Source: Flavobacteriales bacterium (GTDB taxonomy: Bacteria; Bacteroidota; Bacteroidia; Flavobacteriales_F; PHOS-HE28). From it: a stretch of 64,000 nucleotides of DNA. The translations under genes and the position numbers were made by a program. The stretch lies in NCBI GenBank assembly GCA_039931265.1, contig JBDTSG010000094.1, positions 17,448-81,447 on the forward strand, read 5' to 3'. Below are positions 1 to 64,000 of the stretch, piece after piece. Numbering within the stretch: the first letter of the stretch is position 1; the number at the start of each line of letters is the position of its first letter. The notes beneath the pieces are model-generated. The model had not been told where the DNA came from. It ran no database searches and saw only the letters and a program-made list of their open reading frames with translations.

Positions 1-1140
1 GAACGCGGCCTTCGGCGCGAACGCGCTGTTCAACAACACCAGTGGCGGGTTCAATACGGCAGTAGGGATATCGGCGCTCGGAGACAACACCACCGGACCA
101 TCCAACACAGGGGTAGGTGCCAGCGCTCTGCGCTTCAATACAACGGGTGGTGGTAACACAGCCATTGGGCAGGAAGCGCTCTACACCAATTCGAGCGGTG
201 GCCAGAACACGGCCACGGGCCTGAACGCCTTGCGCCTTAATTCCACCGGTTTCGCCAACACCGCCACCGGAACAGGCGCGCTGGCTTCGAACACATTCGG
301 ATCCATGAATACCGCTGTGGGATCCAATGCGCTGTATTACAATACCGCAGCATTCTACAACACCGCCGTTGGCTTCGAGGCCCTGTTGAACACGACAACC
401 AGCGGATACAACACCGCCACAGGGCACACCGCGCTTCGGGGTAACACGACGGGCTTCAGCAACACCGCCACCGGGTACGAGGCGATGCTCAGCAATACCA
501 CTGGATCACAGAATACCGCGAACGGTGCCGGGGCATTGTACTCCAATACCACCGGGGGCAATCTCACGGCCTTTGGCTCCCACGCGCTCTATGCCAACAC
601 GATCGCGAACACCAATTCCGCGTTCGGCTACTACGCGTTGGCGAGCAACACTACGGGGCCCGGCAACACAGCGATGGGAACGAACACACTGACCGCCAAT
701 ACCACCGGTTCGAGCAACACGGCCCATGGAACGGTCGCGTTGTCCTCGAACACCACCGGATCCGAGAACACGGCCTCGGGTCGTTCAGCACTCCAGAACA
801 ACACTACCGGTTGGTCCAATACCGCAATGGGCTATTCCACTCTCCTGAACAACACCACCGGATCTGCCAATACAGTGGTCGGTGTACGCGCTGGTCTGTT
901 CACCGCAACGGGAGCCAACAACACTGTCGTAGGCTACGAGGCACTTTATTGGAACAGCACCGGCAACGACAACACCGCCACCGGATATGGCGCACTCTAT
1001 TCGAACACCACCGGACTGTCGAACAGCGTGCTGGGAGCGTTCTCCCTCAACAACAATACTTCGGGCACCGCCAATGTCGCGCTGGGTGTGGCCGCATTGA
1101 CCCTTAATACCACGGGTAGCAACAATACAGCGGTGGGCGT
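1..1140 (+). repeat. Tandem ~51-bp (17-codon) coding repeats inside the tail-fibre-like gene
   Basis: The NTxxG…AL…NTTG peptide motif is periodic throughout the translation. This generates many spurious antisense and out-of-frame ORFs in the six-frame track for this region. Confidence 0.7.
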
Positions 1141-1720
1141 TTGGGCCGGTCCGAACTCCGGGGCCCTCGGTGGTACCATTGCGATAGGCTACTACGCCGC
1201 GGCCACCATCAGCAACCGTGCAGTGATCGGCACAGTGGCGAACAACAACCTCACCGGTGGATACGGGGCTTGGCAAAACCTCAGCGACGGGCGGTTCAAA
1301 CGTCGAGTGCAGGAGGATGTGCCGGGCTTGGCATTCATCACCAAACTGCGTCCGGTCACCTACACCTTGGATGCGCGCGCTGTGGATACCTTCCTCGGCA
1401 TCGCGCAGCGCATGGACACTGTTCCGGACGAAGCGGCAAAGGCGATGTACAAAGAGCGTTTGGCTGAAGTCTCGACCGAGGTGCAGACCGGCTTCATAGC
1501 GCAGGAAGTGGAGGCCGCAGCCCAGAGCATCGGGTATGACTTCGCAGGTGTTCATCATCCTATTTCGGATGCGGACCATTACACGATCGGCTACGAATCG
1601 TTCGTGATGCCGCTGGTGAAATCCGTACAAGAGTTGAACGATCGACTCGAAGAATTGCGCCGAGTGAACACCGTTCTGCTCGCTCGCATGGCGAAGTTCG
1701 AGGAGGGGATCGGCCAATAG
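1..1720 (+). CDS. Repeat-rich tail-fibre-like protein (5' partial) with C-terminal peptidase S74 / endosialidase-type intramolecular chaperone domain
   Basis: The reading frame is open from position 2, in frame with the tracked ORF 230-1720. More than 25 copies of a ~17-aa NTAxGxxAL-xxNTTGxx repeat are present. The C-terminus (…SDGRFKRRVQ…GFIAQEVEAA…ELNDRLEELRRVN) matches the S74 chaperone-domain pattern of phage tail fibres and endosialidases. Confidence 0.8.
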   Translation, partial: NAAFGANALFNNTSGGFNTAVGISALGDNTTGPSNTGVGASALRFNTTGGGNTAIGQEALYTNSSGGQNTATGLNALRLNSTGFANTATGTGALASNTFGSMNTAVGSNALYYNTAAFYNTAVGFEALLNTTTSGYNTATGHTALRGNTTGFSNTATGYEAMLSNTTGSQNTANGAGALYSNTTGGNLTAFGSHALYANTIANTNSAFGYYALASNTTGPGNTAMGTNTLTANTTGSSNTAHGTVALSSNTTGSENTASGRSALQNNTTGWSNTAMGYSTLLNNTTGSANTVVGVRAGLFTATGANNTVVGYEALYWNSTGNDNTATGYGALYSNTTGLSNSVLGAFSLNNNTSGTANVALGVAALTLNTTGSNNTAVGVWAGPNSGALGGTIAIGYYAAATISNRAVIGTVANNNLTGGYGAWQNLSDGRFKRRVQEDVPGLAFITKLRPVTYTLDARAVDTFLGIAQRMDTVPDEAAKAMYKERLAEVSTEVQTGFIAQEVEAAAQSIGYDFAGVHHPISDADHYTIGYESFVMPLVKSVQELNDRLEELRRVNTVLLARMAKFEEGIGQ

Positions 1721-1778
1721 GTCAAGTCGGATCGGAGTCCGCCTGCGGAAAAGTGCATGCGAAGCGCAAGGGCACGCA

Positions 1779-1925
1779 CCCCCATCTTCGCCGCCCCGAT
1801 GGAAGCCCTCCACCTCTCCCACCGCCTGCGCCGCTTGTGCCGCGCGGTGGACATACTACAGGCCGACCTGCGGCAGCGCTCTGTGAACGAGCACTGCCGG
1901 ACGGGAACGAGAAGCGGATGGAGCA
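1779..1925 (+). pseudogene. Truncated, frameshifted copy of the 5' part of the small ORF at 6315-6602
   Basis: Direct reading shows ~88% nucleotide identity to 6297-6452 (ccccatcttcgccgccccgatgga…gtgaacgagca…gagaagc[a/g]gatggagcatggc). A 1-nt indel after 'gtgaacgagca' switches frame (VNEHCRTGT… in one frame, …DGNEKRMEHG… in another). The copy diverges completely after ~1925. Confidence 0.45.
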
Positions 1926-2036
1926 TGGCCAACCCTTAGTTTTGGATGCTCCCCTTTGCCGCAACAGTTGATGTGCGTGACGATCAGATGTGCTGCTGCG
2001 GTGCGTTGCCGTGCAACCGTTCTCGTTCGGTACGCC

Positions 2037-3698
2037 ATGGTCTGCACCACCTTGCTTTTGGCGGCTGCGGAAGCACACCCACAAGCAACAGCGCCCAGGG
2101 TTGACGGAGTTACAGGCTCGTGCCAGGAACATGTGGCACGCGCGAAGGAGCTGCTGCCGCTTGATGCGGATTCGGCACTCGTGCATGCCTTGGCAGCCGA
2201 AAAGCAGCTGGGCGAGTTGCGCACCAGCGATGAAAAGTCACGCGCGCTGATCGTCCTCGGCGATGCGCACCTCGCCGTGCGGGACCTGCCTGCGGCCATG
2301 AGCGCCTTCCAACGGGCGCAACGGCTGGTGGACGAAGCCGTGCGGCAGGAAGGCACCCTTCCGTCACTGGTGCTGTCCCGGTCGGACATCCAGGCGAAGA
2401 CCGGCCTCCTGTATTTCTACCTGCGCGATCCGGACAAGAGCATCGACTGCTACAACGAAGCCCTCCGCGGTCTGGAACAGCTGCACGACCTGGATACGAA
2501 CGAGCTGGCCCTGCGCAAGGTGCGTCTGTTCAACAACATCGCCGGGGTTTATGTGCAGCGTTCGGACCATGCCACTGCACTGCCGTATTTCCAACAGGCC
2601 GTGGAGATGAACCGGCCGCTGAACGACACGCGCAACGAGAGTTCGTTGAACAACAACATCGGCATCTGCCTGATGGAAATGGGCGAGCATGAGCGGGCCA
2701 ATGAGTATTTCCTGAAGTCGCTGGCGGTGCGCAAGGCAGCCGGCGATGCGCGCGGGCAGGCGCAGGTGCTGAACAACCTGGGCAAGAACCAAGTGTTCTT
2801 CGGCCACTTCGGTGCGGCGCGCGACAACTTCGAACAGGCACTCGCGATCGGCCGGGAGATCGGCAGTCGTGAGTCGATGGTGATCTCGTTGGAATCGCTT
2901 TCCTCCGTGTGCGATACGCTGCACGACTACAAAGCCGCCCTGGCGGCCCACCGCGCGTTCAAGACCCTCAACGATAGTTTGTACAACGCCGACACCCGGC
3001 TGACCATTGCGCGGCTGGAAGAGGAATTCCGCCGGGACAACGAGCGTGAGGCGTTCGCGTTGGATGCCGAACGCAAGGATGCGGAGAGCGCGCGCAGGAA
3101 GGTCTGGAACATCGCGCTCGGCGGTGCGCTGTTCTTCCTCCTTCTCACCGCCTTCCTCGTGGTGAAGATCCTGCGCGCCCGCGTGCGCACCGGCGTGCTC
3201 GAAAAGGAGAAGCTCCTACTGGAGAGCGGGAAGCTGGAAGCCGAGCAGACCATCCTCAGGGACAGCCTGGAGTTCAAGGACCGCGAGCTAACGGCCAACG
3301 CCTTGTTCCTGTTGAAGAAGAACGAGCTCATCGGCCACATCGCCGAGCGCCTTCTGAAGGCGAAGCCCACCTTCCGGCAGGAGAACCAACAGGTGATACA
3401 GGAGATCGTTCGCGATCTGCACTCCAACCACGACGAGCACAATTGGAAGGAGTTCGAGGCGCACTTCACACGGGTACATTCCACCTTCTACGAGAGCCTT
3501 CAGGAGCGCTTCCCCGCGCTCACTCCGAACGAGCGGAAGCTCTGCGCCTTCCTACGTCTCAACATGTCCACGAAGGACATTTCCGCCATCACCCAGCAGA
3601 CGCTCAACAGCATCACCGTGGCGCGCTCGCGGCTGCGAAAGAAACTCGATATCGAGGGTGAGGAGGTGAATCTCGTCGACTTCCTGCAGTCGATCTGA
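2037..3698 (+). CDS. TPR-repeat sensor/regulator with a single TM helix and C-terminal LuxR-type HTH
   Basis: An N-terminal signal-like segment is followed by TPR-like helices, a hydrophobic segment (IALGGALFFLLLTAFLVVKIL), a coiled coil, and the C-terminal motif LTPNERKLCAFLRLNMSTKDISAITQQTLNSITVARSRLRKKL typical of LuxR/GerE HTH. The ATG at 2037 was chosen over the TTG at 1956. Confidence 0.8.
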   Translation: MVCTTLLLAAAEAHPQATAPRVDGVTGSCQEHVARAKELLPLDADSALVHALAAEKQLGELRTSDEKSRALIVLGDAHLAVRDLPAAMSAFQRAQRLVDEAVRQEGTLPSLVLSRSDIQAKTGLLYFYLRDPDKSIDCYNEALRGLEQLHDLDTNELALRKVRLFNNIAGVYVQRSDHATALPYFQQAVEMNRPLNDTRNESSLNNNIGICLMEMGEHERANEYFLKSLAVRKAAGDARGQAQVLNNLGKNQVFFGHFGAARDNFEQALAIGREIGSRESMVISLESLSSVCDTLHDYKAALAAHRAFKTLNDSLYNADTRLTIARLEEEFRRDNEREAFALDAERKDAESARRKVWNIALGGALFFLLLTAFLVVKILRARVRTGVLEKEKLLLESGKLEAEQTILRDSLEFKDRELTANALFLLKKNELIGHIAERLLKAKPTFRQENQQVIQEIVRDLHSNHDEHNWKEFEAHFTRVHSTFYESLQERFPALTPNERKLCAFLRLNMSTKDISAITQQTLNSITVARSRLRKKLDIEGEEVNLVDFLQSI

Positions 3699-3849
3699 GG
3701 CTTTCCGGGGTCCTTGTTCAAATCGCGGCGCGTCAGGCGGTTAGCCCTTTTTGTAATGCGGATGTAAGGTGGTGCCGTCGCTTCTGTGCAGTGGATGTTG
3801 GGCCTGTACCGGCACCCTGGTTCCGTGGCGCGGGCACTTTTGCGCCGTC

Positions 3850-4035
3850 ATGCAAAACACCACGACCGGTCCCGAACAAGAACCTCTTCCGCCATCGGAC
3901 GATCTCGATCGTCTGGAGCAGACTTTTCGGCACTTGAAGGAGAAACAGGAGGCTTGGCGCAAGCTGCTTGAGAGCATTGAAGGAATGAAGAAAGGATCAC
4001 CCGAAAAACCCGAAACCGAACAACCATCGACATGA
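3850..4035 (+). CDS. Small hypothetical protein (~61 aa)
   Basis: An ATG-initiated sub-ORF of track ORF 3769-4035. Its stop overlaps the start of the next gene (ATGA), which suggests translational coupling. The sequence is charged and helical (…LEQTFRHLKEKQEAWRKLLESIEG…). Confidence 0.3.
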   Translation: MQNTTTGPEQEPLPPSDDLDRLEQTFRHLKEKQEAWRKLLESIEGMKKGSPEKPETEQPST

Positions 4036-5618
4036 AAACACAACTCTCTTTCATCGGCGGACTCTGTCTGCTGCTCTGTGCAACCGCCCAGGCGCAATCC
4101 GGCGCGCTCGATCCTTCGTTCAACAGCAACGGCTTCGTCGTGCAACCCATCGGGCGCGATGTGGTGCAGAAGATCCTGGTGCAGGACGACCAGAAGATCC
4201 TCTCCATCGGCATGAGCTGGGATGGCACATTCACCGCGCATGCCCACGTGTTCCGGTACAATCCCGATGGCTCGCCCGATACGGACTTCGGCACCAACGG
4301 CATGTTCACCCACACATTGGACAACGAGGCCCTGCTCTATTCAGCCCTGATCACCGATGCGGGCAAGATCCTCCTGGTGGGCAGCACCACCGATTACCAG
4401 ACCTACCGCTTGATGCTGATCCAGATCAATGCGGATGGAACGCTGGACTCCTCCTTCGGCACCAACGGCGTTGCGCTCCAAAGCGTGAGCATGGTAGGAC
4501 CGAACGCAGAGGACATGGCCTACGACGTGACGCTCGATGACGCGGGCAATATTCTCGTCTGCGGATCTTCCTACGATGCGAACTATGTCCGGCGTCCTGT
4601 GGTCGTGCGCTTCACATCGGATGGTGTGCTCGACAGCACCTTCGGTGTCGATGGCGTGGCCACCATACCGGTGATGGCCGTGGGCGCCTCTTCGTTCCAA
4701 GGGCTGCTGGTGCAGCCCGATGGGAAGATCCTTGCAACGGGCTATTTCGGCCAGACCGAATTCTGGTACCTGCTGCTCCTGGTGCGCTTCAACAGCGACG
4801 GAAGTCTGGACAGCACCTTCAGCACAGATGGCATCATCAAGCACAACCATGGTAACGTGGACGACGAGGGTGAAGATCTCAAGCTGAATGCGGACGGTTC
4901 CATCCTGGTGGCCGGTATGACGGTGACGGCCACCTACAACTACAGCGCGCTGCTTATGAAATTCACACCCGACGGCGAGGTGGATCTCACCTTCGGGAAC
5001 GTCGGTGCGGTGGAAGAGGACCTGGACGAGTTCGACTACGCCGCGCACTTGGAAGTGCAGTCCGATGGCAGGATCATCATGGCAGGATCATCGGGCGTTG
5101 GGCCGCCCAGCAGTTTCGACATGGCCGTGTGGAAGTACATGCCCGATGGAACGCCGGACAACAGCTTCGGCTCCAACGGCCTCGCTTACCATGTGATCCC
5201 GGACTACAGCACCATGATCTACGCCCTGGCCATGCAAGCCGATGGCAAGATCCTGATCGGCGGACAGGCCGCTACGCCGAACAACGACCGCTACTTCTTC
5301 ACCGCGCGATTGGAGAACGATGTGATCAGTGGGATCGCCAGCGTGCCGTCACCGACCGAGGCCTTGGCCTTCCCGAACCCCGCAACGGCGGGCTCCTTGG
5401 TTACACTGCGCATGGCAGAGCCGATCGGTAGCGATGCCCGCATCGAGTTGTATACGGCTGACGGTCGCGACGCAGGCAGCTACAGCGCACACGAGTTCGA
5501 TCGCGCTGCCGGAGGTGTGAGCCTCCAACTACCGGACGGACTCAACTCCGGCGTCTACCAAGTGGTGCTGTCACAAACGGGTACGCGCAGTACATCGACC
5601 ATGCTCGTGATCGAGTAA
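4032..5618 (+). CDS. Secreted beta-propeller protein (delta-60-like repeats DxxFGxxG…DGKIL) with T9SS C-terminal sorting domain
   Basis: There is a signal peptide (MKTQLSFIGGLCLLLCATAQA). Repeated ~50-60-aa units of 'LDxSFGxNGxx … DGKILxxG' are followed by a C-terminal ~90 aa ending …GVYQVVLSQTGTRSTSTMLVIE, which fits the T9SS CTD pattern. Confidence 0.8.
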   Translation: MKTQLSFIGGLCLLLCATAQAQSGALDPSFNSNGFVVQPIGRDVVQKILVQDDQKILSIGMSWDGTFTAHAHVFRYNPDGSPDTDFGTNGMFTHTLDNEALLYSALITDAGKILLVGSTTDYQTYRLMLIQINADGTLDSSFGTNGVALQSVSMVGPNAEDMAYDVTLDDAGNILVCGSSYDANYVRRPVVVRFTSDGVLDSTFGVDGVATIPVMAVGASSFQGLLVQPDGKILATGYFGQTEFWYLLLLVRFNSDGSLDSTFSTDGIIKHNHGNVDDEGEDLKLNADGSILVAGMTVTATYNYSALLMKFTPDGEVDLTFGNVGAVEEDLDEFDYAAHLEVQSDGRIIMAGSSGVGPPSSFDMAVWKYMPDGTPDNSFGSNGLAYHVIPDYSTMIYALAMQADGKILIGGQAATPNNDRYFFTARLENDVISGIASVPSPTEALAFPNPATAGSLVTLRMAEPIGSDARIELYTADGRDAGSYSAHEFDRAAGGVSLQLPDGLNSGVYQVVLSQTGTRSTSTMLVIE

Positions 5619-5663
5619 AAAGAGGAAGGAGCACACGAAGCCACCACCGGCTACCTTGGCATC

Positions 5664-6284
5664 ATGCGTTCCATGATCCTGTTGTTGGTGGTGGCTGCTT
5701 GCTTCCCTGCTTGCTCCCCCACCGGTCCCTCCACAGCCCCATCTGCGGTTGTCACGCGCGAACAGTTCCAGGAGATCCGTTGGATCGTGGGCAGATGGCG
5801 AGGGGCTGAGGCCGGCGGACCGCCCTTTTTCGAGAGCTACCGTTTGGTCGATGACTCCACGCTTCAAAACTTCGCTTGGAGCGATAGCACCTTTTCGAAC
5901 CCCATCTTTTCAAGTGTCATCAGCCTTCGCAATGATCTGGTCACCTCATCATTGCTTAACAGAGGGGATAGCGTTTCAGTCCGATTCTACTTTGAGAAAT
6001 TCAACGCGGTCGATGACAGCACGCTTCGTGACACCAATTGGCTCGATAGCATCAGCAGGGACCCCTACACCATATGGGTCATCACTAACACGGATACGAG
6101 CAGTTCATCAATAGCTACCAAATGGGATGGCGCATCGGTACACTTCGAGCCGAACGGGAAAGCAGGGAACACCTTCACCTGGCGAAAAGAAAGCGCCGAC
6201 CGGTGGAGCGCCCAGCTCTTCTGGAACGACAAGAGCGGTGCTCCGCAGACGCGCACGTACGCCATGACGCGCGTTGCGCAGTAA
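5664..6284 (+). CDS. Hypothetical lipoprotein
   Basis: The start is ATG. The signal sequence with lipobox (MRSMILLLVVAACFPACS) is followed by 200 aa of Ser/Thr/Trp-rich sequence with no motif I recognise. Confidence 0.7.
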   Translation: MRSMILLLVVAACFPACSPTGPSTAPSAVVTREQFQEIRWIVGRWRGAEAGGPPFFESYRLVDDSTLQNFAWSDSTFSNPIFSSVISLRNDLVTSSLLNRGDSVSVRFYFEKFNAVDDSTLRDTNWLDSISRDPYTIWVITNTDTSSSSIATKWDGASVHFEPNGKAGNTFTWRKESADRWSAQLFWNDKSGAPQTRTYAMTRVAQ

Positions 6285-6314
6285 AGTGGGGCGGTCCCCA
6301 TCTTCGCCGCCCCG

Positions 6315-6602
6315 ATGGATGCCCTGGACCTCTCCCGCCGCCTGCGCCGTTTGCGCCGCGCGGTGGACATGCTGCAAGCCGACCTGCGGCAGCGCTATGT
6401 GAACGAGCAATTGCTGGGCGAGATCGAGAAGCAGATGGAGCATGGCATCGCCACCGATGCGCGCTGCACCGGCCTGCGCACGCACGTGGACACCTTGCGC
6501 GAAAACACGCTGACGCCACGACCGGAACTATTGGTGGATACCGCTCGCGCCTGCGAGCAGCTGAAGTTCGCGATCGATGGGGTGGTGAACGTGTTGCACT
6601 GA
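6315..6602 (+). CDS. Small hypothetical protein (95 aa); 5' end duplicated at 1779-1925
   Basis: The ORF starts with ATG and lies immediately downstream of 5664-6284. Its first ~45 codons plus ~20 bp of leader recur downstream of the tail-fibre-like gene. Confidence 0.5.
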   Translation: MDALDLSRRLRRLRRAVDMLQADLRQRYVNEQLLGEIEKQMEHGIATDARCTGLRTHVDTLRENTLTPRPELLVDTARACEQLKFAIDGVVNVLH

Positions 6603-6679
6603 GCGCGTGCGCTTGCGCCACTTGCCTCCTTCACCCCCATCTCCCTCTTCGCCATTCACGATCCGCCGCTCGCTGGTCC

Positions 6680-8290
6680 TCAGTCCTTCACGAACTTCAA
6701 CCGTTGCACGGGTGATCCATCGTTGGGCTTGAGCGTAAGCACATAGCTACCGGGGGCCAACGTGGAGACGTCGATGCCGCGTTCATCGGTTGTGCCACTG
6801 GCCAGCGCCAGCCTGCCCTTTTCGTCCAGCACAGCATAGGTGCACGGCGCGCGCAAGCCTTGCAAATGCAGTCGATCGCCCGCCGGGACCGGGTACAGCG
6901 CGCAGCCCGGCCGCTCGGGGCCCTCGATACCGGTGAAGGCATCGGCCAGCTTTGCCACGAACACATCGCGCACGGCCGGTTGACCGGCAAGGCCGGGCCC
7001 GGGATCGAACTGCATGGATGTTTGGAAGCCACCGGTAATGAACACATCGCCCCCCCGCAAAGCGATGCCACCGACGGTCTCCGAAAGTGGTCCGCCGCAA
7101 CCCTTGGCCCACAGCACATCGCCACTTGGCGAGAGCTTGGCCACATACGCGTCCGCGCCTCCGTTGGTCTGGAGCGCAACGTTGCCCAAGGTGAGCGAGC
7201 TGCCGAAGGTGCCGTTGACGTAACTGTTGCCCTCCGCGTCCGACCGGATGCCCACGGCCCGATCGCTGCCCGGCCCTTCGCCGCGCGTGGCCCACTGAAA
7301 GGTGCCGTCCGCACTATCGCATTTCGCAACGAACACATCGTAGCTCATGTCGCTCGGCCCGGGAAGCGTAAGCCCGCCCATGGCGATGGTGCCACGGTAT
7401 GTACCCGTTACGTAAGCGTTCCCCTGCGCATCCATGTCAACGCTTTGGCCGAAAGCATAGCCGCCCTCGCCTGCTTTTTGCGCCCAGATGGGCACCCCAT
7501 CGCTGTTGAGCTTGGCAACATAGATGGTGGCTTCTGGGGATCCGGCATCCAGGGTGAACGCGCCGAGGGTGATCGAGTTGAAGAACTCACCGGTGATGCA
7601 CAACTCCGCCGCATCGCCGGCGCAGATGCCATCGCCGAGGTGCGCAACGCCGTAGTCCTGGGAAAGCGTGGTCCAGAAAAGCGTTCCGTTGTAGGCGAAC
7701 TTCGATACGAAGACCTTCGAGCTTGAAAGGTTGAAGGGTGTCAGGTGCAGGTCGCCGGTCACGTAGATGTTGTAGTACCCATCGTGGGTGATGCTGGCGC
7801 CATAGTCGTAACCGGTATCGCCGATGGAGTGGGCCCAAACCGGTGTTCCGTCCTGCTCGTATTTGGCAACGAACACATCGAAGGAACCGGCGGAGGTGAG
7901 GATCGTTCCGTTCGTGCCGGGAATGAAGGCGACCGTGCCTTGGAACATGCCGACGATGGCGATGGCGCCCCCGTAATCGATGGTGATGCCGTGCACGGCG
8001 ATGCCCGGCCCGTTGGCCACGATGTGTGCCCACTGGAGCGTTCCGTCCGGAGCGAACTTGGCCATGAAGATGCCGTCCTCGTTGGGCGTGGAAAGCAGCT
8101 GGCCCCCGAAACCGATGGTGCTGTTGTAGGTGCCCACGACCACGCTATTGCCCTGCGCGTCCACGGCTATGGCCTGCCCTGCGGCATCGGCCGCACCGGC
8201 CCCGGGTTCGGCCCATTGCCATGTTTGGGCATGGAGCATGGATGCGGAGAGAAGTAGGGACAGGAAAAGGGGGCGTGGAGAATGGCGCAT
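6680..8290 (-). CDS. Secreted beta-propeller (SBBP-type repeat) protein with T9SS C-terminal sorting domain
   Basis: An internal Met gives a signal peptide (MRHSPRPLFLSLLLSASMLHAQ). Repeated GxxxDxGxxIAVDAQGNxYVTG units are typical of SBBP beta-propeller repeats. The C-terminus (…GSYVLTLKPNDGSPVQRLKFVKD) is CTD-like. Confidence 0.8.
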   Translation of the reverse strand: MRHSPRPLFLSLLLSASMLHAQTWQWAEPGAGAADAAGQAIAVDAQGNSVVVGTYNSTIGFGGQLLSTPNEDGIFMAKFAPDGTLQWAHIVANGPGIAVHGITIDYGGAIAIVGMFQGTVAFIPGTNGTILTSAGSFDVFVAKYEQDGTPVWAHSIGDTGYDYGASITHDGYYNIYVTGDLHLTPFNLSSSKVFVSKFAYNGTLFWTTLSQDYGVAHLGDGICAGDAAELCITGEFFNSITLGAFTLDAGSPEATIYVAKLNSDGVPIWAQKAGEGGYAFGQSVDMDAQGNAYVTGTYRGTIAMGGLTLPGPSDMSYDVFVAKCDSADGTFQWATRGEGPGSDRAVGIRSDAEGNSYVNGTFGSSLTLGNVALQTNGGADAYVAKLSPSGDVLWAKGCGGPLSETVGGIALRGGDVFITGGFQTSMQFDPGPGLAGQPAVRDVFVAKLADAFTGIEGPERPGCALYPVPAGDRLHLQGLRAPCTYAVLDEKGRLALASGTTDERGIDVSTLAPGSYVLTLKPNDGSPVQRLKFVKD

Positions 8291-8539
8291 GGTGATGGGG
8301 AGTTGGCCCTGTGGACGGATGGACGGGAAAACAGGCCCTGCACGCTGCACGGGCGCGGCCCAACCGTTGAAAGTGCCTTGAACGGTGCCATCCCTGCGAC
8401 CGGCAGTACCCTGACAAAAGGCACGCCGGGGGCTGGCAAGTCGCGCCGCCAGCGCCCACTTAACAAGCAATATGAGGTGCGGAGCAGCAGAATGGCCGCG
8501 AAAGAGCTTCCTTCGCGCACCCGGCCGTGCCGGGACACA

Positions 8540-8761
8540 ATGAGTGCAGCAGAAAAGCCCAGGAGCATCCTTTCGTCGGGATTCATCAAGATGAAGGTGA
8601 AGGCGATCACGAACCGCGCGGAGAAGAAGAAGGCCTGCGAGGCCTATTTGGCGCAGATGGCCGGCCAGCGTTTGGAGCAGAAACGCAGCCGGAGCAAGGT
8701 GGACGATACCGACGATACCATCCGCTTTTTGGAGATGGAGATCGCCCGCCTGAGCGATTGA
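8540..8761 (+). CDS. Small basic/charged hypothetical protein
   Basis: The ORF is in frame with track ORF 8282-8761. Alternative starts lie at 8492 and 8591. It is Lys/Arg-rich and helical (…AEKKKACEAYLAQMAGQRLEQKRSRSKV…). Confidence 0.3.
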   Translation: MSAAEKPRSILSSGFIKMKVKAITNRAEKKKACEAYLAQMAGQRLEQKRSRSKVDDTDDTIRFLEMEIARLSD

Positions 8762-8838
8762 GCGATCCGCTCAGCCGCAGCCTCTTTCCGCTCCGATAGG
8801 TTCGGTCCGTACCTGCGCGCTAGGCACAATGTGCTTTG

Positions 8839-10071
8839 TCAGATCGTGGCGTCGCGCACGCGTTCGCGCTTCACCATCCTTTCCAACGCGTACAGCAACG
8901 CCACTGCCACCAGCAGCATGCCGGTGAAGAGGTACCATGTGGCCGCGTAGCCGAAGTGCGCGATCAGGTTAAGCCCGAGGGTATGCCCGAGGATGTGCGC
9001 CACGCTCCACGCGATGGTGAAGAGCGCCATGTACGCGCCGGGCTGTCCACGATCTGACCGATCGTAGGCGAAGCGGTTCATGAACGGGAAGTTGAGCATC
9101 TCGCCCACGGTAACGAACACCATGCCCACCCACAGGAAGCCGACCACCGGAAAGACATTGAGCACCACGAAGCTGAGGGCGATGAGCAGCACGCTGGAAC
9201 GCAGGGTGGCGTGCAACGCGAAGCCGCGCGTTTCGCAGTATTTCACCAGCGGCATTTCCAAGAGGAAGATGAGCAGGCCGTTGACGCCGAGCAGTACGCC
9301 GATGTATTCCTCGCTGAGGTGGTGCACCTGGCTGTAGAACAAGGGGATCGTGCTGAAGTACTGCAGGAAGGGAATGCTGATGAGCACAGTGGTGAGCAGG
9401 AAGAAGATGTAGGGCTTGTCGCGGTACGGTGAGCCGGTGGCGCTGGAACGCGCGGCCACGCCGTCCTTCATCGCTTGTTTCCGCGGAAGTCCGGACCACA
9501 TGAGGGCCGCCGCCGCGAAGCATGTGAGACCGTCCACCCAGAAAAGCCCGCCGTAACCCCAACCGGTGATGATGAGCCCACCGATGGCCGGCCCCATGCT
9601 GAAGCCGAGGTTGATGGCCAAGCGGATCAGCGATACCGCGCGCGTGCGGTCCTCGGGCCGCGCATAGCTGCGCAGCGCGACGAACATGGCGGGGCGGAAA
9701 GCATCGCTCAGCACCATGAGCACGAAGACGCCCACACAGAACGGCACGAAGCTGTGCGCGGTCTGCAACACGAGGAAGGCGACGCTCGAGGAGAGCAGCG
9801 CACCGATCATGATGTCGTAGAAGCCCAGCTTGTCGGTGAGCTTGCCACCGAGCCAGGAACCCAGCACCGAACCCGCGCCGAAGCAGCTCATGATCCAGCC
9901 CACCTGCTCGAGGGTAAGGCCCATGTCCTTGGTGAGGTAGAGCGAGAGGAAGGGCACCACCATGGTGCCCGCGCGGTTCACGAACGTTACGAGCGCCAGC
10001 AACCACACCTCCCGGCTGAAGCCTTTGAAGGAGTCCACATAGAAACGGTAAGCCTTGGCAAGCGCGCGCAC
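8839..10071 (-). CDS. MFS transporter
   Basis: Twelve hydrophobic segments are present. The loop motif LTDKLGFY/GxLxDRxGrk after TM2 is characteristic of the major facilitator superfamily. The start is GTG. Confidence 0.85.
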   Translation of the reverse strand: MRALAKAYRFYVDSFKGFSREVWLLALVTFVNRAGTMVVPFLSLYLTKDMGLTLEQVGWIMSCFGAGSVLGSWLGGKLTDKLGFYDIMIGALLSSSVAFLVLQTAHSFVPFCVGVFVLMVLSDAFRPAMFVALRSYARPEDRTRAVSLIRLAINLGFSMGPAIGGLIITGWGYGGLFWVDGLTCFAAAALMWSGLPRKQAMKDGVAARSSATGSPYRDKPYIFFLLTTVLISIPFLQYFSTIPLFYSQVHHLSEEYIGVLLGVNGLLIFLLEMPLVKYCETRGFALHATLRSSVLLIALSFVVLNVFPVVGFLWVGMVFVTVGEMLNFPFMNRFAYDRSDRGQPGAYMALFTIAWSVAHILGHTLGLNLIAHFGYAATWYLFTGMLLVAVALLYALERMVKRERVRDATI

Positions 10072-10134
10072 GCGGCAAACCTATCGGTGCGCCGGGATCG
10101 GGATCGAACAAGCAGTACCAACCGCACCCCCGTG

Positions 10135-10542
10135 CTACTCCATCTCCACGGTGAAGGAATTCGCGCGCACCAAGGTTTGCGGACCGAGGACATGGAAGCC
10201 ATTGCGCACGGGCGCATCAGCGATGCGCGTGATGCTGTCCGGGACGAGGATGATGCGCGGCGTGCGCGCACCGAGCGGGGCGCGGAAGAGCACCTTCACA
10301 TCGTGCATGCCCGTCTGCTTGTCGGGCCACAGCGGTTGCACCGCCAGCACGTCCATCGTCAGGAAGCGGTCGCGCGGTGTGGCATAGAGGAACCCGCCCT
10401 TGAACTCGGGACGCCAGTCGGGCGGCAGCACGCGTACGACCGTGCTGCCATTGAACAACGTGAACTGGAACTCGCCGGAGGATTGCGCCAACGCAGCACG
10501 CGGCACCAGTGCAACGAGCGCTATGAGGATCCACCGTGTCAT
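10135..10542 (-). CDS. Secreted hypothetical protein (~135 aa)
   Basis: An internal ATG gives a signal peptide (MTRWILIALVALVPRAALAQ). There are no recognisable motifs. Confidence 0.6.
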   Translation of the reverse strand: MTRWILIALVALVPRAALAQSSGEFQFTLFNGSTVVRVLPPDWRPEFKGGFLYATPRDRFLTMDVLAVQPLWPDKQTGMHDVKVLFRAPLGARTPRIILVPDSITRIADAPVRNGFHVLGPQTLVRANSFTVEME

Positions 10543-10596
10543 GCCGCCCTGCGCGCAACAAGCCTGCCGCGCGCCATGGCGTGACAAAGTAGCCGC

Positions 10597-12201
10597 TCAC
10601 TCCTTCACCACGCGCGTGCGCATCACCTGCGCGCCGCGCTGCACCAGCACCGTGTAGGTGCCCGGTGAAAGTCGCAGGCCCAGTTCGTTGCCCAGACCCG
10701 CAGCCTCTTCCACCGTGCGTCCGCTGGCATCGATGATGCGCACCGCAACGGCAGCATCGGAAAGCGCTCCGCCACTGACCAAGTGGAAGGAGGTGGAGAA
10801 AAGTGAAGGGCAAGCAACGAGACCGGCTTCGGCTTCCGCGATCAGCCCGATGCCGGTGCCCAACGCGGGATCAACGCGCGCTACCACGGAGCCACGCACG
10901 GCCATGGGATCCACGGTGAACGGACCGAAGGTGAACGGATCGCCGGTGGTGGCCACGAGATGGCAGATGCCGTCGTGCGTTACTGCAAGGTCGTGCACCA
11001 CATCGAGGGAAACAGCGCTACCACCCTCGATATGCGAGCGAGCGATGCCCGCGTTATCGAAACTCAACAGGCTGACCTGCTCTGTCTGCAAACCGCCGGT
11101 GTTGGAGACCATGCCGTTGCCCCAATCCACACTGCCGGAAACATTGCCCAGCACGTAGGCGTTCCCATCGTCGTCCACGCCGAGACCCATCCCCTGCCCT
11201 ATTCCGAAACGACCGATGATGCCGGCTTGCGGAGGTTCAACGCCCCATTCGAACACGCCCGAGCTGTCGAGGCGGGTGAGGAAGAAGGAAGTGTTCCACT
11301 CCGGCGCATTGAAGTGCACGTTGCCCCACGATACCGAGTCCAGCTGCGATCCGAGCAGGTAGGCGTGATCTTCCCCATCGGCCACCACACGCGGACGTTG
11401 GAAGGTGACATCGTGCGCGATGTGCAACCATTGTGCATCGCCCGCAGCGTTCATGCGCGCCAGGAAGAAGTTGTATTGCTCCACCACCGGAAAGGTGGTG
11501 CCGTTGATCGACACGCTGGGTACCGAAGCCGAACCCGAGACGTACATGCCGCCCGACGGATCGAAACAGATGTTGCCGATCGTCTTGGTCTCGAGCAAAA
11601 GGCGCGTGATCACCGGAAGTCCGTCGTTATTGAGCCGCACCAGCTTGGAGCCGAAGAAGGTGGAGAGGGCCACCCAGAGCTGCCCTTGCGGATCGAACGC
11701 GAGCGAAGCCACGCTCACATCATCGATCTGCCCGCCGGACTTGTCGTGCTGCCACAGCAACAGACCGTCCGCATCGAACGCACAGATGAAGGATCCCATG
11801 CCCGTGTGGAACGGAGGCACGGCCACCGTGGGATCGCCATCGATCACCAAGTGCCCGAAGTAGCGCCCACCGATCACCACCGTACCGGCCGCGTTGCTGG
11901 TGATGCTCTCCACCTTCACCGAATCATTGAGCACGACGGTCCACACCGGATCGCCGTTGGCATTCAACCGGGAGAGCGAATTGCGGCCAAGGATGTCGTT
12001 CCCATAAAGGATCGTCGCGGAGTCGAGGCCTGCCACGTACACATGATCGGGATCGCGTGCGCAGAGCACATCGGTCGGGAGGCTCGGGTTCAAGTTGAAG
12101 GAATTCGGCGCGACCGTGAGCCACTGCACCTGTTGCGCGGAAAGGAGTTGCGGGAGGAGGCTTGCGGCGAGTGCGGCAGCGAAGAATGAAGTGCGGAACA
12201 T
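10597..12201 (-). CDS. Secreted protein with T9SS C-terminal sorting domain
   Basis: An ATG start gives a signal peptide (MFRTSFFAAALAASLLPQLLSAQ). A beta-rich body is followed by a C-terminus (…GTYTVLVQRGAQVMRTRVVKE) that is CTD-like. Confidence 0.75.
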   Translation of the reverse strand: MFRTSFFAAALAASLLPQLLSAQQVQWLTVAPNSFNLNPSLPTDVLCARDPDHVYVAGLDSATILYGNDILGRNSLSRLNANGDPVWTVVLNDSVKVESITSNAAGTVVIGGRYFGHLVIDGDPTVAVPPFHTGMGSFICAFDADGLLLWQHDKSGGQIDDVSVASLAFDPQGQLWVALSTFFGSKLVRLNNDGLPVITRLLLETKTIGNICFDPSGGMYVSGSASVPSVSINGTTFPVVEQYNFFLARMNAAGDAQWLHIAHDVTFQRPRVVADGEDHAYLLGSQLDSVSWGNVHFNAPEWNTSFFLTRLDSSGVFEWGVEPPQAGIIGRFGIGQGMGLGVDDDGNAYVLGNVSGSVDWGNGMVSNTGGLQTEQVSLLSFDNAGIARSHIEGGSAVSLDVVHDLAVTHDGICHLVATTGDPFTFGPFTVDPMAVRGSVVARVDPALGTGIGLIAEAEAGLVACPSLFSTSFHLVSGGALSDAAVAVRIIDASGRTVEEAAGLGNELGLRLSPGTYTVLVQRGAQVMRTRVVKE

Positions 12202-12504
12202 GATGAACGTGTTGTTGGTTGGACGGACGACCGATCGCGGATGGCGCCCCGGGTTCGTTGTTCGGGTGATGCGCTTGTCCATGGCCGTCCAAGGACAACA
12301 GGAACCGGTCAAGCCACTGGTTGGATGTTCTGGTTGGTGCGGAACAGGTTGGTCGGGTCCCCGGCATTGAACAGCAGCATCACCAAAACCTCCTTGTGGA
12401 GGATGCTCTCGGGCAGGAAGGGGCCGTTCGGCCCCTTCGACGAACGCACGCGCCTCCTTCCGATGTCGGTCCCATGTTTGTCACATCGGGAGAAAGGGCC
12501 GACC

Positions 12505-13248
12505 ATGCAAAAGCGATCCAAAATTCTTCTTGCATTGTGCAACGGCACGTTGACCGCAGCAGCGCAGTGCAGCATCGACCTTCCTACGGACACGGTACAC
12601 CTCTACCTGGGCTACGAACCGCTGACCTGCACCACGTTGGAACCTGTTGTGAACAGTGCCCGTTCCCACGAGCTGGTGTGGAGCAACGGCCTCACTGCTT
12701 CCGCGATCGACGTATGTGCGACCGCGAGCGAATGGTACTTCGTGGCGTTGATGGGCGACAAGGACTGCTACGCGGCTGATTCGGTTTTCGTGAACGTGGT
12801 GGATGCGCGCTGCGACGACGGCAAGGTGCGCATGTGCCATACCCCGCCGAACAACCCGTCCACCATGTACACCATCTGCGTAGACCGGGATGACGTAGCG
12901 ACCCATTTGGATCACGGATGCGTTCTGGGCGATTGCGGTTTCACCACGGGCTTGTCGGCAACCGAAGACCCACAGGGCTATACGGTGCTGGTGAGCATAG
13001 CACCGAACCCCATGGATGGCAGTGGCACTTTGCGTGTGGTCAGCCTCCGATCACAGCATGTGCTCGTGCGCGCCCTCGACCCGACCGGTCGCGAGCTCAT
13101 GGTCTTTCTCGATGAGGAACTCCAAGCGAACGAGGAGCGGCAGATCGCCATGGACGGCAGCAATTTCCCGCCGGGCTTGGCAGCGGCATGGATCGAAGGC
13201 CAGGGAAGATCCGAGCGCCGGGTACAGCCGCTCATCCTGGCACGCTAG
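12505..13248 (+). CDS. Cys-rich secreted protein with T9SS-like C-terminal domain
   Basis: A signal peptide (MQKRSKILLALCNGTLTAAAQC) is followed by many Cys residues. The C-terminal segment …IAPNPMDGSGTLRVVSL… has the PNP motif common at the start of T9SS CTDs. Confidence 0.65.
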   Translation: MQKRSKILLALCNGTLTAAAQCSIDLPTDTVHLYLGYEPLTCTTLEPVVNSARSHELVWSNGLTASAIDVCATASEWYFVALMGDKDCYAADSVFVNVVDARCDDGKVRMCHTPPNNPSTMYTICVDRDDVATHLDHGCVLGDCGFTTGLSATEDPQGYTVLVSIAPNPMDGSGTLRVVSLRSQHVLVRALDPTGRELMVFLDEELQANEERQIAMDGSNFPPGLAAAWIEGQGRSERRVQPLILAR

Positions 13249-13268
13249 GCCTGCATCAACGTTCCGCT

Positions 13269-14354
13269 TTACACCGGGCCATGCGGCCTTGGCTTGATAT
13301 ACCGGCTTGGATCCACGCCGATGGTTGTGCAGAGTTCGCGCACGGCCTTCTCCCGCTCCTTCATGTCCTCCGTATTGAAGCGCAAGAAGAAGGGCCGGTG
13401 GTCCCAATCGAACGCTGAAGCGGACTTTCCGTTCAGGAAATAGAGCATTGCAGCATAGTGGCAAGCGGTGCCGCCGTCGCGCTCCATGAGGCCGCGCAAA
13501 AGGGTGGTGATGATCTCCGGCGGATGGAACGACTCCACTTGGAGCAACGCCGTTGTGAGACCACCGGACCGGTCGCCTTGCTGCAAGACTTGAACAAGCG
13601 ACGCCGTACGCTGCGGTTGCGAGATCAGCTCCGGTGCGTACGAATGCACGGCCATCCGTACAGCGGAACTACCGCTGTTGAATGCTTGCTTCAAGGCCTC
13701 CTTCGCACGGTCCGTGCCCAGCGCAGCCAGTGCTTCAACGTCGCGCCAATCCTCATTCCTTCGTTGGATGAGCAGGCCCTCGATGGCGTTCCGTTCTTCC
13801 GCAGTCGCCTGTGGGATCAGCTCAAGATCATAGCCAATGCCATCGTGCCACTTGTCGTAGTCGATCTGCATACTTGCCTTGAAACGGGCCAAGACAGAGT
13901 TCGGATCATGGATCAGCTTTTCCCAGATGGCGCGCTCTGCCGGTGTGGCATCGCTGTACGCGGAACGTCCGGTATTCGGCACATTCGCTGGAGGATCGGG
14001 GATCGCGTTCGATGCGGCGTAACTCGCTTCAAGCTTCGCGCGGATGGCATCCATGTCCGGCTCCGGTTCGGGCGCATGCGGTGGTTCCAGCACGAAGAAG
14101 TGCCGCTTGTCATCGGTGAATTCACCGGAGTAGCTGCTGCTGTTGCGGTCGTAGAAATCAAGGTCGGCGGTATTCCCGCGTGGTCGTGAGGATACGGGCA
14201 GTGCCAGTTTGATGTATGCTCCGCACGGTGCCGCAGGAAAGCCGTGCGCGAACTCAGCGATCGAATTGCCTGCTGCGAGTTCAGCCATCACCAACTCGCG
14301 CAGCACGGCCGGGAATTCCGCGAACTCTTTCTCGTTCTCCTTCGGGATGCTCAT
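13269..14354 (-). CDS. Hypothetical cytoplasmic protein with HEAT/ARM-like C-terminal helices (last gene of unknown six-gene operon)
   Basis: The ORF is 361 aa with no signal peptide or TM segment. The C-terminal half consists of repeated helical hairpins (…ALAALGTDRAKEALKQAFNSGSSAVRMAVHSYAPEL…). Confidence 0.7.
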   Translation of the reverse strand: MSIPKENEKEFAEFPAVLRELVMAELAAGNSIAEFAHGFPAAPCGAYIKLALPVSSRPRGNTADLDFYDRNSSSYSGEFTDDKRHFFVLEPPHAPEPEPDMDAIRAKLEASYAASNAIPDPPANVPNTGRSAYSDATPAERAIWEKLIHDPNSVLARFKASMQIDYDKWHDGIGYDLELIPQATAEERNAIEGLLIQRRNEDWRDVEALAALGTDRAKEALKQAFNSGSSAVRMAVHSYAPELISQPQRTASLVQVLQQGDRSGGLTTALLQVESFHPPEIITTLLRGLMERDGGTACHYAAMLYFLNGKSASAFDWDHRPFFLRFNTEDMKEREKAVRELCTTIGVDPSRYIKPRPHGPV

Positions 14355-14374
14355 GGCGTGCGCATTGCTCAGCT

Positions 14375-15433
14375 TCAGGTCGGATCCACCCTTTCCTTGA
14401 AGTCGGCAATGACCGGGGCGAAATCCACACCGGTGCTTGCGAATTTCTCAGGGAGAACACCGAACATCTCCGTACCCCAGCGACGCAGATCCCTGAGGTT
14501 CTTCTTCGTGGTGTAGTTGGGTGCGGGAATGCGACCCACCCAACGCTGCATGGCCGAACGCGCTGGGCTGGCGAGACGGGCTTGCTCGGCAGGAGTCAGC
14601 GTTGCGCTGTAGAGGAACTCGACCGCAGGCTCCACATAGCCGGTCTCCAATTCGGTGGAGAGCCTTTCCGGAAAGTCAGGGTGTGAGCGCAGGCGAGCGG
14701 TGGCGGCCTCTCGTATTTCGCGGCTGGCATACCGGGTCGCCAAGCCGAGGAGCTCGTCGAAACCGGTCTGCGGATCAAGCGTGGATACCTTGGTGAGAAT
14801 TTCCTGCGATGATGGCCCGTTGAGGCGTTGAGCGATGTTCGCTATACCGCCGACACCCTCGGTGGCGAGCCAATAGCCGCCAAAGCCAACGCCGCCGACA
14901 AGGCACAGCCCGGCGCCAATGGTCCACGGTAACCGAACGGTTCGCGGAGAAATTCCGAGCTGCGGATTCAGGCTCAAGACGATCAGCAACATGGTGGCGA
15001 GGAGAACAAGGAGAAGCGGCAGATAATAGATGAAGCTCGGCGCGAATCCCGGCCGGATATAGCTGCCGACGAGCACGAACGAAACGACCGTCAGCGCGAG
15101 TGCCGCGGCCACGGTGAGCACGTAAAGGGCGGGACGGCCAAGTCGCAGCCAGTCAAATCCACCACTGCCGGTCACGCACAGCAACCCGGCCATCAGCAGC
15201 AGCCACATGGGGGTCAATATGTACAGGGCGGGCGTCACCCATGAAGAGTCGCTCAGGTGTTTCCGCGCGTATTCCCATAGCAGATAATTCAGCGGCACCA
15301 GGAAAATAAGGGCAGCGAGGGCGACGCAGATATTGCCGGTGGTTTGGTAGGGTGACATGGTGGGTGGGTTCATGTTTTCGGGGCACGCGCTATGCGACGA
15401 GATGATCCAATAGCTTGCCCAGCGCGGGATCAC
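14375..15433 (-). CDS. Membrane protein, tandem paralog of 15512-16783; 5' end apparently frameshifted
   Basis: The tracked ORF begins with GTG. An ATG that overlaps the upstream stop (ATGA, ~15513) encodes MNWLASILPAIITAALLGSCLWRISANG, which parallels MSWLASFFIAVISGILGLICTGFIASLCVDWFRISS of the upstream gene. That frame stops after 41 codons, and the similarity continues in the tracked frame (WASYWII vs GASGYYVIF). There are four or more TM segments followed by a soluble C-terminal domain. Confidence 0.65.
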   Translation of the reverse strand: MIPRWASYWIISSHSACPENMNPPTMSPYQTTGNICVALAALIFLVPLNYLLWEYARKHLSDSSWVTPALYILTPMWLLLMAGLLCVTGSGGFDWLRLGRPALYVLTVAAALALTVVSFVLVGSYIRPGFAPSFIYYLPLLLVLLATMLLIVLSLNPQLGISPRTVRLPWTIGAGLCLVGGVGFGGYWLATEGVGGIANIAQRLNGPSSQEILTKVSTLDPQTGFDELLGLATRYASREIREAATARLRSHPDFPERLSTELETGYVEPAVEFLYSATLTPAEQARLASPARSAMQRWVGRIPAPNYTTKKNLRDLRRWGTEMFGVLPEKFASTGVDFAPVIADFKERVDPT

Positions 15434-15511
15434 CGTTCGCAGAAATTCGCCAGAGGCAAGATCCCAACAGAGCTGCGGTGATGATAGCAGGGAGAATGGA
15501 AGCGAGCCAGT

Positions 15512-16783
15512 TCATGGGTTCTTCTCTAATGCGGACTTGTTCAGTTCATCGAGGATCACGCGCGCGTTCACCTCGATCTCGTCCAAGGCGTTGCCGGTCA
15601 CGCGATCGACCGTAAGGTCATGGATCTCCTTCACCGGTGGGCGACCATCCACACCGATACGCTGGTGGATCGTCCACCACGCCTGCTTCCAATAGTTGAA
15701 GCGCGTGTTCAAGTCCTGTCGCACTTGATAGAACGAGGCATCGTCACGCGTCAACGTGTTGAAGGCACGGATGCCGACGGCGATGGCATGCCCTTCAGCG
15801 AGTACGGCCTCCACGACTTCCGGCGCGGGCTGCTCCGGATACTCGGCCGCGCGCAAAGCATACTCGCGCGTGGTGGCCTCGGTCGATCGGATGAGTTCCG
15901 CCAATTCCACCTGGCGCTCGTTGATCGCCTTGATGACGATGGCGCTGCGTTCGTCGTTGGGCTCTTCGAACAGGAAGGGCAGCAGTTCGGCCAACGAAGG
16001 ATCGGCCTTCAGCGCAGCGAATTGCTCTGCGCGCACCACTTCAGGATCGGGCGGCGGTGGTTCGGGCTGCACCACTTGCACGCGCCAACGCATGTTGAAC
16101 TTCGCCTCTTTGGGCGGCTCCGGTTTTCCGGCATCCCAAGCCGGCTCCACCCATGTGCTCCACGTGGTGTCGCTCTGCTTCGGGTGCGCACGCAGAAAGA
16201 GGCCGAAGAGCAAACTGTTGTCCTTGTCGAACCGTACGGAGACGAATTTCTTGGAAACACTTGTCGTCAGCGGAACCGTGGCCGGCACCACCCAGTGTCC
16301 ATCGAGGAGTTGCGCTTCTTGCAGCCGTAGGTCGTGACCCGGTAAGCGACGGCCACCCGGCAGATACACCTCCGCAGTGGCGCCGTATTCATCCAACGTG
16401 TCGGGGAGAACGAAGCCTTTGGGGCAACGCACTTCGATGTCGAGTTTCAGCGGACGGCCGTCGATCTCCGGAGCGATGTCAGCGCTGAGCCGGCACAGTG
16501 CGAGCACGATCAGCGAGATGCCCAAGATGGCGCCACATGCGACACCTACGCCTTTGAGGAACCCGGGTGAGGCACCCGCCGCCACATAGCGCGCAGCCAC
16601 CATGCCGATGATGAACGACACAACACCACCGAGCAATGCGATGAAGATGACGTAGTAACCGGAAGCACCTTCGCGGCTGGAGATCCGGAACCAATCCACA
16701 CAAAGGCTCGCGATGAAGCCCGTGCAAATGAGGCCGAGGATCCCGGATATCACGGCGATGAAGAAGGAAGCGAGCCAGCTCAT
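15512..16783 (-). CDS. Membrane protein (N-terminal 3-4 TM helices plus ~300-aa soluble domain), paralog of 14375-15433
   Basis: The start is ATG. The TM segments lie in the first 100 aa. It belongs to no recognisable family. Confidence 0.7.
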   Translation of the reverse strand: MSWLASFFIAVISGILGLICTGFIASLCVDWFRISSREGASGYYVIFIALLGGVVSFIIGMVAARYVAAGASPGFLKGVGVACGAILGISLIVLALCRLSADIAPEIDGRPLKLDIEVRCPKGFVLPDTLDEYGATAEVYLPGGRRLPGHDLRLQEAQLLDGHWVVPATVPLTTSVSKKFVSVRFDKDNSLLFGLFLRAHPKQSDTTWSTWVEPAWDAGKPEPPKEAKFNMRWRVQVVQPEPPPPDPEVVRAEQFAALKADPSLAELLPFLFEEPNDERSAIVIKAINERQVELAELIRSTEATTREYALRAAEYPEQPAPEVVEAVLAEGHAIAVGIRAFNTLTRDDASFYQVRQDLNTRFNYWKQAWWTIHQRIGVDGRPPVKEIHDLTVDRVTGNALDEIEVNARVILDELNKSALEKNP

Positions 16784-16843
16784 GGGCGGTGGTGCGTTAG
16801 GTTGAAGTTCGATCCCGCGCCGGTGTGTTCCCGTGGAGGTCCA

Positions 16844-17113
16844 CTAGAGCAGCGCAATGAAGAAAACGATACCCATGACCACCACAGGGATGAACGCGAT
16901 CAACGCCGCCCAAGCGATCTGGCCATTGCGCATCAGAACGATGCTGGCGATCACGCATACCAATGCAAGGATGCTGAGCCCACCAGCCCAGAGCTTCATG
17001 GAGCGGATCTGTTCGGGACCCGCGTTCGCTGCTCCTGCCGCATGGAACACGAGCATCAGGAGCGTCGTTCCTACGGTACACACCATGGCGGCGATGGGCA
17101 ACAGGTACTTCAT
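16844..17113 (-). CDS. Small two-TM membrane protein (89 aa)
   Basis: There are two hydrophobic helices. The ORF sits in a 370-bp gap inside the co-directional operon. Confidence 0.5.
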   Translation of the reverse strand: MKYLLPIAAMVCTVGTTLLMLVFHAAGAANAGPEQIRSMKLWAGGLSILALVCVIASIVLMRNGQIAWAALIAFIPVVVMGIVFFIALL

Positions 17114-17152
17114 GGTCGTCGTTCGTGGTTCCGGTTGGTTGGTGCAAGATCA

Positions 17153-18664
17153 TCAAGCCCCGGGGTCGCTGCCGTAATCGGACACGAGTTGCTCCCGGAA
17201 TTCATCGCGCTCCTCCGAGAGCGCTGTGCCCTCCCCACCGCTAGTGGCCATGCTGGCATAGAAGAAGATGAAGTGACTGGACTTCTTGAACGCGGCAAGA
17301 GCACCAGGTGCATCACCCGCGCTCTTCAGTCGCAGCATTCGCAACCGGTACATGTCGGCGGTCGCGTGGGCAAAGGCCAGATGCGGGACACCATCACGGA
17401 TCACTTGCTCCGCCTCTTCCAAGCGATCCTGCTGCTCCAAGGCCACCGCTTTGTTCCACCATGCTGGCAGATCTTTCGGGGCTGGCACTGATGCAGGCGC
17501 TTCTCGACGTTCAGGCTCGAAAGAGCAGCTATTGAGGATAAGCTCAGCAAGGTTGCACGCTGCGGTCCTACGCTCAGGTGAAGTGGTGACGCGGGCGCGG
17601 AGCACCATTTCATCGGTCCGGTGTGGGAAGAGCATGTGGTACTGCTCGATCGCCTGGCCACCGACCGCGATGTTGCGCACGCCGAGCGCTTCGATCTTGC
17701 CGTATGCAAAGCGCATACACTCCGGCTCCGGGTAGTCCTTCCTCACCTGCGCTTCCAATTCGTTCAGGAGTTCGTCATAGTCACGGCCTTCCGTCGCCAT
17801 GGTGTTGAGGCTGATCTGCACCTCGTCCTTCGGATCCAGCACCAGCGTTCGTTTTCCGTCGTCGATCACGTACCATCCGTAAGGGACGTTGAAGTGCGCG
17901 AGGATCGCTCCCCCAGCGAGCGTCGCGACTTTCGTTGCATCGTCCGTGGCGATCACCTTCGGGACAAGTCCGATCCCCTTATCGCGCAGGTTCGCGTTCA
18001 CCTTGGCTTCCGGATCCAGCGAGGCCGCTGTGCCAGCGAACGCGAAGTCAGCGAACGTGGGATCCTTCTCGGCTACGGGCTCTGGTGGTTCGGGTGCCTC
18101 GGACGCGAACTTGTGCGCTTCGATGTCCGGATCCACCGCTGGAGGTGGCGCTGGCGTTGCGGTCTCTTCGGTGAAGCGCGAACCCTTGGGTGTTTCCAAC
18201 GCGAACGAACCGATCATGGCGAACCATGCTTCGCGCACAGCATCGGCGAGCAGTTCGGGAGCTGTCAACGTGAGGTTGATCAGGCGTCCGCCATCCTCCA
18301 AGAACGCGAAGCGCACCACCATCGTTCCCAGTTCCGACGGTTGCGTGGCCTCCCCCATCATGGCCGTTACACCTGCGATCCGGGCAGGGCCGATCGCACG
18401 GGCCGTGAGCTGGTTGTTGTTCAGGTTGTACCATGCCCAATCGTGCAAGGTGCCATCATCGTATGCTGGTCGCGCGGCGAAGGCGAACACGATGGCTGCG
18501 TGCGGGGCAGTGACCAACGCGAGTGGAAAAAACGAGGTCGGGTTCGAGAAGTCCGGTTCTTCCGGCGGCAGTTCATGCGCGATCCAATCCACAGGGATTT
18601 GCGCGCTGAAGCCCAACTCAGCAACGCGATCAGTGAACTTCCGCAGTGAGAGATCCATTGGCAT
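17153..18664 (-). CDS. Hypothetical soluble protein (503 aa), operon gene 2
   Basis: No TM segment is present. The central part is Pro/Glu-rich, and no P-loop or catalytic motif was seen. The start directly abuts the stop of the upstream gene (18664/18665). Confidence 0.7.
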   Translation of the reverse strand: MPMDLSLRKFTDRVAELGFSAQIPVDWIAHELPPEEPDFSNPTSFFPLALVTAPHAAIVFAFAARPAYDDGTLHDWAWYNLNNNQLTARAIGPARIAGVTAMMGEATQPSELGTMVVRFAFLEDGGRLINLTLTAPELLADAVREAWFAMIGSFALETPKGSRFTEETATPAPPPAVDPDIEAHKFASEAPEPPEPVAEKDPTFADFAFAGTAASLDPEAKVNANLRDKGIGLVPKVIATDDATKVATLAGGAILAHFNVPYGWYVIDDGKRTLVLDPKDEVQISLNTMATEGRDYDELLNELEAQVRKDYPEPECMRFAYGKIEALGVRNIAVGGQAIEQYHMLFPHRTDEMVLRARVTTSPERRTAACNLAELILNSCSFEPERREAPASVPAPKDLPAWWNKAVALEQQDRLEEAEQVIRDGVPHLAFAHATADMYRLRMLRLKSAGDAPGALAAFKKSSHFIFFYASMATSGGEGTALSEERDEFREQLVSDYGSDPGA

Positions 18665-20170
18665 CTATTTCCAAAGTGAGGTGGTGGAGAGCTTCCCTGT
18701 TGTGTTGTCCACGATCACCAGGATCGGCTCGCTCACCTTGTCCGGCACCATGGGCCGAGGGCCGACAAAGGCCATGGACTTCGCGCCCGGAAGGATCTGC
18801 GAAAGCAGGAAGCGATCGATACCGGTATCCACTTTCCAAATGATCTTCCCATCGGTATCCACACGCGCTACCACAAGCGTTCCGCTCAGGCCGGGCTTGG
18901 ATGTGAACTTCACCAGAAAGCCATCGGGGTCAGCCAGGCGGATCGGTTCCGACGTGTCATCCATCCGGAGGAATGCGCCATTGAGGAAGGTGTCCACACC
19001 AAGTGCGGTCATGCTGATGATCCGGTGGTGTCCATCGCTCGTATCGGGATCGAGCACACCGCGATGGAAGCGGCGCTGCTCCTTGGCATCATCGGCTTGC
19101 ACGACGCGCTTCAACCAGGACTTCGGTTTGAAATGACGTGCCGCTTCATCCGGCGAATGAAGGCCGAGCCATGCACCGTTCGAAGTGAAAACACCAGCGG
19201 CAAGGAAATACTCCGGCTTGGGTCCGAGCGGCCATTGGTTGTTGCGAACGACCTCCACGGGAACGGCTTTCAACGTCCCCGGTTCGAACTCCATGGCGCT
19301 CTGCTGATCGCGCGCGGTGGAACGCAGTCGCCCTCGTATCTCCATTCCCCGTCCGTCTTCCCACCAGACCGGATCGAGGGTTGGATTCACGCTACGGAAG
19401 TCGTCGGCCCCAACAACGTCGAAGGTCTTCAGGTCCACTCCGCCAATGCCGACCACATCGAACCAAAGGGTCTTCCCATCGCTGCCAAGGATCTTCGCGA
19501 GGCTGAAGGAATTCCCTTCCAACTCACCGGTGACTGGGGTCAAGCGCGGATCGGAGCCATCCAGTGGGACAAGGAACACGCTGACGCGATAACGGTCCTT
19601 CGACGCATCGCGATGCAAGCTGGGTGTGTAGGGCACCAACGACTCGATGAGTGTAGCGATGTGCGTGTCCGTTCGCACGGCAAGCCCGATCGGCGTGCCC
19701 GGACCCGGGTCGATCACCAGCACCTTGCTCTTGAACCACATGAACCCAGCAGCGATCAAACCTACTACCAGCACAGCAAACCCAAGTTTCCCACGGAGCT
19801 TGGCATACCGGCCCATCCACTCAGCGGCCTCTGCGCGTTTCAGTGCAGGGGTTGTGGCCCCACGGATGTGGATGTATCCGGCAGCATCGTCCAGTTGTGC
19901 AATGCTCCCCGGCGCCTTCTGGCGAACAACCTCATGGGCAACGAAGCGCAGGATGTCCGCGCGGCGATCAACGGCCCAAGGATGCTGCTGGCGCCAAGTG
20001 TCGGCGGTGCCCACCGTAACGATCGCGATCACATCATCGCCGCCGAACTCCCAGTAAAAGGTGATGCTGCCGGCGGGATCATTGTAGATAACCGAACCGG
20101 AGCGACCCTGCTCCTCGATCCGCACGCTCCGGGAAATCGCTCCTCCGTCGTTCGCCATCCTGCTCGTCAT
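18665..20170 (-). CDS. Membrane-anchored hypothetical protein (501 aa), first gene of six-gene operon
   Basis: A ~125-aa N-terminal cytoplasmic region is followed by one TM (LGFAVLVVGLIAAGFMWF) and a ~360-aa extracytoplasmic domain. It matches no recognisable family. Confidence 0.7.
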   Translation of the reverse strand: MTSRMANDGGAISRSVRIEEQGRSGSVIYNDPAGSITFYWEFGGDDVIAIVTVGTADTWRQQHPWAVDRRADILRFVAHEVVRQKAPGSIAQLDDAAGYIHIRGATTPALKRAEAAEWMGRYAKLRGKLGFAVLVVGLIAAGFMWFKSKVLVIDPGPGTPIGLAVRTDTHIATLIESLVPYTPSLHRDASKDRYRVSVFLVPLDGSDPRLTPVTGELEGNSFSLAKILGSDGKTLWFDVVGIGGVDLKTFDVVGADDFRSVNPTLDPVWWEDGRGMEIRGRLRSTARDQQSAMEFEPGTLKAVPVEVVRNNQWPLGPKPEYFLAAGVFTSNGAWLGLHSPDEAARHFKPKSWLKRVVQADDAKEQRRFHRGVLDPDTSDGHHRIISMTALGVDTFLNGAFLRMDDTSEPIRLADPDGFLVKFTSKPGLSGTLVVARVDTDGKIIWKVDTGIDRFLLSQILPGAKSMAFVGPRPMVPDKVSEPILVIVDNTTGKLSTTSLWK

Positions 20171-20246
20171 TGTGCACCTCTCCGTTGCGCTGTGAAAGTC
20201 ACTTCAAGAATAGCGAAGACCGAAGATCCGCTTCCTTGGTACCGTC

Positions 20247-21134
20247 TTGGACAAGACTTCCTCCCCCATCCGTTGGACCAGTTATGGCAAGGCGTTCCTG
20301 GCCACCGTGCTGTGGGGTTGTTCGTTCATCGCCATACGGTTCGCGCTGGCCACGGCAACACCCTACGGTGCGGTGTGGATGCGCAACCTCCTTGCGGTGG
20401 CGCTGCTGATCATCATACTGAAAGCGCGCAAGCAGGAATTGCTTCCCGAACGAGCGGACCGCGGTCGGGTGGTGCTCTTGGGCTTGGTGCTTGGTGTTCA
20501 CCTGATCACGCAAGCCTATGCCGTGCAGCGTACCGCAACCATGCGCGCCGGTTGGATCATCGCCTTCATTCCGGCCGTGGTGGCAGTGGGCGCATGGTTC
20601 TTCCAGCGCCAGCGGTTGCGCGCGATCGGCTGGGTCGGGATCCTGGTGGCCTCCGGTGGTGTGCTCGTACTCACTTCCACACGACCTGCACAATTCGCCG
20701 AAGCGGGCTTGGGGGATCTGCTCATGTTCGCCACCACCTTCAGTTGGGCCGCGTACACTTTGCTCACCGTGGGCCCCGCGCGACGCAGTGGCGGCTTGCG
20801 TGTTGCGGCAGGTGCCTTGCTCTTCTCCCTTGTGCCCGCGCTGATCATGGCCGCCATCGAGGGTACGTGGACCGCGCCGCCGGATACCCCATCGATCATT
20901 GCGTTGGTCTTTCTCGGCGCTGGTTCGAGCGCCATTGCCATGTGGACCTATTCCGACGCCGTGGCTGAGCTCGGTCCGGAACGCAGCGCTGCTTTCCAGT
21001 ACGTACAACCGCTCGTGACTTTGGTGGCAGCCTTCACCTTGCTTGCAGAACCCATTACCCACGAACAGCTTATCGGCGGGCCGATCGTGCTGGCCGGCGT
21101 GTGGCTGGTGCAGCGTGGAAAGAAGGGGTTGTAA
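20247..21134 (+). CDS. EamA/DMT-family transporter
   Basis: Ten TM segments form two EamA-like halves (…LATVLWGCSFIAIRFAL… and …TFSWAAYTLL…). The start is TTG per the track, and the next in-frame ATG is far downstream. Confidence 0.8.
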   Translation: MDKTSSPIRWTSYGKAFLATVLWGCSFIAIRFALATATPYGAVWMRNLLAVALLIIILKARKQELLPERADRGRVVLLGLVLGVHLITQAYAVQRTATMRAGWIIAFIPAVVAVGAWFFQRQRLRAIGWVGILVASGGVLVLTSTRPAQFAEAGLGDLLMFATTFSWAAYTLLTVGPARRSGGLRVAAGALLFSLVPALIMAAIEGTWTAPPDTPSIIALVFLGAGSSAIAMWTYSDAVAELGPERSAAFQYVQPLVTLVAAFTLLAEPITHEQLIGGPIVLAGVWLVQRGKKGL

Positions 21135-21150
21135 GTAGAACCGTGCCCGA

Positions 21151-23478
21151 CTAAAGCACGATCAACCTTCCCTGCTGCACCACATCCGCAGCTCGCCGCA
21201 GCACGAAGGTGTAAGCGCCGGGCTGCCAGACCCGCAGATCGAAGCGCTGCGTGCCCGAGGCAAGCGACCGGCGTTCCAGTTCTCGACCGGTCACATCCAC
21301 CACCGCGAAGCTGAACGGGCCGGTACCTGTCAATGTCCCGTTGAAATGGAACAACCCTTCGCCGGGGTTCGGGAAACAGCTCAACATCCCTTCTGCCGCA
21401 ACGGAAGTGATGCCGACGTTGGTGCAAACGCCCGGGATGTTCGCATCCAGCCAATCCAAGCGGCGGGCGATCCAACCTTTCAGCGTGTCCAGCTCGGCGG
21501 TGTAAGTGGTGGCGCACGCGTTCACTTCGGGCGCAGGGCCGCTCATGCCCAGGATGGGCCATTTCTGGAAGTGCCGTGCTTGTGCGTTCTGCACGCGCTC
21601 GCCAACGCTATCGATGAAGGCGAAGATGTTCGCGGTGTCGAGCACGGTGGTGCGGTAATCGTCATAGGCACAGCGCAGTTCGTTGTTGAAGGTGCTGTCC
21701 TGCAACAGACGCACGTACCAACCAGTGGAGTAGTTATCGGTGAAGCAATCATTGATGAGGTGCGCCCAGCCTGAGCCATCGGTGTTGTCGAAGAGATCGC
21801 AAGTCGCGAGGTCCTTCCAAGCCCAGTCGAAATCCCAGACCGGTCCGGCCTTCAGCTTGCCGCCATTGCTGTACTGGTCCTTGTGGAAGAACACGCTCTT
21901 CTTGAAACCGTCGTTGTTGCGGGAGACTTCATTCACCAAGAAGTAGTCGATGAACGACTTCACATCCATGTATTTACGGTAACCCAAGCTGGTATCGGCG
22001 AAGGCCGGGGAGTAAAGTGCAGTTTCCAAACTGTCCACGTAGCTGGCGATGTAAGTGCGCTGCGGCTGGGTGAGGGTGTCGGGTTGGGGGTAGTAGTAAA
22101 CGAAGTGCACATCGAAGCCGGGGTGATCGATGGGCGAGTAGTTGCTCTGGAAACTGTTGTTGGCGTCCCAGTAGTTCTGCGTCAGGATGTAGCCTCCAGT
22201 CACCTCATCGCCACTGTTCTCCGATCCGGTGAGCGTGGCAATGTCAACGCGCCCATTGTCGCGCTTGATCTTCTCGCCGAAGAGATAGATCCCCTTGTAC
22301 ACACTATCGATGAGCACCTCGCATAGGTGCGTGCGCGGCGCATACTGGCCCATGCCCGAAGAGAGAGAGAACGCAAGTTGATTGCGCAGCAACGATCGGT
22401 CGTTGTAGTTGCTCAGCATCACCCAGTCGTGCTCCTGCGGCATGCCGAGGATACTGACGTTGTTGTTCGTACCCAAAGCGGTGCGCGTTTCCAAGCCATA
22501 AGGCCGTTGCGGGTATCCGGCTGAAGAAGCGCCGCGGATCTCGATCCCGATGTTGCCGTTGTAGACGTTCGGCGGATCGGTGACATAGGTGAGGTTGCCG
22601 GGACCGTTGTACTTGACCTCCATCAAGCAATCGATCTTGGGTTCGTCCACGATGGTCTGGCCCAAGGTGTTGATCAGCACAATGGGCAGCTCCGAGCTTT
22701 CCAGATGCACGGATCCCGGGTCGGTGACACAGAGTTCGAACTGCCCTTCGCCCCCACCGTACCCGAAGGCCTGTATGTAGAGTGTTTCGCCAATGGGGAG
22801 GTCGTTGGCCATGACGAACGAAAAATAGTCGGTGCCACTGTCGTCATCGCAACCGCGCCAAGTGAGGTCGACGCAACTGGTACCGGTCCAGAGGGCGATG
22901 CCGGTGTCGTTCAATCCGCCGGTATCGTACGTGCCTACGATCACGTTCCCCGAGGGCGGCACCGGCATGGCATACCAGAGGTCGCCACCTTGGTATTCCG
23001 CACAGCCGCCATTGATACCCGTGCCGAGAACGCCCGTGTTGTCGGCGATCACGCAATCAAGTGTATCGATAGGGAAAGCGGCGCATGGCACGGTACCGGG
23101 GGCAGCAATGGCGTTGCAATCACCGACACCGGTGAAAACGATACCCGTACCGGGGTCTGGTCCGTCGGCGAAAACGACATTGCCCAATGGATCGAAGAGG
23201 ATGTACGTGTTCTCGTTCTCCCAATCCATGGCGGTATAGTCCAGCACCAGCACATCACCATTGCAAATGGTGAAGGTGGCATTGCTCCCTGCGCCCGTTG
23301 CCGCGAAGGTGCCGATCGGACTTCCGTTGATGGAGATCTCCAACGTCCCCCCGTTCCAGCCGTCGCCATAGCTGTCGTCCATGGTCAGGATATAGTCGCA
23401 GCATTGCGCACTGGCCTGCGCGGCGAAGAGGCTGACCCCGAGCATCGCCGATTGCACCCTCCTCTTGATCATCCCCAT
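21151..23478 (-). CDS. CotH-family (atypical kinase) secreted protein with T9SS C-terminal sorting domain
   Basis: A signal peptide (MGMIKRRVQSAMLGVSLFAAQASAQ) precedes a long region (…ILTQNYWDANN…VYYYPQPDTLT…VNEVSRNNDGFKKSVFFHKDQ…GPVWDFDWAW…) that matches the CotH fold. The C-terminus (…GAYTFVLRRAADVVQQGRLIVL) is CTD-like. Confidence 0.8.
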   Translation of the reverse strand: MGMIKRRVQSAMLGVSLFAAQASAQCCDYILTMDDSYGDGWNGGTLEISINGSPIGTFAATGAGSNATFTICNGDVLVLDYTAMDWENENTYILFDPLGNVVFADGPDPGTGIVFTGVGDCNAIAAPGTVPCAAFPIDTLDCVIADNTGVLGTGINGGCAEYQGGDLWYAMPVPPSGNVIVGTYDTGGLNDTGIALWTGTSCVDLTWRGCDDDSGTDYFSFVMANDLPIGETLYIQAFGYGGGEGQFELCVTDPGSVHLESSELPIVLINTLGQTIVDEPKIDCLMEVKYNGPGNLTYVTDPPNVYNGNIGIEIRGASSAGYPQRPYGLETRTALGTNNNVSILGMPQEHDWVMLSNYNDRSLLRNQLAFSLSSGMGQYAPRTHLCEVLIDSVYKGIYLFGEKIKRDNGRVDIATLTGSENSGDEVTGGYILTQNYWDANNSFQSNYSPIDHPGFDVHFVYYYPQPDTLTQPQRTYIASYVDSLETALYSPAFADTSLGYRKYMDVKSFIDYFLVNEVSRNNDGFKKSVFFHKDQYSNGGKLKAGPVWDFDWAWKDLATCDLFDNTDGSGWAHLINDCFTDNYSTGWYVRLLQDSTFNNELRCAYDDYRTTVLDTANIFAFIDSVGERVQNAQARHFQKWPILGMSGPAPEVNACATTYTAELDTLKGWIARRLDWLDANIPGVCTNVGITSVAAEGMLSCFPNPGEGLFHFNGTLTGTGPFSFAVVDVTGRELERRSLASGTQRFDLRVWQPGAYTFVLRRAADVVQQGRLIVL

Positions 23479-23944
23479 GTGTGTTGCTGTGTGCGGCGGA
23501 ACGCGGCGCGATCCGGCCGACAACCACTGTCCGCAGGCAAACTTAGCCGAACGGTAACAAGGCAACGGGCGCGACTACTCCTTCGCGAACCGCACCATCC
23601 GCAGCTGCCCGTTCAGCGCTTCGACATGAAGGACTTAAAGCCCGGTGGGGATCCGATCCAAGGGAATACTGCTCCCGGCAACGCGGTCCTCCTGCACGAT
23701 GGCACCGGCTCCGTTCAGAATGCGACAGTGCTGTACTCGTGCGCCACCCCAAGCCACTTCGATCATGTCGATGGCGGGTGAAGGATGGACGATCTTGATA
23801 CAATCCCCCCCGACCAAGCGATCAGCAGCGGTCGCTCCCACGGAAAGCCCTGCGCAATGATCATCGATGATGCGCACATCAAGGATCCCGACAGCAATGC
23901 TCTCCACATGGTGATGGATCTTCCGACCAATGACCGCCGAACGA

Positions 23945-26518
23945 TCACCTCACCACGATCCGTTGCACCAGCGTTGCACCGGCGTTCGCAATGCGCATAA
24001 CATACACCCCTGCTTCACTGCTCAGGTGGATGTTGGTGACAGTACCGGAGATGGATCCGCTCTGCACCAGTTTGCCAGCAACATCGAGCACCTCATACAA
24101 AGCACCGGGTACAACGCTACCACCCAAGACCAAGATGATCGGTCCGTTGGTCGGGTTGGGATGCAGCGAGAACGCGAAGGGTACGTTGCCCGCTATACCC
24201 GTACTGAGCCAGAGGAAGACATCGGAAGTGCTCGTGCAGCCGTTCGCGTCGGTTACCGTTACCGTGTAGTCGCCGTTGGCCAGCGCGATATGGAAGACAT
24301 CGGTGGCTCCCTGGATCAATACACCATCCAAATACCATTGGAAGGAACCACTGCCTGTGGCGAGCAACGAATCGGTGGAAGAAGAGATGACCGGAACCAC
24401 TGGCAGTGGGTTCTCCGTGACATCCGCAGTAGCCACTGCTTCCGAGGAACAACCGTTCGCGCCTGTAACCAGCACGCTATACATACCCGTGGCATCGGCT
24501 GTGAATTCGGTGGAATCAGCACCGGTAACATCGCTGCCGTTCCACGACCATTGGTACGTAGCACCAGGGACGGTATCGATGGAAAGAACGACCGATCCAC
24601 TGTCGCAGAAGGAAAGCGGTCCATCCGCGTTGATCGTTGGTGCATCGGGCAGGCTGTTCACCACCACCATGATCGAGATGGACGGATCCGAAGAACAGTT
24701 GTTCGTATTCGTGGCAACCACCGTGTAGATCCCCGCTGCGTCCACCACGAGCGAAGGGCTGTCGGCCCCAACGATCGGCGACTGATCAATATACCACTGG
24801 TAGGTCGCGCCGGGCACGAAGCTCGCATCCAGGACCACTGAGCCGCCATCGCAGAAGATGGTATCACCCGCTGCGGACACCAAGGGAGCGTCAACACTCT
24901 CCACAGTGAGCGTAGCAGCATCCGTCGTGAAGCTGCAACCCGTGTTGGCATTCGTTGCAACGAAGGTGTATGACCCTGCCAGCGATGCATCGATGGTCGT
25001 TCCTGTTTCGCCGGGCACGGGTGCATTGTTCAAATACCACTGGAACGTAAGGGGGCTTTGTCCGGAAAGGTCAACCCCGGTGAACTGCGCGGTAGCACCT
25101 GCGCAAATCGTGTATGCCAGCGTATCGAGCTCCTGCATCGGCGGCAAATTCACTTCCACGGCAATGGTGTTCGATGTTGCGCTTCCGCAGGCGTTGTCCA
25201 CGACCACCGTGTAGTCACCCGCCTCAGCCACAGGCAGGCTTGCACCGGTTGCCCCACCGATGTCGGTGCCGTCCAACTGCCATTGATAGGAAGGTCCACC
25301 GACGGCGGTGAGCATCAGCGTATCGCCCGTACAGATCGTCGTGGGTCCACCGGCACTGATCGCAGCCGTGGTGGCACCACCGATGGTGATATCGAAGCCA
25401 TTATCGGTCCCGATGAAATCCGGACTTGTCGAGATGACACGGATACGGTAGCCGTTGCCGAGCGGGGTATTGCCGGGTATGGTCGCGGTGATCGAGCCGG
25501 AGGTCGTCGAAATGGTATCACCGATGTCAACCGGGTTCGTGAAATCGCCGCTCGCATCCGAAAGCTGCGCCGTGAAGTGGTTGGCTTGGATCAGGAAGCC
25601 GCCCGCGTTGTAGGCACCGGTGGCCTCATAGGGAACACTCACCGTTGCGCCGGGACAAATGGTGGCGGCCAACGGCTGCACCACTTCAATGCTGCGGGGT
25701 ACATCGTAGTAATAGATCGCGTTCACCACCTGGAAACCGAAGATCTCCGTGGTATTGATCTGCAACACTGGCACGCGCAGTCCCTGCGCCAGCCATTTGT
25801 ATTCGTGCACGATGGGGCGGTTAATGGCGAACCCGGTACCCAGCGAATCCAAGCCGATGGTATCGCTGATCGTCAGGGTGGTATTCACACGGAGCACATC
25901 GAACGAACCGGCGGGTGTCGTGATCGCCCCCCAACCGTCCACATCGTTCGCGCGGATCTGGCGGTAGCCGTAGTAGCCCAAGCCGGGGAGGTCGATGTTC
26001 CATGAAGAATAGGACGATGTTGCAGCGCCGAATTGCACGGGCAACTCATAGATCACATCGTGATCCTCGAAAATGATCGGCACAGGGATGCCGCTCAGCT
26101 CCACACCGAAGCCGACTGCCTTATAAGTTGATGGGCTGCGGTAGTAGAACGTGTAAGGATTCTCGATCGGGAGCAGTTGGTTGAAGGGGATGTCGGCACC
26201 GCGCTTCGCAACGTTGGCCCTGTTCGGGTTAAAGAATAGATCGGCGTAGGTGATCGCATAGATGAAGTTGGTGGAAGCCACTGTGAGATACTCTGCCGTA
26301 TCGCCCGTGTTCACGGTAAGGTTCGAGAAATCCCAAACATGCGCCGCACCCGTGGTGGCGTAATCGATGAAGGGATTGGTGAAAGCCCTGGTGCGGACGA
26401 GTTCATCGTTCGCGTGGGGCATTTCGTTCTGGCCGACAGTGATCTGGCCCGAGGCAAAGAAGGGGGCACAGATGAGTGCAAGGGCGGCATAAATTTCAGC
26501 GGTAGTGGTACGGAGCAT
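23945..26518 (-). CDS. Large secreted adhesin-like protein with tandem Ig-like/PKD-type domains and T9SS C-terminal sorting domain
   Basis: A signal peptide is followed by repeated ~90-aa beta-sandwich units carrying Cys pairs (…ICTGDTLMLTA…, …FCDGGSVVLDA…, …FCDSGSVVLSI…). The C-terminus (…GVYVMRIANAGATLVQRIVVR) is CTD-like. Confidence 0.8.
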   Translation of the reverse strand: MLRTTTAEIYAALALICAPFFASGQITVGQNEMPHANDELVRTRAFTNPFIDYATTGAAHVWDFSNLTVNTGDTAEYLTVASTNFIYAITYADLFFNPNRANVAKRGADIPFNQLLPIENPYTFYYRSPSTYKAVGFGVELSGIPVPIIFEDHDVIYELPVQFGAATSSYSSWNIDLPGLGYYGYRQIRANDVDGWGAITTPAGSFDVLRVNTTLTISDTIGLDSLGTGFAINRPIVHEYKWLAQGLRVPVLQINTTEIFGFQVVNAIYYYDVPRSIEVVQPLAATICPGATVSVPYEATGAYNAGGFLIQANHFTAQLSDASGDFTNPVDIGDTISTTSGSITATIPGNTPLGNGYRIRVISTSPDFIGTDNGFDITIGGATTAAISAGGPTTICTGDTLMLTAVGGPSYQWQLDGTDIGGATGASLPVAEAGDYTVVVDNACGSATSNTIAVEVNLPPMQELDTLAYTICAGATAQFTGVDLSGQSPLTFQWYLNNAPVPGETGTTIDASLAGSYTFVATNANTGCSFTTDAATLTVESVDAPLVSAAGDTIFCDGGSVVLDASFVPGATYQWYIDQSPIVGADSPSLVVDAAGIYTVVATNTNNCSSDPSISIMVVVNSLPDAPTINADGPLSFCDSGSVVLSIDTVPGATYQWSWNGSDVTGADSTEFTADATGMYSVLVTGANGCSSEAVATADVTENPLPVVPVISSSTDSLLATGSGSFQWYLDGVLIQGATDVFHIALANGDYTVTVTDANGCTSTSDVFLWLSTGIAGNVPFAFSLHPNPTNGPIILVLGGSVVPGALYEVLDVAGKLVQSGSISGTVTNIHLSSEAGVYVMRIANAGATLVQRIVVR

Positions 26519-26672
26519 GAGGGGTAGCTTTGAGCCGAAGGTAATCCGCTACCGTGGCCTTGGGCAAGGGATGATGCGATCGGCCCTTTGCCGCGGATGT
26601 CCGAACGGCACGAACTTGCGTGCGCGGAAGGCAACAATATCCGCAGGTTCGTCGACGCCGTCATTACCCTGC

Positions 26673-27296
26673 ATGAGCATAGAACCAGCATACGATCAGT
26701 GGTCCGCGCAATATGACACGGACAAAAACCGCACACGCGATATGGAGGGGCGCGTGCTGCGTGCGGAGTTGAAAGGCCTTTCATTCGCACGCGTCTTGGA
26801 GATCGGGTGCGGCACGGGCAAGAACACCGAATGGCTGGCCACCCGTGCCGAGCACGTTACGGCCGTGGACTTCAGCGAAGGGATGCTCGCCAAGGCCAGC
26901 GCTAAAGTGCGGTCCTCACATGTGCACTTCGTTAAGGGGGATGTCCTCCAACCGTGGACCTTCAGCAACGGCTCTTATGATCTGGTCACCTTCAGTTTGA
27001 TCCTGGAGCACATAGAGCATTTGGGACCCGTGCTGAGGGAAGCCAGTGCGAGCCTTTTGTCCGGCGGTCATCTGTACATCGGCGAGTTGCACCCTTTCAA
27101 GCAATACAGCGGAACGAAAGCCCGGTTCGGTGCGGAGCACGGGACGCAAGTGGTGACCTGTTTCGACCACCACGTATCGGAGTTCATCCATGCGGCATCG
27201 GACAACGGACTTCGCCTGCTCCAGCTTGGCGAGCACTTCGACGATGAAGATCGCAGCAAGGCTCCCCGTGTGCTTGCGCTGGTCTTTCAGAAATGA
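26673..27296 (+). CDS. Class I SAM-dependent methyltransferase
   Basis: Motif I (VLEIGCGTGKNTEWLA) and the acidic motif II are present. The ATG at 26673 was chosen inside track ORF 26505-27296. Confidence 0.8.
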   Translation: MSIEPAYDQWSAQYDTDKNRTRDMEGRVLRAELKGLSFARVLEIGCGTGKNTEWLATRAEHVTAVDFSEGMLAKASAKVRSSHVHFVKGDVLQPWTFSNGSYDLVTFSLILEHIEHLGPVLREASASLLSGGHLYIGELHPFKQYSGTKARFGAEHGTQVVTCFDHHVSEFIHAASDNGLRLLQLGEHFDDEDRSKAPRVLALVFQK

Positions 27297-27848
27297 ACTC
27301 CCCTGATCGTGCTGCCAATCCCCAAGTCGTGAGCGACCTTCCGACCGAACAGGCCTGAACGGGAGCACTTCTGTGATCGGCAGTGCTGCTTGGTCAACGA
27401 CTTCGTTCCACTCACTGGAACGCACCTGAAGTCCTTTGCCGCGTGGTGCGCCAACGATGGAGACCGTAGGCGCAGGTGCCGGGATGGCCGCAGGCCGAAC
27501 GGCTGTACTCCTCAACAGTTCCAATCGATCGAGCATCTCTTCTTCTTGCTTGATCCTGTTGTCCGAGCAATTGCCATACGGTATGCCGCAACCGCTCGAT
27601 CGGCCTGTTCACCTTGACAGGGCATCATGTTCCACGATGCGCGAAAAAGCGCAAAGCTGAAGCGTCCGATCTCATCGGCACATGTGGAAATGTTGACGCA
27701 CGGAGCGCGGGCGGAAGCTGTGCAGGGCGTTCTACACCATGTAGAATACGATACCCCCAATGGCGAGGGCCACGCCCCTGCTTTCCCATTGCACTGCTGC
27801 CCACGAATAGCGGACCCAGAATGGCATGGTGGTGCGAAACCCGTCCCA

Positions 27849-29003
27849 ATGCCTACCCCTGAAACACCAACGGTCAAGCGTCGCGTCATCCAGCCTCAAT
27901 ACCAGAAACTCAGCGTCATCCTTCTCGGCCTGGCCGCCCTGTTCTATGCGCTCTCGATCACGGCCTCCATTGTTGTCCCCTTGCTCTTCGCGTTGCTGCT
28001 CGCCATGCTGCTCAACCCGGTGGTGAACGCGCTCAACCGCATCCGTATCCCCCGGCTGATCTCCATTTCGCTCGCATTATTGCTTTCCATGATGGCGCTG
28101 GCCGGCCTCGGCTACTTCATCGGTAGCCAAGCCGTTCATTTCAGCGAAACCCTTCCGCAGTTGGAAGAAAAGCTGAACGGTTTGGTGGTGGAGGCGGAGC
28201 GCTGGGCGCAGGATGCCTTCGACATGAAGCGTGCAGAAGTGAACGACGCCGTGGACAAGGTGAAAGACGAGAGCATGGCAAAAGGAGGATCCTTGGTGGG
28301 GCAGACCCTTACCACGGTGGGCACCTTGTTCGCATTCTTCTTTCTGCTCCCGGTGTTCACATTCCTGCTCTTGCTCTACAAGCAATTGCTGATCACGTTC
28401 ATCGCGAAGCTCTTTCCGCGGAAAGACCACGAAATACTCGGTGATGTGCTCAACCAGACCAAGGTGGTGGTGCAGGGCTACTTGGTGGGCCTGCTCATGG
28501 AAGCGGGCATCGTAACCGTCCTCAATTGGGTGGGATTGATGGCCATTGGTGTCCCATACGCTCTTTTGCTCGCTGTGCTTGGGGCGGTGTTGAACCTCAT
28601 CCCGTACATCGGGATGATCATCGCCACCATCCTCCCCATGCTGATCGCATTGGCGACGCTTGACCCTACGGCTGCCCTTTGGGTATTCGCGCTGTACTTG
28701 GTGGTGCAGTTCGTCGACAACAATTTCATCGTCCCGAAAGTCGTGGCCTCGCGCGTTGAGCTGAACGCTCTGGTTTCGATCATCGTGGTAATGGCGGGCG
28801 GGGCGTTGTGGGGCATTCCGGGAATGTTCTTGGCCATACCGATCACGGCAATGCTCAAAGTCATCTTCGATCGGGTGCCAGCCCTCGAGCCCTTCGGTTA
28901 CGTACTGGGTGATGGCGGCGATGAGGACCACCGAGCCATCTTCCGGCTGAAGGGCAAAGCCAAGGGATCCCCGGCCAAAGGCGGAAAGGAAAGAGATGCT
29001 TAG
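27849..29003 (+). CDS. AI-2E family transporter (UPF0118/PerM-like)
   Basis: Eight TM helices have a central hydrophilic insert, and the C-terminal GIPGxxLAxPxxA motif matches the AI-2E family. Confidence 0.85.
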   Translation: MPTPETPTVKRRVIQPQYQKLSVILLGLAALFYALSITASIVVPLLFALLLAMLLNPVVNALNRIRIPRLISISLALLLSMMALAGLGYFIGSQAVHFSETLPQLEEKLNGLVVEAERWAQDAFDMKRAEVNDAVDKVKDESMAKGGSLVGQTLTTVGTLFAFFFLLPVFTFLLLLYKQLLITFIAKLFPRKDHEILGDVLNQTKVVVQGYLVGLLMEAGIVTVLNWVGLMAIGVPYALLLAVLGAVLNLIPYIGMIIATILPMLIALATLDPTAALWVFALYLVVQFVDNNFIVPKVVASRVELNALVSIIVVMAGGALWGIPGMFLAIPITAMLKVIFDRVPALEPFGYVLGDGGDEDHRAIFRLKGKAKGSPAKGGKERDA

Positions 29004-31669
29004 CCCAAAAGGAGCAATAAGGTCTTAGTCGCCTTCCGGAGATCGAACGTGCCTTTCGCAAGAACGCCGCGGAAGAGATCACCCAGCTCTTCGACCCGGT
29101 CAGGTACGGTGTTGATATTGAAAGCAGTGCGGTCAAGGCTTGGCCTGACCTCCTTCCAATCCAATGGTGTGCTCACCGTCGCTCCCGGCCTCGGGCGGAT
29201 GCTGTACACACTTGCAAGGGTCTGCCCCCTGCGGTTCTGCAGATGGTCCAAGTAGATCTTACGCTTGTCGCGCTTCGCCAACGAACGCTCCAACGTGGTC
29301 GTTTCCGGCAGCATGGCTTGCACTACGAGCATGATGTTCTTCGCGAAAGGCGCGAGCTCTTCATAGGTATGGCGCCCTCCGACCGGTATGTACACGTGCA
29401 GTCCGGAGGCGCCGGAAGTCTTGCAATACCCGGCGACGCCGATCCGGTCAAGCACGACTTTCACAGCCAATGCGGCTTCAACCACTTGGTCGAACGTGTT
29501 CTTATCGCTTGGATCCAGATCGAGCACAAGATGGTCCGGCTTCAACAAGTGCTGTTTCCGCGAGGTCCAAGGGTTGAGCTCTATGCAGCCGAGGTTCGCC
29601 ATGTAGAGCAAGGTGCCCAAGTCGTTGCAGAGGATGTAGTCGATCGTATCGCCCCCGCGACTGTCGGAAGGCACTTGAACGGAAGGAACCCATTCGGGGG
29701 CGCTGCCTCCTGCATCTTTCTGGAAAAACCCGGGGCCCTTCATGCCGTTGGGTGTGCGGAAAAGGGATTGCGGCCTGTCCTTCAGGTGCGGGAGAAGCAC
29801 GGTGTGCATGCGCTCGTAATAGGCGAGCACATCGCCCTTGGTGAAGCCTTCCTTCGGCCAGAACACCTTGTTCAGGTTCGTTAGGTGCACGGTATTGCGG
29901 CCAACCTTCACATCGCGTTCGTTCGACCCGGGCCCATCTCCCCCGGCCGATGACTTTTTCTTTCCCGACGTTTTCGTCTTGCGGCCATTCGTTCCGCCCC
30001 TCTTCACGGACTTGGTCGATGTCGTTCGGACAACGGCCGCCTTCTTCTTCGGTGTCATCGGCTCTTTGATAACCGCGCGAGCGTCCTTGTCCGCGCGCAG
30101 GCCGAGGAAAACCGGGTGGCGCATGTGACCATCCCGTGTCCACTCGGTGAACTTGATGTTGCATACAAGCCTCGGAGCCACCCAAACGGGTGGCATGTTG
30201 GCATCCACGTGGTTGTTGAAAGGCGAAGTGCGACGGATCAGGGGTTTCATGGCCGACATGAGTTCATCGAGTGATCGCGCATCGAAGCCGGTACCCGTAT
30301 GTCCCACGTATACCAACTCCCCCTTTTCGTACACACCGAGCAGAAGCGCACCAAAGTGCTTCCTGCTGTTGCGCGGTTCCGTGTAACCACCGATCACCGC
30401 TTCTTGCGAACGATGGTTCTTGATCTTCATCCAATTCCGGCTGCGCACCCCTACCGCGTAAATGCTCTCCTTCCGTTTTCCGATCACACCCTCGAGGTCC
30501 TGTTGCACCGCCGCGGAATAGAAGGCACGACCCTTCGCTTCCACATGGTCGCAATACCGCACATGCGTACCGTTCTTCAGCACGCGGCGCAGCTTGTCCT
30601 TCCGTTCGATGAGCGGCAAGTGCGTCAGGTCTTTTCCATCCAGGCGCAAGAGATCGAACACGTAATACACCAAATGTGTGGTGGGGTCGAGCGATGCATG
30701 TTGCAAGAGTTGGAAGTCCGGGCGCTCGCGATCATTTATCGCAACGATCTCCCCATCCAGCACCATGCGCTTCCGAATGGAGCGTAGTTCAGCGACCACA
30801 TCCGGGTATGCTTCCAAGAATGACAGACCATTCCTGGAGTAGAGCCGCAGATCCCGGCCTCCCGTTTCCGCCACAGCCCGGTAACCATCCCACTTGATCT
30901 CGAATAACCAGTCGGGGTCATCGAAGGGTTCGCCATCCGGAGAGGCCAACATCGGGCGGATGAAGTCCTTGACCTTCGTTGCGCTGCCAGCGCCGCGAAG
31001 CGTGAAGCGTTTCGCTGGTGCTGGCTGCGCGATCGCAACCGGGCTGGCTGAATTGGCGATGCGGGTACTTCGCCTCTTCTTCGCCGCCGGTTTGCGTTCC
31101 TCCTTCGCAAGGGCCTTGTTGATCGGCGAGTTCTTCGGTGTGTGATCCTCACTGTCATACACGTTCACCGCATACCTGTCGCCGTGTTTGATGAGCAGCC
31201 AGCTTTTCTCCTGTCCATGCATCCGCACCAGTGCGAATTCACCCTTCAACTTCTTTCCCTTCAGGATGATCTTGAGCGATCCCTTGCGCAGCATTGACAT
31301 GAGGAAAGTCTCGGGATCCTTTCCTTCCGGCAGCCCCAACGGCTCGTATGTGCCATGATCCCAGATCTCGACGATGCCGGCGCCGTAATTGCCTTCCGGA
31401 ATAATACCTGCGAAATCCTTGTAGTCGTACGGGTGATCCTCCACCATCATTGCCAGCCGCTTATCGGCCGGTGCCAGCGAAGGCCCCTTGGGAACCGCCC
31501 AACTCTTGAGCACACCGCGCATTTCCAGCCGGAAGTCGTAGTGGAGGTGCGAGGCTTTGTGCCTCTGCACAACGAAGATCAACGGGGCAGGGGTGTGCTT
31601 GCTCTTGGCGCCCCCGGGTTCCGGTGTGCGTTTCAGGTCGCGCTTGGCGCGGTACTTCTCCAAGTTCAT
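29000..31669 (-). CDS. ligD: Multidomain ATP-dependent DNA ligase LigD (phosphoesterase-ligase-polymerase order)
   Basis: The N-terminal 3'-phosphoesterase signature is HYDFRLE…WAVPKGPS. The ligase nucleotidyltransferase motif is EIKWDGYR (KxDG). The C-terminal ~300 aa form a primase-polymerase domain. The start is ATG and the stop is 3 bp from the Ku start. Confidence 0.9.
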   Translation of the reverse strand: MNLEKYRAKRDLKRTPEPGGAKSKHTPAPLIFVVQRHKASHLHYDFRLEMRGVLKSWAVPKGPSLAPADKRLAMMVEDHPYDYKDFAGIIPEGNYGAGIVEIWDHGTYEPLGLPEGKDPETFLMSMLRKGSLKIILKGKKLKGEFALVRMHGQEKSWLLIKHGDRYAVNVYDSEDHTPKNSPINKALAKEERKPAAKKRRSTRIANSASPVAIAQPAPAKRFTLRGAGSATKVKDFIRPMLASPDGEPFDDPDWLFEIKWDGYRAVAETGGRDLRLYSRNGLSFLEAYPDVVAELRSIRKRMVLDGEIVAINDRERPDFQLLQHASLDPTTHLVYYVFDLLRLDGKDLTHLPLIERKDKLRRVLKNGTHVRYCDHVEAKGRAFYSAAVQQDLEGVIGKRKESIYAVGVRSRNWMKIKNHRSQEAVIGGYTEPRNSRKHFGALLLGVYEKGELVYVGHTGTGFDARSLDELMSAMKPLIRRTSPFNNHVDANMPPVWVAPRLVCNIKFTEWTRDGHMRHPVFLGLRADKDARAVIKEPMTPKKKAAVVRTTSTKSVKRGGTNGRKTKTSGKKKSSAGGDGPGSNERDVKVGRNTVHLTNLNKVFWPKEGFTKGDVLAYYERMHTVLLPHLKDRPQSLFRTPNGMKGPGFFQKDAGGSAPEWVPSVQVPSDSRGGDTIDYILCNDLGTLLYMANLGCIELNPWTSRKQHLLKPDHLVLDLDPSDKNTFDQVVEAALAVKVVLDRIGVAGYCKTSGASGLHVYIPVGGRHTYEELAPFAKNIMLVVQAMLPETTTLERSLAKRDKRKIYLDHLQNRRGQTLASVYSIRPRPGATVSTPLDWKEVRPSLDRTAFNINTVPDRVEELGDLFRGVLAKGTFDLRKATKTLLLLLG

Positions 31670-31672
31670 GCG

Positions 31673-32512
31673 CTACGAGGCTTTGCGCTGTTTCGTGGCC
31701 GTGGTTGCCTTTCCCTTGACCGCTGTCTTAGTGTTGTTCTTCGCCGCTGATTTTCCGGAAAGACTGGCTTTCAACACCGCCATCAGATCATCGGTCGGTT
31801 TGCTGTGCACTACTTTCATCGGCGTGGCCTTGGGGCCCTTGCCCTTGGCTTTGGCACGGATCATTTTCATCAACGCGGCCGTGTATTCGTCCTTATAGCG
31901 CTTGATGTCGAAGGTCCCCGCCCCTTGGTCGATGAGCTGCATGGCGAGCTTCAGTTCATTGGGCGCGATCTTCTCCACCTTCGGGAGTTTCAGGTCATCG
32001 ATCGGGCGCACTTCCTGCGCATAGCGTAATTGATTGAGGATCAGTACGGGTCCATCCGGTTGCAGTAAGGCCGGATGTTCTTTTGTGCGCATCACGAAAC
32101 TGGCGATGCCCACTTTGCCGCTCTTTCGCAAAGCTTCGCGCAGCAAGGCGTAGGCCCGTGATCCACCCTTGTCCGGTTCCAAGTAATAGGGCTTCTCGAA
32201 GTACTTGCCTTCCACCTCTTCCTCCTCCACGAAATCGTGGATGGTGATGACGTCGCTTTTCTCCATGGCAGCGCTCTTCAGGTCCTTGTCCTCAAGCACC
32301 ACATACCTGCCTTCCAAGTTGAAGGCTCGGACGATGCGTTCATAAGGAACTTCCTTTCCGGTGTCCTCGTTCACGCGATGGAAACGGATCTTGGCTTTGT
32401 CCTTTCCGTCCAACATGTCCAGATCCAATTCGCTCTCCTGCGTTGCGCTGAACAGGCGCACGGGGATCGTTACAAGGCCAAAGCCTATAGTGCCTTTCCA
32501 AAGGGGGCGCAT
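31673..32512 (-). CDS. ku: Ku DNA end-binding protein (NHEJ)
   Basis: The sequence MRPLWKGTIGFGLVTIPVRLFSA…FHRV…YEP matches the bacterial Ku core. A Lys-rich C-terminal tail is present. Confidence 0.9.
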   Translation of the reverse strand: MRPLWKGTIGFGLVTIPVRLFSATQESELDLDMLDGKDKAKIRFHRVNEDTGKEVPYERIVRAFNLEGRYVVLEDKDLKSAAMEKSDVITIHDFVEEEEVEGKYFEKPYYLEPDKGGSRAYALLREALRKSGKVGIASFVMRTKEHPALLQPDGPVLILNQLRYAQEVRPIDDLKLPKVEKIAPNELKLAMQLIDQGAGTFDIKRYKDEYTAALMKMIRAKAKGKGPKATPMKVVHSKPTDDLMAVLKASLSGKSAAKNNTKTAVKGKATTATKQRKAS

Positions 32513-32515
32513 GGG

Positions 32516-32884
32516 TCAGAGTTTGAGGTTTTCGCCAGCGGGGACGGGCGGTACCGGCTGCACGCGTCCCTCGTGATCGTGGGCGGCTAGCGGCCTCACC
32601 ATGCGGTGGATGAAGTCCTGTGCATGGGCACCGTACTCACCGATGAGGAGGCCTTTCAAGCCAATGCGCGCGGAACTGACGGCGTATACGATGCTGGCAT
32701 CCGCCGGATCGCTCGGCCCCTCGAACCGGTGGAACGAATCGATGCTGAACTCGGCAGGGTCCAAGGGCTGCGCATGATTGAAGAGCCCCTCTTCCGTGAG
32801 CGTGAGTTCATCGTTGTAGCCCTTCTTCTTGAGCGCCTCAACCGCTTCCGAGAGGGTGCCGTATTGGTTGTCCGGATGGTTCAT
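32516..32884 (-). CDS. Small hypothetical protein (122 aa) immediately upstream of ku
   Basis: This is the ATG-initiated C-terminal part of track ORF 32516-33742. The rest of that ORF is antisense to TopIB and probably spurious. The stop lies 3 bp from the ku start. Confidence 0.45.
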   Translation of the reverse strand: MNHPDNQYGTLSEAVEALKKKGYNDELTLTEEGLFNHAQPLDPAEFSIDSFHRFEGPSDPADASIVYAVSSARIGLKGLLIGEYGAHAQDFIHRMVRPLAAHDHEGRVQPVPPVPAGENLKL

Positions 32885-33115
32885 GACATGCAGTATTGCA
32901 TTCAGCACATGTCGATCCCGTGCCTTTTGACAAGACCCAAGACCATCAAGGGTTTTCGCATTCACCACGCTCAACGCATGTGGAAGGATCTCCTCGGAAC
33001 GTGGAGATCCGGGAGCATCCACGCCAGCGGCATCCTTGCGCTCCTTGCATGAGCAAAGGGTGCCCAGGAACGGCACGGGATCATCCAACGCCTTGGTCCA
33101 CCCTACCTCATCTCC

Positions 33116-34213
33116 TTGAACATGGCCATCCGCACTGTGCGCGACAACACAGCCCTGCACGCAGCCCCACCTGAACGGAGCGCAAGCGCTGCCCAACTCC
33201 GGTACATTCGGCGTTATACCAACGGCATCGAGCGGACCGGCAAACGCAACTTCCGGTATCGCTTGGGCGGAGCCATCGTTCGCGATCAAGCCACGCTCGC
33301 ACGGATACGGCATCTCGCCATACCACCGGCATGGACGGATGTATGGATCTGCCCGCACGAGAACGGGCATCTGCAGGCAACCGGGTTCGACGTGAAAGGG
33401 CGCAAACAATACCGGTATCACAATGATTGGAGCGCCGTGCGCAACGAAACCAAGTTCGCCCACATGCAAGCGTTCGGTAGGCAACTGCCAGCGATGCGCA
33501 AGCGGCTGGCCGCCGATCTCAGGCGCGCAGGACTTCCACAGGAAAAAGTGCTCGCCGCAGTAGTGAGCATCATGGACCGCACGCAGATACGCGTGGGGCA
33601 CGACACTTATGCGAAGGAGAACGGGAGTTTCGGGTTGAGCACTTTGCTGGACCGGCACGTAAAGGCCGAGGGTGGTCACGTGCGTTTCGTGTTCAAAGGA
33701 AAAACCGGTGTGCAGCACAACATCAAGTTGGGTTCGTCGCACTTGTCGAAACTCGTATTGCGCTGCAAGGACCTACCCGGCCAGGACCTGTTCCAATACT
33801 TGGATGGGAACGGTGAGGCGCGGCCCATTGATTCAGGCATGGTCAACGACTACATCCGTTCCGTCACGGATGGTCACTTCACCAGCAAGGATATCCGTAC
33901 CTGGAAAGGCACGGTGCATTGCGTCCGGGCATTGCTCGCGCAACCAACGGTCCATACGAAAGGCGACCAACGCACCGTGATCAATGCCGCTCTGGATGAA
34001 GTGGCGCATGAACTGGGCAACACACGTGCGGTGTGCCGCAAGTACTACGTGCACCCACAGGTGATCGAAGCCTACGGAACGGCTACGTTCCGAACACCGC
34101 GCGGATCCGCAGTGAGCAAGAGCATTTTCACCGCCGACGAGCAAATGGTTTTACGCATCCTCGCCAAGCGGCCCTCCGCGTCCGTGAAACCACCTTTCGC
34201 CAAGGCAGCATGA
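33116..34213 (+). CDS. Type IB DNA topoisomerase (bacterial TopIB)
   Basis: …LAIPPAWTDVWICP…GHLQATGFDVKGRKQYRYH… matches the poxvirus/bacterial TopIB N-terminal and catalytic core. The active-site region …RKYYVHP… lies near the C-terminus. Confidence 0.85.
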   Translation: MNMAIRTVRDNTALHAAPPERSASAAQLRYIRRYTNGIERTGKRNFRYRLGGAIVRDQATLARIRHLAIPPAWTDVWICPHENGHLQATGFDVKGRKQYRYHNDWSAVRNETKFAHMQAFGRQLPAMRKRLAADLRRAGLPQEKVLAAVVSIMDRTQIRVGHDTYAKENGSFGLSTLLDRHVKAEGGHVRFVFKGKTGVQHNIKLGSSHLSKLVLRCKDLPGQDLFQYLDGNGEARPIDSGMVNDYIRSVTDGHFTSKDIRTWKGTVHCVRALLAQPTVHTKGDQRTVINAALDEVAHELGNTRAVCRKYYVHPQVIEAYGTATFRTPRGSAVSKSIFTADEQMVLRILAKRPSASVKPPFAKAA

Positions 34214-34713
34214 GCATGAAATGGGAAGTGATCCCGGAGCGGTCCATCGGCCAAGTGGCGATCCGGATCCTCGCAGCTGTCGTGCTCACCTTCTTGGCCG
34301 CATTGCCGGGTGCACTAACAAGCGAGGCCGTCGATGGGTGGTTCTCTACTTTGGACAGGCCCGCGTTCGCTCCACCGAACGCGGTGTTCGGCCCGGTATG
34401 GACGGCGCTCTACGTGATGATGGGCATAGCCGCGGGACTTGTCTGGGCGGCGGGATGGCGCGCACCGGTGAAAAGCGCGCTGCTATTGTACTGCGGGCAG
34501 CTGGTGCTGAATGCATCCTGGACTATCGTGTTCTTCGGTCTGCATGCGCCCCTGGCCGCGTTGTTCGTGATCGTTGCGTTGTTGGTGATGATCTGCCTCA
34601 CCATGCGTGCGTTCTTCCCCGTGCATCCCTTGGCCGGATGGCTATTGTCCCCCTACCTCGGTTGGGTAGTGTTCGCCACGATGCTGAACGCAGGGTATGT
34701 CTACCTGAACTGA
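34210..34713 (+). CDS. tspO: TspO/MBR tryptophan-rich sensory protein
   Basis: Five TM helices are Trp-rich, with motifs (…PPNAVFGPVWTALYVMMGIA…, …WTIVFF…) typical of TspO. The start overlaps the TopIB stop (ATGA). Confidence 0.85.
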   Translation: MSMKWEVIPERSIGQVAIRILAAVVLTFLAALPGALTSEAVDGWFSTLDRPAFAPPNAVFGPVWTALYVMMGIAAGLVWAAGWRAPVKSALLLYCGQLVLNASWTIVFFGLHAPLAALFVIVALLVMICLTMRAFFPVHPLAGWLLSPYLGWVVFATMLNAGYVYLN

Positions 34714-34764
34714 GCCTGCGGCCCGCTCCTTGACCCTGTTGAATGGACTAAAGCAGATGCAACC

Positions 34765-35232
34765 ATGTTAAGCCAACCCATAGCGAAACAACTGGAAGCG
34801 CACTTGGATGAAGTGAGCTTCGTATACCGCTCGTTGCCGCATGCACTGGCCCGGGTGGAGGTGATAACACCTACCAAGGGATGGCGCTCATTCTTCCATC
34901 GTCAAGCCGACATCCTGCGCGCACACCAGAGCGAACTGCGCGGGATAGTTGCCGCTTGGGGCAGGCGCCTGCGCCCGTGCGCATGCGAGGAGGTGACGGA
35001 GAAATTGAACGAAGTGCGTTACGCGCTCGCCGCGCGGCCGGGCACTCCGTTGTTGGAACGCACCGTCCACAAGGTGCTGAGTGAATTGCGCGCCATGGTG
35101 ATCAAGGATCTGGAGGATGCTGAGCGGATCGCTAAGAAGCTCGAGGAATTGGACCTCTCCGCGCAACTGCACAACCTCCTGAAGTCCGAGCAGGAACTGG
35201 CACGCGCTCAGGAAGAGCCCTTCCGGAAATGA
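34765..35232 (+). CDS. Hypothetical helical protein (155 aa)
   Basis: The start is ATG. The translation is all-helical with no TM segment, and the family is unknown. Confidence 0.55.
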   Translation: MLSQPIAKQLEAHLDEVSFVYRSLPHALARVEVITPTKGWRSFFHRQADILRAHQSELRGIVAAWGRRLRPCACEEVTEKLNEVRYALAARPGTPLLERTVHKVLSELRAMVIKDLEDAERIAKKLEELDLSAQLHNLLKSEQELARAQEEPFRK

Positions 35233-35523
35233 AACGGCTTATGCCGATGGACATAATTGGTACAACGGCGTACAGCGAGGTGCGTGTTTCGCATAATGGG
35301 GAAGAGCCCATGTGCGCGGGGAAACGATTCCACGATCCTGGTGCTCATGCACGCTCGCGGATCAATGGCCCCGACCTTGCTGTAAGCGACTACAACCTGT
35401 TCGTGGGGAACGGGTTGTTTTCGCAGGCCATGGTGAATGGGGACATCATCATGGTCGATCTTAAAGCAGCGGCCCTTGACTTTCTGTCAAGGGCCTTCTG
35501 CATTCAATGGGGTTGAGGCGCAT

Positions 35524-35961
35524 TCACTTATCGTCAACGCCGTGCAACTCCTTTTCATCGCGGCCCAACGGAGATCCCAGCGAACCGGCGACATCCCCTT
35601 CGGCATCCTTGTTCGGCAAGGAATGTCCCCGTCGCTCCTCTTCTCGGCCCACGGGTAGGGCACCCGGTTCCACAGGGCGCGATGGTCCGGAAGTGCCCCT
35701 ACCGCTAAGCTCTTGCAACTCGTTCAGTTCGGAAACGATCGTACTCCTGAACTCTTCGTTGAGCTTGGCCACCTCCTCGTGCAGTTCCACCAGGTCCTTG
35801 TCCTCCAAGTTGCTGAGAATGCGCATGAGCAGTCGCTTGTTCACGGCGGCGGCGGTGAGGAGGTTGGCGAAGGCTTCGAATTCAGGTGCGGTGCTCAGGA
35901 AAGTCATGGCGGTGCTGTTTTGTCCATCACGCACGAACGGAAGGCCGGTTCTGAACGGCAC
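35524..35961 (-). CDS. Hypothetical protein with helical N-terminal region and disordered C-terminus
   Basis: The helical segment (…LMRILSNLEDKDLVELHEEVAKLNEEFRSTIVSELNELQ…) is followed by a Gly/Pro/Arg-rich tail. The start is uncertain. Confidence 0.45.
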   Translation of the reverse strand: MPFRTGLPFVRDGQNSTAMTFLSTAPEFEAFANLLTAAAVNKRLLMRILSNLEDKDLVELHEEVAKLNEEFRSTIVSELNELQELSGRGTSGPSRPVEPGALPVGREEERRGHSLPNKDAEGDVAGSLGSPLGRDEKELHGVDDK

Positions 35962-36006
35962 ACGCCCCGCTTTCCAGCAGGGCGCACGCGAAGAGTGATG
36001 GGGGTA

Positions 36007-36468
36007 TTATTTCTCGATGTGCTCGAATTGGGAGCGCAGTGTCTTCACGCGGTCCATGTTGCCTTGCACCGCATTGCGTTGCTCTTGAAGCAAAGAGCGT
36101 GTACCCGCTGCCAAGTCATGGTTCTTCAATATGTCGTCGTAGCGCATCAACAGGTACGATTCGCCGCGTTCGCATTCGGCGAGCAGGTTCGCATTGTCCG
36201 CTTTGCTCAGCGCGTCGCGGACCTCCATCCATGTGCGGTGCAGATCGCCCTTCAATGTTCCGTCCCGGTGCGGGGCTCCGGGATCCAGCTTGCGGAGTTC
36301 AGCGTCCAGGTCGGCTTCCAACGTTGCGCGCTCGCTGCTGAAGGCCATCAACAGGTCTTTCACGCGGCGGTCATCGGCGCGCTGGCTTGCTTCCGCGTAG
36401 CCCTTGCGGCCGTCCACGAGCAGGTCGTGCACGTTGTTCAATTCGGTGAGGTCTTTCTTCTGGTCCAT
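36007..36468 (-). CDS. PA2169-family four-helix-bundle protein (DUF2383, ferritin-like)
   Basis: …LNNVHDLLVDGRKGYAEASQRADD…LLAECERGESYLLMRYDDIL… matches the family signature (…CxxGExxA…, …AECERGEDxxxxxYxxAL). Confidence 0.75.
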   Translation of the reverse strand: MDQKKDLTELNNVHDLLVDGRKGYAEASQRADDRRVKDLLMAFSSERATLEADLDAELRKLDPGAPHRDGTLKGDLHRTWMEVRDALSKADNANLLAECERGESYLLMRYDDILKNHDLAAGTRSLLQEQRNAVQGNMDRVKTLRSQFEHIEK

Positions 36469-36590
36469 GGTCGTTGTGTTTGCGAAGGGTAAGCGAGCAT
36501 CAGGCCGAACCCATCCCGAATTCCGATGCACGGGTTTTCCTGAAGAACCCGTGGAATGGATCACACGGTTCGAGGAAAGTCGTGGACAGA

Positions 36591-37202
36591 TCAATGGACC
36601 ACAACCAGCCTTTGCCGCGCGACTTGCCTTTTGCCGCCCTCCACGCACGCAAGGGAATAGCAACCTGCATCCAAGTGGCGCAGGTTCAGCCAGCCGTCAT
36701 CAAGTGGTGCGCTGAATACCAAGCTACCACGAGCATCGTACACCTCCGCTGTCGTGGCGTGCAGCCCATCGGGCATGCGCACATTCACGCCTTCGTTCGC
36801 GGGGTTGGGTGCGATCGAAAGTGTTGGTGCAGTGCTGGGCTCGTTCATACCTGTGGCCGGCTCCACTACGATGAAGCCTTTCTCCCCGTTCACTTCCACA
36901 TGGAAAGCGCATACGTAGTAGAACGTGTCAGCAGTGAGCAAAGCGAAGGTCTGGCTCTCACCAACGAACGCGGGCGGTCCGATTTCCAACCCGCTGATGG
37001 TGCTGCTGTCAGCCAGCCAAGTCTCTTCGCTCACCTGCCGGAAGGAGTGGTCCAGCGCGAAGAAGGTGACCCGCACCGAATCACCCGCTTGGATCACGAG
37101 CGAGTCCGGTGCGAAGCCGCTGTCCGATACGGCGATGTCGTAGGTGGTCTGTGCGGTTGCGCTCAAGCCCATGGCCGAGGCAAGGAGTACGAGGTATTTC
37201 AT
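36591..37202 (-). CDS. Cupredoxin-like secreted protein with T9SS C-terminal domain (degenerate copper site)
   Basis: A signal peptide precedes a plastocyanin-like fold ending YYVCAFHVEVNGEKGFIVV. Cys and His are present but the canonical axial Met is replaced. The C-terminal PNPANE…LVVVH is CTD-like. It is a paralog of 58379-58999. Confidence 0.75.
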   Translation of the reverse strand: MKYLVLLASAMGLSATAQTTYDIAVSDSGFAPDSLVIQAGDSVRVTFFALDHSFRQVSEETWLADSSTISGLEIGPPAFVGESQTFALLTADTFYYVCAFHVEVNGEKGFIVVEPATGMNEPSTAPTLSIAPNPANEGVNVRMPDGLHATTAEVYDARGSLVFSAPLDDGWLNLRHLDAGCYSLACVEGGKRQVARQRLVVVH

Positions 37203-37318
37203 GGTGTTCGGTTATGTCCTCGGATCAGCCAAGTACTGCGCCACAACCTTGGCAGCGCACTATGCCGACCATACCCCTTCAGTCGGGGAAACTTTGCCAC
37301 GCACGCGTGGAAAAACGT

Positions 37319-37873
37319 TCAGGAAGCGCGGCGGATGTATGCATGCTCGTATGCGCTGCCGTGGAGACGTTCCACCAAGTAGCTGCCCACATTGGCGAGC
37401 GCTAGGCCGAAGAGATCGGCTTCGAGCTTCACGGACATGAGGTTGTGCGCGGAGAGCAGCACCGTCTCACCCCCGATGATGCCGATGGTATGCGCCAATA
37501 CTTCTTTGGGCGTGAAGGCATCCTGCGGGTGCGGCAACTCGATGAACAGCGTGTCCTCCGCATGCTGCGTGTCCATCCAAGTGTGCACGGTGCCCACTAC
37601 GTCCTCCCCGCCCTTGCCCGAAGTCATCTTCCTGGTCTCCTTCATCACCGTGCGTATCCACGGGAGCAGCTCGTACATACGGCCCGGCCCGGTGTGCTTG
37701 CGCGACCACACGCGCACGGGTTGGGTGGCATAGCCCGCTTGGCCCATCAAGTATTGCCGGGGTTCCATGTTCGTTACATAGGAGTCCACCATTTCATTGC
37801 CCAATAGGCTGAAATAGCTGCAGGCGTCAAGCGATTGCTTGGGGCCGGGTTGGAAGTCGTAGCGCAGTGCCAT
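37319..37873 (-). CDS. Hypothetical protein (184 aa)
   Basis: The start is ATG. No signal peptide or confident family assignment was found. Confidence 0.55.
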   Translation of the reverse strand: MALRYDFQPGPKQSLDACSYFSLLGNEMVDSYVTNMEPRQYLMGQAGYATQPVRVWSRKHTGPGRMYELLPWIRTVMKETRKMTSGKGGEDVVGTVHTWMDTQHAEDTLFIELPHPQDAFTPKEVLAHTIGIIGGETVLLSAHNLMSVKLEADLFGLALANVGSYLVERLHGSAYEHAYIRRAS

Positions 37874-38012
37874 GCCGTTGCGTTGACAGATCGCGCGCCA
37901 GTGGTTTCTTATGAACAGGCCACGGTTCGATCGCGTATTTCAACGGCATTGTTGCATGGTTCGGGGATGGCCCAACTACATCGGGGCTTTCACTACACCA
38001 AGAGGAATTGTG

Positions 38013-38032
38013 GAACAACCTGGGGCGCATGC
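38013..38032 (+). terminator. Orphan intrinsic terminator on plus strand (perfect 16-bp palindrome GGGGCGCATGCGCCCC + TTTT)
   Basis: The palindrome was read directly from the sequence. The T-tract lies only on the plus side, and there is no plus-strand CDS upstream within 170 bp. Confidence 0.4.
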
Positions 38033-38159
38033 GCCCCTTTTCCCTGCTCTGCGGCTACCCCAAATCGGTTTTCGGTTCCGCTGAGCGGGCGGAATCATTT
38101 GCTCGCATCTGCAACGCGCATTCGCACGTGCAGGCGGCCTAACCAGCGATCACGCATCC

Positions 38160-38197
38160 GAGCAAACGAACGGCGGGCCGCTTGCGCGACCCGCCGT
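38160..38197 (-). terminator. Intrinsic terminator for lipoprotein gene 38245-38730
   Basis: On the minus strand, the CGGCGGGCCGCTTGCGCGACCCGCCG hairpin is followed by TTCGTTTGCT. Confidence 0.4.
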
Positions 38198-38244
38198 CTT
38201 ATATCAGGCCCTTTCACCAAAAGCAAGAAGGAGCCGATACAGCG

Positions 38245-38730
38245 TTAGTGCCCGTCCTTGTCGTTGTCGGCATCGGTCATTTTGTCGATGCGTTCCGCTT
38301 CGCGCTTGAACCAATTGCCGGTGCTATCGGCAACTACGCGTGTTTCCATTTTCAGGTTCGCCCAATCGGTGGCGGTGGTGGTGGTCATGCGCAGCAGTGC
38401 GGCATCCACGCGGGTAATGTTGATCTGCAACTCGGCGATGTGCCTTTCGCACTCGGCTTTGCGGTCGGCATCCTTGATGCCATCGGCCAATCGTTTCTGC
38501 TCGCGTGCTTGGCGTGCGAACATGTTCTCGCGCAGGTCGTTGAGTTCTTTCACGGCCTCGTCGCGTTCGTTCATCCATTCCTTACTGTCGTCGGCGTTGG
38601 CCATTTCCTGCCGGTTCTCCGACATCTGGTCGGTGGTGCGCTCGGTCTCCTTGCCGGGCTCGCTGCCGCAGGCGGCGAAAATCAGCGCACCGCCCAAGAG
38701 GGCGGCGAATGCAATGCGGTGGGTGGTCAT
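38245..38730 (-). CDS. Hypothetical lipoprotein, charged/helical
   Basis: An internal ATG gives MTTHRIAFAALLGGALIFAACGSE (lipobox). The body is coiled-coil-like and rich in Glu/Arg/Lys. Confidence 0.65.
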   Translation of the reverse strand: MTTHRIAFAALLGGALIFAACGSEPGKETERTTDQMSENRQEMANADDSKEWMNERDEAVKELNDLRENMFARQAREQKRLADGIKDADRKAECERHIAELQINITRVDAALLRMTTTTATDWANLKMETRVVADSTGNWFKREAERIDKMTDADNDKDGH

Positions 38731-38983
38731 TGTTGTGTTTGTTTGGTTCGTGCTGCACCGTAGCACCAAAGACAAGCCGATCCAGTTGCGTACAAGGGTC
38801 GCACGGGATGAACTGCTCCGCAGGCCCTAGAAGGACGGGAGATTTAAGACCTGCTTGCAGCGCGATGGCCGGGTGGCGGACCGGCTTACCATGGGGAGAT
38901 CTTGCCACGATCGTTCTACACCCTTGTATTTGAGCGCTGCGTAAAATTGTACCGATCAACCCGCCCACCTCTTCGCTAGTCGC

Positions 38984-41900
38984 GTGCAAGTCGATTTCCT
39001 CTCCCTTACCGAAGCGGCGGCGCTATTGAAGTGCCACCACAACACGGTGCGCGCTTGGGTGCGCCAAGGCAAGCTTGAAGCGATACCGATGGGCGCAGAA
39101 AAAGTGCCCATGTACCGCAAGCGCGATCTGGAAGCATTGAAGCGTCCGTTGGAGAAAGCGGGTGTGATCGTGCGCGACGACAAGCATGCCTTCCCTGTGG
39201 TGGGCATCGGCGCATCGGCCGGTGGCTTGGATGCCGTATCGAAGGTGCTCGCTACGATGCCCACGGATCTGGGCTTGGCGTATGTGATCGTGCAACACTT
39301 GGAAGCCGAGCGCGAACCCGTGTTCGCCGATCTGTTGCGGAAGAAGACCGCTATGCCCGTGTTCGTGGCCGAGAACGGAATGCGCTTGGACCCCGACGTG
39401 GTCTATGTGATTCCCGGCGGAACCTATGCGGCTGTGGTGAACACCACTTTCGCACTGCGCACACCCAACGAGGCCGCGCGCCCCATCGATGCGTTCTTCA
39501 CCCAGCTCGCCGGCGAGTACCAGAACAACGCCATCGGCATCGTGCTTTCTGGCACGGGCATGGACGGCACTGAAGGGTTGCGCGCGATCAGGGCGGAAGA
39601 TGGATTGACCATCACCCAGGACAGCACCGCGCAGGAACAAGGCATGCCGCAGAGCGCGCAAGAGGCCGATGTGGTGGATGTGGTGTTGAAGCCCGAAGCG
39701 ATCGGCCCCGAGCTTGCTGACCTCGTGAAGCAGTTGTACCCCGGTGGCGAAGCCCGCATACCGGGCAAGCACGAGAACGAGATGCGCCGCATCCTGCAAT
39801 ATCTCTACGCGCAACGCGGCATCGACTTCACCCAGTACAAGGAGGCCACCATCCACCGCCGCATCATCCGGCGCATGGTGCTGAGCAAGTGCCGCAAACT
39901 TGCCGATTACTCCGCGCTGTTGCACGGCTTGCCCAGCGAAGTGGACACCTTGTGCAACGACATGCTCATCAATGTCACCAGCTTCTTCCGCGATCCGCTC
40001 TTCTTCAAGGCGCTCACACAGCAGGTGTTCCCCGCACTGCTGAACGACCGGGTTACGAACGACAGCCTGCGGATATGGGTACCCGCTTGCGCCGGTGGCG
40101 AAGAGGTGGTGGGCATCGCCATCACCTTGTTGGAATTCATCGGCGATCGCGCTGTCACTGCGCCCGTTCAATTCTTCTGCACCGACCTGAACGAGCGCAC
40201 GATCGAGAAAGCGCGATTGGGCATCTACAAGAAGAACGCGTTGCAGAACATGGACCCCGAGCTGGTGAAGAAGTACTTCCAGCATGTGGATGGGCACTAC
40301 CAAGTGATCAAGCCCATCCGCGACATGTGCGTGTTCGCGAAGCACGACCTGCTCAAGGACCCGCCTTTCAGCCGTGTGGACCTGATCAGTTGCCAGAACA
40401 TGCTGATCTACTTGGAGAACGCCGCACAAGGCCGCGTGATCAAGTCGTTCCATTATGCACTGAAGCCAACCGGCTTCCTCGCTCTTGGAAAGTCGGAGAG
40501 CGCGAGCGTGGCCGGGGAGATCTTCGACCAGCCGGATCGCACCTTCAAGGTGTACACCAAGAAGAACACTGGCAGCGAGCGCCTGAACTTGGATGTGCGC
40601 TACAAACCGACCCTGCTGCAACCACCTACCGTTTCCTCCGGCGCGCTTCCCTTTCAGCTATCCGCCACCCTGGCCGATCTGGACCGCGACACGGAGAAGT
40701 TGCTGCTGAACCGTTACACGCCCGCCAGCGTGTTGGTGAGTAAGGACCTCAGCATCGTGCGCTTCCGGGGCAACACCGCTCCTTATCTATCGCCAGCCAC
40801 AGGCAAGGCCAGCTTGAACTTGTTGAAGATGGTGCACGAGGACCTCGTGTTCGAGCTGCGCGGCTTGTTGCAGAAGGCCAAGAAGGAGAAGGGGGCCATC
40901 CGCAAGGAAGGGGTACCCATGCGCGCGGATGATCTGTTGAAGCGCGTTTCGCTGGAAGTGGTGCCCGTGGGCGATCCGCGCGAGCAGCACTATCTGGTGC
41001 TTTTCAAGGAAGACATGCAGGCCACCACCGCACCGCCCGATGGTCGCAAGTGGAAGAACGTGCGTGATGAGCGCGAACGCCGCATCCTTCAACTCGAGCA
41101 GGACCTTGCCGAAGCGCGCGAACAGATGCGTGTTGCAGCCGAGGAATCGGAGACCGCCCAACAGGAACTGCAATCGGCGAACGAGGAGGTGGTGAGCAGC
41201 AACGAGGAGTTGCAGAGCATCAATGAGGAACTGGAGACGAGCAAGGAAGAGTTGCAATCCATCAACGAGGAGTTCGCCACCATCAACGAAGAACTGCAAA
41301 CGCGCAATGAGTCGCTGCTGGAAAGCGAAGAGCGTTACCGGCAGCTGATACACCTTATGCCTGTGGCGGTCTTCGTGTGCGACTCCCAAGGCCGCATCAC
41401 CATCTACAACGAACGGGCAGCGGAGCTTTGGGGAAGGGTCCCTGATCAGCGCGAAGGCCAATGGAACGGGGCGTACAGGCTGTACAGCGCAGCCGGGGAT
41501 CTACTGGCGCATGACGAGGCTCCCATGGCCCGCGCCATCAAGGAAGGCCTCGCCATGATCAACGAGGAACTGATCGTGGAACGACCCGATGGTACCCGGC
41601 GTCGGGTGCTGGTCAATCCCACCCCGCTGCTCGACAGTAAAGGCCGGCCCAGCGGTGCCATCAATGTGCTGGTGGACATCACCGAGCACAAGAAGGCGGA
41701 CGAACAATTGCGGGAAATGCGCGTGCGTCTGGACCTCGCGTTGGATTCCGCCGAACTGGGCACGTGGAACATCGATGGCAGGGTGGAGCACATGACGGTG
41801 GATGAACGGTTCAAAGCCATCTTCGGATGGGCCGGGGACACGATCACCGTGGCACAGGCGTTCTCCGTGCTGCATCCCGACGATCGGGAACCTACACGCG

Positions 41901-44900
41901 TTGCGATCGAAGGGGCGACCCGTCCCGTGGACACCTTGCCGTATGAAGTGGAATACCGTGTGGTCCATCCGGATGGCTCCATCCATTGGGTGCTCGCCAG
42001 AGGGCGGTCCATCTTCACGGATGCCGAGCAGGGCAGGGAACTCCTGAGCTTCAATGGTACCGTGATGGACATCACTGCACGGAGGGCGGCGGAGGATGCC
42101 CTGCGCATGAGCGAGCAGCGCTACCATGTGCTGGCGGACAACCTGCCGCAGATGATCTACATCGGCGACCTTACCGGCAAGGCCATTTGGGTGAATGACC
42201 GATGGGTGGAGTTCACCGGCCTGAGCAGCGAGGATGTGATCGCCGGAAAATGGGCCGAGGCTGTTCACCCGGATGATGCCGGGCCAATGATGGAGAGCTA
42301 CATGCAGTGCTTCGCAAAGGAGCAGGATTGGGAGTTCACCTTCCGGATCAAGAACAAGCAAGGCCAATACCGCTGGTTCCTTTCGCGCTGCTCACCGCTA
42401 CGTGGAGAGAACGGCGAAGTGCTGCGTTGGTTCGGAACCAACACGGACATCACAGAGACCAAGCGGGCAGAAGAAGTGCTACGTTCACAGGCGGAACGCC
42501 AAACGTTCATGGTGCGGTTGGGCGATGCGTTGCGTCCCCTGCTCGATCCCGTGGAGGTGCAAGCTGAGGCGAGCCGACTGCTGGCCGAGCAACTCGGTGC
42601 GGACAGGGTGGCGTATTTCACCATCAAGGATGAACAGTACATCGTGGAGCGCGACCACGCCGTCGGTGTTCCATCCGTCGTCGGGGGATATCCGGTCGCG
42701 GCCTTCGGTGACAAACTGTTGGCCACTTACTTGAGCGGAATAACGGGGCTGAGCGACGATGTGCGGCGTGATCCGAATTTCACATCGGCCCAGATCGAGG
42801 CGTACGACGCGCTCCAATTAAGGGCTTTCATCGGGGTGCCCTTGGTAAAGGATGGAACCTTGGTCGGTGGCCTGTCCATACATAGCGCTCAACCCCGCTC
42901 ATGGACGGCGGAGGAGATCGCGATCGCCGAAGAGACGGCCGAGCGCATCTGGGCCTCAGTGGAGCGCACACAAGCAGGAGCCGCCATGCGCAGCAGTGAG
43001 CAACGGTATCGCATGCTGTTCACCACCATGGAGCAGGGGTTCTGCGTGGTCGAGATCGTCGATGATGAAAACGGGAATGCCATCGACTACCGCTTTGTGG
43101 AAGTGAACCAGGCGTTCGAAACGCACACCGGCCTCTCGAATGCCGCGGGCAAGACCATTCGCGAACTCGTACCGGATATCGAACCGATCTGGACCGAGCG
43201 CTATGCCCGCGTGGCGCGCACTGGCGAGGCAGCGCGCTTCGAGGATCATGCCCCAAGCATGGACCGTTGGTTCGATATCTACGTGTATCCGATGAAGCAT
43301 GCTCCGGGCCGCGTAGGCATCCTGTTTTCCAACGTGAGCGAACGGAAACGCGCAGAAAGGGAGCTCGCCACCAGCGAAGAGCGCTTTCGCCTGCTCAGCG
43401 ACAACATCGCCCAACTTGCTTGGATAGCCGAGCCGGATGGCGCCATTCATTGGTACAACAAACGCTGGTTCGAATTCACCGGCACCACATTGGAGGATAT
43501 GCGAGGTTGGGGCTGGCAGAAGATCCACCACCCGGAGCATGTGGATCACGTAGCGGCGAAATTCAAACACCACATCGAGAACGGCATCGACTGGCAGGAC
43601 ACCTTCCCTATTCTGGGTGCTGATGGCAAATACCATTGGTTCCTGTCCCGTGCGTTCCCGGTGCGCGATGAGAAAGGGACCATCCTGCGGTGGTTCGGCA
43701 CCAACACCGATGTGACCGAATTGCGCGAAGCCGAAGAACGCCTGCGCGAAAGCGAAGTGAACTTCCGAATGTTGGCCGACAACATGGACCAACTGGCCAT
43801 GATCACGGATGCCGATGGAAAGGCTGAATGGTTCAACAAGCGATGGCAGACCGCACTGGGCGTGGACTTCGCGAGCCTGAGCCGTGAAGAACGCTTAAGC
43901 TGGATGCATCCTGATGATGTTGAGCGCATGTGGAACGCGTTCCGGAATGGATTGGCCTCCGGCAAGCCGTGGGATGCGACTTTCCGGATGCGGGTGAGCA
44001 GCGGTGAGTACCGATGGTTCCTTACCCGTTCGGTTCCAGTTGCCGGGCATGAAGGCGAAGTGCTGCGTTGGTTCACCACGAACACGGACATCACCGAAGC
44101 CAAGCAAGCCGCGCAAGTAGTGCAGGATCGTCAGGACCGGTTGATGTCTGCTGCCGAAGCGGCGGAGCTGGGTGTGTTCATGTGGCATATCCACAAGGAT
44201 GAACCCTCGTGGGAGAACGACCGGATGTTCGCCATTTTCGGTCGCACGCGGGAGGAAGGCCCCCTGACCAGTGCGGCGTTCGAACGGGAAGCGGTGCATC
44301 CAGAAGATCTGCCCGGCCTGCGCGAAAAGGTGGCCGGTGCAGTGGCAGAGGTGGGCGCATTCGATCATGTGTTCCGCATTCATCGCCCTGGGGAGAAGCA
44401 ACCCCGTGTTCTTCAAGTGACCGCCCAGGTGCAACAGACCAGCGGAACACCGGACCGCATCGTGGGTGTAATGGCGGACATCACGGACCGCGAAACGGAC
44501 GCCGAAGCGGCACGGCGCTTGGCGGCCATCGTCGCATCCACCCATGACGCCGTGATCAGCAAAGACCTCAACGGGATCATCACCAGTTGGAACCAGGCCG
44601 CCACCGAGGTGTTCGGCTACACGGCCGAGGAGACTGTAGGACGATCCATTCTGATGCTCATACCGGAGGAACTACAAGGCGAGGAGGCGACGATCCTGGC
44701 CCGGTTACGCAAGGGCGAGCGGATCGAGCACTACGAGACCGTAAGGCAGCGGAAGGATGGAACCCGCATCGAGGTGGCGCTTACAGTATCGCCCATCATA
44801 ACGAACGAGGGCGTTGTGATCGGCGCATCGAAAGTGGCGCGGGACATTTCCGAACGCAAGCGTTTGCAACAGGACATCACCACGGCGAACGAACAGTTGC

Positions 44901-46363
44901 GCATGGTCACCTATCACATGCCCGTGGCCGTGGCGCGTGTGGGCCGGGATCAGCGTTTCATGTGGGCAAGTCAGGGTTATCTGGAATGGATCGGGTTGGC
45001 TGAAGCGCGGGTGGAAGGCAAGCAACTGCGCGAAGTGCTCGGCGAAGAGGCCCACGCGGCATTGCTTCCGTACATGGAGCAAGTGCTGAAAGGTGAGCCA
45101 GTAGAATGCGAAGTGCATGTTGAACTGCCTACACGCGGAAAGCGCTGGTTGGATGTGAAGTATGCGCCCCTGTATGAAGGTGAGAACATCCCGTCCGGCT
45201 GGATCGAGGTGATCACGGATATCACCGAGCAGAAGCAGACCGAAGAAGCACTGGAGGAAAGTTCAAAGCACAAGGATCACTTCCTTGCCACGCTTGCACA
45301 TGAGCTGCGCAACCCGCTGGCCCCGTTGAAGAACGGATTGCAACTGATGGAACTGGCGCCCGACGACCCATCGGTGATGGAATCCACCCGGGCCATGATG
45401 ACGCGCCAACTCGACCACATGGTCCGCTTGGTGGACGATCTGATGGACCTGAGCCGGATCAGCCGTGGCAAGATCGAACTGGAACGGGAGCCGGTAGGAT
45501 TGAACGGTATCGTGGCCATGGCCATTGAAGCGAGCAAACCGCACATAGAGAACAAAGGACACCAGTTGGAGGTGGACATGGGCCACGCGGACAACATAGT
45601 GAACGGTGATGCCGCGCGGTTGACACAAGTGGTGGCCAACTTGCTGAACAATGCGGCCAAATACACCCTCCAAGGTGGTCGCATAAGCATTGCCGTAGGA
45701 CGCCGTGGCGATGAAGCGGAGATCCGCGTGAAAGACAATGGCATCGGTATTGAACCGGCCTTCTTGTCGCACGTCTTCGACATGTTCGCCCAAGTGGACC
45801 CTTCACAGAAAACCCAAGCCGGTGGTGGATTGGGGATCGGCTTGAACATCGTTCAGCGGCTGGTGAACATGCATGGCGGCACTGTTGAAGGGCGTAGTGA
45901 AGGATCGGGGCGTGGAAGCGAGTTCATCGTGCGCCTGCCCGTGTTGCCCTCCATTCAGCGACCTGCGGCCGCGCCATCTTCCAAGACCCGCCCCGAAGTG
46001 CCGTCGCGACGCTTGCTCGTAGTGGATGACAACCATGACGCCGCACTTTCAATGTCGATGATCCTCAAGAAGCGTGGCCACCTGGTGCAGGTCGCGAACG
46101 ATGGGGAACAGGCCCTGGCAGTAGGTGCCACCTTCCATCCGGAAGTGGTGCTGATGGATATCGGCATGCCGCGGATGAACGGCTATGAAGCGTGCGCACG
46201 CATGCGCACTTCGGACTGGGGTAAGGACGCTTTGATCATAGCGCTAACCGGCTGGGGCCAAGAGGAAGATCGGCGTCGCAGCCAGGAGGCCGGTTTCGAT
46301 AACCACTTGGTGAAACCCATCGAGACAGGCACATTGGAGCGTATGATCGCTTCGGTGAAGTGA
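38984..46363 (+). CDS. Giant chemosensory hybrid histidine kinase (2459 aa): HTH + CheB methylesterase + CheR methyltransferase + coiled coil + multiple PAS + GAF + HisKA/HATPase_c + REC
   Basis: Domains and approximate coordinates: HTH_17/excisionase-type (LSLTEAAALLKCHHNTVRAWVRQGKLEAIP), 38996-39135. CheB (FPVVGIGASAGGLDAV…), 39190-39735. CheR (…RIWVPACAGGEEVVGIAI…LISCQNMLIYLE…), 39775-40575. Heptad coiled coil (EELQSINEELETSKEELQSINEEFATINEELQTRNE), 41075-41340. Six or more PAS blocks with the recurring (E/Y)RWFLSR…(G/E)xxxRWFGTNTDIT(E) motif, 41340-45240. GAF, ~42540-42970. HisKA H-box HELRNPLAPL, ~45290, with HATPase_c (G-boxes DNGIGI, GGLGIGL) to ~45950. REC (LLVVDDNHDAAL…D…K), 46005-46360. 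The start is GTG at 38984, directly after an in-frame stop. Confidence 0.9.
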   Translation: MQVDFLSLTEAAALLKCHHNTVRAWVRQGKLEAIPMGAEKVPMYRKRDLEALKRPLEKAGVIVRDDKHAFPVVGIGASAGGLDAVSKVLATMPTDLGLAYVIVQHLEAEREPVFADLLRKKTAMPVFVAENGMRLDPDVVYVIPGGTYAAVVNTTFALRTPNEAARPIDAFFTQLAGEYQNNAIGIVLSGTGMDGTEGLRAIRAEDGLTITQDSTAQEQGMPQSAQEADVVDVVLKPEAIGPELADLVKQLYPGGEARIPGKHENEMRRILQYLYAQRGIDFTQYKEATIHRRIIRRMVLSKCRKLADYSALLHGLPSEVDTLCNDMLINVTSFFRDPLFFKALTQQVFPALLNDRVTNDSLRIWVPACAGGEEVVGIAITLLEFIGDRAVTAPVQFFCTDLNERTIEKARLGIYKKNALQNMDPELVKKYFQHVDGHYQVIKPIRDMCVFAKHDLLKDPPFSRVDLISCQNMLIYLENAAQGRVIKSFHYALKPTGFLALGKSESASVAGEIFDQPDRTFKVYTKKNTGSERLNLDVRYKPTLLQPPTVSSGALPFQLSATLADLDRDTEKLLLNRYTPASVLVSKDLSIVRFRGNTAPYLSPATGKASLNLLKMVHEDLVFELRGLLQKAKKEKGAIRKEGVPMRADDLLKRVSLEVVPVGDPREQHYLVLFKEDMQATTAPPDGRKWKNVRDERERRILQLEQDLAEAREQMRVAAEESETAQQELQSANEEVVSSNEELQSINEELETSKEELQSINEEFATINEELQTRNESLLESEERYRQLIHLMPVAVFVCDSQGRITIYNERAAELWGRVPDQREGQWNGAYRLYSAAGDLLAHDEAPMARAIKEGLAMINEELIVERPDGTRRRVLVNPTPLLDSKGRPSGAINVLVDITEHKKADEQLREMRVRLDLALDSAELGTWNIDGRVEHMTVDERFKAIFGWAGDTITVAQAFSVLHPDDREPTRVAIEGATRPVDTLPYEVEYRVVHPDGSIHWVLARGRSIFTDAEQGRELLSFNGTVMDITARRAAEDALRMSEQRYHVLADNLPQMIYIGDLTGKAIWVNDRWVEFTGLSSEDVIAGKWAEAVHPDDAGPMMESYMQCFAKEQDWEFTFRIKNKQGQYRWFLSRCSPLRGENGEVLRWFGTNTDITETKRAEEVLRSQAERQTFMVRLGDALRPLLDPVEVQAEASRLLAEQLGADRVAYFTIKDEQYIVERDHAVGVPSVVGGYPVAAFGDKLLATYLSGITGLSDDVRRDPNFTSAQIEAYDALQLRAFIGVPLVKDGTLVGGLSIHSAQPRSWTAEEIAIAEETAERIWASVERTQAGAAMRSSEQRYRMLFTTMEQGFCVVEIVDDENGNAIDYRFVEVNQAFETHTGLSNAAGKTIRELVPDIEPIWTERYARVARTGEAARFEDHAPSMDRWFDIYVYPMKHAPGRVGILFSNVSERKRAERELATSEERFRLLSDNIAQLAWIAEPDGAIHWYNKRWFEFTGTTLEDMRGWGWQKIHHPEHVDHVAAKFKHHIENGIDWQDTFPILGADGKYHWFLSRAFPVRDEKGTILRWFGTNTDVTELREAEERLRESEVNFRMLADNMDQLAMITDADGKAEWFNKRWQTALGVDFASLSREERLSWMHPDDVERMWNAFRNGLASGKPWDATFRMRVSSGEYRWFLTRSVPVAGHEGEVLRWFTTNTDITEAKQAAQVVQDRQDRLMSAAEAAELGVFMWHIHKDEPSWENDRMFAIFGRTREEGPLTSAAFEREAVHPEDLPGLREKVAGAVAEVGAFDHVFRIHRPGEKQPRVLQVTAQVQQTSGTPDRIVGVMADITDRETDAEAARRLAAIVASTHDAVISKDLNGIITSWNQAATEVFGYTAEETVGRSILMLIPEELQGEEATILARLRKGERIEHYETVRQRKDGTRIEVALTVSPIITNEGVVIGASKVARDISERKRLQQDITTANEQLRMVTYHMPVAVARVGRDQRFMWASQGYLEWIGLAEARVEGKQLREVLGEEAHAALLPYMEQVLKGEPVECEVHVELPTRGKRWLDVKYAPLYEGENIPSGWIEVITDITEQKQTEEALEESSKHKDHFLATLAHELRNPLAPLKNGLQLMELAPDDPSVMESTRAMMTRQLDHMVRLVDDLMDLSRISRGKIELEREPVGLNGIVAMAIEASKPHIENKGHQLEVDMGHADNIVNGDAARLTQVVANLLNNAAKYTLQGGRISIAVGRRGDEAEIRVKDNGIGIEPAFLSHVFDMFAQVDPSQKTQAGGGLGIGLNIVQRLVNMHGGTVEGRSEGSGRGSEFIVRLPVLPSIQRPAAAPSSKTRPEVPSRRLLVVDDNHDAALSMSMILKKRGHLVQVANDGEQALAVGATFHPEVVLMDIGMPRMNGYEACARMRTSDWGKDALIIALTGWGQEEDRRRSQEAGFDNHLVKPIETGTLERMIASVK

Positions 46364-46367
46364 CGGA

Positions 46368-47147
46368 TCACTTCAAAGCCCGACCGAGAAAACCCTTTGC
46401 CGCTTCGTTGAACACCTCAGGTGCTTCCGCGTTGGGCAAGTGTGCCGCATCAGGAACGATCACCAAATGCGCCCGGGGCACCGACTTGCTCATTGTTCCG
46501 CTTTCGGTGCTGGGGATCAGCGTATCCCGCTCTCCGGCAATGATCAACGTTGACACATGGATCCCGGCCAGCATACCGGTTCGATCAGGCCTTGCGGCCA
46601 TGCCGCGCAAAGCAGCAACAACGCCATCCACACGTTGTTCAGCCATCATCGACCTGATGGATGCACCGAGTTCAGGTCGTGCGGCAAGCGTTGTGGGCGC
46701 CAGCATCTTCGGAAGCATGTCATCGGCCAACCGGGCCACGCCTTTGTCCAGCACCGCGAGGGCCGTTGCCTCTCTGGCGCTCTTTGCTTCATTGCTGTCC
46801 GCGCCAGCCTTGGTGCTGCAAAGTATCAGGCCCCGAAGCGCTCCGGGAAAGCGTGCGGCGAACGCCAGCGCAACATACCCCCCCATTGATAACCCGCAGA
46901 TCACAGCACCAGTGATACGCAAGTGCTCGAGCAGCGTCTTCACATCCGCTGCGTGCTCCTCCATTCCCATGGTGGCAGGCACATCAGTGGCAGCGCCGAA
47001 GCCGCGCAGGTCCGGTACGATCAGACGCGCGCTGTTGCGCAATCCGTTCAACTGCGGCTCCCACAAACGCCGATCGTGCGGAAAACCGTGGATGAGCACC
47101 AGCGGAATACCTGTGCCCACTTCGGAATACGGGAGAAGTCGTGTCAT
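46368..47147 (-). CDS. Alpha/beta-fold hydrolase
   Basis: The HG oxyanion motif is IPLVLIHGF and the nucleophile elbow is GLSMGG. Length and motif order are typical of the family. Confidence 0.85.
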   Translation of the reverse strand: MTRLLPYSEVGTGIPLVLIHGFPHDRRLWEPQLNGLRNSARLIVPDLRGFGAATDVPATMGMEEHAADVKTLLEHLRITGAVICGLSMGGYVALAFAARFPGALRGLILCSTKAGADSNEAKSAREATALAVLDKGVARLADDMLPKMLAPTTLAARPELGASIRSMMAEQRVDGVVAALRGMAARPDRTGMLAGIHVSTLIIAGERDTLIPSTESGTMSKSVPRAHLVIVPDAAHLPNAEAPEVFNEAAKGFLGRALK

Positions 47148-47819
47148 CTGAGCGGTCGTTCAAGTTCAAGCATCGGCCTTGCACATCTGTTGCATCCACG
47201 CCGCGGATCGTAGAAATAGTGTGGCGGTCATTGCACAGCACCAGCATGCGTGGCTGTGGTCGGCTCTGCTGCATCGCTATCATTCCCTACCAATTCTGCC
47301 GGATCGAACAACCACAACAACGAGAAAGCGCCGATGGAAACGATCACAAGCCAGAACATGAGCTTTGAGAGCACGGACTGCGGAAGCAGTTCAGGTTCTG
47401 AAGCCGAGCGCGTGGTCATTTTGTCTATGGGATGATGGGGCATGAGGTGTGGGCTTGGCAAATGTGTTCGCACAAACGCTACGCCATCCGGGATCGGCGC
47501 CGGATCTGCCTCAACGCGTTCAAAATCCGATCCGATGCCCACAACCCACAATGCCACCGCATCTGCAACTGCAGGTGGCACCGACAACTCATCGCCCAAT
47601 GCGCCAAACGGGAAAGAGATGCGACCAAGGCGTCGCCGCGTACTGCGACCTTACTTCAGTGTGAAACTTTCAGAGGCGGAGCGGAAGTTCCGAACGTGAG
47701 GCGGAAAATGGATCCTGCGCGCAGCACCATGCCTTGATCCTGAAAGCCTCGTTCGATCAACGATGAACAGCGGCAGTTCACAAACTGACCGCACACATAA
47801 CTTTCGCAAAACACCGATC

Positions 47820-48257
47820 ATGGCACAGCGCAGCAACAGCAAAAAAGCAACGAAATCGAAACCCGTGAAGAAGGCTGCGGCAAAATCAGCAGCGCGGAAA
47901 AAACCGGTCAATACGAAGCCGAGGAGGGCGACACGAAATGGCACAGTGAAAAAGGTCGGAAAGGCGACCAAAACGATCAAGAAGGTGACTGCCGTGAAGA
48001 AACAAGCGGCGCGCGCAGTATCGGCTATCAAGGCGAAGGTGGCCGCGAAAAAAAAGGTGGTTGAACGCACGGTGGCGTCCTCCAAAAAGCGCGCAGGAAA
48101 AAAGGAAAGCGCCGTGAGGAAGGTGGTGGTGAAAGTCCTGGCATCCGCCATCGGAGGCGTGCGCGAAGTGCGCGCGGTGGTCGGGCACGCAATTCTTGGG
48201 GAAGAACCAGCGGCTCAACCAGAAGATGGAAAGCAAAAGACCAGTCCCAAAAAGTAG
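47820..48257 (+). CDS. Histone H1-like / Lys-Ala-rich nucleoid-associated protein
   Basis: The 145-aa protein is dominated by KKAxKxKP/AAKKxxAxxK repeats, as in Hc1/AlgP/H1-like DNA-binding proteins. An ATG was chosen inside track ORF 47763-48257. Confidence 0.7.
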   Translation: MAQRSNSKKATKSKPVKKAAAKSAARKKPVNTKPRRATRNGTVKKVGKATKTIKKVTAVKKQAARAVSAIKAKVAAKKKVVERTVASSKKRAGKKESAVRKVVVKVLASAIGGVREVRAVVGHAILGEEPAAQPEDGKQKTSPKK

Positions 48258-48291
48258 AAGGGCGGATCGGAAAGCACGGCTCCCGAATTCG

Positions 48292-48951
48292 TTACCTGGA
48301 GCCTGAACACCACCGCCCCCAAGCCTTCATCTGTGCCGCGTTGAGCACCTTTCCCAGCTCTTGGTGCAGCCCTTCCGCACCGACCGATCCGGCAGGAAAG
48401 GTCTGAACAACAGCGCTGTCCGGCGGAAGTGTAACTGCTTGTTGCTTTGGAAGTCTCTTGACGTTGGGCGGATCGCCAGCCGGATTGGTATTGAAGCCTT
48501 CCTGGATCTCTGCCGGTGTTCGGATGTTGCTGCTGGTATTCCCACCGGATGTCGGTGCTGCGGATTGTCCATCAGCGCGTTGACCATCAGGCATTGTCGT
48601 TCCGGCGGTGCTGCTTGGATGTTGTGCAGCGCTGGGGAGGGTCCGACCCAAATTGTCCTTTTCAGTGCGCACACGTCGATCCTCGTTTGAATGCGCAAGG
48701 ATCCTGTCGCCACTCGGGGCGTTCTGCGTTCGGTCCCGCGCAGCATCGCCGGTATCCGGATAGCGCTGCCGAATGGCCATCAACTGAAAGACCTGTTGTT
48801 GATCGACGCCGAGTTGCGCCCATGTCGAACTGTCCGCTCGCCAGAGGCATTCACGGTATTGCAACTCAGTAACCGTTCCCTGTCCCGAGCATGCGGTGCG
48901 GATCACGACCGCCAATGCCGTTGTCAAAAGTGTTGTTACCCGGAGTTCCAT
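48292..48951 (-). CDS. Secreted low-complexity hypothetical protein
   Basis: An internal Met gives MELRVTTLLTTALAVVIRTACSGQ (signal/lipobox-like). The remainder is Ser/Thr/Pro/Gly-rich, so coding status is uncertain. Confidence 0.4.
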   Translation of the reverse strand: MELRVTTLLTTALAVVIRTACSGQGTVTELQYRECLWRADSSTWAQLGVDQQQVFQLMAIRQRYPDTGDAARDRTQNAPSGDRILAHSNEDRRVRTEKDNLGRTLPSAAQHPSSTAGTTMPDGQRADGQSAAPTSGGNTSSNIRTPAEIQEGFNTNPAGDPPNVKRLPKQQAVTLPPDSAVVQTFPAGSVGAEGLHQELGKVLNAAQMKAWGRWCSGSR

Positions 48952-49064
48952 GTTCGTTGCTAGTTCCTCCCGCGAGGCGTTCATTTCGCGTGCCATAATT
49001 GGAGAGGAGTAATGTGCGTTGGCATGCGCATTGACCCTCACGGTTCAACGAACAACCAGAACCA

Positions 49065-49574
49065 ATGAGCAACCATGCGCGGATCCGGGATCGCGAAGCG
49101 ACCGAAAAATTGAAGGAGATCGTGAAACATCAAGGCATCTGCATGATGATCACGAACGTTGACGAGCACCCCACGAACAGCCGCCCGATGGGCGTTGGTG
49201 AAGTGGACGATGAGGGCAACTTCCTGTTCCTCACGCTGCGGACAAGTCGCAAGTACGCCGACGTGACGAAAGATCCGCGCGTCTACTTGTACTTCGCGAA
49301 CCCCGGCGATCAAGAATTCCTTTCGGTTCTTGGCACTGCCGAAGTACTCAATGACATGGCGAAGAAGAAGGACCTGTGGAATCCTCTCGCCAAGGCTTGG
49401 GTACCGGATGGGGTGGAAAATCCCGACCTGCGCGTAATGAAGGTGGTGCCGCAAGATGGATACTACTGGGATACGAGAGATGGGAAAGTCGTGGCCGCCG
49501 TCAAGATCGCCTTCGCTCTCATCACCGGTAAAACCTCCGATGATGGCGGTGTTGAAGGCCGTGTGAAGGTGTAA
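49065..49574 (+). CDS. Pyridoxamine 5'-phosphate oxidase-like general stress protein (GSP26 family)
   Basis: …CMMITNVDEHPTNSRPMGVGEVDDEGNFLFLT…PRVYLYFANP… matches the PNPOx-like split-barrel GSP26 proteins. Confidence 0.8.
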   Translation: MSNHARIRDREATEKLKEIVKHQGICMMITNVDEHPTNSRPMGVGEVDDEGNFLFLTLRTSRKYADVTKDPRVYLYFANPGDQEFLSVLGTAEVLNDMAKKKDLWNPLAKAWVPDGVENPDLRVMKVVPQDGYYWDTRDGKVVAAVKIAFALITGKTSDDGGVEGRVKV

Positions 49575-49692
49575 GTGGAGACCGAAATCGAAGAACCGTG
49601 GACAAGGCTACGCGGCCATGAGGCGGAAGTCCTGATCCACGACCAGAAGCAGTTCACGCACTTCCGCAGTATGCGCTACCGCTCGGTCATGA

Positions 49693-50103
49693 TCACGGTT
49701 CATGGACGTCCCGCCCTTCCGTCTTTTTGGGATCGCGTCCTGCGCGGTCCAAGTTGGGGCGGGCCTCACCTTTTCCCGTGACTTCCTTCCCTGCTTTGCT
49801 TCCCTTCGGGTCGATGCCTGTTGAGTGCGTGGCGACGGGACTGCCCTCCCCTCTCTCCGCGCCCGGGATCTCCGCAGGGTACGGCCCGTCCTTGTACTCG
49901 GGTGATACCAACATGTCGTTGCTCTCCGGCCCTTGCGGTGTGCTGGGCGGAACGGTGTTCGGGTTCAACGGGCGGTTCTCGCCATCCTTGCGTGCAGGCT
50001 TCATCGTGAGCTTGTTTATACCCATCGCGACAAAGCCCGCGCCATCGCGAACCGGCCCGGTCAAAGCCACGATCCCGGTGTCCTTCAAGAATGACATTCC
50101 CAC
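49693..50103 (-). CDS. Hypothetical Pro/Gly-rich disordered protein
   Basis: The start is ATG. The region has no alternative coding explanation, but the low-complexity sequence leaves coding status uncertain. Confidence 0.3.
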   Translation of the reverse strand: MGMSFLKDTGIVALTGPVRDGAGFVAMGINKLTMKPARKDGENRPLNPNTVPPSTPQGPESNDMLVSPEYKDGPYPAEIPGAERGEGSPVATHSTGIDPKGSKAGKEVTGKGEARPNLDRAGRDPKKTEGRDVHEP

Positions 50104-50191
50104 AAGAGAAAGGACCCGCGTGTCATTGCCCCTTACCGCCCGGGCTGGAAATGATCAACACCGGACCGCAATTTGCCATGGCATTGGTGCT

Positions 50192-50539
50192 ATGGAAAAA
50201 CTCATCAACCGGCTGCGCGATCTTGCCGCAAAGAAGGATCGCTTCGTGTACGACCTGCGTGGCAATTGCGTGGTATACAGCGGTGTTGTGTGTCCCTATC
50301 GTGCCATAACCGCGGACGGAAACGCACAACTATCAGTGGCCATATTGGATGCCTTGGAACACGAGAGCATCCTTATGGGATCGCGCGGTATTGACGGGAC
50401 GGCGGTTTACGAAAGCTGCCGACTGTTCACCAACGTCGACCAAGCCATGCGCTTCGCTAAGAGCCAAGGACGGAATACTGTTTACAGCCTTAACCGCCAG
50501 GTGCTCCTGGAGGTGGAAGCACGGCCAGTGGCAGCATAG
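50192..50539 (+). CDS. Hypothetical protein (115 aa)
   Basis: This is the ATG-initiated part of track ORF 49727-50539 (MEKLINRLRDLAAKKDRFVYDLRGNCVVYSG…). Its composition is globular. Confidence 0.4.
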   Translation: MEKLINRLRDLAAKKDRFVYDLRGNCVVYSGVVCPYRAITADGNAQLSVAILDALEHESILMGSRGIDGTAVYESCRLFTNVDQAMRFAKSQGRNTVYSLNRQVLLEVEARPVAA

Positions 50540-50687
50540 TCCGATGGCGTAGGGAGGTATCGCACACGGCATCATTGTGGAGCTATTTCCATTCGCGCCA
50601 ACCAAGGATCGGCCACCACTCCCGCCCAGCGTGATGAGCCCCCCGCGACGCTGAAGTGCGCCTATGATAGCGAGCGGAGCGAGGAAA

Positions 50688-50969
50688 CTAGGTCGGGCGG
50701 TACTGCTTCCATCCGTTCATGATCCAGCTGATCACGTCGGTGGAAGAGGAACTTGAGGCGTAACCGAAGGCCTCGCGTGCCAAAGCCACCAAACGCTTTC
50801 CTTCCGGAGTAAGGTGAAGACCGACCCGTGACCGCTCGGAGCACTTCCTGCATAACTCGGCGTGCTGCGCGTAGAACGCCTTCTGTACTTCGGGGTCGCG
50901 TTTGGATCTGGGCACAGGCAAGTTGAATGAGTATACGTTTTTATGGGATTTTACGCTTGCATAACGCAT
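50688..50969 (-). CDS. Hypothetical small protein
   Basis: An internal ATG gives MRYASVKSHKNVYSFNLPVPRSKRDPEVQKAFYAQHAELCRK…. No family was recognised. Confidence 0.35.
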   Translation of the reverse strand: MRYASVKSHKNVYSFNLPVPRSKRDPEVQKAFYAQHAELCRKCSERSRVGLHLTPEGKRLVALAREAFGYASSSSSTDVISWIMNGWKQYRPT

Positions 50970-51614
50970 GCCCCTTTCAACCGTCCCGGTTTCGCTTCCC
51001 GGACCAGCATCAGCGTGTCGGTTCAGTGCATGCGCGCGGTGGGGCAACGGTCGTGTCGCACTAGTGTGTGGGACCCATCGGGGAATTCATTGCACAAGCC
51101 GCCTGGATGGCTGCATACCTGTTCCGGAACTGTAACGGTTCGGGTGTCATGTGCTTGCCCAGCGTCTTGAAGGCTGCGGAAAACCTTGCCCGCCAAATTC
51201 CGCCGGAGTGCAACCTGTTCCCCATGTCGGCTTCTCGCACCCACTCGGATCACAATGGCATGCAGGATGGAATGAAGGGACCACAAACCATTTCCATGAT
51301 ACCTGTCCCACCCTCCTTGGACGCATTCAAGCGGCTCATCGCGCAACAAAGCCTAAAGCCGCTCTACTCCGGCGACCGCATCCGTGTACAGCGATCACCT
51401 ATCACCACCATACGTGGAAAGGAGTTCGTAGTGATCGAGCAGACCGAGGATGGCACACTGACGTGCCGCAGCATTTCAGGCTCCGCAGTGTTCAAGCTCT
51501 TCAGCTACCAAGTACGACTGGTACACCGACCGATTCTGAACACCGTGCGAACCCTCTTCGCGGTGTTCGCCGTGTAACCCGAAATGAGCTAGCTCCCTTT
51601 TGGAATCCTGAGCC

Positions 51615-52049
51615 ATGAACAAGGATGAACAAGCCATCCGCGCTCTTGTCGACCGTTGGTGGGCGGCAAGCCGCGAAAACGATGTGGATGCGACGCTGAC
51701 AATGGTAGCCGACGACGTGTTGTTCACGGTCAACGGCACCGAGCCCTTCAGCAGGGATGTGTTCGAAAAACAGGCGCTCAAGATGAAGGACGTCCGTATG
51801 GAAGGGAACACGCGGGTCCTGGAGATCGAAGTGTTGGGTGATCGTGCTTGGATGCGCGCCTATCTCACCGTGCGCATGGAATTCCCCGATGGCAACAGCA
51901 TGGAACGCGAAGGATACCTGTTGACCATCCTGCGCAGGGAACAAGACGGGCGATGGGTCATTTTCCGCGAAGCGAACATGCTGCCGGCAATGGACTTGAA
52001 AGGTGCCGGAGCAAAAAGATCGGAAAGTCACGAGCGTTGCATTGCATGA
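51615..52049 (+). CDS. SnoaL-like / NTF2-fold protein (DUF4440-like)
   Basis: MNKDEQAIRALVDRWWAASRENDVDATLTMVADDVLFT… is the characteristic N-terminal helix of SnoaL-like domains. Confidence 0.75.
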   Translation: MNKDEQAIRALVDRWWAASRENDVDATLTMVADDVLFTVNGTEPFSRDVFEKQALKMKDVRMEGNTRVLEIEVLGDRAWMRAYLTVRMEFPDGNSMEREGYLLTILRREQDGRWVIFREANMLPAMDLKGAGAKRSESHERCIA

Positions 52050-52090
52050 ACAGCCCTGGATCACGGCATGCCGATCGCCGCGGTACGGAT

Positions 52091-52816
52091 ATGAAGGAAT
52101 GGTTGCGGATCGGCACTGCAGGCTGGCAGTTGCCCAAGACCTTCAGGGAATTGTTCCAGGCGGAAGGCTCGCAATTGGAGAAGTACTCGGGCCGGTTCAA
52201 TGCGATTGAGATCAACAGCACGTTCTACAGGCTGCCGCGTGCGGCTACGGTGGAGCGCTGGGCCGCGGCGGTACCTGCGGATTTCCGCTTTGCCGTCAAG
52301 TTGCCCAAGCGCATTACGCATGAAGCGCAACTCCGCAACGTCGGTGCTGCGGTACATCAATTCGCCGATGTGATGGAGGCGTTCGGCGCGCACGCTGGCC
52401 CGGTGCTGGTCCAAATGCCACCGCGCTTGGCCTTTTCCTCGGTCGCGGAGGACTTCCTTCATCAACTGCACGAGCAAGGTTTCCCATCGGTAGTTGTGGA
52501 ACCCCGGCACAGCAGCTGGTTCACCGCTGACGTGAACGCGATGTTGCTGCGCTTGGATATCGCACGGGTGGCCGCTGATCCGCCGCGAGCGGACGGGGAT
52601 GGGATTCCCGGAGGGCGTGGGACCTTGGCCTATTATCGCTGGCATGGGCAGCCGCGTGTCTATTGGTCTGCTTACGACGACGCCACCTTGCACAACCTCG
52701 CCACAACGATCCGTTCACGCGCGGCCAATGCCAAAGAAGTGTGGGTGATCTTCGACAATACCGCGTTCGGTGCCGCAACGGGCAATGCACTTACCCTGCT
52801 CGGATCGTTCCCTTGA
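52091..52816 (+). CDS. DUF72-family protein
   Basis: …RIGTAGWQLPKTFRELF…YSGRFNAIEINSTFYRLP…FRFAVKLPKRITH…YYRWHG…IFDN… follows the conserved DUF72 pattern. ATG start. Confidence 0.85.
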   Translation: MKEWLRIGTAGWQLPKTFRELFQAEGSQLEKYSGRFNAIEINSTFYRLPRAATVERWAAAVPADFRFAVKLPKRITHEAQLRNVGAAVHQFADVMEAFGAHAGPVLVQMPPRLAFSSVAEDFLHQLHEQGFPSVVVEPRHSSWFTADVNAMLLRLDIARVAADPPRADGDGIPGGRGTLAYYRWHGQPRVYWSAYDDATLHNLATTIRSRAANAKEVWVIFDNTAFGAATGNALTLLGSFP

Positions 52817-52880
52817 CCGGTGGCGGTCGCGGGGGACCCGGCAAAACTTTAGGCGGTCATTAGCCATCGGCGTCCCCGCA

Positions 52881-53024
52881 CACGCTCGGCCAATGTCATT
52901 AAGTTAAGGGTGCCTAAGGCATTCTTCCAGCAGGTATCCGTCCGGTCCTGCTGGTAGCCGCGCGTGGACTATGGGTCGGACGCAACCACAACCGACCTTA
53001 ACTTAATGACATTGCACGCTCGGC
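52881..53024. mobile_element. MITE-like miniature element: perfect 19-bp terminal inverted repeats (CAATGTCATTAAGTTAAGG) flanking an 86-bp core, bounded by a 10-bp direct repeat (CACGCTCGGC)
   Basis: Read directly from the sequence: left TIR ~52891-52909, right TIR ~52996-53014. The identical decamer lies immediately outside each TIR, consistent with a target-site duplication. The TIRs are AT-rich in a GC-rich background. No ORF is present inside. Confidence 0.55.
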
Positions 53025-54039
53025 TGTCTCTTTGTGCACGCGCTCGAGTCTTCCCGATGGCGCTCTCAGTCCAGAGCCTTATTCTATGTCATATCCAAGC
53101 GCTTGATCGGTACTTCCGCAGCGTTGGTCATGTAAGGTCGTACCACGTAAGGGGTGCGGGCCAAAATCACCGCGCAGATGCGGTGGACAAGCTTTATTGG
53201 GGAAGGGCATTGAGAACGCTCATGGCATTCTTGCCTTCGGCGAGTTTGCGCTGGTAGATGCGCGAAGTTCCGTGTGCGCTGCAGGACACCGAGGGCAGCC
53301 ATGTGCAGCAGCGCCTTCAAGCGTTTGTCAGCATGATGTTCTTGCCACGCACCATGCCCATACGCAGTTCGATTTCCAAGGGGTGTGCCACCCAACTTCC
53401 GGCAGTTGGGCAACCGCATGGGCTTCAGCGTGCAAACCCTGCATAGCCACTGCAAGAACATACGTCACAAGACCGGTGCGCACAGTTAAGGAGTTGGTGC
53501 AACTGCCGCTGAAAGGCGGCTTGAATGGCGTTGTGAAGCCTTCGTCAAGGGGCTCTTCAAGCTCAAAACCGCGCGTTGTAGCATACGATGATCGCGCGAC
53601 GCTATATCACGCTGCGATCACACCATACGACGATCGGAAATGCCAACACTGCGATCGTGCCGTACGCGCGTTCCACATGCTCCGGTGCAGGCGGTGCGCG
53701 GTGGTGCGGTGCTGTGCGGCTGCCGTGCAACGTGGCGCGCAAGGCGCAAAATGCGCGGTAACACCGGATGTGGTACGATGAGTGAGTACACGATACTTGA
53801 ACTACACCGGGAGTGCATCGAAGCCATGGGGGGTAGCATCGCGCAGGCATCCACCAAGAACGGGGGTCAACACTCTCGTCACTTTAACCACAGCAACAGC
53901 TGTCGCGCGCTGAGAGGTGGCGAATAAAAAGGATGGCCAGGAATATGCCGCGTGTACGTGCGTGTGCGCGTTGCGGATGCGGGCGCAGGATTCCTCCCGC
54001 TCGGCTGAACCGAAAGTCGATCTGGGATAACCGCAGGGC

Positions 54040-54080
54040 AAACAGAAGGGCGGTGCAAATGCGCCGCCCTTCTGTCTTAC
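54040..54080 (-). terminator. Intrinsic terminator downstream of 54095-54757
   Basis: The CAGAAGGGCGG(T/C)GC-AAAT-GCGCCGCCCTTCTG hairpin is followed on the minus strand by TTTG. Confidence 0.4.
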
Positions 54081-54094
54081 GATCGGTTGAGCGC

Positions 54095-54757
54095 TCAGTA
54101 TTTGTTCACCCGACGCAGCACGGTGCCGCGATCCGTTGCGATCCGTACCAAGTAGGTGCCTCGTGCCAGTTCGGTCATGGGGATGGTCGACAACCCTGTG
54201 CCTGCACGCACCGCGACCTCCCGACCACTGAGGTCGGCAATGCGTACTTCTTCCACCTGCGCGGTGCCGCTGATGATCGTCAGCATGTCGTCGACGGGGT
54301 TCGGGTACAGTTGGAGTTCCACTTCGGCCTGCTCCTCCACGCCTACACCGGAGCAACCGTTGCCGGGCGCGCTGGTGTAATTGAATACCACCGCACCGGT
54401 ACCACAAGCCGTGATCATGTTGTTGGTACCCTGATCGCTGATGGACGAAACACTCTGCGCGTAAATGGTGTTGTTGCTGCCGAGCACGCCAAGGAAATTG
54501 CCCTTGTAGTAGATGGTGTTACTGCCACCGTTGATGCTGACGAAGGCACCGGATTCGATCCAGATCTGGTTGTTGCTGCCGGTGAAGATCTTCTGGAACG
54601 CATCGCCGCATACCCAGTAGGTGCCACCGCTGCCGGGGATCTGCGCGGCGCTGGCGTTGTTGATCACCGCAACGGAGCCGGGCACGGCGCTGGTGCATTG
54701 GGCAACGGCCGCTGTGGAAGCAACGAGGCAGATGGAAAGTGTAATGGTTCTGTTCAT
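54095..54757 (-). CDS. Secreted protein with T9SS C-terminal sorting domain (Asn/Gly-rich beta-helix-like body)
   Basis: A signal peptide (MNRTITLSICLVASTAAVAQC) precedes repeated GSNNxI motifs. The C-terminus (…LYPNPVDDMLTI…GTYLVRIATDRGTVLRRVNKY) is a clear CTD. Confidence 0.75.
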   Translation of the reverse strand: MNRTITLSICLVASTAAVAQCTSAVPGSVAVINNASAAQIPGSGGTYWVCGDAFQKIFTGSNNQIWIESGAFVSINGGSNTIYYKGNFLGVLGSNNTIYAQSVSSISDQGTNNMITACGTGAVVFNYTSAPGNGCSGVGVEEQAEVELQLYPNPVDDMLTIISGTAQVEEVRIADLSGREVAVRAGTGLSTIPMTELARGTYLVRIATDRGTVLRRVNKY

Positions 54758-55169
54758 GTGTGTTGGTTTTGTCCAAACCTAAGCAGGCCATCGGCGATCA
54801 CACAACGGTTCGTCACGGTACAACGGGAGTACCGTGCGCGATCCGTTGCCCGTGCTTGCGGCGCATTGTGCCGGGGCGATCATTGGGAGCTATCGGATCT
54901 TGCGCCAGCGGTCTGCGCTGAGTCGACACGCAGGGCATTGTCGTTCGTGTGGCCCCGTGCATCCTCCTGCGGCCAACCCAGATAGAGAAAGACCGCGACG
55001 ACGAGGACCGCGAAGCCGATGGCCCATGGCCATAGCGACCTGTTGTCGGCATGGCAGGAAGGATCGCTACAAGTGTGTGGGCTGAGTTCGGTGCTGGCGA
55101 ACAACCGGATGGCCCGCATTGGCGCACAGGCAGATGCGGCCGAAGTAGTAAGGAGCAATTGCTTGAAAA

Positions 55170-55201
55170 CAAAAACGCCCCTGACAAGTCAGGGGCGTTT
55201 C
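55170..55201 (-). terminator. Intrinsic terminator for YciE-like gene
   Basis: The ACGCCCCTGAC-AA-GTCAGGGGCGT hairpin is followed on the minus strand by TTTTTGTTTTC. Confidence 0.55.
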
Positions 55202-55217
55202 TCGCAGGTGGTGGCGA

Positions 55218-55868
55218 TCAGTGCTGTTTCGCAGGCATCTTTTTCGGAGCGGCGGCTTTGCCATTGCCCGCTTTGCCATTTCGTGAACCGTTGCCATTGG
55301 AGGCGACTTTGGAGTGGCGCGTGTTACTGCTGTCCTCCTCTTCCTCCTCTTCGTCGTTGCCGTCGTCATCCGTATCGGCCTCGATGTTCACCACGGTTTC
55401 GGCGATGCCGGTGAGCTTCTCATCCGCACCCTTTTCTTCCTCGAGGGTTTCGTCGATGAGCGATACCACATCTTCCAATCCGAGCTGCTCGGCCCATGCC
55501 TTCATGCTGCCGTAGCTGGTGATCTCGTAGTGCTCCACCTTTTGTGCGGCGCATACGAGGCCGGCATCCAATGCAACATCATCGGAGAATTCCTCCATGA
55601 TCTCCTTGCCTTCTTCCAGGATGCCATCGATAGCCGGGCACTTCTGCGCCTTTGCCGGTTTGCCCAGCGCCTCGAACATCTCCTCGATGCGTTTCACGTG
55701 TCCCTCGGTTTCCTGCAGGTGACCTTCGAAGGCCGCCTTCAATTCGTCATCCGTTGCGGCCTTGGCCATCTTGGGCAAGGTCTTAACGAGTTGCTTCTCC
55801 ACATAGTAGAGATCGGCCAACTGGTGTTCCAGCAATTTCATGAGGCCGGTGCTTTCTTGCTTTGCCAT
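55218..55868 (-). CDS. YciE/YciF-family ferritin-like stress protein (DUF892) with acidic C-terminal tail
   Basis: …LLEHQLADLYYVEKQLVKTLPKMAKAA…LKAAFEGHLQETEGHVKRIEEMFE… is characteristic of DUF892. The C-terminal ~60 aa is Asp/Glu/Gly/Asn-rich. Confidence 0.8.
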   Translation of the reverse strand: MAKQESTGLMKLLEHQLADLYYVEKQLVKTLPKMAKAATDDELKAAFEGHLQETEGHVKRIEEMFEALGKPAKAQKCPAIDGILEEGKEIMEEFSDDVALDAGLVCAAQKVEHYEITSYGSMKAWAEQLGLEDVVSLIDETLEEEKGADEKLTGIAETVVNIEADTDDDGNDEEEEEEDSSNTRHSKVASNGNGSRNGKAGNGKAAAPKKMPAKQH

Positions 55869-55942
55869 AGTTGTGGGTGTTATAGGGTGGATTGAACGTC
55901 CCGTCCGCGGCACTGCATCCGTGAACGGGCGCTGGTTTTTGT

Positions 55943-56338
55943 TCAGCCTTCGGCTTCCGCCTCTTGGCTCATTGCATTGTTATCCTTGGTGCCGGTGGTA
56001 CGTTCAGCATCGTTGCGCTTGCGGTCCGCAGCGTCCTCATCACGAGCGGCTTCCTCATCGCGCTCGCCCTGTTGGTTCGCCGGTTGTCCTTGCTTGTAGG
56101 CGCCTTCTTTGCGGTCGCCCTGTTGCCAAGAACCTTCGTTGCGTAAGCCTTGGCGGTCACTTTCCTTGCCTGCACCGGGTTGGTCTTGCTTGTAGCCCCC
56201 TTGCTGACCGAGTTGGCCGGTGCCATCAGCACCACCCTCCTTGCGGCCTTGCTCACCTTGACCGGCCTGTTTGCCCTGGCCAGGGTTGCCTGGGGCACCG
56301 CCTTGGGCGGAACCCCGGATATCATTACGCTCTGCCAT
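55943..56338 (-). CDS. Hydrophilin / KGG-repeat-like general stress protein
   Basis: Gly/Gln/Lys/Glu-rich low-complexity sequence (…GQGKQAGQGEQGRKEGGADGTGQLGQQGGYKQDQ…) resembles YciG/KGG-type stress proteins. It lies downstream of and co-oriented with the DUF892 gene. Confidence 0.45.
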   Translation of the reverse strand: MAERNDIRGSAQGGAPGNPGQGKQAGQGEQGRKEGGADGTGQLGQQGGYKQDQPGAGKESDRQGLRNEGSWQQGDRKEGAYKQGQPANQQGERDEEAARDEDAADRKRNDAERTTGTKDNNAMSQEAEAEG

Positions 56339-56723
56339 TGTAGTAGGATATTGAGTGTTGTTGTAGCGCTCCGGCAGGTGCCGCTTTCGGCACTTCCACC
56401 GGAGCTGATACTGCACAGGCAGATCGTTCACCGATCGTTTCACATCGCGATTCGCCCGTTCTGAGAGCCTTGCTGGACAAGCGTTGCGCGATTTCTCTGG
56501 CGATGGATCGGACCGTGCCAATGCGACTTTCCTGTGGAATACACTGCTCGCTGCGGGCGATTTTTTCCGCAGAACTGCCGCACTTCAGGAAGTGGGGAAT
56601 TGCATGCACGATCCCGCATCTGATTTCCACAACTGCTATCGTCCTTCGCGCTCGCGCGCGCTCAAAAGGCAGGGCATTGGCACGGCATCATTCCTGACAA
56701 TGCTGCGCTAAAACCTTGAACCC

Positions 56724-56888
56724 ATGAACAATCTGCTCAACATCATCATCGTGCTGCTCATCGTAGGCTGGCTGGTCGGTTTCATCGGATTCGGCGCCAT
56801 GGTCGGTAACATGATCCACATCTTGATCGTGTTGGCGGTGATCGCCATTATCTACCGCTTGGTGACCGGTCGCAAGGCCGACCTTTGA
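56724..56888 (+). CDS. lmo0937-family small membrane protein (54 aa)
   Basis: MNNLLNIIIVLLIVGWLVGFIGFGAMVGNMIHILIVLAVIAIIYRLVTGRKADL forms two short helices around a GxxG turn, with a basic C-terminus, matching the family pattern. The ORF is below the track's length cutoff and was found by reading the sequence. Confidence 0.6.
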   Translation: MNNLLNIIIVLLIVGWLVGFIGFGAMVGNMIHILIVLAVIAIIYRLVTGRKADL

Positions 56889-56905
56889 GACACACACGGT
56901 GAAAA

Positions 56906-56944
56906 GGAACCCCGGGCTGGAGCGGCCGGGGTTTTCTTTTTGGA
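56906..56944 (+). terminator. Intrinsic terminator after lmo0937-family gene
   Basis: The AACCCCGGGCTGGAGCGGCCGGGGTT hairpin is followed by TTCTTTTT. Confidence 0.55.
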
Positions 56945-57268
56945 AGCGGTCATGAGGCTCGTGGTGAAGAGCATAGCCAACTCACGCTTGTGGGATCGGT
57001 TCCACGATCAACAAGTGCGTTCGCGATCAATGCCGGTCGGCCCTTGATCTGTTGTTCTTGTCTTGAACGACCAGACCTTACAAGCCATGAAAACCAACGA
57101 GCCGAAACCGACCACCACCCCCAACCAACCGATGCCGAAACGCGAAAGTCCGGACCCACCGGGTGAACGCCCGCGACGCCGCACGTTCGTGGAACCCACG
57201 TTCCGGCACTAGGACGCTAGCGAACAGCCCATTGAACAGGCCGCCTTCCAGGCGGCCTGTTCAATTTC

Positions 57269-57667
57269 TCATCCTTCCAATGGCGAGCGCGCGGCGAGCA
57301 GCCAGCCGATAACGAACGAGGCGTGTATGAGCCCATCCAAAAAGTAGGGCCATGAGATGGTACCCATGAGCGAAGCGGTAATGGCCACGAGCGCCAGCAC
57401 GCCGGATATTCCGCCTGCCATTATCCCGAGGCTACTGCCGATGTACCGCCGCCTGAGCGCGTCGTGCAACAACACCGCACCGAGCACCAGCAGGATACCG
57501 GCCACGGTGCGCACCAACCAGTCGTCGTGCTTTGGTCCGGTGACCGCTTCGAAGCCGCGCATGTTTAAAAGCGCCCATCCGCCCCCGGCAATGTCGTACG
57601 CGCCTTGCACGCAGGCCAAGATGATCCTCGTGTTCCTCGTCTTCCGGCGTGCTGTTGTGTCGGCCAT
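57269..57667 (-). CDS. Small membrane protein (~133 aa, 3-4 TM)
   Basis: This is the ATG-initiated C-terminal portion of track ORF 57269-58066. The hydrophobic helices are (…WLVRTVAGILLVLGAVLL…, …IMAGGISGVLALVAITASLMG…, …HASFVIGWLLAA…). The upstream part of the track ORF is antisense to the NUDIX gene. Confidence 0.45.
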   Translation of the reverse strand: MADTTARRKTRNTRIILACVQGAYDIAGGGWALLNMRGFEAVTGPKHDDWLVRTVAGILLVLGAVLLHDALRRRYIGSSLGIMAGGISGVLALVAITASLMGTISWPYFLDGLIHASFVIGWLLAARSPLEG

Positions 57668-57763
57668 GCGTTCTTTCGCGGCCAGTTCCATTCCGTCCGG
57701 CACGCGCTGTGTCGGGATCATGGAAATGCAATGCCACGATAGGGCAACGCACCCAAAAGCGAA

Positions 57764-58197
57764 ATGGAAGATGGGAAGAATGCAGTGGTGCTCGTGGCCG
57801 ATGCGGTGATCGCCGATGAACAGGAACGCATCTTCATGTGTGCCGCGCGCACGAACCTTTCCAGGATCAATGGCCCCTTCCCGGTGGCAAGGTGGAGCCT
57901 GGGGAAACGGTGGAACAGGCGGTGATCCAGGAAGCGCAAGAGGAGACTTTCCTTGACCTGATCGTTGAGGGTTTGGTCGGTGTGTATTCCGAACCCGGAC
58001 GGGATCCACGCGGATCGTCCGTGAGCATCGCGTATCACGCGACTTTCGCCGGAGGCGCGCCGGCATTGACGCAAGAAACCACCGCCTTCCGTTGGTTGGA
58101 ACCCGGTGAGGAATGTGCCATGGGTTGCGACGACGAAAAAATCGTGTCGGATTTCCGAAAAGCCGTCATAAGAACAACTCCTGCCGAGCGCACATGA
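57764..58197 (+). pseudogene. NUDIX hydrolase with apparent frameshift near 57838
   Basis: The NUDIX box GGKVEPGETVEQAVIQEAQEETFL lies in track ORF 57838-58197, which begins with GTG. The expected N-terminal beta-strand region (…AVVLVADAVIADEQERIF…) is encoded from an ATG (~57764) in a different frame that terminates shortly after. Confidence 0.55.
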
Positions 58198-58378
58198 AAG
58201 CCCACGCCAAGAACAACAACGGTTGGAAGACCTTCGTTCGCGGGCACAAATACCGCAGCACTGCCTGCCCGATTTGTTGGAAAGGGAACACCCGGAAAAA
58301 AGGGAATGCCCCCCGGAAATGATCCGGAGGGCATCCTTGTTCGCGGTACGCACCCCCATGCGCACCGCATTCCGATGT

Positions 58379-58999
58379 TCAGCGCGTAACCACCAAGCGC
58401 TGGGTTCCGAGCAGGAGCATATCCGTATCACGTAATTCCAAGAAGTAGATCCCGTTCGGCAGATCGGCGATCGAAAGCGGGATCCCTCCTGACATCGTCG
58501 CCGACCGGTAGAGTTTCCCGGTGGCATCGAAGAAGCTGATCACCAGCGGCGGTGCCCCTTTCTGCAATACCGAGAGCTGATCGTTCGCCGGGTTCGGCCC
58601 CAAGGAATACCGAGTGGTTCCGGCTGTTTCACCGATACCTGTTGCATCCACAACAGTGAAGGTTCCCTTCATGCCCATGTCCACATGGAACTCGCAGATG
58701 TAGTAGGAAGTGCCCAGTGTTGTGGGTGTGAACGTGAAGTCGGTCCCGGGGTTCGATGTGCCCACGCCGTAAGCGAACCCACCGGGCATCGGGGTGTCGT
58801 CGTTGGCCATCCATGTGGCTTGCGTCACCTGCGTGAAGGTGTGTTGTGCGTCAATGAAATTGAGGTGGATGGCATCACCCAACTCAATGGTGAGGGTGGG
58901 TGGTAGGAATTCGTCGTCCACCACTTGGATCTCATGCGTGGTCTGCGCCTGCATGGTGAGCGCGGCACATGCAAGCAGAAGGGTAACAGGTCGTTTCAT
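58379..58999 (-). CDS. Plastocyanin-like cupredoxin with canonical Cu site (C-x2-H-x2-M) and T9SS C-terminal domain
   Basis: An internal ATG gives signal MKRPVTLLLACAALTMQAQT. …SYYICEFHVDMGMKGTFTVV carries Cys, His and Met ligands. The C-terminal GPNPANDQL…LVVTR is CTD-like. Confidence 0.8.
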   Translation of the reverse strand: MKRPVTLLLACAALTMQAQTTHEIQVVDDEFLPPTLTIELGDAIHLNFIDAQHTFTQVTQATWMANDDTPMPGGFAYGVGTSNPGTDFTFTPTTLGTSYYICEFHVDMGMKGTFTVVDATGIGETAGTTRYSLGPNPANDQLSVLQKGAPPLVISFFDATGKLYRSATMSGGIPLSIADLPNGIYFLELRDTDMLLLGTQRLVVTR

Positions 59000-59284
59000 G
59001 GGTCGTGGGTTCAGTCCCTGTACAGCACGAACGGTACCGATCGCTTGCGAGCATGCCGTTCGTCCCTTCATGTTCAGAGCGTTCCACGATCGTGGTGTGA
59101 AGTCCACGGGGAAACCTATGCTCACACCCAACCATCCTCGGCGCGCAATTCCAAATGGATAGCGCCAGCGGCTGCTACCGAAAACACGACCTGGATCACC
59201 TCGTGCTTGCGGTATTGCACGCCGTATGATCACATCGAGATACCGATCGCCACTCGGCCGGATCATGGCAAATGATCACGAAGC

Positions 59285-59581
59285 TCAGAGGAACATGCTC
59301 AGGGTGTAGCCGGGCCGCTCTTCATCGATACCGTCCGCATCGCGCGCAACCAACTGCGTGAAACGTTCCTGCCCGCAGTGGTACACCGCCGTAACGTGCA
59401 GCCCATCATGCACGAACGATACATGCATGGTATGATCCACGCTCCTCGCCGGTTCTTCGCACAGTTTTGCGTCGACCTGATGCTGGAGTTCGGTGAGACG
59501 GGCATCGAACGCATCGCGGAGTTCGAAAAGAACCGCAGGTGCCGAGAGCGGCAGGGGTTCGGGAAAGGGGTTGCTGATCAT
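59285..59581 (-). CDS. Hypothetical small protein (98 aa)
   Basis: The start is ATG. The sequence is globular with no recognisable family. Confidence 0.4.
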   Translation of the reverse strand: MISNPFPEPLPLSAPAVLFELRDAFDARLTELQHQVDAKLCEEPARSVDHTMHVSFVHDGLHVTAVYHCGQERFTQLVARDADGIDEERPGYTLSMFL

Positions 59582-59953
59582 GGACGTGCGAGCGACAAGT
59601 AGAATGCCAACGCGATAGCACCGGCAGTATCCTCTTGCTTACCTTCTGTACTTACCTGAGCGGAGCAAACCACCGATCGCGATCACAAGCCATGCCGCCT
59701 CCAGAACCGTGAAGCCCCAAGCCTGCATGCGGACCGCTTCGATCAGGAGCAGCACCGAGCCCACCGCGTTCAACACAAGGTACCGCGCGGAAGCATCAAG
59801 GCACCTGCGTTGACCGGCACCGGAAGGCGATCAGTTGCAGCAAGGCGCCGATGAGTTGTGGAGTTTGTTCCCACATGTGCAAGGAGAGGAACGAAATAGA
59901 GAACGCCCCGATCCAGTGGATCGGGGCGTTCATCAACGGCGCTCAGTGAGGAA

Positions 59954-60409
59954 CTAAACCGCTGGGTTATTCGCTTCCCGATCGCGGTCGGTTTCCTCCG
60001 TGTCCTCCTTCTCCTCACGGCCGCTCAACTCGCTCTCCTCCTCACGCAGGTTGGCGCTGTCGCTGGCTTGGCGTGCTCCGCGATCGGTCCCCGTACCCGT
60101 TGTGCGCTCATAGGAAGAGCTCTGCCCGCTTTCGCCGCGTGTGTTATCACGCGAAGTGTTGGAAGCATTGCCCTGTGTATCGGGCGTTCCCATTTGGGTG
60201 TTCTCAGCGCCTTGGCGTTGCGTTCCGGGTTGATTGCCTTTGTTGACCTGCCCCTCGGTTCCCCGCCCTTCGCTGCTTTTGCCGCCCCCCTGTTGAGGCG
60301 TGGTGTTCCGTTCGGCGTCGGGCTTGCTTGTGCTGCCCGTGTTCGTTGTACCAGTGCTGGAGGCACTTGTGTTCTTGCCTGTGTTAGGCTGATCGCTGCG
60401 CGTTGCCAT
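59954..60409 (-). CDS. Hydrophilic low-complexity stress-type protein
   Basis: Thr/Gly/Asn/Gln/Glu-rich sequence (…QQGGGKSSEGRGTEGQVNKGNQPGTQRQGAENTQ…) is similar in character to 55943-56338. Confidence 0.4.
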   Translation of the reverse strand: MATRSDQPNTGKNTSASSTGTTNTGSTSKPDAERNTTPQQGGGKSSEGRGTEGQVNKGNQPGTQRQGAENTQMGTPDTQGNASNTSRDNTRGESGQSSSYERTTGTGTDRGARQASDSANLREEESELSGREEKEDTEETDRDREANNPAV

Positions 60410-60414
60410 TGGTC

Positions 60415-60591
60415 TTATCGTTTTTTTGTACCGGTTTCTTCTTCCTCGCGATCCACTTTCATTTTTCCTCCATCAGCCTGATCGCTTTTCTTGCTGGTGG
60501 TGTCGCGTGTGTTGCGCTCGGCCGCGCTGCCGGACTTGGAAGGGCCGCTCTGCATTTCGTCCTTCTTCGCATTGTCTTTCTTGGTGCTCAT
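60415..60591 (-). CDS. Small hydrophilic protein (~58 aa)
   Basis: An internal ATG gives MSTKKDNAKKDEMQSGPSKSG…, which is charged and disordered. It lies in tandem with the preceding hydrophilin. Confidence 0.3.
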   Translation of the reverse strand: MSTKKDNAKKDEMQSGPSKSGSAAERNTRDTTSKKSDQADGGKMKVDREEEETGTKKR

Positions 60592-60816
60592 TGGAAGAGT
60601 GTGTTGGTTTGCTTCAGGAACAACAAGCCGCGGACCGGAGGTGCGGGCCATGGGTTACATCGTGCGCATTCACTTGCCAGTGTTGGGAAATGTGATGAAT
60701 GCGAACCGCCGCCCCCAGCCGAGCGCTGTGGAAGCTGATACACTGTTCCCAGAAGATCGCTCCACGATCGAGGTGGATCCGTGACAACCAGCGACCGGCC
60801 CGCCGATTGCTCCAGC

Positions 60817-61752
60817 ATGAGCATGAGATGGAAAGGACGCGTTTTCCTGCTCCTGCTGATCCTGCTCCTCCTCTTCGGAGTGATACAGCTGATCCGTTGG
60901 GCCAAAGCAAAAGAGAACGACCCGGATGCCACGTTCATCCTACCCAGGGTAAGCATGGCGAACATGAACATCCAAAGGTTGGATCCCGATGCCACCACGA
61001 TGCTCCTGGTGATGACGATCGACCAACCAGCTCCCATCGGGCTGACGGTGGATAGTTTGGACTATACCCTTTCCATCGCGGGGAATGAGGTGATCCACAG
61101 CACTTATCCGCACGCGGTGTCCATTGGCGCATATGACAGCGCCTCCATCTCGCTACCGGTGACCATTCGCACGAAACGCCTGATCGACGTGCTGAAACAA
61201 CTGGAAGCGGAAGGAAGGGACAGTGTGATCTACGCGATGGATACGCGCTTCCACCTTCCTGCCGCGTTCTGGACCAAGAAGCCGATGGAAGTGAGGATCG
61301 AACGGAACCTTCCGCTTGTACGGATCCCGCGCGTGCATTTGCAGGACCCGAGCGTGGTGAAGTTCGGCTTCGGTGAAAGCCGCATCAACGTCGATCTGGC
61401 GCTCTTCAATCCGAACGTCTTCGATCTGGCGTTCCGGGATCTGGCGATCACGGCTGATCTTGAAGGTCATGAGGTCGTCCTGACTTCCGCCGACACGCTG
61501 ATCAGAGCCGCAGCCATGGACACAGCCATCATCCATCTGCCCATGCGGATCGCCTTGGGGCATATGATCGAAGGGGTATTCGACCTCCTCTTAAAGCCAG
61601 CACGCACAGTCTACTCCTATCACATGGAATTCACCGTCATTTCGGACCAACCTTCATTGGACGAATGTCATTTCATCGTTGTGGGTAAAGGGCACCTGGA
61701 TGAACTGAAGAATTGGGGCAGAGACGCGGAGCCCAAGCCACAGGCGGATTGA
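60817..61752 (+). CDS. Tandem LEA_2 (WHy / late-embryogenesis-abundant type 2) domain membrane protein
   Basis: An N-terminal TM (RVFLLLLILLLLFGVIQLI) is followed by two ~120-aa units, each with the beta-sandwich WHy pattern (…TLSIAGNEV…ISLPV…, …DLAITADLEGHEV…HLPMRI…). Confidence 0.75.
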   Translation: MSMRWKGRVFLLLLILLLLFGVIQLIRWAKAKENDPDATFILPRVSMANMNIQRLDPDATTMLLVMTIDQPAPIGLTVDSLDYTLSIAGNEVIHSTYPHAVSIGAYDSASISLPVTIRTKRLIDVLKQLEAEGRDSVIYAMDTRFHLPAAFWTKKPMEVRIERNLPLVRIPRVHLQDPSVVKFGFGESRINVDLALFNPNVFDLAFRDLAITADLEGHEVVLTSADTLIRAAAMDTAIIHLPMRIALGHMIEGVFDLLLKPARTVYSYHMEFTVISDQPSLDECHFIVVGKGHLDELKNWGRDAEPKPQAD

Positions 61753-61935
61753 CCGAAGGCCGAAACCCTTGATGGCAGCGGGGTCCGGATTACGCATTGT
61801 GCGTGGAAGTGTGACGGGACCTCCTATGGCACGGACGCACAACGCGCTCATAACCTTCTGAGGATCATCGGTCTCAGTGGAACGCATGGTTCGGCGTACG
61901 GATGGCAATAGCAGTATGGAACAAACACAAGCGCC

Positions 61936-62442
61936 ATGCGCAACACTTCTCCACTCTTACTGTGTATGGCGATGTTCATCGCATGGAGCCCTTCGTTGAG
62001 GTGTCAAGGATATCTGGCAATGAACACCACCGCCAATGATGCGCACGCTTTGGAGACAGCTAGTGTCCATTATAATCTGGTGGAAGGGGATTTTGTGACA
62101 CTTGCGACCCGCAAAACCAAGGAGCCGCTCGTCCGCCCGGTGATGGAGCGTGCGGATGGCCTGATGGCTGTTCGCATTGTTGATGCGCACGGCCAAGTGC
62201 GTATGGAAGGCATCTATGCGGATGCGGCCTTGCATGTTCCCCATGGCACCTTCCACTACTACTATCCGAGCGGAGCAATGGAAAGCGAGGGAGAATACGT
62301 TCAAGGGCGGAAGACAGGCATCTGGAAATGCTACACCCCCGATGGTGTTCACCGTTCCGATCGCAGTTACCACGGACTTGAATGGGACGACCTGCAGATC
62401 GTGGTCGGCCTTGCAACACGCGCCACACGCCATGCGTTCTGA
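61936..62442 (+). CDS. Secreted MORN-variant / YwqK-family antitoxin-like repeat protein
   Basis: A signal peptide precedes a repeat G(x)YxxYYPSGAMESEGEYVQGRKTGIWKCYTPDG that matches the YwqK/MORN-variant consensus. Confidence 0.7.
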   Translation: MRNTSPLLLCMAMFIAWSPSLRCQGYLAMNTTANDAHALETASVHYNLVEGDFVTLATRKTKEPLVRPVMERADGLMAVRIVDAHGQVRMEGIYADAALHVPHGTFHYYYPSGAMESEGEYVQGRKTGIWKCYTPDGVHRSDRSYHGLEWDDLQIVVGLATRATRHAF

Positions 62443-62467
62443 TCGCTTTTTGACGAGGGAAGCCGTT

Positions 62468-62917
62468 ATGCGCAAGCTTCCTGCGGATGCCCGCCTTACC
62501 CAGCTCTCTGGGACATGGGTAATGCAAGGTCGTCAATTCGAAAGCATTTTCGGGCCAGCGGCCCGCATCAACGCCAGAGAGACGTTCGAATGGCTCGAAG
62601 GCCACCACTTCATGATACATCAAGTGAACGGACAAGTAGACGACCACTTGATGGGATGCGTCGAAGTGATCGGGACGGAACGTATCAACTCATTTTATGA
62701 TGATGGCCGAAAGATCATTTGGGCTTCATCCTTCGAGGAACAAACGTGGATCATCAGTGGGTGGCGGATCCATGAGCATACGCCGATACAGGTGCGATGC
62801 ACTACCCACTTCGCCGACGATCGACACCGCCATGCGGTATGGGAACTATCCACCGACGGAATCTCTTGGCAGCAGTTCTGGGAAGTGGCGGCATGGAAAG
62901 TCAAGGATGGGGTGTGA
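62468..62917 (+). CDS. Hypothetical protein (~150 aa)
   Basis: This is the ATG-initiated portion of track ORF 62177-62917. Its 5' part overlaps the previous gene in another frame. An alternative start lies at 62432. Confidence 0.5.
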   Translation: MRKLPADARLTQLSGTWVMQGRQFESIFGPAARINARETFEWLEGHHFMIHQVNGQVDDHLMGCVEVIGTERINSFYDDGRKIIWASSFEEQTWIISGWRIHEHTPIQVRCTTHFADDRHRHAVWELSTDGISWQQFWEVAAWKVKDGV

Positions 62918-63103
62918 AAACGCACCTCCATGCGAAGAGGATGGTCTGTGTTGGAGCGATGGGAAAGAGGATCAATAGGCTTTCCCCATGCTTGGGGATA
63001 TTCTTCCGCAGGACTGTGTAAAACCGGGAATTGCCGCTCGATCCGAGAGCATGCATTTTGGTGGCACAAGGCTGGTTGAGGCGCAATCACCACACGAACC
63101 ACC

Positions 63104-63742
63104 ATGCAACACCGTATTACCCGCCTCTTGGCAATAGTCTTAATGCTCACATTGATCCTCAGTGGTTGTGCCACCAGCCACGACGTCGTACAGAACGGGA
63201 TCTTCCAACACCGGAAATACAATCACCCTGGTTGGTTCGTAGACGTGCCGAGCCGCACCCACACGGTGGAAGCGCCGTTACCCGTGGCAACTTCGCAAGA
63301 CCCCGCGCCGCTCCCGCCGACGATGAGCGTTGTTGAAGTGATCGCGCCGGATGATCGTTCCGAGCTGCCTGAACTTGCTCAGCAGGGGCGCGACGAGGAA
63401 AGGATCGTCGTGCAGGACAATGTCAACGCATCCTTGACAACGCGTGCTTTATGGGTTCCATCGCCTAGGAACCAAGCAGATGCTGCGTTCGCTCCAGTGC
63501 CCTCGATCGATCGGATCACTATCCCAGATGAAAAAGCCTCACCGCAAGACGCCGGTGGCTTGGACATTTTCGCATTGCTGGGTTTCATTTTCGCCTTCAT
63601 CTTCCCGATCGCCGGACTTGTGCTTTCCATCATCGGCATGAACCGCACCCGCGGCGGGGGCCGCGGGCATGGATTGGCGTTAGCAGGCCTGATCATCAGC
63701 ATCGTTTTCCTCGCCATCTACGGCGTTGCGGTGCTGCACTGA
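63104..63742 (+). CDS. Lipoprotein with C-terminal DUF4190-like two-TM anchor
   Basis: The lipobox is MQHRITRLLAIVLMLTLILSGCAT. The C-terminal …LDIFALLGFIFAFIFPIAGLVLSIIGMNRTRGG…GLALAGLIISIVFLAIYGVAVL matches the DUF4190 pattern. Confidence 0.7.
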   Translation: MQHRITRLLAIVLMLTLILSGCATSHDVVQNGIFQHRKYNHPGWFVDVPSRTHTVEAPLPVATSQDPAPLPPTMSVVEVIAPDDRSELPELAQQGRDEERIVVQDNVNASLTTRALWVPSPRNQADAAFAPVPSIDRITIPDEKASPQDAGGLDIFALLGFIFAFIFPIAGLVLSIIGMNRTRGGGRGHGLALAGLIISIVFLAIYGVAVLH

Positions 63743-63749
63743 TCGGCTA

Positions 63750-64000
63750 TCACGGGGTATTGTCCAGGTCCCCGCGCTCAGCCGCCTTCTTCATGCGGTC
63801 ATTGGCGTAGATGGCGATCTCCACACGTCGATTGGCTGCCTTGCCTTGTGCGGTCGTGTTGTCGGCAAGCGGTTGTGTCTCGCCATAGCCCATGGTGGTG
63901 AGGCGCCCCGGCCTTACACCATGTGCCACCAAGTAGCGGCTCACGGTTTTCGCGCGACGTTCGGACAGGTCCTCGTTGTAGGTATCGGACCCATCCGCAT
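63750..64000 (-). CDS. OmpA-family peptidoglycan-binding domain protein (C-terminal end; continues beyond window)
   Basis: …SERRAKTVSRYLVAHGVRPGRLTTMGYGETQPLADNTTAQGKAANRRVEIAIY matches the OmpA C-terminal domain consensus (NxxLSxxRAxxVxxYL…GxGxxxPxxxN…NRRVE). Confidence 0.7.
   Translation of the reverse strand, partial: ADGSDTYNEDLSERRAKTVSRYLVAHGVRPGRLTTMGYGETQPLADNTTAQGKAANRRVEIAIYANDRMKKAAERGDLDNTP

Follow-up and report, generated by a model that had tools for sequence, protein, structure and literature searches.

A decayed 5′ fragment of the orphan gene E95 in front of a TPR-repeat gene: a probable gene relic in a Flavobacteriales genome

The repeat of about 150 nt in this 64,000-nt stretch of Flavobacteriales DNA (called the window below, at its full length) is made up of two members of unequal standing. 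Copy 2 is the beginning of an intact gene for a 95-amino acid protein, designated E95, and copy 1 is very probably (at about 85%, as judged from sequence comparison) a non-functional relic of the 5′ part of the same gene, which would have been joined to the upstream block of a TPR-repeat gene by a lineage-specific rearrangement and would have drifted neutrally since then. Copy 1 is homologous to the intact gene, truncated and frameshifted; its decay is asymmetric and mostly nonsynonymous; it meets the TPR-gene block at a sharp junction, and the fragment is absent from the relatives. The features of the locus, in window coordinates, are as follows.

2–1720, + strand: gene for a tail-fibre-domain protein, left flank of copy 1, running off the left end of the window (Pfam Peptidase_S74; open from base 2)
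1780–1929, + strand: copy 1, probable relic 5′ fragment of the E95 gene, pseudogene (motif ATCTTCG at 1784–1790, ATG at 1799, codons 1–44)
1930–2036, + strand: conserved upstream block of the TPR gene, beginning at the copy 1 junction (canonical Bacteroidota −7 box TAGTTTTG at 1937–1944)
2037–3698, + strand: gene for a TPR-repeat protein of 553 aa, between the copies (Pfam TPR_12 and related; NCBI protein P0026, 553 aa, 100% identical)
4032–5618, + strand: DUF5122 beta-propeller gene, between the copies (Pfam DUF5122, 6e-48; orthologs 66–81% identical)
5664–6284, + strand: predicted lipoprotein gene, 206 aa, directly upstream of copy 2 (N-terminus MRSMILLLVVAAC, lipobox-like VAAC)
6296–6446, + strand: copy 2, repeated part of the intact E95 locus (motif ATCTTCG at 6300–6306, ATG at 6315, codons 1–44)
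6315–6602, + strand: E95 gene, 95 aa, predicted four-helix bundle, orphan family (homologs, codon pattern, AlphaFold)
6680–8470, − strand: T9SS-type SBBP beta-propeller gene, between E95 and the MFS gene (Pfam SBBP and Por_Secre_tail, below or near the score cut-offs)
8839–10071, − strand: MFS transporter gene, conserved convergent partner of E95 (synteny)

First of all, 1780–1929 and 6296–6446 are 88.7% identical over 151 alignment columns, with 134 matches, 16 substitutions and a single 1-nt gap that lies in copy 1 between 1892 and 1893, and since BLASTN gives an E-value of about 3e-51 for the pair, the repeat is not a product of chance. Both copies include an ATG (1799 and 6315) and an identical 19-nt leader. 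The edges are abrupt: shuffled sequence scores as well as the flanks (80 nt on the left, 100 nt on the right), and these flank alignments revealed no homology past the repeat on either side. Much of what the earlier note had read from the letters is retained, namely a repeat of ~150 bp at ~88% identity, the presence of a small-ORF ATG in both copies, the continuation of copy 2 into an intact 95-aa ORF (6315–6602), and the 1-nt indel of copy 1 followed by divergence after ~150 bp, which correspond to the deletion between 1892 and 1893 and to the abrupt right edge. Its coordinates (1779–1925 and 6297–6452) give the right location, with ends that are off by a few bases. The copies had also been placed ~20–40 bp after the upstream stop codons; the measured distances are 60 nt for copy 1 (stop of the tail-fibre-like gene, 1718–1720) and 12 nt for copy 2 (stop of the lipoprotein gene, 6282–6284). 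Its view of a duplication at the DNA level, not of protein paralogy, agrees with the truncation and the frameshift of copy 1.

The position of both copies just after the stop of a plus-strand gene, together with the inclusion of non-coding leader, would agree with the earlier idea of the repeat as a mobile 3′ cassette or a repeated regulatory element that trails secreted-protein genes. This is now exceedingly improbable. Only two copies exist in the 64-kb window, where the further copies that BLASTN might have brought to light did not appear; no inverted repeats of 40 nt or more were found, nor dispersed copies, terminal inverted repeats, a target-site duplication or a recombinase; the three genes between the copies carry no recombinase domain (Pfam: TPR, DUF5122/SBBP or no match), PHROGs and PADLOC gave no transposase-like match, and there is no compositional anomaly between the two copies. 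E95 itself has no match in any of the three collections of plasmid, phage and IMG/VR sequences. It is found once per locus in 77 of 83 sequences, and about 95% of the 80 related loci hold it as a single copy with conserved synteny. As for a regulatory element, neither an Rfam match nor a conserved RNA fold accompanies the repeat, and its leader motif is not enriched elsewhere in the window. Nor does E95 systematically keep company with secreted-protein genes on its upstream side, where the neighbours are not the same in different genomes: a CHU_C protein, small ORFs and a lipoprotein are encoded there, and in one case a MarR-type regulator gene lies on the opposite strand.

On the strength of its protein clusters, its related loci, its coding-type conservation and a confident structural model, E95 is a real gene. 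The homologs form 25 protein clusters of 92–105 aa (all but one of 92–95 aa), all from Flavobacteriales/Bacteroidota MAGs, and relatives occur at 42 species-level genome loci and 35 metagenome loci, 77 in total. The information content at codon positions 1, 2 and 3 is 1.27, 1.53 and 0.71 bits, so the conservation is of the coding type. The AlphaFold model (pLDDT 90.8) predicts helices at residues 3–25, 31–45, 49–66 and 70–94. The family is small, orphan and restricted to high-GC Flavobacteriales MAGs, with only 37 representatives among 1.84 billion protein clusters at 50% identity. A profile search of the 95-aa product, as had been proposed earlier, found no Pfam family above threshold: a weak match is DUF5955 (PF19380), which aligns with residues 5–45 at E = 4e-4 and 21.1 bits against a gathering cut-off of 27.1. 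DUF5955 resembles E95 in being a small helical protein of about 90 aa; it differs in that the score is sub-threshold and the N-terminal half alone is covered, and membership of E95 in DUF5955 is rejected on this evidence. NCBIfam, PADLOC, PHROG and PDB sequences gave no match, and Foldseek returned generic four-helix bundles only, at E ≥ 0.4. As a separate observation, protein P0166 (117 aa), which belongs to the L036/L070 type of E95 and comes from another assembly, has E95 residues 1–60 fused to an unrelated C-terminus and adds another case of a truncated E95. For the 206-aa lipoprotein encoded just upstream of E95, no Pfam or NCBIfam match was obtained. E95, tightly linked to the MFS transporter gene, forms a well-defined orphan family that would be a candidate for work on its function.

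Compared with this parent, copy 1 holds the 19 nt of leader and codons 1–44 of 95, and nothing more. Since these codons cover helix 1 and most of helix 2 only, a product of copy 1 would be unable to form the bundle. A 1-nt deletion at codon 32 shifts the frame, and the substitutions that separate the copies comprise 11 nonsynonymous and 5 synonymous changes, with 0 in the leader. The differences were polarised with the orthologous locus L002 and six other orthologs as outgroups: of the 17 differences, 13 show the outgroup (L002) state in copy 2 and 1 shows it in copy 1. Among the replacements on copy 1, R8H falls in an invariant column, and R14C, M19I and I37N fall in columns that are at least 90% conserved. 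In other words, copy 1 combines nucleotide homology to an intact parent (88.7%, 151 nt), truncation with a disabling mutation, and relaxed selection relative to the parent (11 versus 5 changes, 13 of 17 differences on copy 1, R8 lost). Because of the truncation, the frameshift, the 13 of 17 differences that lie on copy 1 and the changes at invariant residues, copy 1 is interpreted as a neutrally decaying pseudogene fragment. Such a pattern is the signature of neutral drift on copy 1 of about 0.1 substitutions per site, with the parent apparently held by purifying selection in the meantime, and as this drift is of the order of 0.1 substitutions per site, the duplication would be neither recent nor functional at the protein level.

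At its right end, copy 1 runs directly into DNA that belongs to the TPR gene. From 1927–1930 on, the window is homologous to the regions upstream of the TPR gene at the related loci L003, L009, L033 and L043, and a consensus, CCAAsCCTTAGkTTTGG, is common to five genomes (window 1929–1946, L003 2721–2740, L043 4512–4530, L009 3227–3245, and L033). Upstream of this block, nothing further is conserved in these genomes. The block contains TAGTTTTG; the window has only five other matches to TAnnTTTG. E95 codon 44 (...CATGGC) is joined onto this promoter block just before the TAGTTTTG box. Since the microhomology at the right junction amounts to at most 2–3 nt (GC or GGC), the junction is of the illegitimate type. 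Six relatives (L003, L009, L033, L043, L083 and L084) were found to carry no E95 fragment upstream of the TPR gene, so the rearrangement is taken to be specific to this lineage.

The copy 1 junction is covered by one assembly, a MAG contig, and chimeras can occur among contigs assembled from metagenomes; the independent Logan contig L001 spans copy 2 only, no independent contig was found across the copy 1 junction, and searches for exact matches to the TPR protein, made with two alternative starts, gave no result. A chimeric join is nevertheless a most improbable source of the structure: the 2–3 nt shared at most at the junction are too little for a k-mer mis-join, and the 17 pseudogene-like differences between the copies would not be expected from mis-joining the same gene.

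The neighbourhood of the two copies shows which of them is in place. The common arrangement in relatives is TPR (+), DUF5122 (+), a variable stretch, E95 (+), a variable interval of 0–9 kb and the convergent MFS gene (−). The order TPR–DUF5122–E95–MFS is found in L003, L009, L033, L043 and L083, and in the simpler genomes L004, L021, L034 and L035, E95 directly adjoins the MFS gene. Since this macro-synteny is common to the relatives, copy 2 is considered to be in the ancestral position. Most genes of the variable stretches code for secreted proteins of the T9SS type, and close relatives already differ in them. One such case is the SBBP gene at 6680–8470 (−), whose product is 74% identical in amino-acid sequence to its L003 ortholog (given as 822–2300 and as 831–2441, −); it lies downstream of E95 in the window and divergently beside the TPR gene in L003, and the L003 ortholog of the DUF5122 protein carries a T9SS sorting tail. 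By these comparisons of gene order, the E95 locus is heavily rearranged between relatives.

Some further observations concern the same DNA. A small ORF at 8554–8763 lies downstream of E95 in the window and upstream of E95 in L002. In L005 (10510–11245, −), the MFS gene that converges on E95 is broken into two called genes of 73 and 177 aa, and is probably a pseudogene. Far to the right in the window, a 65-nt direct repeat occurs three times (42413–42477, 43676–43740 and 44054–44118; 60–80% identical, with spacings of 1263 and 378 nt), which probably represents repeated domains within one or two large genes.

The left edge of the repeat is also instructive, for it lies 4 nt before a motif that accompanies the E95 start codon throughout the family. 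This motif, sATCTTCG, begins 11–15 nt before the E95 ATG, with a spacer of 4–8 nt, and is exact in 43 of 69 distinct E95 5′ regions; ATCTTTG, AACTTTG and ACCTTCG are its variants in others. Since the motif does not keep a fixed frame with respect to the ATG, it is not coding, and an upstream extension of the E95 reading frame through it is ruled out by the same 11–15 nt spacing. A regulatory RNA is likewise rejected: there is no Rfam match in window positions 1–11000 at E ≤ 1, and RNAalifold finds 0 pairs, and hence no conserved fold, in the 5′ regions of 44 orthologous sequences. Nor is ATCTTCG a general expression signal, since it is not enriched elsewhere in the window, where only one other ATCTTCG stands before an ATG at an E95-like distance, at 46705. 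The earlier idea of a conserved regulatory or leader element is thus upheld as far as a conserved leader motif is concerned and dropped as a general signal, the motif being specific to E95, to which it belongs.

It has been reported that the −7 box of the flavobacterial sigmaA promoter, TAnnTTTG, occupies −12 to −5 relative to the transcription start (PMC9723704). If the E95 motif were such a box, the spacer of 4–8 nt would leave the E95 mRNA a 5′ UTR of 0–4 nt. Of the 6 defined positions of TAnnTTTG, sATCTTCG agrees with 4, and its variants ATCTTTG and AACTTTG agree with 5. The likeness to the Bacteroidota box consists in the common A, TT and G, in the fixed short distance to the start codon and in the canonical boxes that the MFS and TPR genes of the window have at the corresponding place; the difference is that the initial T is lacking and that most genomes have C at position 7. 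The motif may well be a non-canonical −7 box of a nearly leaderless mRNA, and a binding site for an alternative sigma factor or a regulator would fit equally well. The MFS gene has a canonical −7 box of its own, TAGGTTTG at 10083–10076 (−), and since this box stands only 4 nt before the GTG start (10071–10069), a leaderless transcript is implied there. Together, the start-adjacent motif of E95 and the canonical MFS box 4 nt from its start suggest leaderless-type expression in high-GC Flavobacteriales.

In copy 1, the first 24 nt, which comprise the motif, the ATG and two further bases, are unchanged relative to copy 2. An unchanged run of this length has p = 0.044 at that position, a post hoc value, and a run of 24 nt anywhere in the repeat arises in 64% of random placements. 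Since the run is mildly unexpected where it stands, some retained promoter activity of copy 1 is possible. A stronger version would hold that the fragment has been kept because it brings the promoter box and the start of E95 directly in front of the TPR gene, which would then be transcribed or regulated together with E95 and be preceded by a short uORF of 46–60 codons that ends in the −7 box of the TPR gene. The identity of motif, ATG and first 24 nt would agree with this, as would the stop of the fragment ORF (TAG, 1937–1939), which falls inside the TAGTTTTG box of the TPR gene, and the position of the motif, from which a −7 box would leave 0–4 nt of 5′ UTR (PMC9723704). Against it, the 24-nt identity is not significant when the position is left free, the TPR gene still has its own conserved −7 box, the relatives do without such a fragment, and the coding part of the fragment decays neutrally. 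Retention of copy 1 for its promoter is therefore regarded as unlikely, and a relic that happens to carry the motif is preferred.

Copy 1 is not the only partial E95 copy in the family. At 4 of about 75 distinct loci (the window, L003, L004 and L061) a second, partial copy accompanies the intact gene, on the same strand, within 1–4.5 kb and with unrelated genes between. In L003, a 3′ fragment with codons 64–95 (11254–11346) is 93% identical over 75 nt, has a different C-terminal tail and lies 1 kb downstream of the intact gene, beyond a gene for a secreted-type protein of 280 aa. In L004, a full-length, twice-frameshifted copy (1110–1410), bounded by the motif and the stop codon, lies 2 kb upstream and is a mosaic, with 72% identity in its 5′ part and 87% in its 3′ part. 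In L061, a 5′ fragment (85–171 and 314–393) lies 3.1 kb upstream, with FeoB between. Truncated or fused E95 N-termini also occur among the family representatives.

It might be supposed from these cases that E95 is a recombination anchor or breakage hotspot at which neighbouring cargo genes, mostly for T9SS-secreted proteins, are exchanged, and that the partial copies are scars of such events. The occurrence of second copies in four distinct lineages speaks for it, as do the mosaic structure of the L003 and L004 copies, the E95-flanking genes that differ even between close relatives, and the truncated or fused N-termini. The control genes of the same loci show second copies at 0 of 37 (MFS) and 0 of 9 (TPR), numbers too few for a significant contrast with E95; no recombinase, inverted repeat or conserved core site has been found; and the breakpoints differ from case to case (codon 44, codon 64, whole gene). 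A hotspot is consequently a doubtful explanation. More speculative and slightly less probable again is the full form of the idea, in which E95 would be a recurrent anchor for cargo swaps with the intact gene regenerated each time, at least four independent scars would have been left, and a leaderless-type promoter may be donated to the TPR gene. The partial copies may simply reflect a plastic locus. These scattered copies mark a locus where the turnover of T9SS cargo genes could be studied.

The L004 pair bears on another question, namely whether copy 1 could go back to an old second paralog of E95 in front of the TPR gene, partly homogenised by gene conversion and later truncated. The mosaic paralogs of L004 are consistent with gene conversion, and a homology edge at the leader motif would be expected from conversion between unrelated contexts. 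Yet the six related genomes show no relic upstream of the TPR gene, and almost all differences are derived on copy 1, which fits a young duplicate that has decayed. An old paralog is accordingly rated very unlikely, and a lineage-specific copy of the E95 5′ end is retained as the origin of copy 1.

How this copy arose can be outlined as follows. The E95 leader and the first 44 codons would have been copied next to the TPR upstream block by an illegitimate join, in this lineage. Three routes fit the final structure, and each of them is deduced from that structure. In the first, a 4.5-kb tandem duplication of 1930–6446 would have created a novel joint exactly at 1929|1930, after which the upstream duplicate would have been lost or replaced up to the E95 leader. 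In the second, a circular intermediate carrying the 5′ end of E95 would have been inserted by a single crossover. In the third, DNA would have been imported from a strain of the same species in which another gene preceded E95, and the ragged right end of the fragment would have fallen in codon 44. Since nearly all divergence is derived on copy 1, the copies would have been almost identical at the time of the event, which fits an intragenomic or within-population origin of copy 1. After the event, the fragment would have drifted neutrally by about 10%, and the intact gene would have stayed under purifying selection.

The left flank invites one more comparison. The tail-fibre-domain gene has a PHROG tail spike match at 1.9e-77, and more than 900 of its homologs are chromosomal in Bacteroidota; besides its Peptidase_S74 chaperone domain, it shows 51-nt periodic repeats (eight in-register 27-nt copies). 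A prophage att site beside this gene was considered and found unsupported, in view of the more than 900 chromosomal Bacteroidota members and of L085, the contig of the closest tail-fibre homolog, which has no E95 downstream. The locus does resemble the direct repeats left by integration (attL/attR) or a Campbell-type insertion, in that the end of a gene is duplicated in direct orientation, flanks unrelated genes and leaves the target gene intact on one side. It differs in that there is no integrase between the copies, in that the TPR and DUF5122 genes between the copies do not form an insertion, five other genomes having them in synteny with E95, and in the size and divergence of the repeat, which is 150 nt long and 11% diverged.

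The closest known counterpart of copy 1 is the bacterial pseudogene that arises by partial duplication, also called a gene relic or remnant, and copy 1 appears to be an ordinary one: a pseudogene scar in a rearrangement-prone locus, for which reason annotation of the repeat as a gene, as a mobile element or as a regulatory RNA is to be avoided. With this class it has in common a truncated copy of the parent in the same locus, a frameshift, radical replacements at conserved residues, asymmetric decay and absence at the orthologous position in relatives. What distinguishes it is that its parent comes from an uncharacterised orphan family, and that it has kept the conserved promoter-proximal motif of the parent and is itself joined to another gene's promoter.

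Follow-up and report, generated by a model that had tools for sequence, protein, structure and literature searches.

The locus considered here, a run of six uncharacterised genes on the minus strand of a 64,000-nucleotide window from a Flavobacteriales genome (the window being the whole stretch of DNA that was analysed), raises the question of whether such neighbours form one functional module, and whether this would be an envelope-associated complex or an immunity/defence cassette, as the first-pass annotation had proposed. The layout described there, with six co-directional and tightly packed ORFs, is borne out by the coordinates of all six, which comprise g1 (18665..20170, 501 aa in the ORF listing), g2 (17153..18664, 503 aa), g3 (16844..17113, 89 aa), g4 (15512..16783, 423 aa), g5 (14375..15373, 332 aa) and g6 (13269..14354, 361 aa). 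All six proteins carry the annotation ‘hypothetical’, and each is a singleton when clustered at 90% identity. The GC content of the locus is that of its flanks, and its neighbours are ordinary chromosomal genes (EamA, CotH, MFS, T9SS cargo, and Ku/LigD).

The g1 stop directly meets a g2 ATG at 18664/18665, as had been noticed; in the deposited annotation and in the homologues, the g2 start lies two codons further on, which gives a protein of 501 aa from ATG 18658 and a g1-g2 gap of 6 bp. The longest ORF for g5 spans 14375-15433, and the homologue N-termini (MNPPTMSPYQ) set the start at ATG 15373. Hence g5 comprises 332 aa, the g4-g5 spacer is 138 bp, and the spacers of the array range from 0 to 138 bp in place of the 0-80 bp given earlier. 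An ATGA overlap reported near 15513 does exist (15515-15512), but the ATG in it begins an ORF of just 41 codons within the g4-g5 spacer (15390..15515, minus strand), the frame of which differs from that of g5. The peptide of this ORF, MNWLASILPAIITAALLGSC, is similar to the g4 N-terminus, MSWLASFFIAVISGILGLIC, and the g4 start at 16766-16786 is repeated with 95% identity over 21 nt at 15498-15518; the ORF is read as the putative relic 5' end of a gene of the g4 N-terminal (g4N) type. The array diverges from the EamA gene (20247-21134), in agreement with the earlier description, and the 76-bp region between g1 and EamA (20171..20246) might, at best, be regarded as the only plausible promoter region of the array. 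The only sigma-70-like match in 13000-20500 lies at 20196-20169 on the minus strand (9/12 positions), with shuffles giving as many and Bacteroidota promoters falling outside the coverage of the scan. The same interval holds just two terminator-like matches, fewer than in shuffles, and these fall within the coding sequences of g3 and g4.

There is repeated evidence that the association of these families is real and not a chance run of orphans. Among 163 non-redundant loci from at least six phyla, two or more of the families are found in 83, three or more in 34, and four or more in 20, and of 990 domain-hit pairs, 947 share a strand. Homologues adjoin on one strand in Verrucomicrobiota, Acidobacteriota, Planctomycetota, Burkholderiales, and Bacteroidota, and the array genes abut or overlap by 4 nt. 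In total, about twelve Pfam-less and mostly membrane-bound families, the six of the window and around six more, recur together in shuffled subsets. A semi-conserved order is seen in Verrucomicrobiota and other phyla (f1-f17-g2-small TM protein-g5-f23/f2-g4-g6-g1), and two cores are recurrent, namely g2 with a gene after it that is unusually often multi-TM, and a g4/g5-type membrane protein followed by g6. Such same-strand adjacency across phyla supports the earlier proposal of linked genes of undescribed families. Likewise, no gene fell into a housekeeping family and the neighbourhood is conserved, and both outcomes favour the link.

However, the prevalence of these families as neighbours does not make them one six-gene functional unit, as the first-pass annotation had it. 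Order and composition vary, g2 and g6 are often solitary, and in the closest relative contig g1 directly adjoins g6, without g2-g5. The composition differs even among relatives that are ~80% identical in nucleotides. An obligate complex is excluded by the frequent solitary occurrence of g2 and g6. As part of the best explanation, the locus is regarded as one example of a modular neighbourhood that is widespread and exchanged horizontally, rather than as a fixed machine encoded by an operon. Truncated gene 5' ends stand at two junctions, as a g4-like start in the window and as a fragment of f1 in locus L093, and tandem paralogues are present in several loci (L019, L060, L069, and L171). In locus L041, a single ORF of 822 aa joins a g6N-type protein, carrying the N-domain of g6, through a TM segment to a periplasmic domain of the g1 type. 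The distribution is patchy, consistent with horizontal transfer, and full-length homologues under purifying selection number in the hundreds for every ORF.

The anchor gene of the neighbourhood is g2. Two domains of its cytoplasmic product (residues 1-153 and 236-379) have the PsbP/Mog1/DUF1795(Eag) fold; the protein further contains a Pro/Ala linker, which is disordered, and a C-terminal, TPR/MIT-like domain of five helices (g2C) with the invariant loop ATSGGEGxALSxERDxF. The g2C domain is also found on f8 proteins. The gene is under strong constraint, with 45-76% identity between phyla and ~65 invariant columns, a conservation unusual for an accessory gene. This cross-phylum conservation, together with the invariant ATSGGEG loop, implies a conserved partner or target. 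An N-terminal hydrophobic signal is absent in 24 of 24 aligned homologues. The fold resembles PsbP and Mog1 and also EagT6 and SciW, with PsbP scoring above the Eag proteins, and it matches the T6SS immunity proteins Tsi3 and TplEi as well. Sequence identity to proteins of the PsbP/Mog1/DcrB/LpqN superfamily is 11-17%, and PF08786 (DUF1795/DcrB) gives 11.8 bits (E=0.27), missing the cut-off of 27.2. A multi-TM gene (at least two segments) lies directly downstream of g2 in 17/37 loci, against 168/982 background genes (Fisher p=7e-5). The gene stands alone in ~36 of 86 loci (~40%), and within genera (Aquabacterium group, Paludibaculum) it keeps a stable genomic context.

The g1 protein consists of a cytoplasmic N-domain of ~125 aa, one TM segment predicted by hydropathy (~128-150), and a periplasmic beta-rich domain of ~350 aa, and has homologues of 45-74% identity in Flavobacteriales, Verrucomicrobiota, and Betaproteobacteria. 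Its dN/dS is 0.23 against the L093 orthologue, and the values for g1 and g6 (0.14-0.23) are close to that of the flanking MFS gene. The PA2928 family model NF041516 is matched by 23 of 27 g1 family members (best E=4e-17); the window g1, the one member for which a bit score is reported, reaches 34.2 bits against a curated cut-off of 70. Judged by these profile matches, the periplasmic domain is a genuine distant homologue of the PA2928 family and not a member of it. PA2928 alters colistin susceptibility via pmrAB-dependent LPS modification (PMC4244539), and by analogy this effect of a distant g1 relative gives a hint of an envelope role.

The genes g3, g4, and g5 encode membrane proteins. The 89-aa g3 protein had been described with two TM segments, but three hydrophobic segments are found. 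In 12 loci a homologue of g3 is the gene directly downstream of g2, and other small multi-TM families (f26, f51) fill the position elsewhere. The g4 protein has three N-terminal TM segments and a beta-rich domain (g4N, 1-240) followed by a helical C-terminal domain (g4C), with ~320 soluble residues in all. The family has 679 representatives at 50% identity in an exhaustive HMMER search, g4N is found alone (~240 aa) or joined to a different Pfam-less C-terminus of ~350 aa, and g4 is immediately upstream of g6 in 33 loci. The g5 protein has 4-5 TM segments, ~150 soluble residues, and a helical C-terminal domain (g5C), and its homologues are 37-63% identical by tblastn. The view of g4 and g5 as paralogous multi-TM proteins with ~300-aa soluble domains is correct in part. 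Both are multi-TM, and their C-terminal helical domains (~130 aa) are homologous in a profile-profile comparison of g4C with g5C (hhalign, probability 96%, E=2e-9). Nevertheless, the proteins are not paralogous overall, as BLASTP aligns them with E=0.006 in the TM region only, and the soluble part of g5 is half the size claimed. The paralog duplication once taken as the sign of a module is therefore confined to one common C-terminal domain.

The g6 protein is cytoplasmic, with an alpha/beta N-domain (g6N, ~1-110) and HEAT-like repeats at ~132-353. The HEAT-like call made for this 361-aa protein from sequence reading holds, as the family profile matches engineered HEAT-like alphaRep proteins (E=5e-11); Pfam HEAT models stay under threshold. 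The 110 aa of g6N have no structural or sequence match and constitute a novel domain, which is present on several different proteins. The family comprises more than 1300 clusters at 90% identity and is usually encoded by the last gene of the array, although in 5 of the 7 contigs sampled, and in 18 of 31 long loci from metagenomes, it is solitary. One homologue follows tssG directly within a T6SS cluster of an acidobacterium.

The initial impression that the six proteins carry no family signature agrees with the model searches, in which no Pfam, NCBIfam, PADLOC, or PHROGs model reached its cut-off and PADLOC gave no match at E<=1. No catalytic or NTPase domain is found in any member, nor a toxin or mobile-element signature. 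The six proteins and ten partner-family proteins match no immunity model of Pfam/NCBIfam (Imm*, SUKH, SMI1, etc.), and no toxin domain or gene family is recurrent among the Pfam-annotated neighbours in about a dozen loci with gene tables. PAAR, VgrG, Rhs, and T6SS core genes are absent from the window genes checked and from the loci with gene tables. Similarly, tblastn for the T6SS core, with probes from one acidobacterial cluster and hence limited sensitivity, returned nothing in the window, 87 other loci, and 80 metagenome loci. Relatives of g2 are absent from 50,697 phage records and 72,556 plasmids, and those of g2 and g6 from 2.9 million IMG/VR contigs. The flanking genes include no integrase, no tRNA is found, and no intergenic repeat family is seen besides the single 21-nt relic.

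Tentatively, these aspects are best explained by a modular network of binding proteins at the inner membrane, none of them enzymes, in which g2 serves as an Eag-like hub and which would probably protect the envelope. Eag chaperones bind effector TM domains (PMC7773334), and by analogy g2 may act as a hub or holder that binds the TM helices or membrane-proximal segments of g3, g4, g5, and their alternatives; the excess of multi-TM genes directly after g2 is the one indirect indication of such binding. The g6 protein would be a cytoplasmic adaptor docking via its conserved N-domain, g1 would supply a periplasmic beta-rich sensing or binding domain, and the members together could form a binding network across the inner membrane. 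Most likely the network would serve to protect the envelope or keep it in homeostasis, buffering damage aimed at the membrane or periplasm in an immunity-like manner, through binding in place of catalysis; this protective role we infer only from the mosaic pattern and the lack of any enzyme. The likeness of the g2 fold is to a generic binding scaffold, and the ranking of PsbP above the Eag proteins counts against the Eag-hub reading, as does the DUF1795/DcrB score of g2 below its cut-off. The more specific proposition, that the g2 neighbourhood is an undescribed cross-phylum envelope system in which a cytoplasmic, pseudo-dimeric Eag-like protein holds or organises the TM helices of interchangeable membrane partners entirely outside type VI secretion, is possible but rather doubtful. 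Between an envelope complex and an immunity/defence cassette the evidence picks neither, and a canonical anti-phage system is the less likely of the two since PADLOC gives no match, g2 and g6 have no phage or viral relatives, and g2 has no plasmid relatives.

The main rival to the binding network is a polyimmunity or orphan-immunity array, in which independent immunity proteins against different interbacterial toxins of the cytoplasm, membrane, and periplasm were gathered by horizontal transfer and recombination and do not cooperate physically. The mosaic composition with often solitary members, the presence or absence of g2-g5 between close relatives, the truncated 5' ends at junctions, and the tandem paralogues would all be expected of such an array, as would binder-type folds throughout, among which that of g2 is shared with Tsi3 and TplEi, and the single g6 homologue beside tssG. 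Yet no member matches a Pfam Imm, SUKH, or SMI1 model, no toxin domain recurs in the dozen or so tabulated loci, and T6SS genes were seen beside a member once, the single-cluster tblastn probes being a weak test. The proteins are large (330-500 aa), their order is semi-conserved with a fusion between members, purifying selection is ordinary, and the recombinase, tRNA, or repeat scaffold of recombinase-associated immunity islands is missing. On balance, this rival is unlikely.

Defence loci commonly combine TM proteins with soluble proteins that contain repeats, and a defence-like cassette was an option put forward in the first-pass annotation. An anti-phage system of the abortive-infection type would have HEAT/TPR sensors and multi-TM membrane-disrupting effectors. 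The patchy distribution would suit it, but the lack of PADLOC and PHROGs matches, of g2 relatives in phage and plasmid records, and of g2 or g6 relatives in IMG/VR contigs, the ordinary chromosomal neighbours outside any defence island, and the stable g2 context within genera render it improbable. A T6SS effector-chaperone locus, with g2 as a fused Eag-type chaperone and g4 and g5, with their N-terminal TM segments, as secreted effectors, is highly improbable, as PAAR, VgrG, Rhs, and the T6SS core are not seen in the window or the tabulated loci (single-cluster probes of limited sensitivity), g2 falls under the DUF1795/DcrB cut-off, g4 starts with MSWLAS... and has no prePAAR motif, and g4C is homologous to g5C without a toxin signature. 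That unrelated orphan genes or spurious ORFs stand side by side by chance, which the hypothetical, singleton status of the six might suggest, has a negligible probability given the full-length homologues of every ORF under purifying selection, and is ruled out by the repeated co-localisation of the families in distant phyla.

About a dozen widespread families without a Pfam domain, a solved relative, or a name thus gain a shared genomic context. If the g2-centred envelope system were true, some twelve unannotated families would get their first functional context, and the chaperoning or scaffolding of TM helices would count as a general principle in bacteria, here put to use in a new form of envelope protection or immunity. 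Likewise, the Eag-like reading would extend TM-helix-holding chaperones well beyond the T6SS, and under the immunity reading, soil and freshwater phyla that are little studied would contain new families of immunity proteins. The question is directly testable because cultured carriers exist, namely Paludibaculum fermentans, Pelomonas parva, Aquabacterium humicola, Inhella proteolytica, and Pseudaquabacterium terrae.

Several known systems share individual features with the locus. The Eag (DUF1795) chaperones (EagT6/PA0094, EagR, SciW) have the same PsbP/Mog1-like alpha/beta sandwich fold as g2; however, g2 is a tandem protein of ~500 aa with an added TPR/MIT-like domain, is often encoded alone, has no prePAAR/PAAR effector or T6SS genes found nearby, and is structurally nearer to PsbP and Mog1. 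PsbP, DcrB, and LpqN are in turn exported proteins or lipoproteins, whereas g2 has no signal peptide, and the PsbP family proper consists of exported single-domain proteins in contrast to the two domain copies and helical domain of g2. Compared with the PA2928 family, g1 has an added cytoplasmic N-domain, and PA2928 itself is uncharacterised except for its effect on the colistin MIC. The g6 protein shares repeated helical hairpins, by profile and fold, with PBS-lyase-type HEAT-like proteins (alphaRep scaffold, CpcE/F, YibA), but no lyase context surrounds it. The window locus differs from polyimmunity loci and acquired interbacterial defence islands in having no known immunity-family homology, recombinase or integrative element, or intergenic repeat scaffold, in that no linked toxins were seen in the loci with gene tables, and in its much larger proteins, semi-conserved order, and known inter-member fusion. 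At the same time, both are co-directional, tight, and heterogeneous arrays of non-enzymatic proteins, and they have in common that their composition varies, that they spread horizontally, and that they contain tandem paralogues and relics of genes.

The six genes g1 to g6 lie in a Flavobacteriales MAG under the locus tags ABI599_11365 to ABI599_11390, each annotated as 'hypothetical protein', and where the exact sequence is recorded (four of the six), the 90%-identity cluster has no other member. The six minus-strand ORFs described in the first-pass annotation are indeed present at 13269-20170 and diverge from an EamA transporter gene, and the GC content of the array is that of its flanks. The array reads, all on the minus strand, from g1 (18665-20170, 501 aa) through g2 (17153-18664, 503 aa), g3 (16844-17113, 89 aa), g4 (15512-16783, 423 aa) and g5 (longest ORF 14375-15433) to g6 (13269-14354, 361 aa). 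None of the six proteins reaches the cut-off of any model in Pfam, NCBIfam, PADLOC or PHROGs, and the single notable sub-threshold match is that of g1 to NF041516, 'PA2928 family'. Signatures of catalysis, nucleotide binding, DNA binding or toxins are absent from all members. A consensus promoter and terminator scan was uninformative, and no common promoter motif is visible by eye in 64 regions upstream of g6 genes.

These families are linked across phyla. Loci were fetched via g2 (84 loci), via g6 and g1 homologues (a few contigs) and via g6 in metagenomes (80 loci), and all their six-frame ORFs were searched with HMMs of the six families, split into domains, and of further recurring families. 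The deduplicated set comprises 163 loci, with two or more families in 83, three or more in 34 and four or more in 20; of 990 pairs of domain hits, 947 share a strand. A semi-conserved order is seen in Verrucomicrobiota and other phyla: f1 (142 aa, soluble), f17 (two TM segments), g2, a small multi-TM protein (g3, f26 or f51), g5, f23/f2, g4, g6 and g1, the f-numbers denoting further Pfam-less families. The most strongly paired families are g4 and g6, with g6 immediately after g4 in 33 loci. Multi-TM proteins are over-represented directly after g2 (17/37 loci, compared with a background of 17% of genes; Fisher p=7e-5). In the Opitutaceae contig L085, eleven Pfam-less genes of the array type run in one direction. 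The neighbourhood is conserved and none of the six genes belongs to a housekeeping family, and the proposal of a candidate undescribed system therefore survives. A fixed six-gene unit, in contrast, is not borne out, as members also occur alone and the composition varies between loci.

Solitary members are one sign of this variability. In about 36 of 86 loci g2 has no other family beside it, mainly in Burkholderiales, where its context is stable across genera (PAS histidine kinase, globin, g2, T2SS). Full-length homologues of g6 (50-57% identical) likewise stand alone on 5 of 7 sampled contigs and, among metagenome loci of at least 8 kb, in 18 of 31. L093, the most closely related contig, has 74-82% nucleotide identity to the window, and the flanking MFS and Ig_7/T9SS genes are common to both. 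It carries g1 (74% aa identity), a 235-bp spacer and then g6 (79% aa identity), the g2-g5 block being absent, and genes resembling the N-terminal regions of g6 and g4 lie divergently upstream. Within its spacer (L093 11468-11701) is a truncated 5' fragment of f1, 26 aa in length and ending in a stop, which is 77% identical to verrucomicrobial f1 (E=5e-11). Tandem paralogues are found of g2 (L060), g5 (L019), g4 (L069) and f1 (L171).

A second junction of this kind lies within the window itself. The 'ATGA overlap near 15513' of the first-pass annotation exists as sequence, although its ATG opens just a 41-codon ORF (15515-15390) in a frame other than that of g5. The N-termini of g5 homologues in other phyla (MNPPAMSPYQ or MTPSAMSPSQ) correspond to the internal ATG at 15373; hence g5 is 332 aa long and a spacer of 138 bp separates it from g4. 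A 21-nt repeat, 95% identical, joins the start-codon region of g4 (16766-16786) to the 5' end of the 41-codon ORF in this spacer (15390-15518), whose peptide resembles the g4 N-terminus. The ATGA and the similar 41-aa peptide suggested that g5 is a frameshifted g4 paralogue, which was rejected because homologues start at the internal MNPP... methionine. Rather, the 41-codon ORF looks like the relic 5' end of a lost or deleted g4-type gene cassette. The claimed abutment of the g1 stop and the g2 start fared likewise: an ATG of g2 does adjoin the stop, although the deposited annotation and the homologues begin g2 two codons later. The window and L093 thus each have one junction with the relic of a gene 5' end, and the two relics are independent. 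Together with the solitary members, the L093 composition and the tandem paralogues, they show that cassettes are still being gained, lost and rearranged.

Full-length homologues of g2, 45-76% identical, occur in Verrucomicrobiota, Planctomycetota, Gemmatimonadota, a few Bacteroidota, Acidobacteriota (Bryobacteraceae, Paludibaculum) and Burkholderiales (Aquabacterium, Pelomonas, Inhella, Ideonella), all of them unnamed and without a Pfam domain. Across phyla some 65 alignment columns are invariant, among them the loop ATSGGEGxALSxERDxF. In the AF2 model (pLDDT 88), two beta-rich domains (1-153 and 236-379) are accompanied by a disordered Pro/Ala linker and a C-terminal set of five helices. The hydropathy is not of TM type, the one scored stretch (residues 45-63) falling in beta strands of the model, and g2 is cytoplasmic because all its homologues are without a signal peptide. 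Its fold is a tandem of the PsbP/Eag type, and the protein is under constraint. In some lineages g2 exists as two separate genes (L042, L085, L086 and related loci), with a 4-nt overlap between them in L085 and L086. The first of the two (362-396 aa) encodes both PsbP-like beta domains, and the second, f8 (~224 aa), a new N-domain of ~110 aa with the ATSGGEG helical domain.

The other members are largely membrane proteins. By hydropathy, g1 has one TM segment, g4 three and g5 four to five; g3, first taken for a two-TM protein, shows three, and g6 has no hydrophobic segment. The periplasmic domain of g1 matches the PA2928 family in 23 of 27 g1-family members (best E=4e-17), and the window g1 scores 34 bits on NF041516, under the 70-bit cut-off; by these profiles it is a true but distant PA2928-family relative. 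PA2928 itself is described solely as a hypothetical gene whose loss alters the colistin MIC via pmrAB-linked LPS modification (PMC4244539). The N-terminal module of g4 (three TM segments and a beta domain; 679 representatives) is found alone, with the g4 C-terminal domain, or with an unrelated Pfam-less C-terminus of ~350 aa. The first-pass annotation had called g4 and g5 paralogous, which holds for their C-terminal helical domains (hhalign probability 96%, E=2e-9) but not for the rest, and whole-length paralogy was rejected. Apart from this pair, hhalign of 19 domain families found no relationship above 50% probability.

The g6 AF2 model (pLDDT 86) pairs a small N-domain of alpha/beta type with a repeat domain made up of helices only. 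Its HEAT-like nature, already suspected, is supported by sequence profiles matching engineered HEAT-like alphaRep proteins (E=5e-11), the sole match of the g6 family in PDB profile searches, in which the g2, g1 and g4 families had none. Fold searches gave only generic HEAT/ARM matches, and none for the N-domain. This N-domain is ~60% identical across phyla; elsewhere it forms a protein by itself (116-133 aa) or is joined to another C-terminal domain, f24. For example, one 822-aa ORF of a Limisphaerales MAG (L041 13419-15884) joins a g6-type N-domain, an f24 middle domain, a TM segment and a g1-type periplasmic domain, a Rosetta-stone link between two cluster families. A Pfam scan of ten partner-family proteins and ten long variants of the g4 N-terminal module returned nothing relevant; DUF3592, itself a domain of unknown function, lies on a 146-aa neighbour protein in L086, outside the defined families.

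The surroundings of the array are ordinary chromosomal genes, namely EamA, a CotH protein, T9SS cargo, MFS and AI-2E transporters, Ku/LigD and a giant CheB/CheR-PAS-histidine kinase. A mobile-element origin was rejected: g2 has no relatives in plasmid and phage collections, neither g2 nor g6 has any in IMG/VR, no tRNA or Rfam element lies in the array region, and there is no compositional anomaly. Both g1 and g6 are under ordinary purifying selection (dN/dS versus L093 orthologues 0.23 and 0.14; flanking MFS gene 0.19). The CotH-domain protein (804 aa, 21151-23565, minus strand) adjoins the EamA gene and has what by eye resembles a T9SS-type C-terminus; a giant CotH/LTD/LamG protein also lies upstream of a verrucomicrobial cluster (L003 1-3064), which is probably a coincidence. 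Predicted T9SS cargo around the cluster is encoded at 12241-13248 (plus), 23945-26518 (minus) and 58379-59266 (minus). Por_Secre_tail is detected in two of these proteins, slightly under the Pfam cut-off in that at 23945-26518; the 335-aa protein convergent with g6 (12241-13248) resembles T9SS cargo at its C-terminus, by eye only, and has no Pfam match. Ku (279 aa) adjoins a full-length LigD with phosphoesterase, ligase and primase-polymerase domains (29000-32512, minus strand), a complete bacterial NHEJ pair. The 2459-aa signalling protein (38984-46363, plus strand) has the domain order HTH_17, CheB methylesterase, CheR methyltransferase, many PAS and one GAF, HisKA-HATPase and receiver.

The array is linked across phyla, its members have domains in common or fused with one another, no enzymes are recognisable among them, and a chance juxtaposition is scarcely credible. 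As a tentative reading, somewhat short of an even chance, the array may be a modular network of binding proteins, probably protective of the envelope. Eag chaperones clamp the TM domains of effectors (PMC7773334), and by analogy g2 could act as a hub for interchangeable membrane partners, binding their TM helices or membrane-proximal segments. Likewise, g6 would be a cytoplasmic HEAT adaptor acting with g4/g5-type proteins, and g1 would supply a periplasmic binding domain. The main rival, an array of independent immunity genes, is rather unlikely. In its favour are the mosaic composition, the relics, the solitary members and the Tsi3/TplEi-like fold of g2; however, there is no known immunity family, linked toxin or mobile scaffold, and the semi-conserved order and the L041-type fusion fit it poorly.

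A T6SS chaperone-effector locus is very improbable. An Acidobacteriota MAG (L088 1-6759) does carry a full-length g6 homologue (52% identical) directly 3' of tssC-hcp-tssA-tssE-tssF-tssG, with a PAAR-like gene ~10 kb away, but this is the sole T6SS adjacency among more than 160 loci. No T6SS genes were found by tblastn in the other loci or the window, a weak test as the probes came from a single acidobacterial cluster, and a T6SS linkage of the families, resting on one adjacency not reproduced elsewhere, was rejected. An anti-phage system is improbable too, if slightly less so. The leftover probability goes to functions yet unimagined. None of the ~12 families is in Pfam, PADLOC or NCBIfam at cut-off, and none has a solved structure as a sequence relative. 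Literature searches on PA2928 and on DUF1795/Eag chaperones yielded no account of such a neighbourhood. As a system, it fits no known kind; at the fold level, PsbP/Eag, TPR and HEAT scaffolds are reused.

Follow-up and report, generated by a model that had tools for sequence, protein, structure and literature searches.

A winged helix of predicted DNA-binding type heads a soluble CheB/CheR-fusion hybrid kinase in a Flavobacteriales lineage

The window analysed here, a stretch of 64,000 nucleotides, encodes a 2459-residue hybrid kinase whose first codons spell out a helix-turn-helix (HTH) domain. The locus thus raises two questions, whether this domain is a translated and selected part of the kinase, and what it would do at the head of such a protein. 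The CheB/CheR-fusion hybrid kinase type that carries the domain is already known; with its N-terminal HTH the protein is a rare form of it. The gene and its surroundings comprise the following features.

38984..46363, + strand: kinase open reading frame, GTG start, 2459 residues, stop TGA at 46361-46363
38984..38986, + strand: GTG start codon, the sole in-frame start that keeps HTH helix 1 whole
38942..38949, + strand: TAAAATTG, candidate -7 promoter element with one mismatch to the Bacteroidota consensus TAnnTTTG
38248..38775, - strand: divergent open reading frame of 176 residues, sub-threshold Pfam matches only
38002..38142, + strand: remnant of a MEDS-domain gene (last 46 codons and stop)
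46368..47147, - strand: convergent alpha/beta-hydrolase gene, ending 4 nt past the kinase stop

The extent of the reading frame and its GTG start match the initial annotation exactly. That annotation had also placed the GTG directly behind an in-frame stop and a downstream ATG at about 39086; the stop, TAA 38942-38944, sits 13 codons upstream, the GTG being the first start codon to follow it, and the ATG lies at 39089-39091, where it encodes Met36 in strand 2 of the winged helix. The next in-frame start candidates behind the GTG are TTG 39026 (Leu15) and this ATG, and GTG 38984 is predicted to be the start of the kinase in the window strain. No Shine-Dalgarno sequence is visible at GTG 38984, as is usual for Bacteroidota. 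Orthologous genes usually start at an ATG that precedes the LSLTEAA motif by 13-21 codons; in the window gene this ancestral ATG and the N-terminal tail have been lost, with the GTG used instead.

TAAAATTG precedes the GTG by 35 nt and opens with the three bases of the TAA stop that bounds the reading frame. One-mismatch -7-like elements also stand before the predicted starts of six other loci (L001, L002, L003, L004, L005, L011), at distances of 17-43 nt, which is, so far as consensus matching goes, a weak indication of a promoter element. A scan of 38600-39400 found no sigma-70-type promoter, a consensus that is uninformative for Bacteroidota, and hence none between the HTH and CheB, a position at which the initial annotation held that a promoter would speak against an HTH-bearing protein. 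No conserved operator-like repeat was found upstream, the repeats within 38740-39000 being short, two-copy and at chance level, and the orthologues cannot be aligned with one another over their upstream regions. Inverted repeats upstream in L004, L005 and L007 were considered as operators and set aside, as they resemble terminators belonging to the upstream MEDS gene.

In L004, L005, L007 and L012 that MEDS gene is intact and immediately precedes the orthologous kinase gene; the 5' flank of the kinase gene in the window is rearranged relative to the orthologues and holds the MEDS remnant and an inserted gene. The divergent 176-residue product, read by eye as a putative small signal-peptide/coiled-coil protein, does not belong to the system, and its gene delimits the transcription unit on the 5' side. 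Since the convergent alpha/beta-hydrolase gene ends 4 nt past the kinase stop, the kinase gene is monocistronic. No other kinase or receiver was found in the 64-kb window, and scanning it for Rfam families and tRNAs gave no hit.

Within the protein, all on the + strand, the domains are arranged as follows.

38996..39160, + strand: winged HTH (HTH_17 / excisionase / MerR-like), residues 5-59 (Pfam, TIGR01764, AF2, Foldseek)
39161..39196, + strand: linker, residues 60-71 (GVIVRDDKHAFP region), AF2 pLDDT 61, sequence kept within the clade
39200..39715, + strand: CheB-type methylesterase, receiver-less (CheB_methylest, residues 73-244, PF01339, 164 bits)
39779..40510, + strand: CheR methyltransferase (CheR_N, residues 266-313, PF03705, 49 bits; CheR SAM-binding, residues 330-509, PF01739, 152 bits)
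40511..41128, + strand: conserved region behind CheR, residues 510-715, no Pfam assignment, 38-49% identical to the related proteins P0182 and P0128
41129..41353, + strand: EE-heptad coiled coil, six to seven xSxNEEL heptads with EE pairs every 7 residues, 730-778
41357..42466, + strand: PAS 1-3 (Pfam; residues 792-903, 937-1016, 1052-1161)
42551..42958, + strand: GAF (Pfam; residues 1190-1325)
43001..45238, + strand: PAS 4-9 (Pfam; residues 1340-1455, 1473-1582, 1604-1707, 1745-1830, 1845-1955, 1978-2085)
45272..45943, + strand: histidine kinase core (Pfam; HisKA 2097-2161, HATPase_c 2208-2320)
46016..46348, + strand: C-terminal receiver (Response_reg, residues 2345-2455), with no output domain behind it

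Pfam thus recovered, in one chain with the HTH, the CheB, CheR, GAF, kinase and receiver domains named in the initial annotation, and its "six or more" PAS domains hold as a minimum, the count being nine. A tenth, PAS_10-like domain after CheR was considered and dropped, with no Pfam match at E<=1 for residues 520-699. The catalytic motifs of CheB, CheR and the kinase are intact, and enzymatic activity is predicted for each. In CheB the triad motifs are present (Ser78 in GASAGG, 76-81; His105 in QHL, 104-106; Asp194 in GTGMDG, 190-195), and its AF2 model superposes on 1chd with an rmsd of 1.8 Å over 190 residues and also matches 3sft. CheR contains the segment ACAGGEE, a putative SAM-binding motif, and the strict SAM-motif pattern did not match. 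The kinase boxes are His2106 (HELRNP), N (NLLNNA, 2219), G1 (DNGIG, 2251) and G2 (GGGLG, 2280), and the receiver has D2348/D2349 in VDD, the acceptor Asp2392 in DIGMP, and Lys2444. No transmembrane segment was found in the 2459 residues (maximum 19-residue hydropathy, KD19, 1.48), and the protein is soluble as judged from its sequence. The EE-heptad coiled coil is nearly identical in L001, L005, L008 and P0182, and its motif also occurs in the HTH-less CheB/CheR fusions L009 and L010. The heptads partially match the chemoreceptor methylation consensus and, in their resemblance to chemoreceptor methyl-accepting helices, are a candidate internal substrate for CheR and CheB.

The reading of the first ~50 codons as an HTH_17/MerR-excisionase motif, proposed in the initial annotation, is borne out by Pfam, NCBIfam and the AF2 fold. 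HTH_17 (PF12728) matches residues 5-52 with 39.0 bits on the isolated 69 residues (E 9.6e-10; gathering cut-off 27) and with 32.1 bits in the full-length protein (cut-off 27), and NCBIfam TIGR01764, "excisionase family DNA-binding", gives 31.5 bits against a cut-off of 28.8. The MerR_1 match, which takes in positions 2-47 of the 69 in the profile, reaches 22.1 bits on the isolated N-terminus (cut-off 21.6) and 14.9 bits on the full-length chain. Membership of the MerR family proper was rejected, as the domain has no long dimerisation helix, helix 46-59 running instead into a flexible linker and then CheB. The BldC family (NF033787) was likewise rejected at 16 bits against a cut-off of 77, the likeness to BldC being in fold only.

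The AF2 model of the domain (pLDDT 92.6) has a strand-helix-helix-wing-helix topology, with a first strand followed by helices 8-14 and 19-27, strands 33-36 and 41-45, and helix 46-59, the wing comprising residues 33-45. Its best PDB matches by Foldseek (BldC-DNA, NmlR, RacA, Xis, CvkR, CarH) are all DNA-bound MerR-like domains; BldC, Xis, RacA and NmlR match with probability 1.00 and TM 0.66-0.83, and the BldC-DNA complexes superpose with an rmsd of 1.4-1.6 Å and TM 0.73-0.83. The top PDB match by sequence is Pukovnik Xis (E 0.007). Eleven residues of the domain are invariant (E10, L15, C17, H18, N20, T21, R23, W25, G29, L31, G37) and are shared with stand-alone excisionase-family proteins of ~70 residues. 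They appear to form a DNA-contact-type signature that has been retained, and DNA binding itself is predicted. The signature LKCH(H/P)NT(V/L)RxW fits a subfamily of ~70-residue proteins from CPR/Atribacteria.

Whether the domain is translated was assessed in the orthologues, defined as the Flavobacteriales MAG loci L001-L006, L008 and L011 (66-89% identity). Conservation there, which the initial annotation had left to be checked, is complete, in that the HTH is in frame with CheB in all eight intact loci, and it is also in frame in ~8 metagenome fragments. With synonymous change near saturation (pS ~0.63), pN/pS is 0.31 for the HTH against 0.37 for CheB, so that purifying selection acts equally strongly on the HTH and on the neighbouring CheB domain; the linker gives 0.33 (alignment residues 48-66). 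GC contents at the three codon positions are 0.68/0.38/0.71 for the HTH, 0.64/0.41/0.74 for the whole gene, and 0.57/0.54/0.65 for the upstream sequence. Where the HTH of the window lineage alone has changed, the substitutions are conservative (I/V, L/V). The internal Met36 takes a hydrophobic strand position inside the domain, and because L, V, F or I stands there in other lineages, it is kept as a structural residue rather than as a start codon.

These observations speak against the readings in which the full-length product is not what the cell mainly makes. The initial annotation had offered, as an alternative, that the HTH is a fossil and that translation really begins at the downstream ATG; on such a reading its codons would be left over from a captured mobile-element gene, and be either untranslated or in decay. 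The mobile-element-like contexts of the nearest stand-alone HTH relatives (primase and restriction-modification genes) and a GTG without a visible ribosome-binding site would fit this, but a frame kept in at least 8 genomes at 66-89% identity under saturated synonymous change and a pN/pS of 0.31, gene-like codon-position GC, the lack of any stop or frameshift, the variation at the internal Met and a confident fold lead us to reject it as very improbable. Quite improbable, too, is the use of two starts, GTG 38984 and an internal codon (Met36 or Met43), to yield HTH-plus and HTH-minus proteins. A weak GTG, with the ancestral ATG and tail lost and the 5' flank rearranged by the MEDS remnant and inserted gene, may make the HTH-minus form dominant in the window strain; yet Met36 is a strand residue that varies elsewhere, the HTH of the window lineage shows conservative changes only and normal codon bias, and an HTH-minus product would bear a useless half-domain.

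The origin of the domain was traced among ~1,375-1,400 CheB/CheR-fusion relatives, many of them labelled by JGI as KEGG K13924 ([quoted passage not shown]) and occurring in gliding Bacteroidota, Proteobacteria, Planctomycetota and archaeal bins. Among these ~1,400, the HTH was found only in the Bacteroidota clade of the window and in the P0182/P0203 lineage; since the wider family begins at CheB without an HTH, the domain is a clade-specific addition. A Bacteroidota lineage of these fusion kinases gained the HTH and has kept it under purifying selection, and a single gain is suggested, because the CheR of P0182 is 59% identical, against 40-47% for the HTH-less fusions. K13924 fusions share with the window protein the receiver-less CheB, CheR_N and CheR, the NEELQ heptad coiled coil, the PAS/GAF array and the HisKA-HATPase-REC end, but begin at CheB behind short non-conserved tails, without HTH_17. 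P0125/P0126 (L007, L012), considered as an unfused ancestor with a stand-alone HTH gene and a separate CheB gene, are long-read MAG frameshifts, and are no evidence for a split system because the whole gene is chopped by frameshifts. A Rosetta-stone link through stand-alone HTH relatives was also rejected, since P0291, which adjoins primase and restriction-modification genes, is not beside kinases. A profile search with the HTH alignment was dominated by ~70-residue proteins and therefore provides no census of kinase fusions.

Other combinations of the domain also occur. The P0182 lineage retains the HTH beside a CheB whose catalytic motif has decayed; P0130 retains it although CheB-CheR is deleted; and P0245 and P0278 are HTH_17-PAS-GAF-PAS kinases without CheB. 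From these patterns the HTH is independent of CheB. Single REC genes flank P0245 and P0182, and the receivers at HTH-kinase loci, read from their sequences, are without a predicted DNA-binding output, the receiver being fused and terminal in the window protein.

Judging from sequence and structural model together, the HTH most likely serves the kinase that bears it as a DNA-binding output or as an anchor. We favour, at somewhat better than even confidence, a soluble 2459-residue signalling protein in which a functional winged helix of the BldC/Xis class serves as the kinase's own DNA-binding output. Dimerisation through the coiled coil, the PAS array and the DHp helices would bring two HTHs together, and the pair would bind specific DNA, so that the kinase would itself supply the DNA-binding output, usually the task of a partner response regulator. 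Signals reaching the PAS/GAF domains would alter the N-terminal end, in its geometry or its oligomeric state, and thereby DNA occupancy, with reversible methylation of the internal EE heptads by the protein's own CheR and CheB as a possible second input. In parallel, the kinase would phosphorylate its own output-less receiver; it is not obvious that phosphorylation would control DNA binding, because the HTH lies ~2,300 residues from the receiver.

Two other roles were weighed against this output. The HTH might tether the sensor to the nucleoid or to chromosomal sites without regulating promoters, leaving phosphotransfer from kinase to receiver as the output. By analogy, MerR-like domains of small size can have non-transcriptional roles, such as chromosome anchoring by RacA, and RacA, a winged helix with a coiled coil that anchors DNA, is among the best fold matches; the window protein, too, contains a long coiled coil, its kinase-receiver output is intact, and no operator was found upstream. 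We nevertheless regard such an anchor as unlikely, given that the nearest fold and sequence relatives (BldC, Xis, MerR-type and PAS-GAF-HTH_17 proteins) are site-specific regulatory DNA binders and that no partner DNA-binding response regulator is encoded nearby. Alternatively, the winged helix might replace the CheB receiver and, without binding DNA, regulate or occlude the methylesterase or recruit a partner. It sits exactly where that receiver would, N-terminal on a short linker conserved within the clade, and excisionase-like proteins can bind proteins, as TorI binds the response regulator TorR. This is rather improbable, however, as the P0182 lineage keeps the HTH despite a decayed CheB motif, P0130 keeps it without CheB-CheR, P0245 and P0278 bear it without any CheB, and in the AF2 model the HTH is not confidently docked onto CheB (linker pLDDT 61).

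The proposed DNA-binding kinase was compared with several known systems. BldC and the phage/transposon excisionases share the fold, the size and the lack of a MerR-type long dimerisation helix, but are free proteins of 50-75 residues, whereas the window domain heads a 2459-residue kinase. CarH/LitR and the HTH_17-PAS-GAF-HTH_17 regulators found elsewhere (P0200, P0217, P0220) likewise place an N-terminal MerR-like winged helix before cytoplasmic sensor domains, and in CarH the oligomeric state of the sensor sets DNA binding. None of these has a kinase, a receiver or CheB/CheR. The window protein has in addition a methylation module and a complete phosphorelay. In the Bacteroides hybrid two-component systems (HTCS), the sensor, kinase, receiver and AraC-type HTH share one polypeptide; they sit in the membrane, sense sugars in the periplasm and carry the AraC HTH at the C-terminus, right behind the receiver. 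The window protein shares with them the kinase, receiver and DNA-binding domain on a single chain in Bacteroidota, and differs in being soluble and in bearing an HTH of MerR/excisionase type at the N-terminal end, far from the receiver. Membership of the HTCS was rejected, there being no transmembrane segment and no AraC domain, and the chain ending at the receiver. Canonical CheB has the same methylesterase fold, the same Ser/His/Asp motifs and a small N-terminal domain on a flexible linker, but that domain is a phospho-accepting receiver, where the window protein has a winged helix and is fused to CheR and the kinase. HTH_17 has been listed among domains coupled to sensor domains (PMC8717448).

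Full-text literature searches returned no HTH-bearing CheB/CheR-fusion kinase, nor any such fusion kinase studied experimentally. A bolder version of the proposed output, which we think unlikely, is a transcription factor with chemotaxis-style adaptation, in which the winged helix would bind promoters and its occupancy would be tuned through methylation of the EE heptads by the protein's own CheR/CheB. If this were true, nine PAS domains and one GAF domain would feed gene expression, with memory, from one polypeptide, and the kinase and receiver would supply feedback. The favoured reading, of an HTH that acts as the DNA-binding output of its own kinase, would give Bacteroidota a second way, besides the AraC-type HTCS, of joining kinase, receiver and DNA-binding domain in one chain. 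The natural variants, namely the decayed-CheB lineage with its HTH, the CheBR-deleted form and the HTH-PAS kinases beside output-less receivers, suit clean comparative work. CheB/CheR-fusion kinases are widespread, and the clade in which they bear a DNA-binding-type head is a practical starting point for finding targets and, through them, a phenotype for the whole family.

The open reading frame described in the initial annotation was found to run uninterrupted for 2459 codons from a GTG; the in-frame TAA (38942-38944), said to lie immediately before the GTG, is in fact 13 codons 5' of it, and no start codon comes between this stop and the GTG. Domains were assigned with Pfam, and overlapping pieces were scanned for PAS domains, giving nine where six or more had been expected, in the following layout:

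38984..46363 (+), single unbroken open reading frame
residues 5-52, HTH_17 (cut-off 27; full protein, 32 bits; isolated 69 residues, 39 bits, E 9.6e-10)
residues 73-244, CheB_methylest
residues 266-313, CheR_N
residues 330-509, CheR
residues 1190-1325, GAF, with three PAS domains before it and six after
residues 2097-2161, HisKA
residues 2208-2320, HATPase_c
residues 2345-2455, Response_reg

The N-terminal excisionase-type HTH also scored above the cut-off of the NCBIfam excisionase-family model TIGR01764, so that the initial observation holds, save for minor corrections. In CheB the Ser/His/Asp motifs are retained, as are the H, N, G1 and G2 boxes of the kinase and the Asp of the receiver. 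Residues 520-699 gave no Pfam match (510-715 are without domain assignment), and no transmembrane segment was found in the 2459 residues (top 19-residue hydropathy 1.48).

AlphaFold models (pLDDT 92.6 for residues 1-62, 91.8 for residues 1-255) show a short strand and two helices (8-14, 19-27); a two-strand wing (33-45) and a further helix (46-59) come next, then a low-confidence linker (60-71) and a CheB domain superposing on 1chd at 1.8 Å. Foldseek against the PDB returned only MerR-like winged helices, most of them DNA complexes, including BldC (rmsd 1.4-1.6 Å), NmlR, RacA, Pukovnik Xis, CvkR, CarH, CadR and MtaN, with E-values kept modest by the small size of the domain. Among solved structures, Pukovnik Xis was the closest in sequence (E 0.007). 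Since the long MerR dimerisation helix is absent and the domain does not pass the BldC family model, the HTH is an excisionase/BldC-class domain, and a MerR regulator proper was excluded. Profile and fold both place it in the HTH_17/excisionase family, with putative DNA binding.

Using the first 330 residues as query, ~1,375 CheB/CheR-fusion relatives were matched, and HTH_17 was present in only the three closest (68-76% identity); the remainder start 15-60 residues ahead of the FPVVGIGASAGG strand, with unrelated tails. Eight Flavobacteriales MAG loci, drawn from one-genome-per-species contigs and 66-89% identical, align from query residue 4-6 on. Conservation of the HTH in orthologues, proposed initially as a check, was confirmed by its being in frame with CheB in seven of these eight and in one further locus, L011, the orthologues usually starting with ATG 13-21 codons 5' of an LSLTEAA motif. 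Two long-read MAG loci, L007 and L012, were set aside for gene structure, being frameshifted throughout the gene; the frameshifts split it into several called genes and gave rise to two spurious 'stand-alone' HTH database proteins (P0125, P0126). L011 has one frameshift past residue ~345 (around 11100-11143). All these frameshifts are probably assembly errors, the alternative being real pseudogenes.

Across nine sequences, the HTH had a mean pS of 0.63 and pN of 0.19 (ratio 0.31), next to ratios of 0.33 for the linker and 0.37 for the first 84 CheB residues. GC by codon position was 0.68/0.38/0.71 in the HTH, 0.64/0.41/0.74 in the whole gene and 0.57/0.54/0.65 in the upstream spacer, and the HTH substitutions private to the window lineage are I/V and L/V. 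This pN/pS, the gene-like GC and the conservative private changes show that the HTH region is coding. A Bacteroidota -7-like element (TAAAATTG, 38942-38949, one mismatch) lies 35 nt 5' of the GTG, and similar elements occur upstream of the starts in six orthologues, which counts as weak evidence. The initial annotation had also allowed that the HTH is a fossil, the true start being the downstream ATG. That ATG is Met36 (39089-39091), within strand 2 of the wing, where other lineages have L, V, F or I, and a scan for sigma-70-like promoters between HTH and CheB, where one had been named as refuting evidence, found none. Given the in-frame orthologues and the coding evidence, the fossil reading was rejected.

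Exhaustive searching of 1.84 billion cluster representatives with phmmer (E<=0.001) gave 172 matching proteins, and those with kinase-type architectures fell into four groups:

group 1, orthologues (P0001, P0002, P0127-P0129, P0135)
group 2, Bacteroidota-like, HTH_17-CheB-CheR-PAS-GAF-PAS-kinase-receiver (P0182, 1839 aa; fragment P0203)
group 3, HTH and linker fused directly to the coiled-coil end, CheB-CheR deleted (P0130)
group 4, HTH_17-PAS(-GAF)-kinases of low-GC organisms (P0245, P0278)

Three more of the matches (P0200, P0217 and P0220) are HTH_17-PAS-GAF-HTH_17 one-component proteins. Since the CheR of P0182 is 59% identical to that of the window protein, versus 40-47% for HTH-less fusions, the HTH was probably acquired once, judging from these identities. 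In P0182, CheB shares only 31% identity with that of the window protein, and the GASAGG serine motif has been lost (VLSTQED); the P0182 gene (L017 6001-11520) comes after two kinase genes, one HAMP-array and one hybrid, and a gene for a single-domain receiver. P0130 (1110 aa, on a 79.7-kb NCBI/ENA contig) keeps the PAS/GAF array, with the junction ...GASAGE...EEYATINDEL... and an apparently frameshifted C-terminus; its CheB-CheR loss may be either natural or due to misassembly. Downstream of the P0245 gene (HTH_17-PAS-GAF-PAS-kinase) comes a gene for a 152-aa protein consisting of a receiver alone (both in L018 5001-8053), with a second such gene nearby; these receivers have no output domain. 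No other kinase or receiver was found within the 64-kb window, and at the window, P0182 and P0245 loci the kinase's own HTH is the sole DNA-binding-type domain.

The nearest non-orthologous HTH relatives are very numerous stand-alone proteins of 65-75 residues from CPR and Atribacteria, with the common signature LKCH(P/H)NT(L/V)RxW...G. One of these, P0291 (L013-L016 4001-4222), is encoded between a Toprim primase-like cluster and genes for type I/IIG restriction-modification methyltransferases. The arrangement recurs on many metagenome contigs and is that of a mobile element or defence island. This shared signature and setting suggest that the head derives from a small DNA binder of mobile-element type. 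Cys17-His18 (39032-39037) is an invariant pair opening the second, recognition-type helix (HTH alignments A1, A3), common to kinase-fused forms and the ~70-aa CPR/Atribacteria proteins (LKCHPNTLRxW).

A further feature was located between the CheR and GAF domains:

41171-41317 (+), residues 730-778, xSxNEELQ heptad coiled coil

Its heptads (residues 730-771: SANEEVV, SSNEELQ, SINEELE, TSKEELQ, SINEEFA, TINEELQ) carry EE pairs every 7 residues, the spacing of chemoreceptor methylation sites, and fit the consensus [ASTG][ASTG]xx[EQ][EQ]xx[ASTG][ASTG] in part. They are nearly invariant across lineages otherwise ~50% identical (L001, L005, L008, L017 and the window), and occur in HTH-less proteobacterial CheB/CheR fusions, those of Balneatrix and a Pseudomonadota MAG (L009, L010). 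As a substrate for the fused CheR and CheB, they are the obvious candidate. The HTH lies to the same side of the protein as the EE heptads.

The kinase gene is monocistronic, since its upstream neighbour is divergent and its downstream neighbour convergent. In four relatives, a 192-residue MEDS-domain gene (PF14417) lies directly 5' of the orthologous kinase gene on the same strand. The surrounding features are:

38002-38142 (+), MEDS remnant, last 46 codons only, 74% identity
38248-38775 (-), gene inserted between MEDS remnant and kinase start
36010-37202 (-), DUF2383 protein and cupredoxin-like protein with T9SS Por_Secre_tail sorting domain
46368-47147 (-), convergent alpha/beta hydrolase, 3' end 4 nt from the kinase stop
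46360-47151 (+), open reading frame, shadow of the hydrolase gene
L012 9290-9868, L004 5232-5810, L005 5258-5836 and L007 5245-5823, MEDS genes of relatives

L003 and L006 match only the first 44-47 MEDS codons, as apparently shortened versions. A co-sensor partner may have been lost with the MEDS gene, and the 5' rearrangement may explain the loss of the ancestral ATG and N-terminal tail, hence the GTG start. The Por_Secre_tail supports Bacteroidota origin. Across the whole window (1-64000), no Rfam family attained its gathering score, and scans for tRNA and tmRNA genes were empty.

A translated, selected winged helix of DNA-binding class thus heads an intact CheB-CheR-PAS/GAF-kinase-receiver protein. 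Dimerisation via the coiled coil, PAS array and DHp helices would pair two HTHs, and the pair could bind DNA, so that the kinase would bring its own transcriptional output or DNA anchor; that methylation tunes this binding is speculation. Of the rival readings, the weightiest is RacA-type anchoring to the nucleoid, followed by a protein-interaction module replacing the CheB receiver; against a CheB-bound role, the HTH has been retained where CheB decayed (P0182) or was deleted (P0130), an argument that regulating CheB is not its sole purpose. Dual initiation yielding two isoforms ranks third, and a fossil HTH is essentially excluded.

All testable features of the CheB/CheR-fusion kinase family were found, the HTH_17/excisionase domain being an addition. 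HTCS identity was ruled out, since the membrane sensor and C-terminal AraC domain of those proteins are both absent. CarH-type and PAS-GAF-HTH_17 one-component sensors offer a functional likeness, here grafted onto a hybrid kinase. Relatives are filed in public databases under generic names ('CheB/CheR fusion protein', 'PAS domain S-box protein'), and a literature search found no paper discussing the HTH-headed architecture. The HTH-headed form is chiefly of use as a way into experiments on a kinase family that is large and uncharacterised.

Follow-up and report, generated by a model that had tools for sequence, protein, structure and literature searches.

A 144-bp segment downstream of a gene for a DUF72 protein, in the 64-kb window (the whole stretch of DNA that was analysed), raises the question of whether the inverted and direct repeats at its borders mark the insertion of a mobile element, and if so, of which family of transposases its ends are typical. 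An earlier note on this DNA had described perfect 19-bp terminal inverted repeats (TIRs) surrounding an 86-bp core, with a 10-bp direct repeat, CACGCTCGGC, directly outside both arms. Both structures were reproduced exactly, the TIRs through reading of the sequence as well as through a repeat finder applied to 52600-53300, which gave arms that are 100% complementary over 19 bp. The element measures 124 bp without the decamers and 144 bp with both of them (Table 1), and neither kind of repeat can be extended by a single base: the arms are bordered on the outside by C and C, which are unpaired, and the decamers are preceded by a/g and followed by c/t. The A+T-richness that had been noted for the TIRs is likewise evident, with 6 of 19 positions (32%) being G or C, against 54-64% G+C in nearby 200-nt windows. 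The core, with its 62% G+C, resembles the host in composition, and it holds an internal 11-bp imperfect hairpin (52924-52934 / 52947-52957). The empty site reconstructed for the 144-bp region reads ...GGCGTCCCCGCACACGCTCGGCTGTCTCTTTGTGCACG...

Table 1. Parts of the inserted element and its flanking duplication, in window coordinates.
Feature	Positions	Strand	Description
Left target-site duplication (TSD) copy	52881-52890	.	CACGCTCGGC; identical to 53015-53024; abuts the left TIR
Left TIR	52891-52909	+	CAATGTCATTAAGTTAAGG; 19 bp, 32% G+C; putative transposase-binding end
Non-coding core	52910-52995	.	86 bp, 62% G+C
Right TIR	52996-53014	-	exact reverse complement of the left TIR
Right TSD copy	53015-53024	.	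CACGCTCGGC; abuts the right TIR

The arms are not a product of chance. With up to three mismatches allowed, CAATGTCATTAAGTTAAGG occurs at two sites only in the 64 kb, where 0.00 are expected from 100 shuffles; the decamer also has only two sites in the window, with 0.43 expected anywhere in it, and its presence at both arm-adjoining positions has a chance probability of about 4^-10. A separate resemblance was observed within the DUF72 gene, where 52711-52733 (CCGTTCACGCGCGGCCAATGCCA) is identical at 19 of 23 positions to 52876-52898, a region that comprises the left duplication and the TIR up to its eighth nucleotide. This match is probably a coincidence, a rough estimate of its chance probability being about 0.06 for the size of the region.

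The sequence of the arms points to a known insertion sequence. A tblastn search of plasmids with a Clostridium copy of a transposase from this group led to genes annotated as 'IS4-like element IS1675 family transposase', and IS1675 itself, on the Lactococcus lactis plasmid pAH1-2 (locus L121 of the survey described below), carries CAATGTCATTAAGTTAAGG at both of its ends with 0 mismatches and is flanked there by the 10-bp duplication GAGTATACTC. The two elements are alike in having the identical 19 bp at both ends and a duplication of 10 bp, but IS1675 extends over 1604 bp from end to end, encodes a 439-aa DDE transposase and has a TIR that reaches 26 bp, whereas the window element is non-coding, 124 bp long, and has 19 bp only in common with it. 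The wider affiliation is with the IS4 subgroup of the IS4 family, for which the end consensus is -AATR--------WTW---- and the direct repeats are 10-13 bp long (PMC2266710; De Palmenaer et al. 2008). CAATGTCATTAAGTTAAGG agrees with this consensus, reading AATG at positions 2-5 and TTA at positions 14-16, and the 10-bp duplication in the window lies within the subgroup's range. The type element of the subgroup, IS4 (insG) of E. coli K-12, has one end, TAATGCCGATCAGTTAAGG, with 14 of 19 positions in common with the window TIR and another, TAATGCCAGTCAGTTAAGC, with fewer; its ends likewise hold AATG and an AGTTAAG block and fit -AATR--------WTW----, and its K-12 copy lies in a duplication of 12 bp, long like that of the window. 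IS4 differs in being an autonomous element of 1426 bp, whose InsG protein is approximately 21-22% identical to the transposases of elements that have the present TIR. Assignment to the IS231 subgroup was considered and rejected: the ends of IS231 start with CAT, and the window end reads CAAT and fits -AATR--------WTW---- (PMC2266710).

The distribution of the end was surveyed by scanning one genome per bacterial or archaeal species for exact matches to the 19-mer, which returned at least 120 loci in at least nine phyla, where about four matches would be expected by chance in the sequence scanned. Most of the loci listed are in Bacteroidota, the other phyla and groups being Chloroflexota, Bacillota, Pseudomonadota, Cyanobacteria, Planctomycetota, Spirochaetota, Deferribacteres and Synergistia, and CAATGTCATTAAGTTAAGG forms at least one end at each of the at least 120 loci listed. 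When each match was paired with its nearest inverted partner at up to three mismatches, 66 bounded elements were obtained among the listed loci, in two classes of length. The full-length class (13 of the 66 paired elements) covers 1433-1697 bp, and unnamed relatives of IS1675 are known from it in Bacteroidota, Bacillota and Chloroflexota. All twelve of its members that were examined hold ORFs for IS4-family DDE transposases, intact or decayed, the longest ORF measuring 141-449 aa (390-449 aa in eight of the twelve, the rest being truncated). The one ORF that was scanned against family libraries, that of locus L002, matched NF033592 'IS4 family transposase' above the cut-off (E = 2e-41) as well as PF01609 (DDE_Tnp_1). 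Exact duplications of 9-10 bp flank nine of the ten full-length copies with readable flanks among the listed loci. The earlier note had proposed to look for a cognate transposase recognizing these TIRs. The family of such a transposase was found: it is the IS4 family, members of which are encoded inside full-length elements with the identical 19-bp end, IS1675 included.

The short class comprises the other 53 of the 66 paired elements among the listed loci, all of them non-coding and 72-714 bp in length, with dozens in the range of 72-361 bp; five are of 123-125 bp and so match the window element in size. Exact 9-10-bp duplications were found in 19 of the 52 that could be evaluated, and 11 more are one mismatch off; the cores of these short elements represent numerous sequence families, unrelated to one another. 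Direct evidence for the movement of short elements bounded in this way comes from locus L054, in a Mucilaginibacter MAG, where two 198-bp MITEs (3761-3958 and 6918-7115), 99.4% identical and approximately 3 kb apart, have different flanks and lie in different 10-bp duplications; the pair indicates recent MITE transposition. Inside the end, positions 20-25 are 70-83% A+T in the sampled elements, the invariant block being 19 bp. The exact 19-mer is also present in 12 viral contigs (L125-L136). In one of these (L133, IMGVR_UViG_3300027728_001619, 985-1680), a 215-bp MITE with the same ends and the duplication GTGTACGGAT is present twice because the surrounding 448 bp are tandemly duplicated.

The window element is typical in its size, 124 bp where MITEs measure about 50-500 bp, and in the length of its duplication, and it has no coding capacity. 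The sole ORF that touches it (52964-53257) extends out into the flank, and a YREK-motif DDE transposase is absent from the element, as would be expected of a non-autonomous derivative. Neither was a transposase relic found in the 64-kb window: tblastn with 12 family transposases gave a best E of 0.014, and a profile HMM derived from ten transposases of the family, including IS1675 and E. coli InsG, gave a best E of 2 against the six-frame translation with no filters, both of these matches lying outside the region of the element. Further copies were looked for by several routes. The window holds no second copy of the TIR at up to three mismatches, and a repeat search over its whole length gave no related repeat. 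The core gave short chance matches only when compared with the at least 120 genome loci and the 12 viral loci sharing this TIR, and its best local score against the rest of the window was 27, compared with 26.9 +/- 2.8 in shuffles; small collinear matches to 53224-53264 are not significant, 26 of 500 shuffles being as good. Scans of JGI metagenome contigs for the two exact TIR/core junctions returned 0 matches for one and a single match for the other (L124), which was rejected as a chance 21-mer, the TIR being absent from what is an unrelated, AT-rich contig. The element is thus seen once in the 64-kb window; multi-copy status is normally part of the definition of a MITE.

The ends, the length of the duplication and the lack of coding capacity together identify the element as a non-autonomous member of the IS1675-like group, and we consider it very probable that it is a MITE insertion bounded by the recognition ends of an IS1675-like insertion sequence (IS4 family, IS4 subgroup). 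This bears out the earlier description of the element as a non-autonomous DNA transposon, given that its ends are those of IS1675, its duplication is of family length and no similarity to a transposase is present. The duplication can also be read as a mark of transposition, as had been suggested, its 10 bp comparing with 9-10 bp in the family and 10 bp in IS1675. By analogy with better-studied relatives, mobilization would have occurred in trans: a DDE transposase from a full-length relative elsewhere in the same cell would bind both 19-bp ends and synapse them, and the element would then be excised by the cut-and-paste route of the IS4 family, presumably through DNA hairpin intermediates. Excision by way of such hairpins is the route taken by Tn5/IS50 and Tn10/IS10. 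The element would have been inserted at a staggered 10-bp cut in CACGCTCGGC, 65 bp past the end of the DUF72 gene, and repair of the stagger would have generated the flanking direct repeat. The perfect state of both the arms and the duplication suggests that the insertion is fairly recent, and that the element could still be mobilized. Since it is located between convergent genes, the insertion was most likely neutral for the host.

The explanation that comes closest to this one is that the short form never transposed: a full-length IS1675-like insertion sequence would have inserted at this site, made the 10-bp duplication and later lost its interior. It is accepted that MITEs originate as deletion derivatives (PMC9769881), and such a history would suit the presence of a single copy in the window and the lack of a second copy of the core in the listed loci, the viral loci or the metagenome scans. 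We nevertheless regard it as unlikely. The core retains no trace of a transposase, nor of subterminal sequence from full-length members; at 62% G+C, and starting with G or T, it contrasts with the 70-83% A+T found at positions 20-25 of the sampled elements; and elements of 123-125 bp that have duplications of their own are common in the family.

Readings that do without transposition fare considerably worse. It had been proposed, as an alternative, that the segment is a long structured RNA hairpin; it could then be a structured non-coding RNA or a terminator following the DUF72 gene, with the decamers there by coincidence. The fold of the 144 nt is indeed much more stable than that of shuffles, whichever strand is taken (z = -5.9 and -5.5), and the element lies 65 bp past a stop codon, but this stability is due to the 19-bp arms, whose sequence is known as the end of a transposon. 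An RNA also leaves unexplained the exact 10-bp flanking repeat of family-typical length, and a terminator finds little to recommend it, there being no T-run after the stem and nothing at the element in a promoter/terminator scan. Rfam gave 0 matches at the gathering score when the entire window was searched, and a scan of 52700-54200 at E <= 1 gave none that overlaps the element, so that the RNA-hairpin alternative is left without support and appears extremely improbable. Also excluded is the coincidence of an inverted and a direct repeat that both arose by chance, to which the single occurrence of the element in the window lends something, and nothing further does: none of the 100 shuffles gave any 19-mer match at three mismatches or fewer, and the same 19-mer ends IS1675 and more than 100 elements elsewhere. 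An integron attC site, judged by inspection against the outer core sites RYYYAAC ... GTTRRRY that bound its imperfect palindrome, was rejected as well; GTTAAGG and CCTTAAC are found at the inner arm ends, in reverse order and each one position off consensus.

If the element is taken as a MITE with IS1675-like ends, its closest parallels in organization are short elements that depend on other insertion sequences. These include MITECca01 of Cardinium, derived from IS982 (PMC9769881), BrickBuilt/MITEPgRS of Porphyromonas gingivalis, derived from IS5 (PMC4596501), and MIC231 of Bacillus cereus, a MITE of the IS231 subgroup of IS4 (PMC2266710). All three share the architecture of the window element, in that they are short and non-coding, carry the TIRs of a resident insertion sequence and lie in the duplication characteristic of that family, and they have in common with it a presumed biology of mobilization in trans. 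They differ in their parent family and in their ends, and also in that they have been defined from many copies per genome, as opposed to one copy here. A further comparison can be made with Tn5/IS50, also of the IS4 family, whose outside and inside ends are 19 bp long, like the invariant block described here. In that system the 19-bp end suffices in cis for the transposase, and the duplications are of 9 bp. The Tn5/IS50 ends are unrelated in sequence to the window TIR, IS50-type ends starting with CT/CW (PMC2266710).

Bacteroidota are extremely rich in MITEs; a preprint reports 81,380 unique ones. In the open-access literature no paper printing the string CAATGTCATTAAGTTAAGG was found, and the MITE of the window has probably not been described so far. 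It is possible, although on balance doubtful, that the element is one of a very large and apparently undescribed pan-bacterial set of MITEs that share a frozen 19-bp end and nothing else, and whose transposases have diverged to 22-30% identity. The transposases inside full-length copies are 22-65% identical to each other. It was also observed that the 19-bp end is the same at every base across at least nine phyla and the 12 viral contigs (at least 120 loci, in addition to IS1675), and that the MITE cores bounded by CAATGTCATTAAGTTAAGG are mutually unrelated; the apparent invariance of the end may in part be an effect of having queried with the exact 19-mer. If the end is truly invariant, any IS1675-like transposase could cross-mobilize any such MITE after horizontal transfer, and the end would be constrained by more than its pairwise co-evolution with the cognate transposase. 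For the lineage at hand, an uncultured, high-G+C member of the Flavobacteriales, the element indicates that an IS1675-like transposase has been active in it or has passed through it. For annotation CAATGTCATTAAGTTAAGG is mildly useful, as a simple and highly specific marker, across many phyla, of insertion sequences like IS1675 and of the MITEs that go with them. For the host genome itself the element matters little, being an ordinary, neutral-looking insertion of mobile DNA of a well-known kind.

The sites at which members of the family are inserted display a weak, symmetric preference, their flanks favouring C at positions -9/-8 and G at -3/-2, and the CACGCTCGGC of the window has three of the four preferred flank bases. 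The exact duplications of the family are more palindromic than shuffles, with a mean of 2.33 complementary pairs out of five, compared with 1.39 +/- 0.22; the window TSD, with two of five pairs, ranks below many others of the family in this respect. Examples of exact 10-bp duplications are AGCAATTGCT at L027, CCCTTTAGGG at L029, GGCTTTAGCC at L054 and GACTTTAGTC at L046, and several insertions of the family are located in stem-loops of the CCCTTCGGG type.

The gene upstream of the insertion encodes a DUF72 protein, annotated with 256 aa, on the + strand (PF01904, E = 4.7e-57), and its stop codon lies 65 bp before the left repeat. The next gene, approximately 1.07 kb away, is convergent, on the - strand, and encodes a secreted protein with a type IX secretion sorting domain. 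Of the setting given earlier, namely a DUF72 gene on one side and a decayed region on the other, the first half is borne out by the PF01904 match, whereas 53025-54094 proved to be merely free of genes and of Pfam matches: no gene was called in these approximately 1.07 kb, and their ORFs gave no Pfam match. For an intergenic region in bacteria, this gap is of unusual length. At 54029-54088 it contains an imperfect hairpin of 29 nt, just outside the convergent type IX secretion-tail gene at its 3' end. On the other side, 49727-51600 was observed to hold only short or unsupported ORFs; the only one of them that was scanned (49727-50539) gave no Pfam match, and the Logan gene calls for this stretch list no Pfam family. 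The scarcity of supported ORFs there places the MITE in a gene-poor neighbourhood. The closest relative of the DUF72 protein beyond the exact one is only 61-62% identical to it. The exact protein is encoded on a Logan contig from run SRR26386599 on which the spacing between the flanking genes is the same, implying that this contig carries the element as well.

Two further repeats were observed elsewhere in the window. A direct repeat of approximately 150 nt (1780-1929 and 6296-6446), with 86-91% identity between copies that are 4.5 kb apart, lies in both instances just after a long ORF, and could represent a shared gene tail or a terminator region. Within a long ORF, at 86-1026, a 23-nt motif (AACACCACCGGATC...AACAC) occurs ten times at intervals that are multiples of 51 nt, an array that looks like a 17-residue protein repeat.
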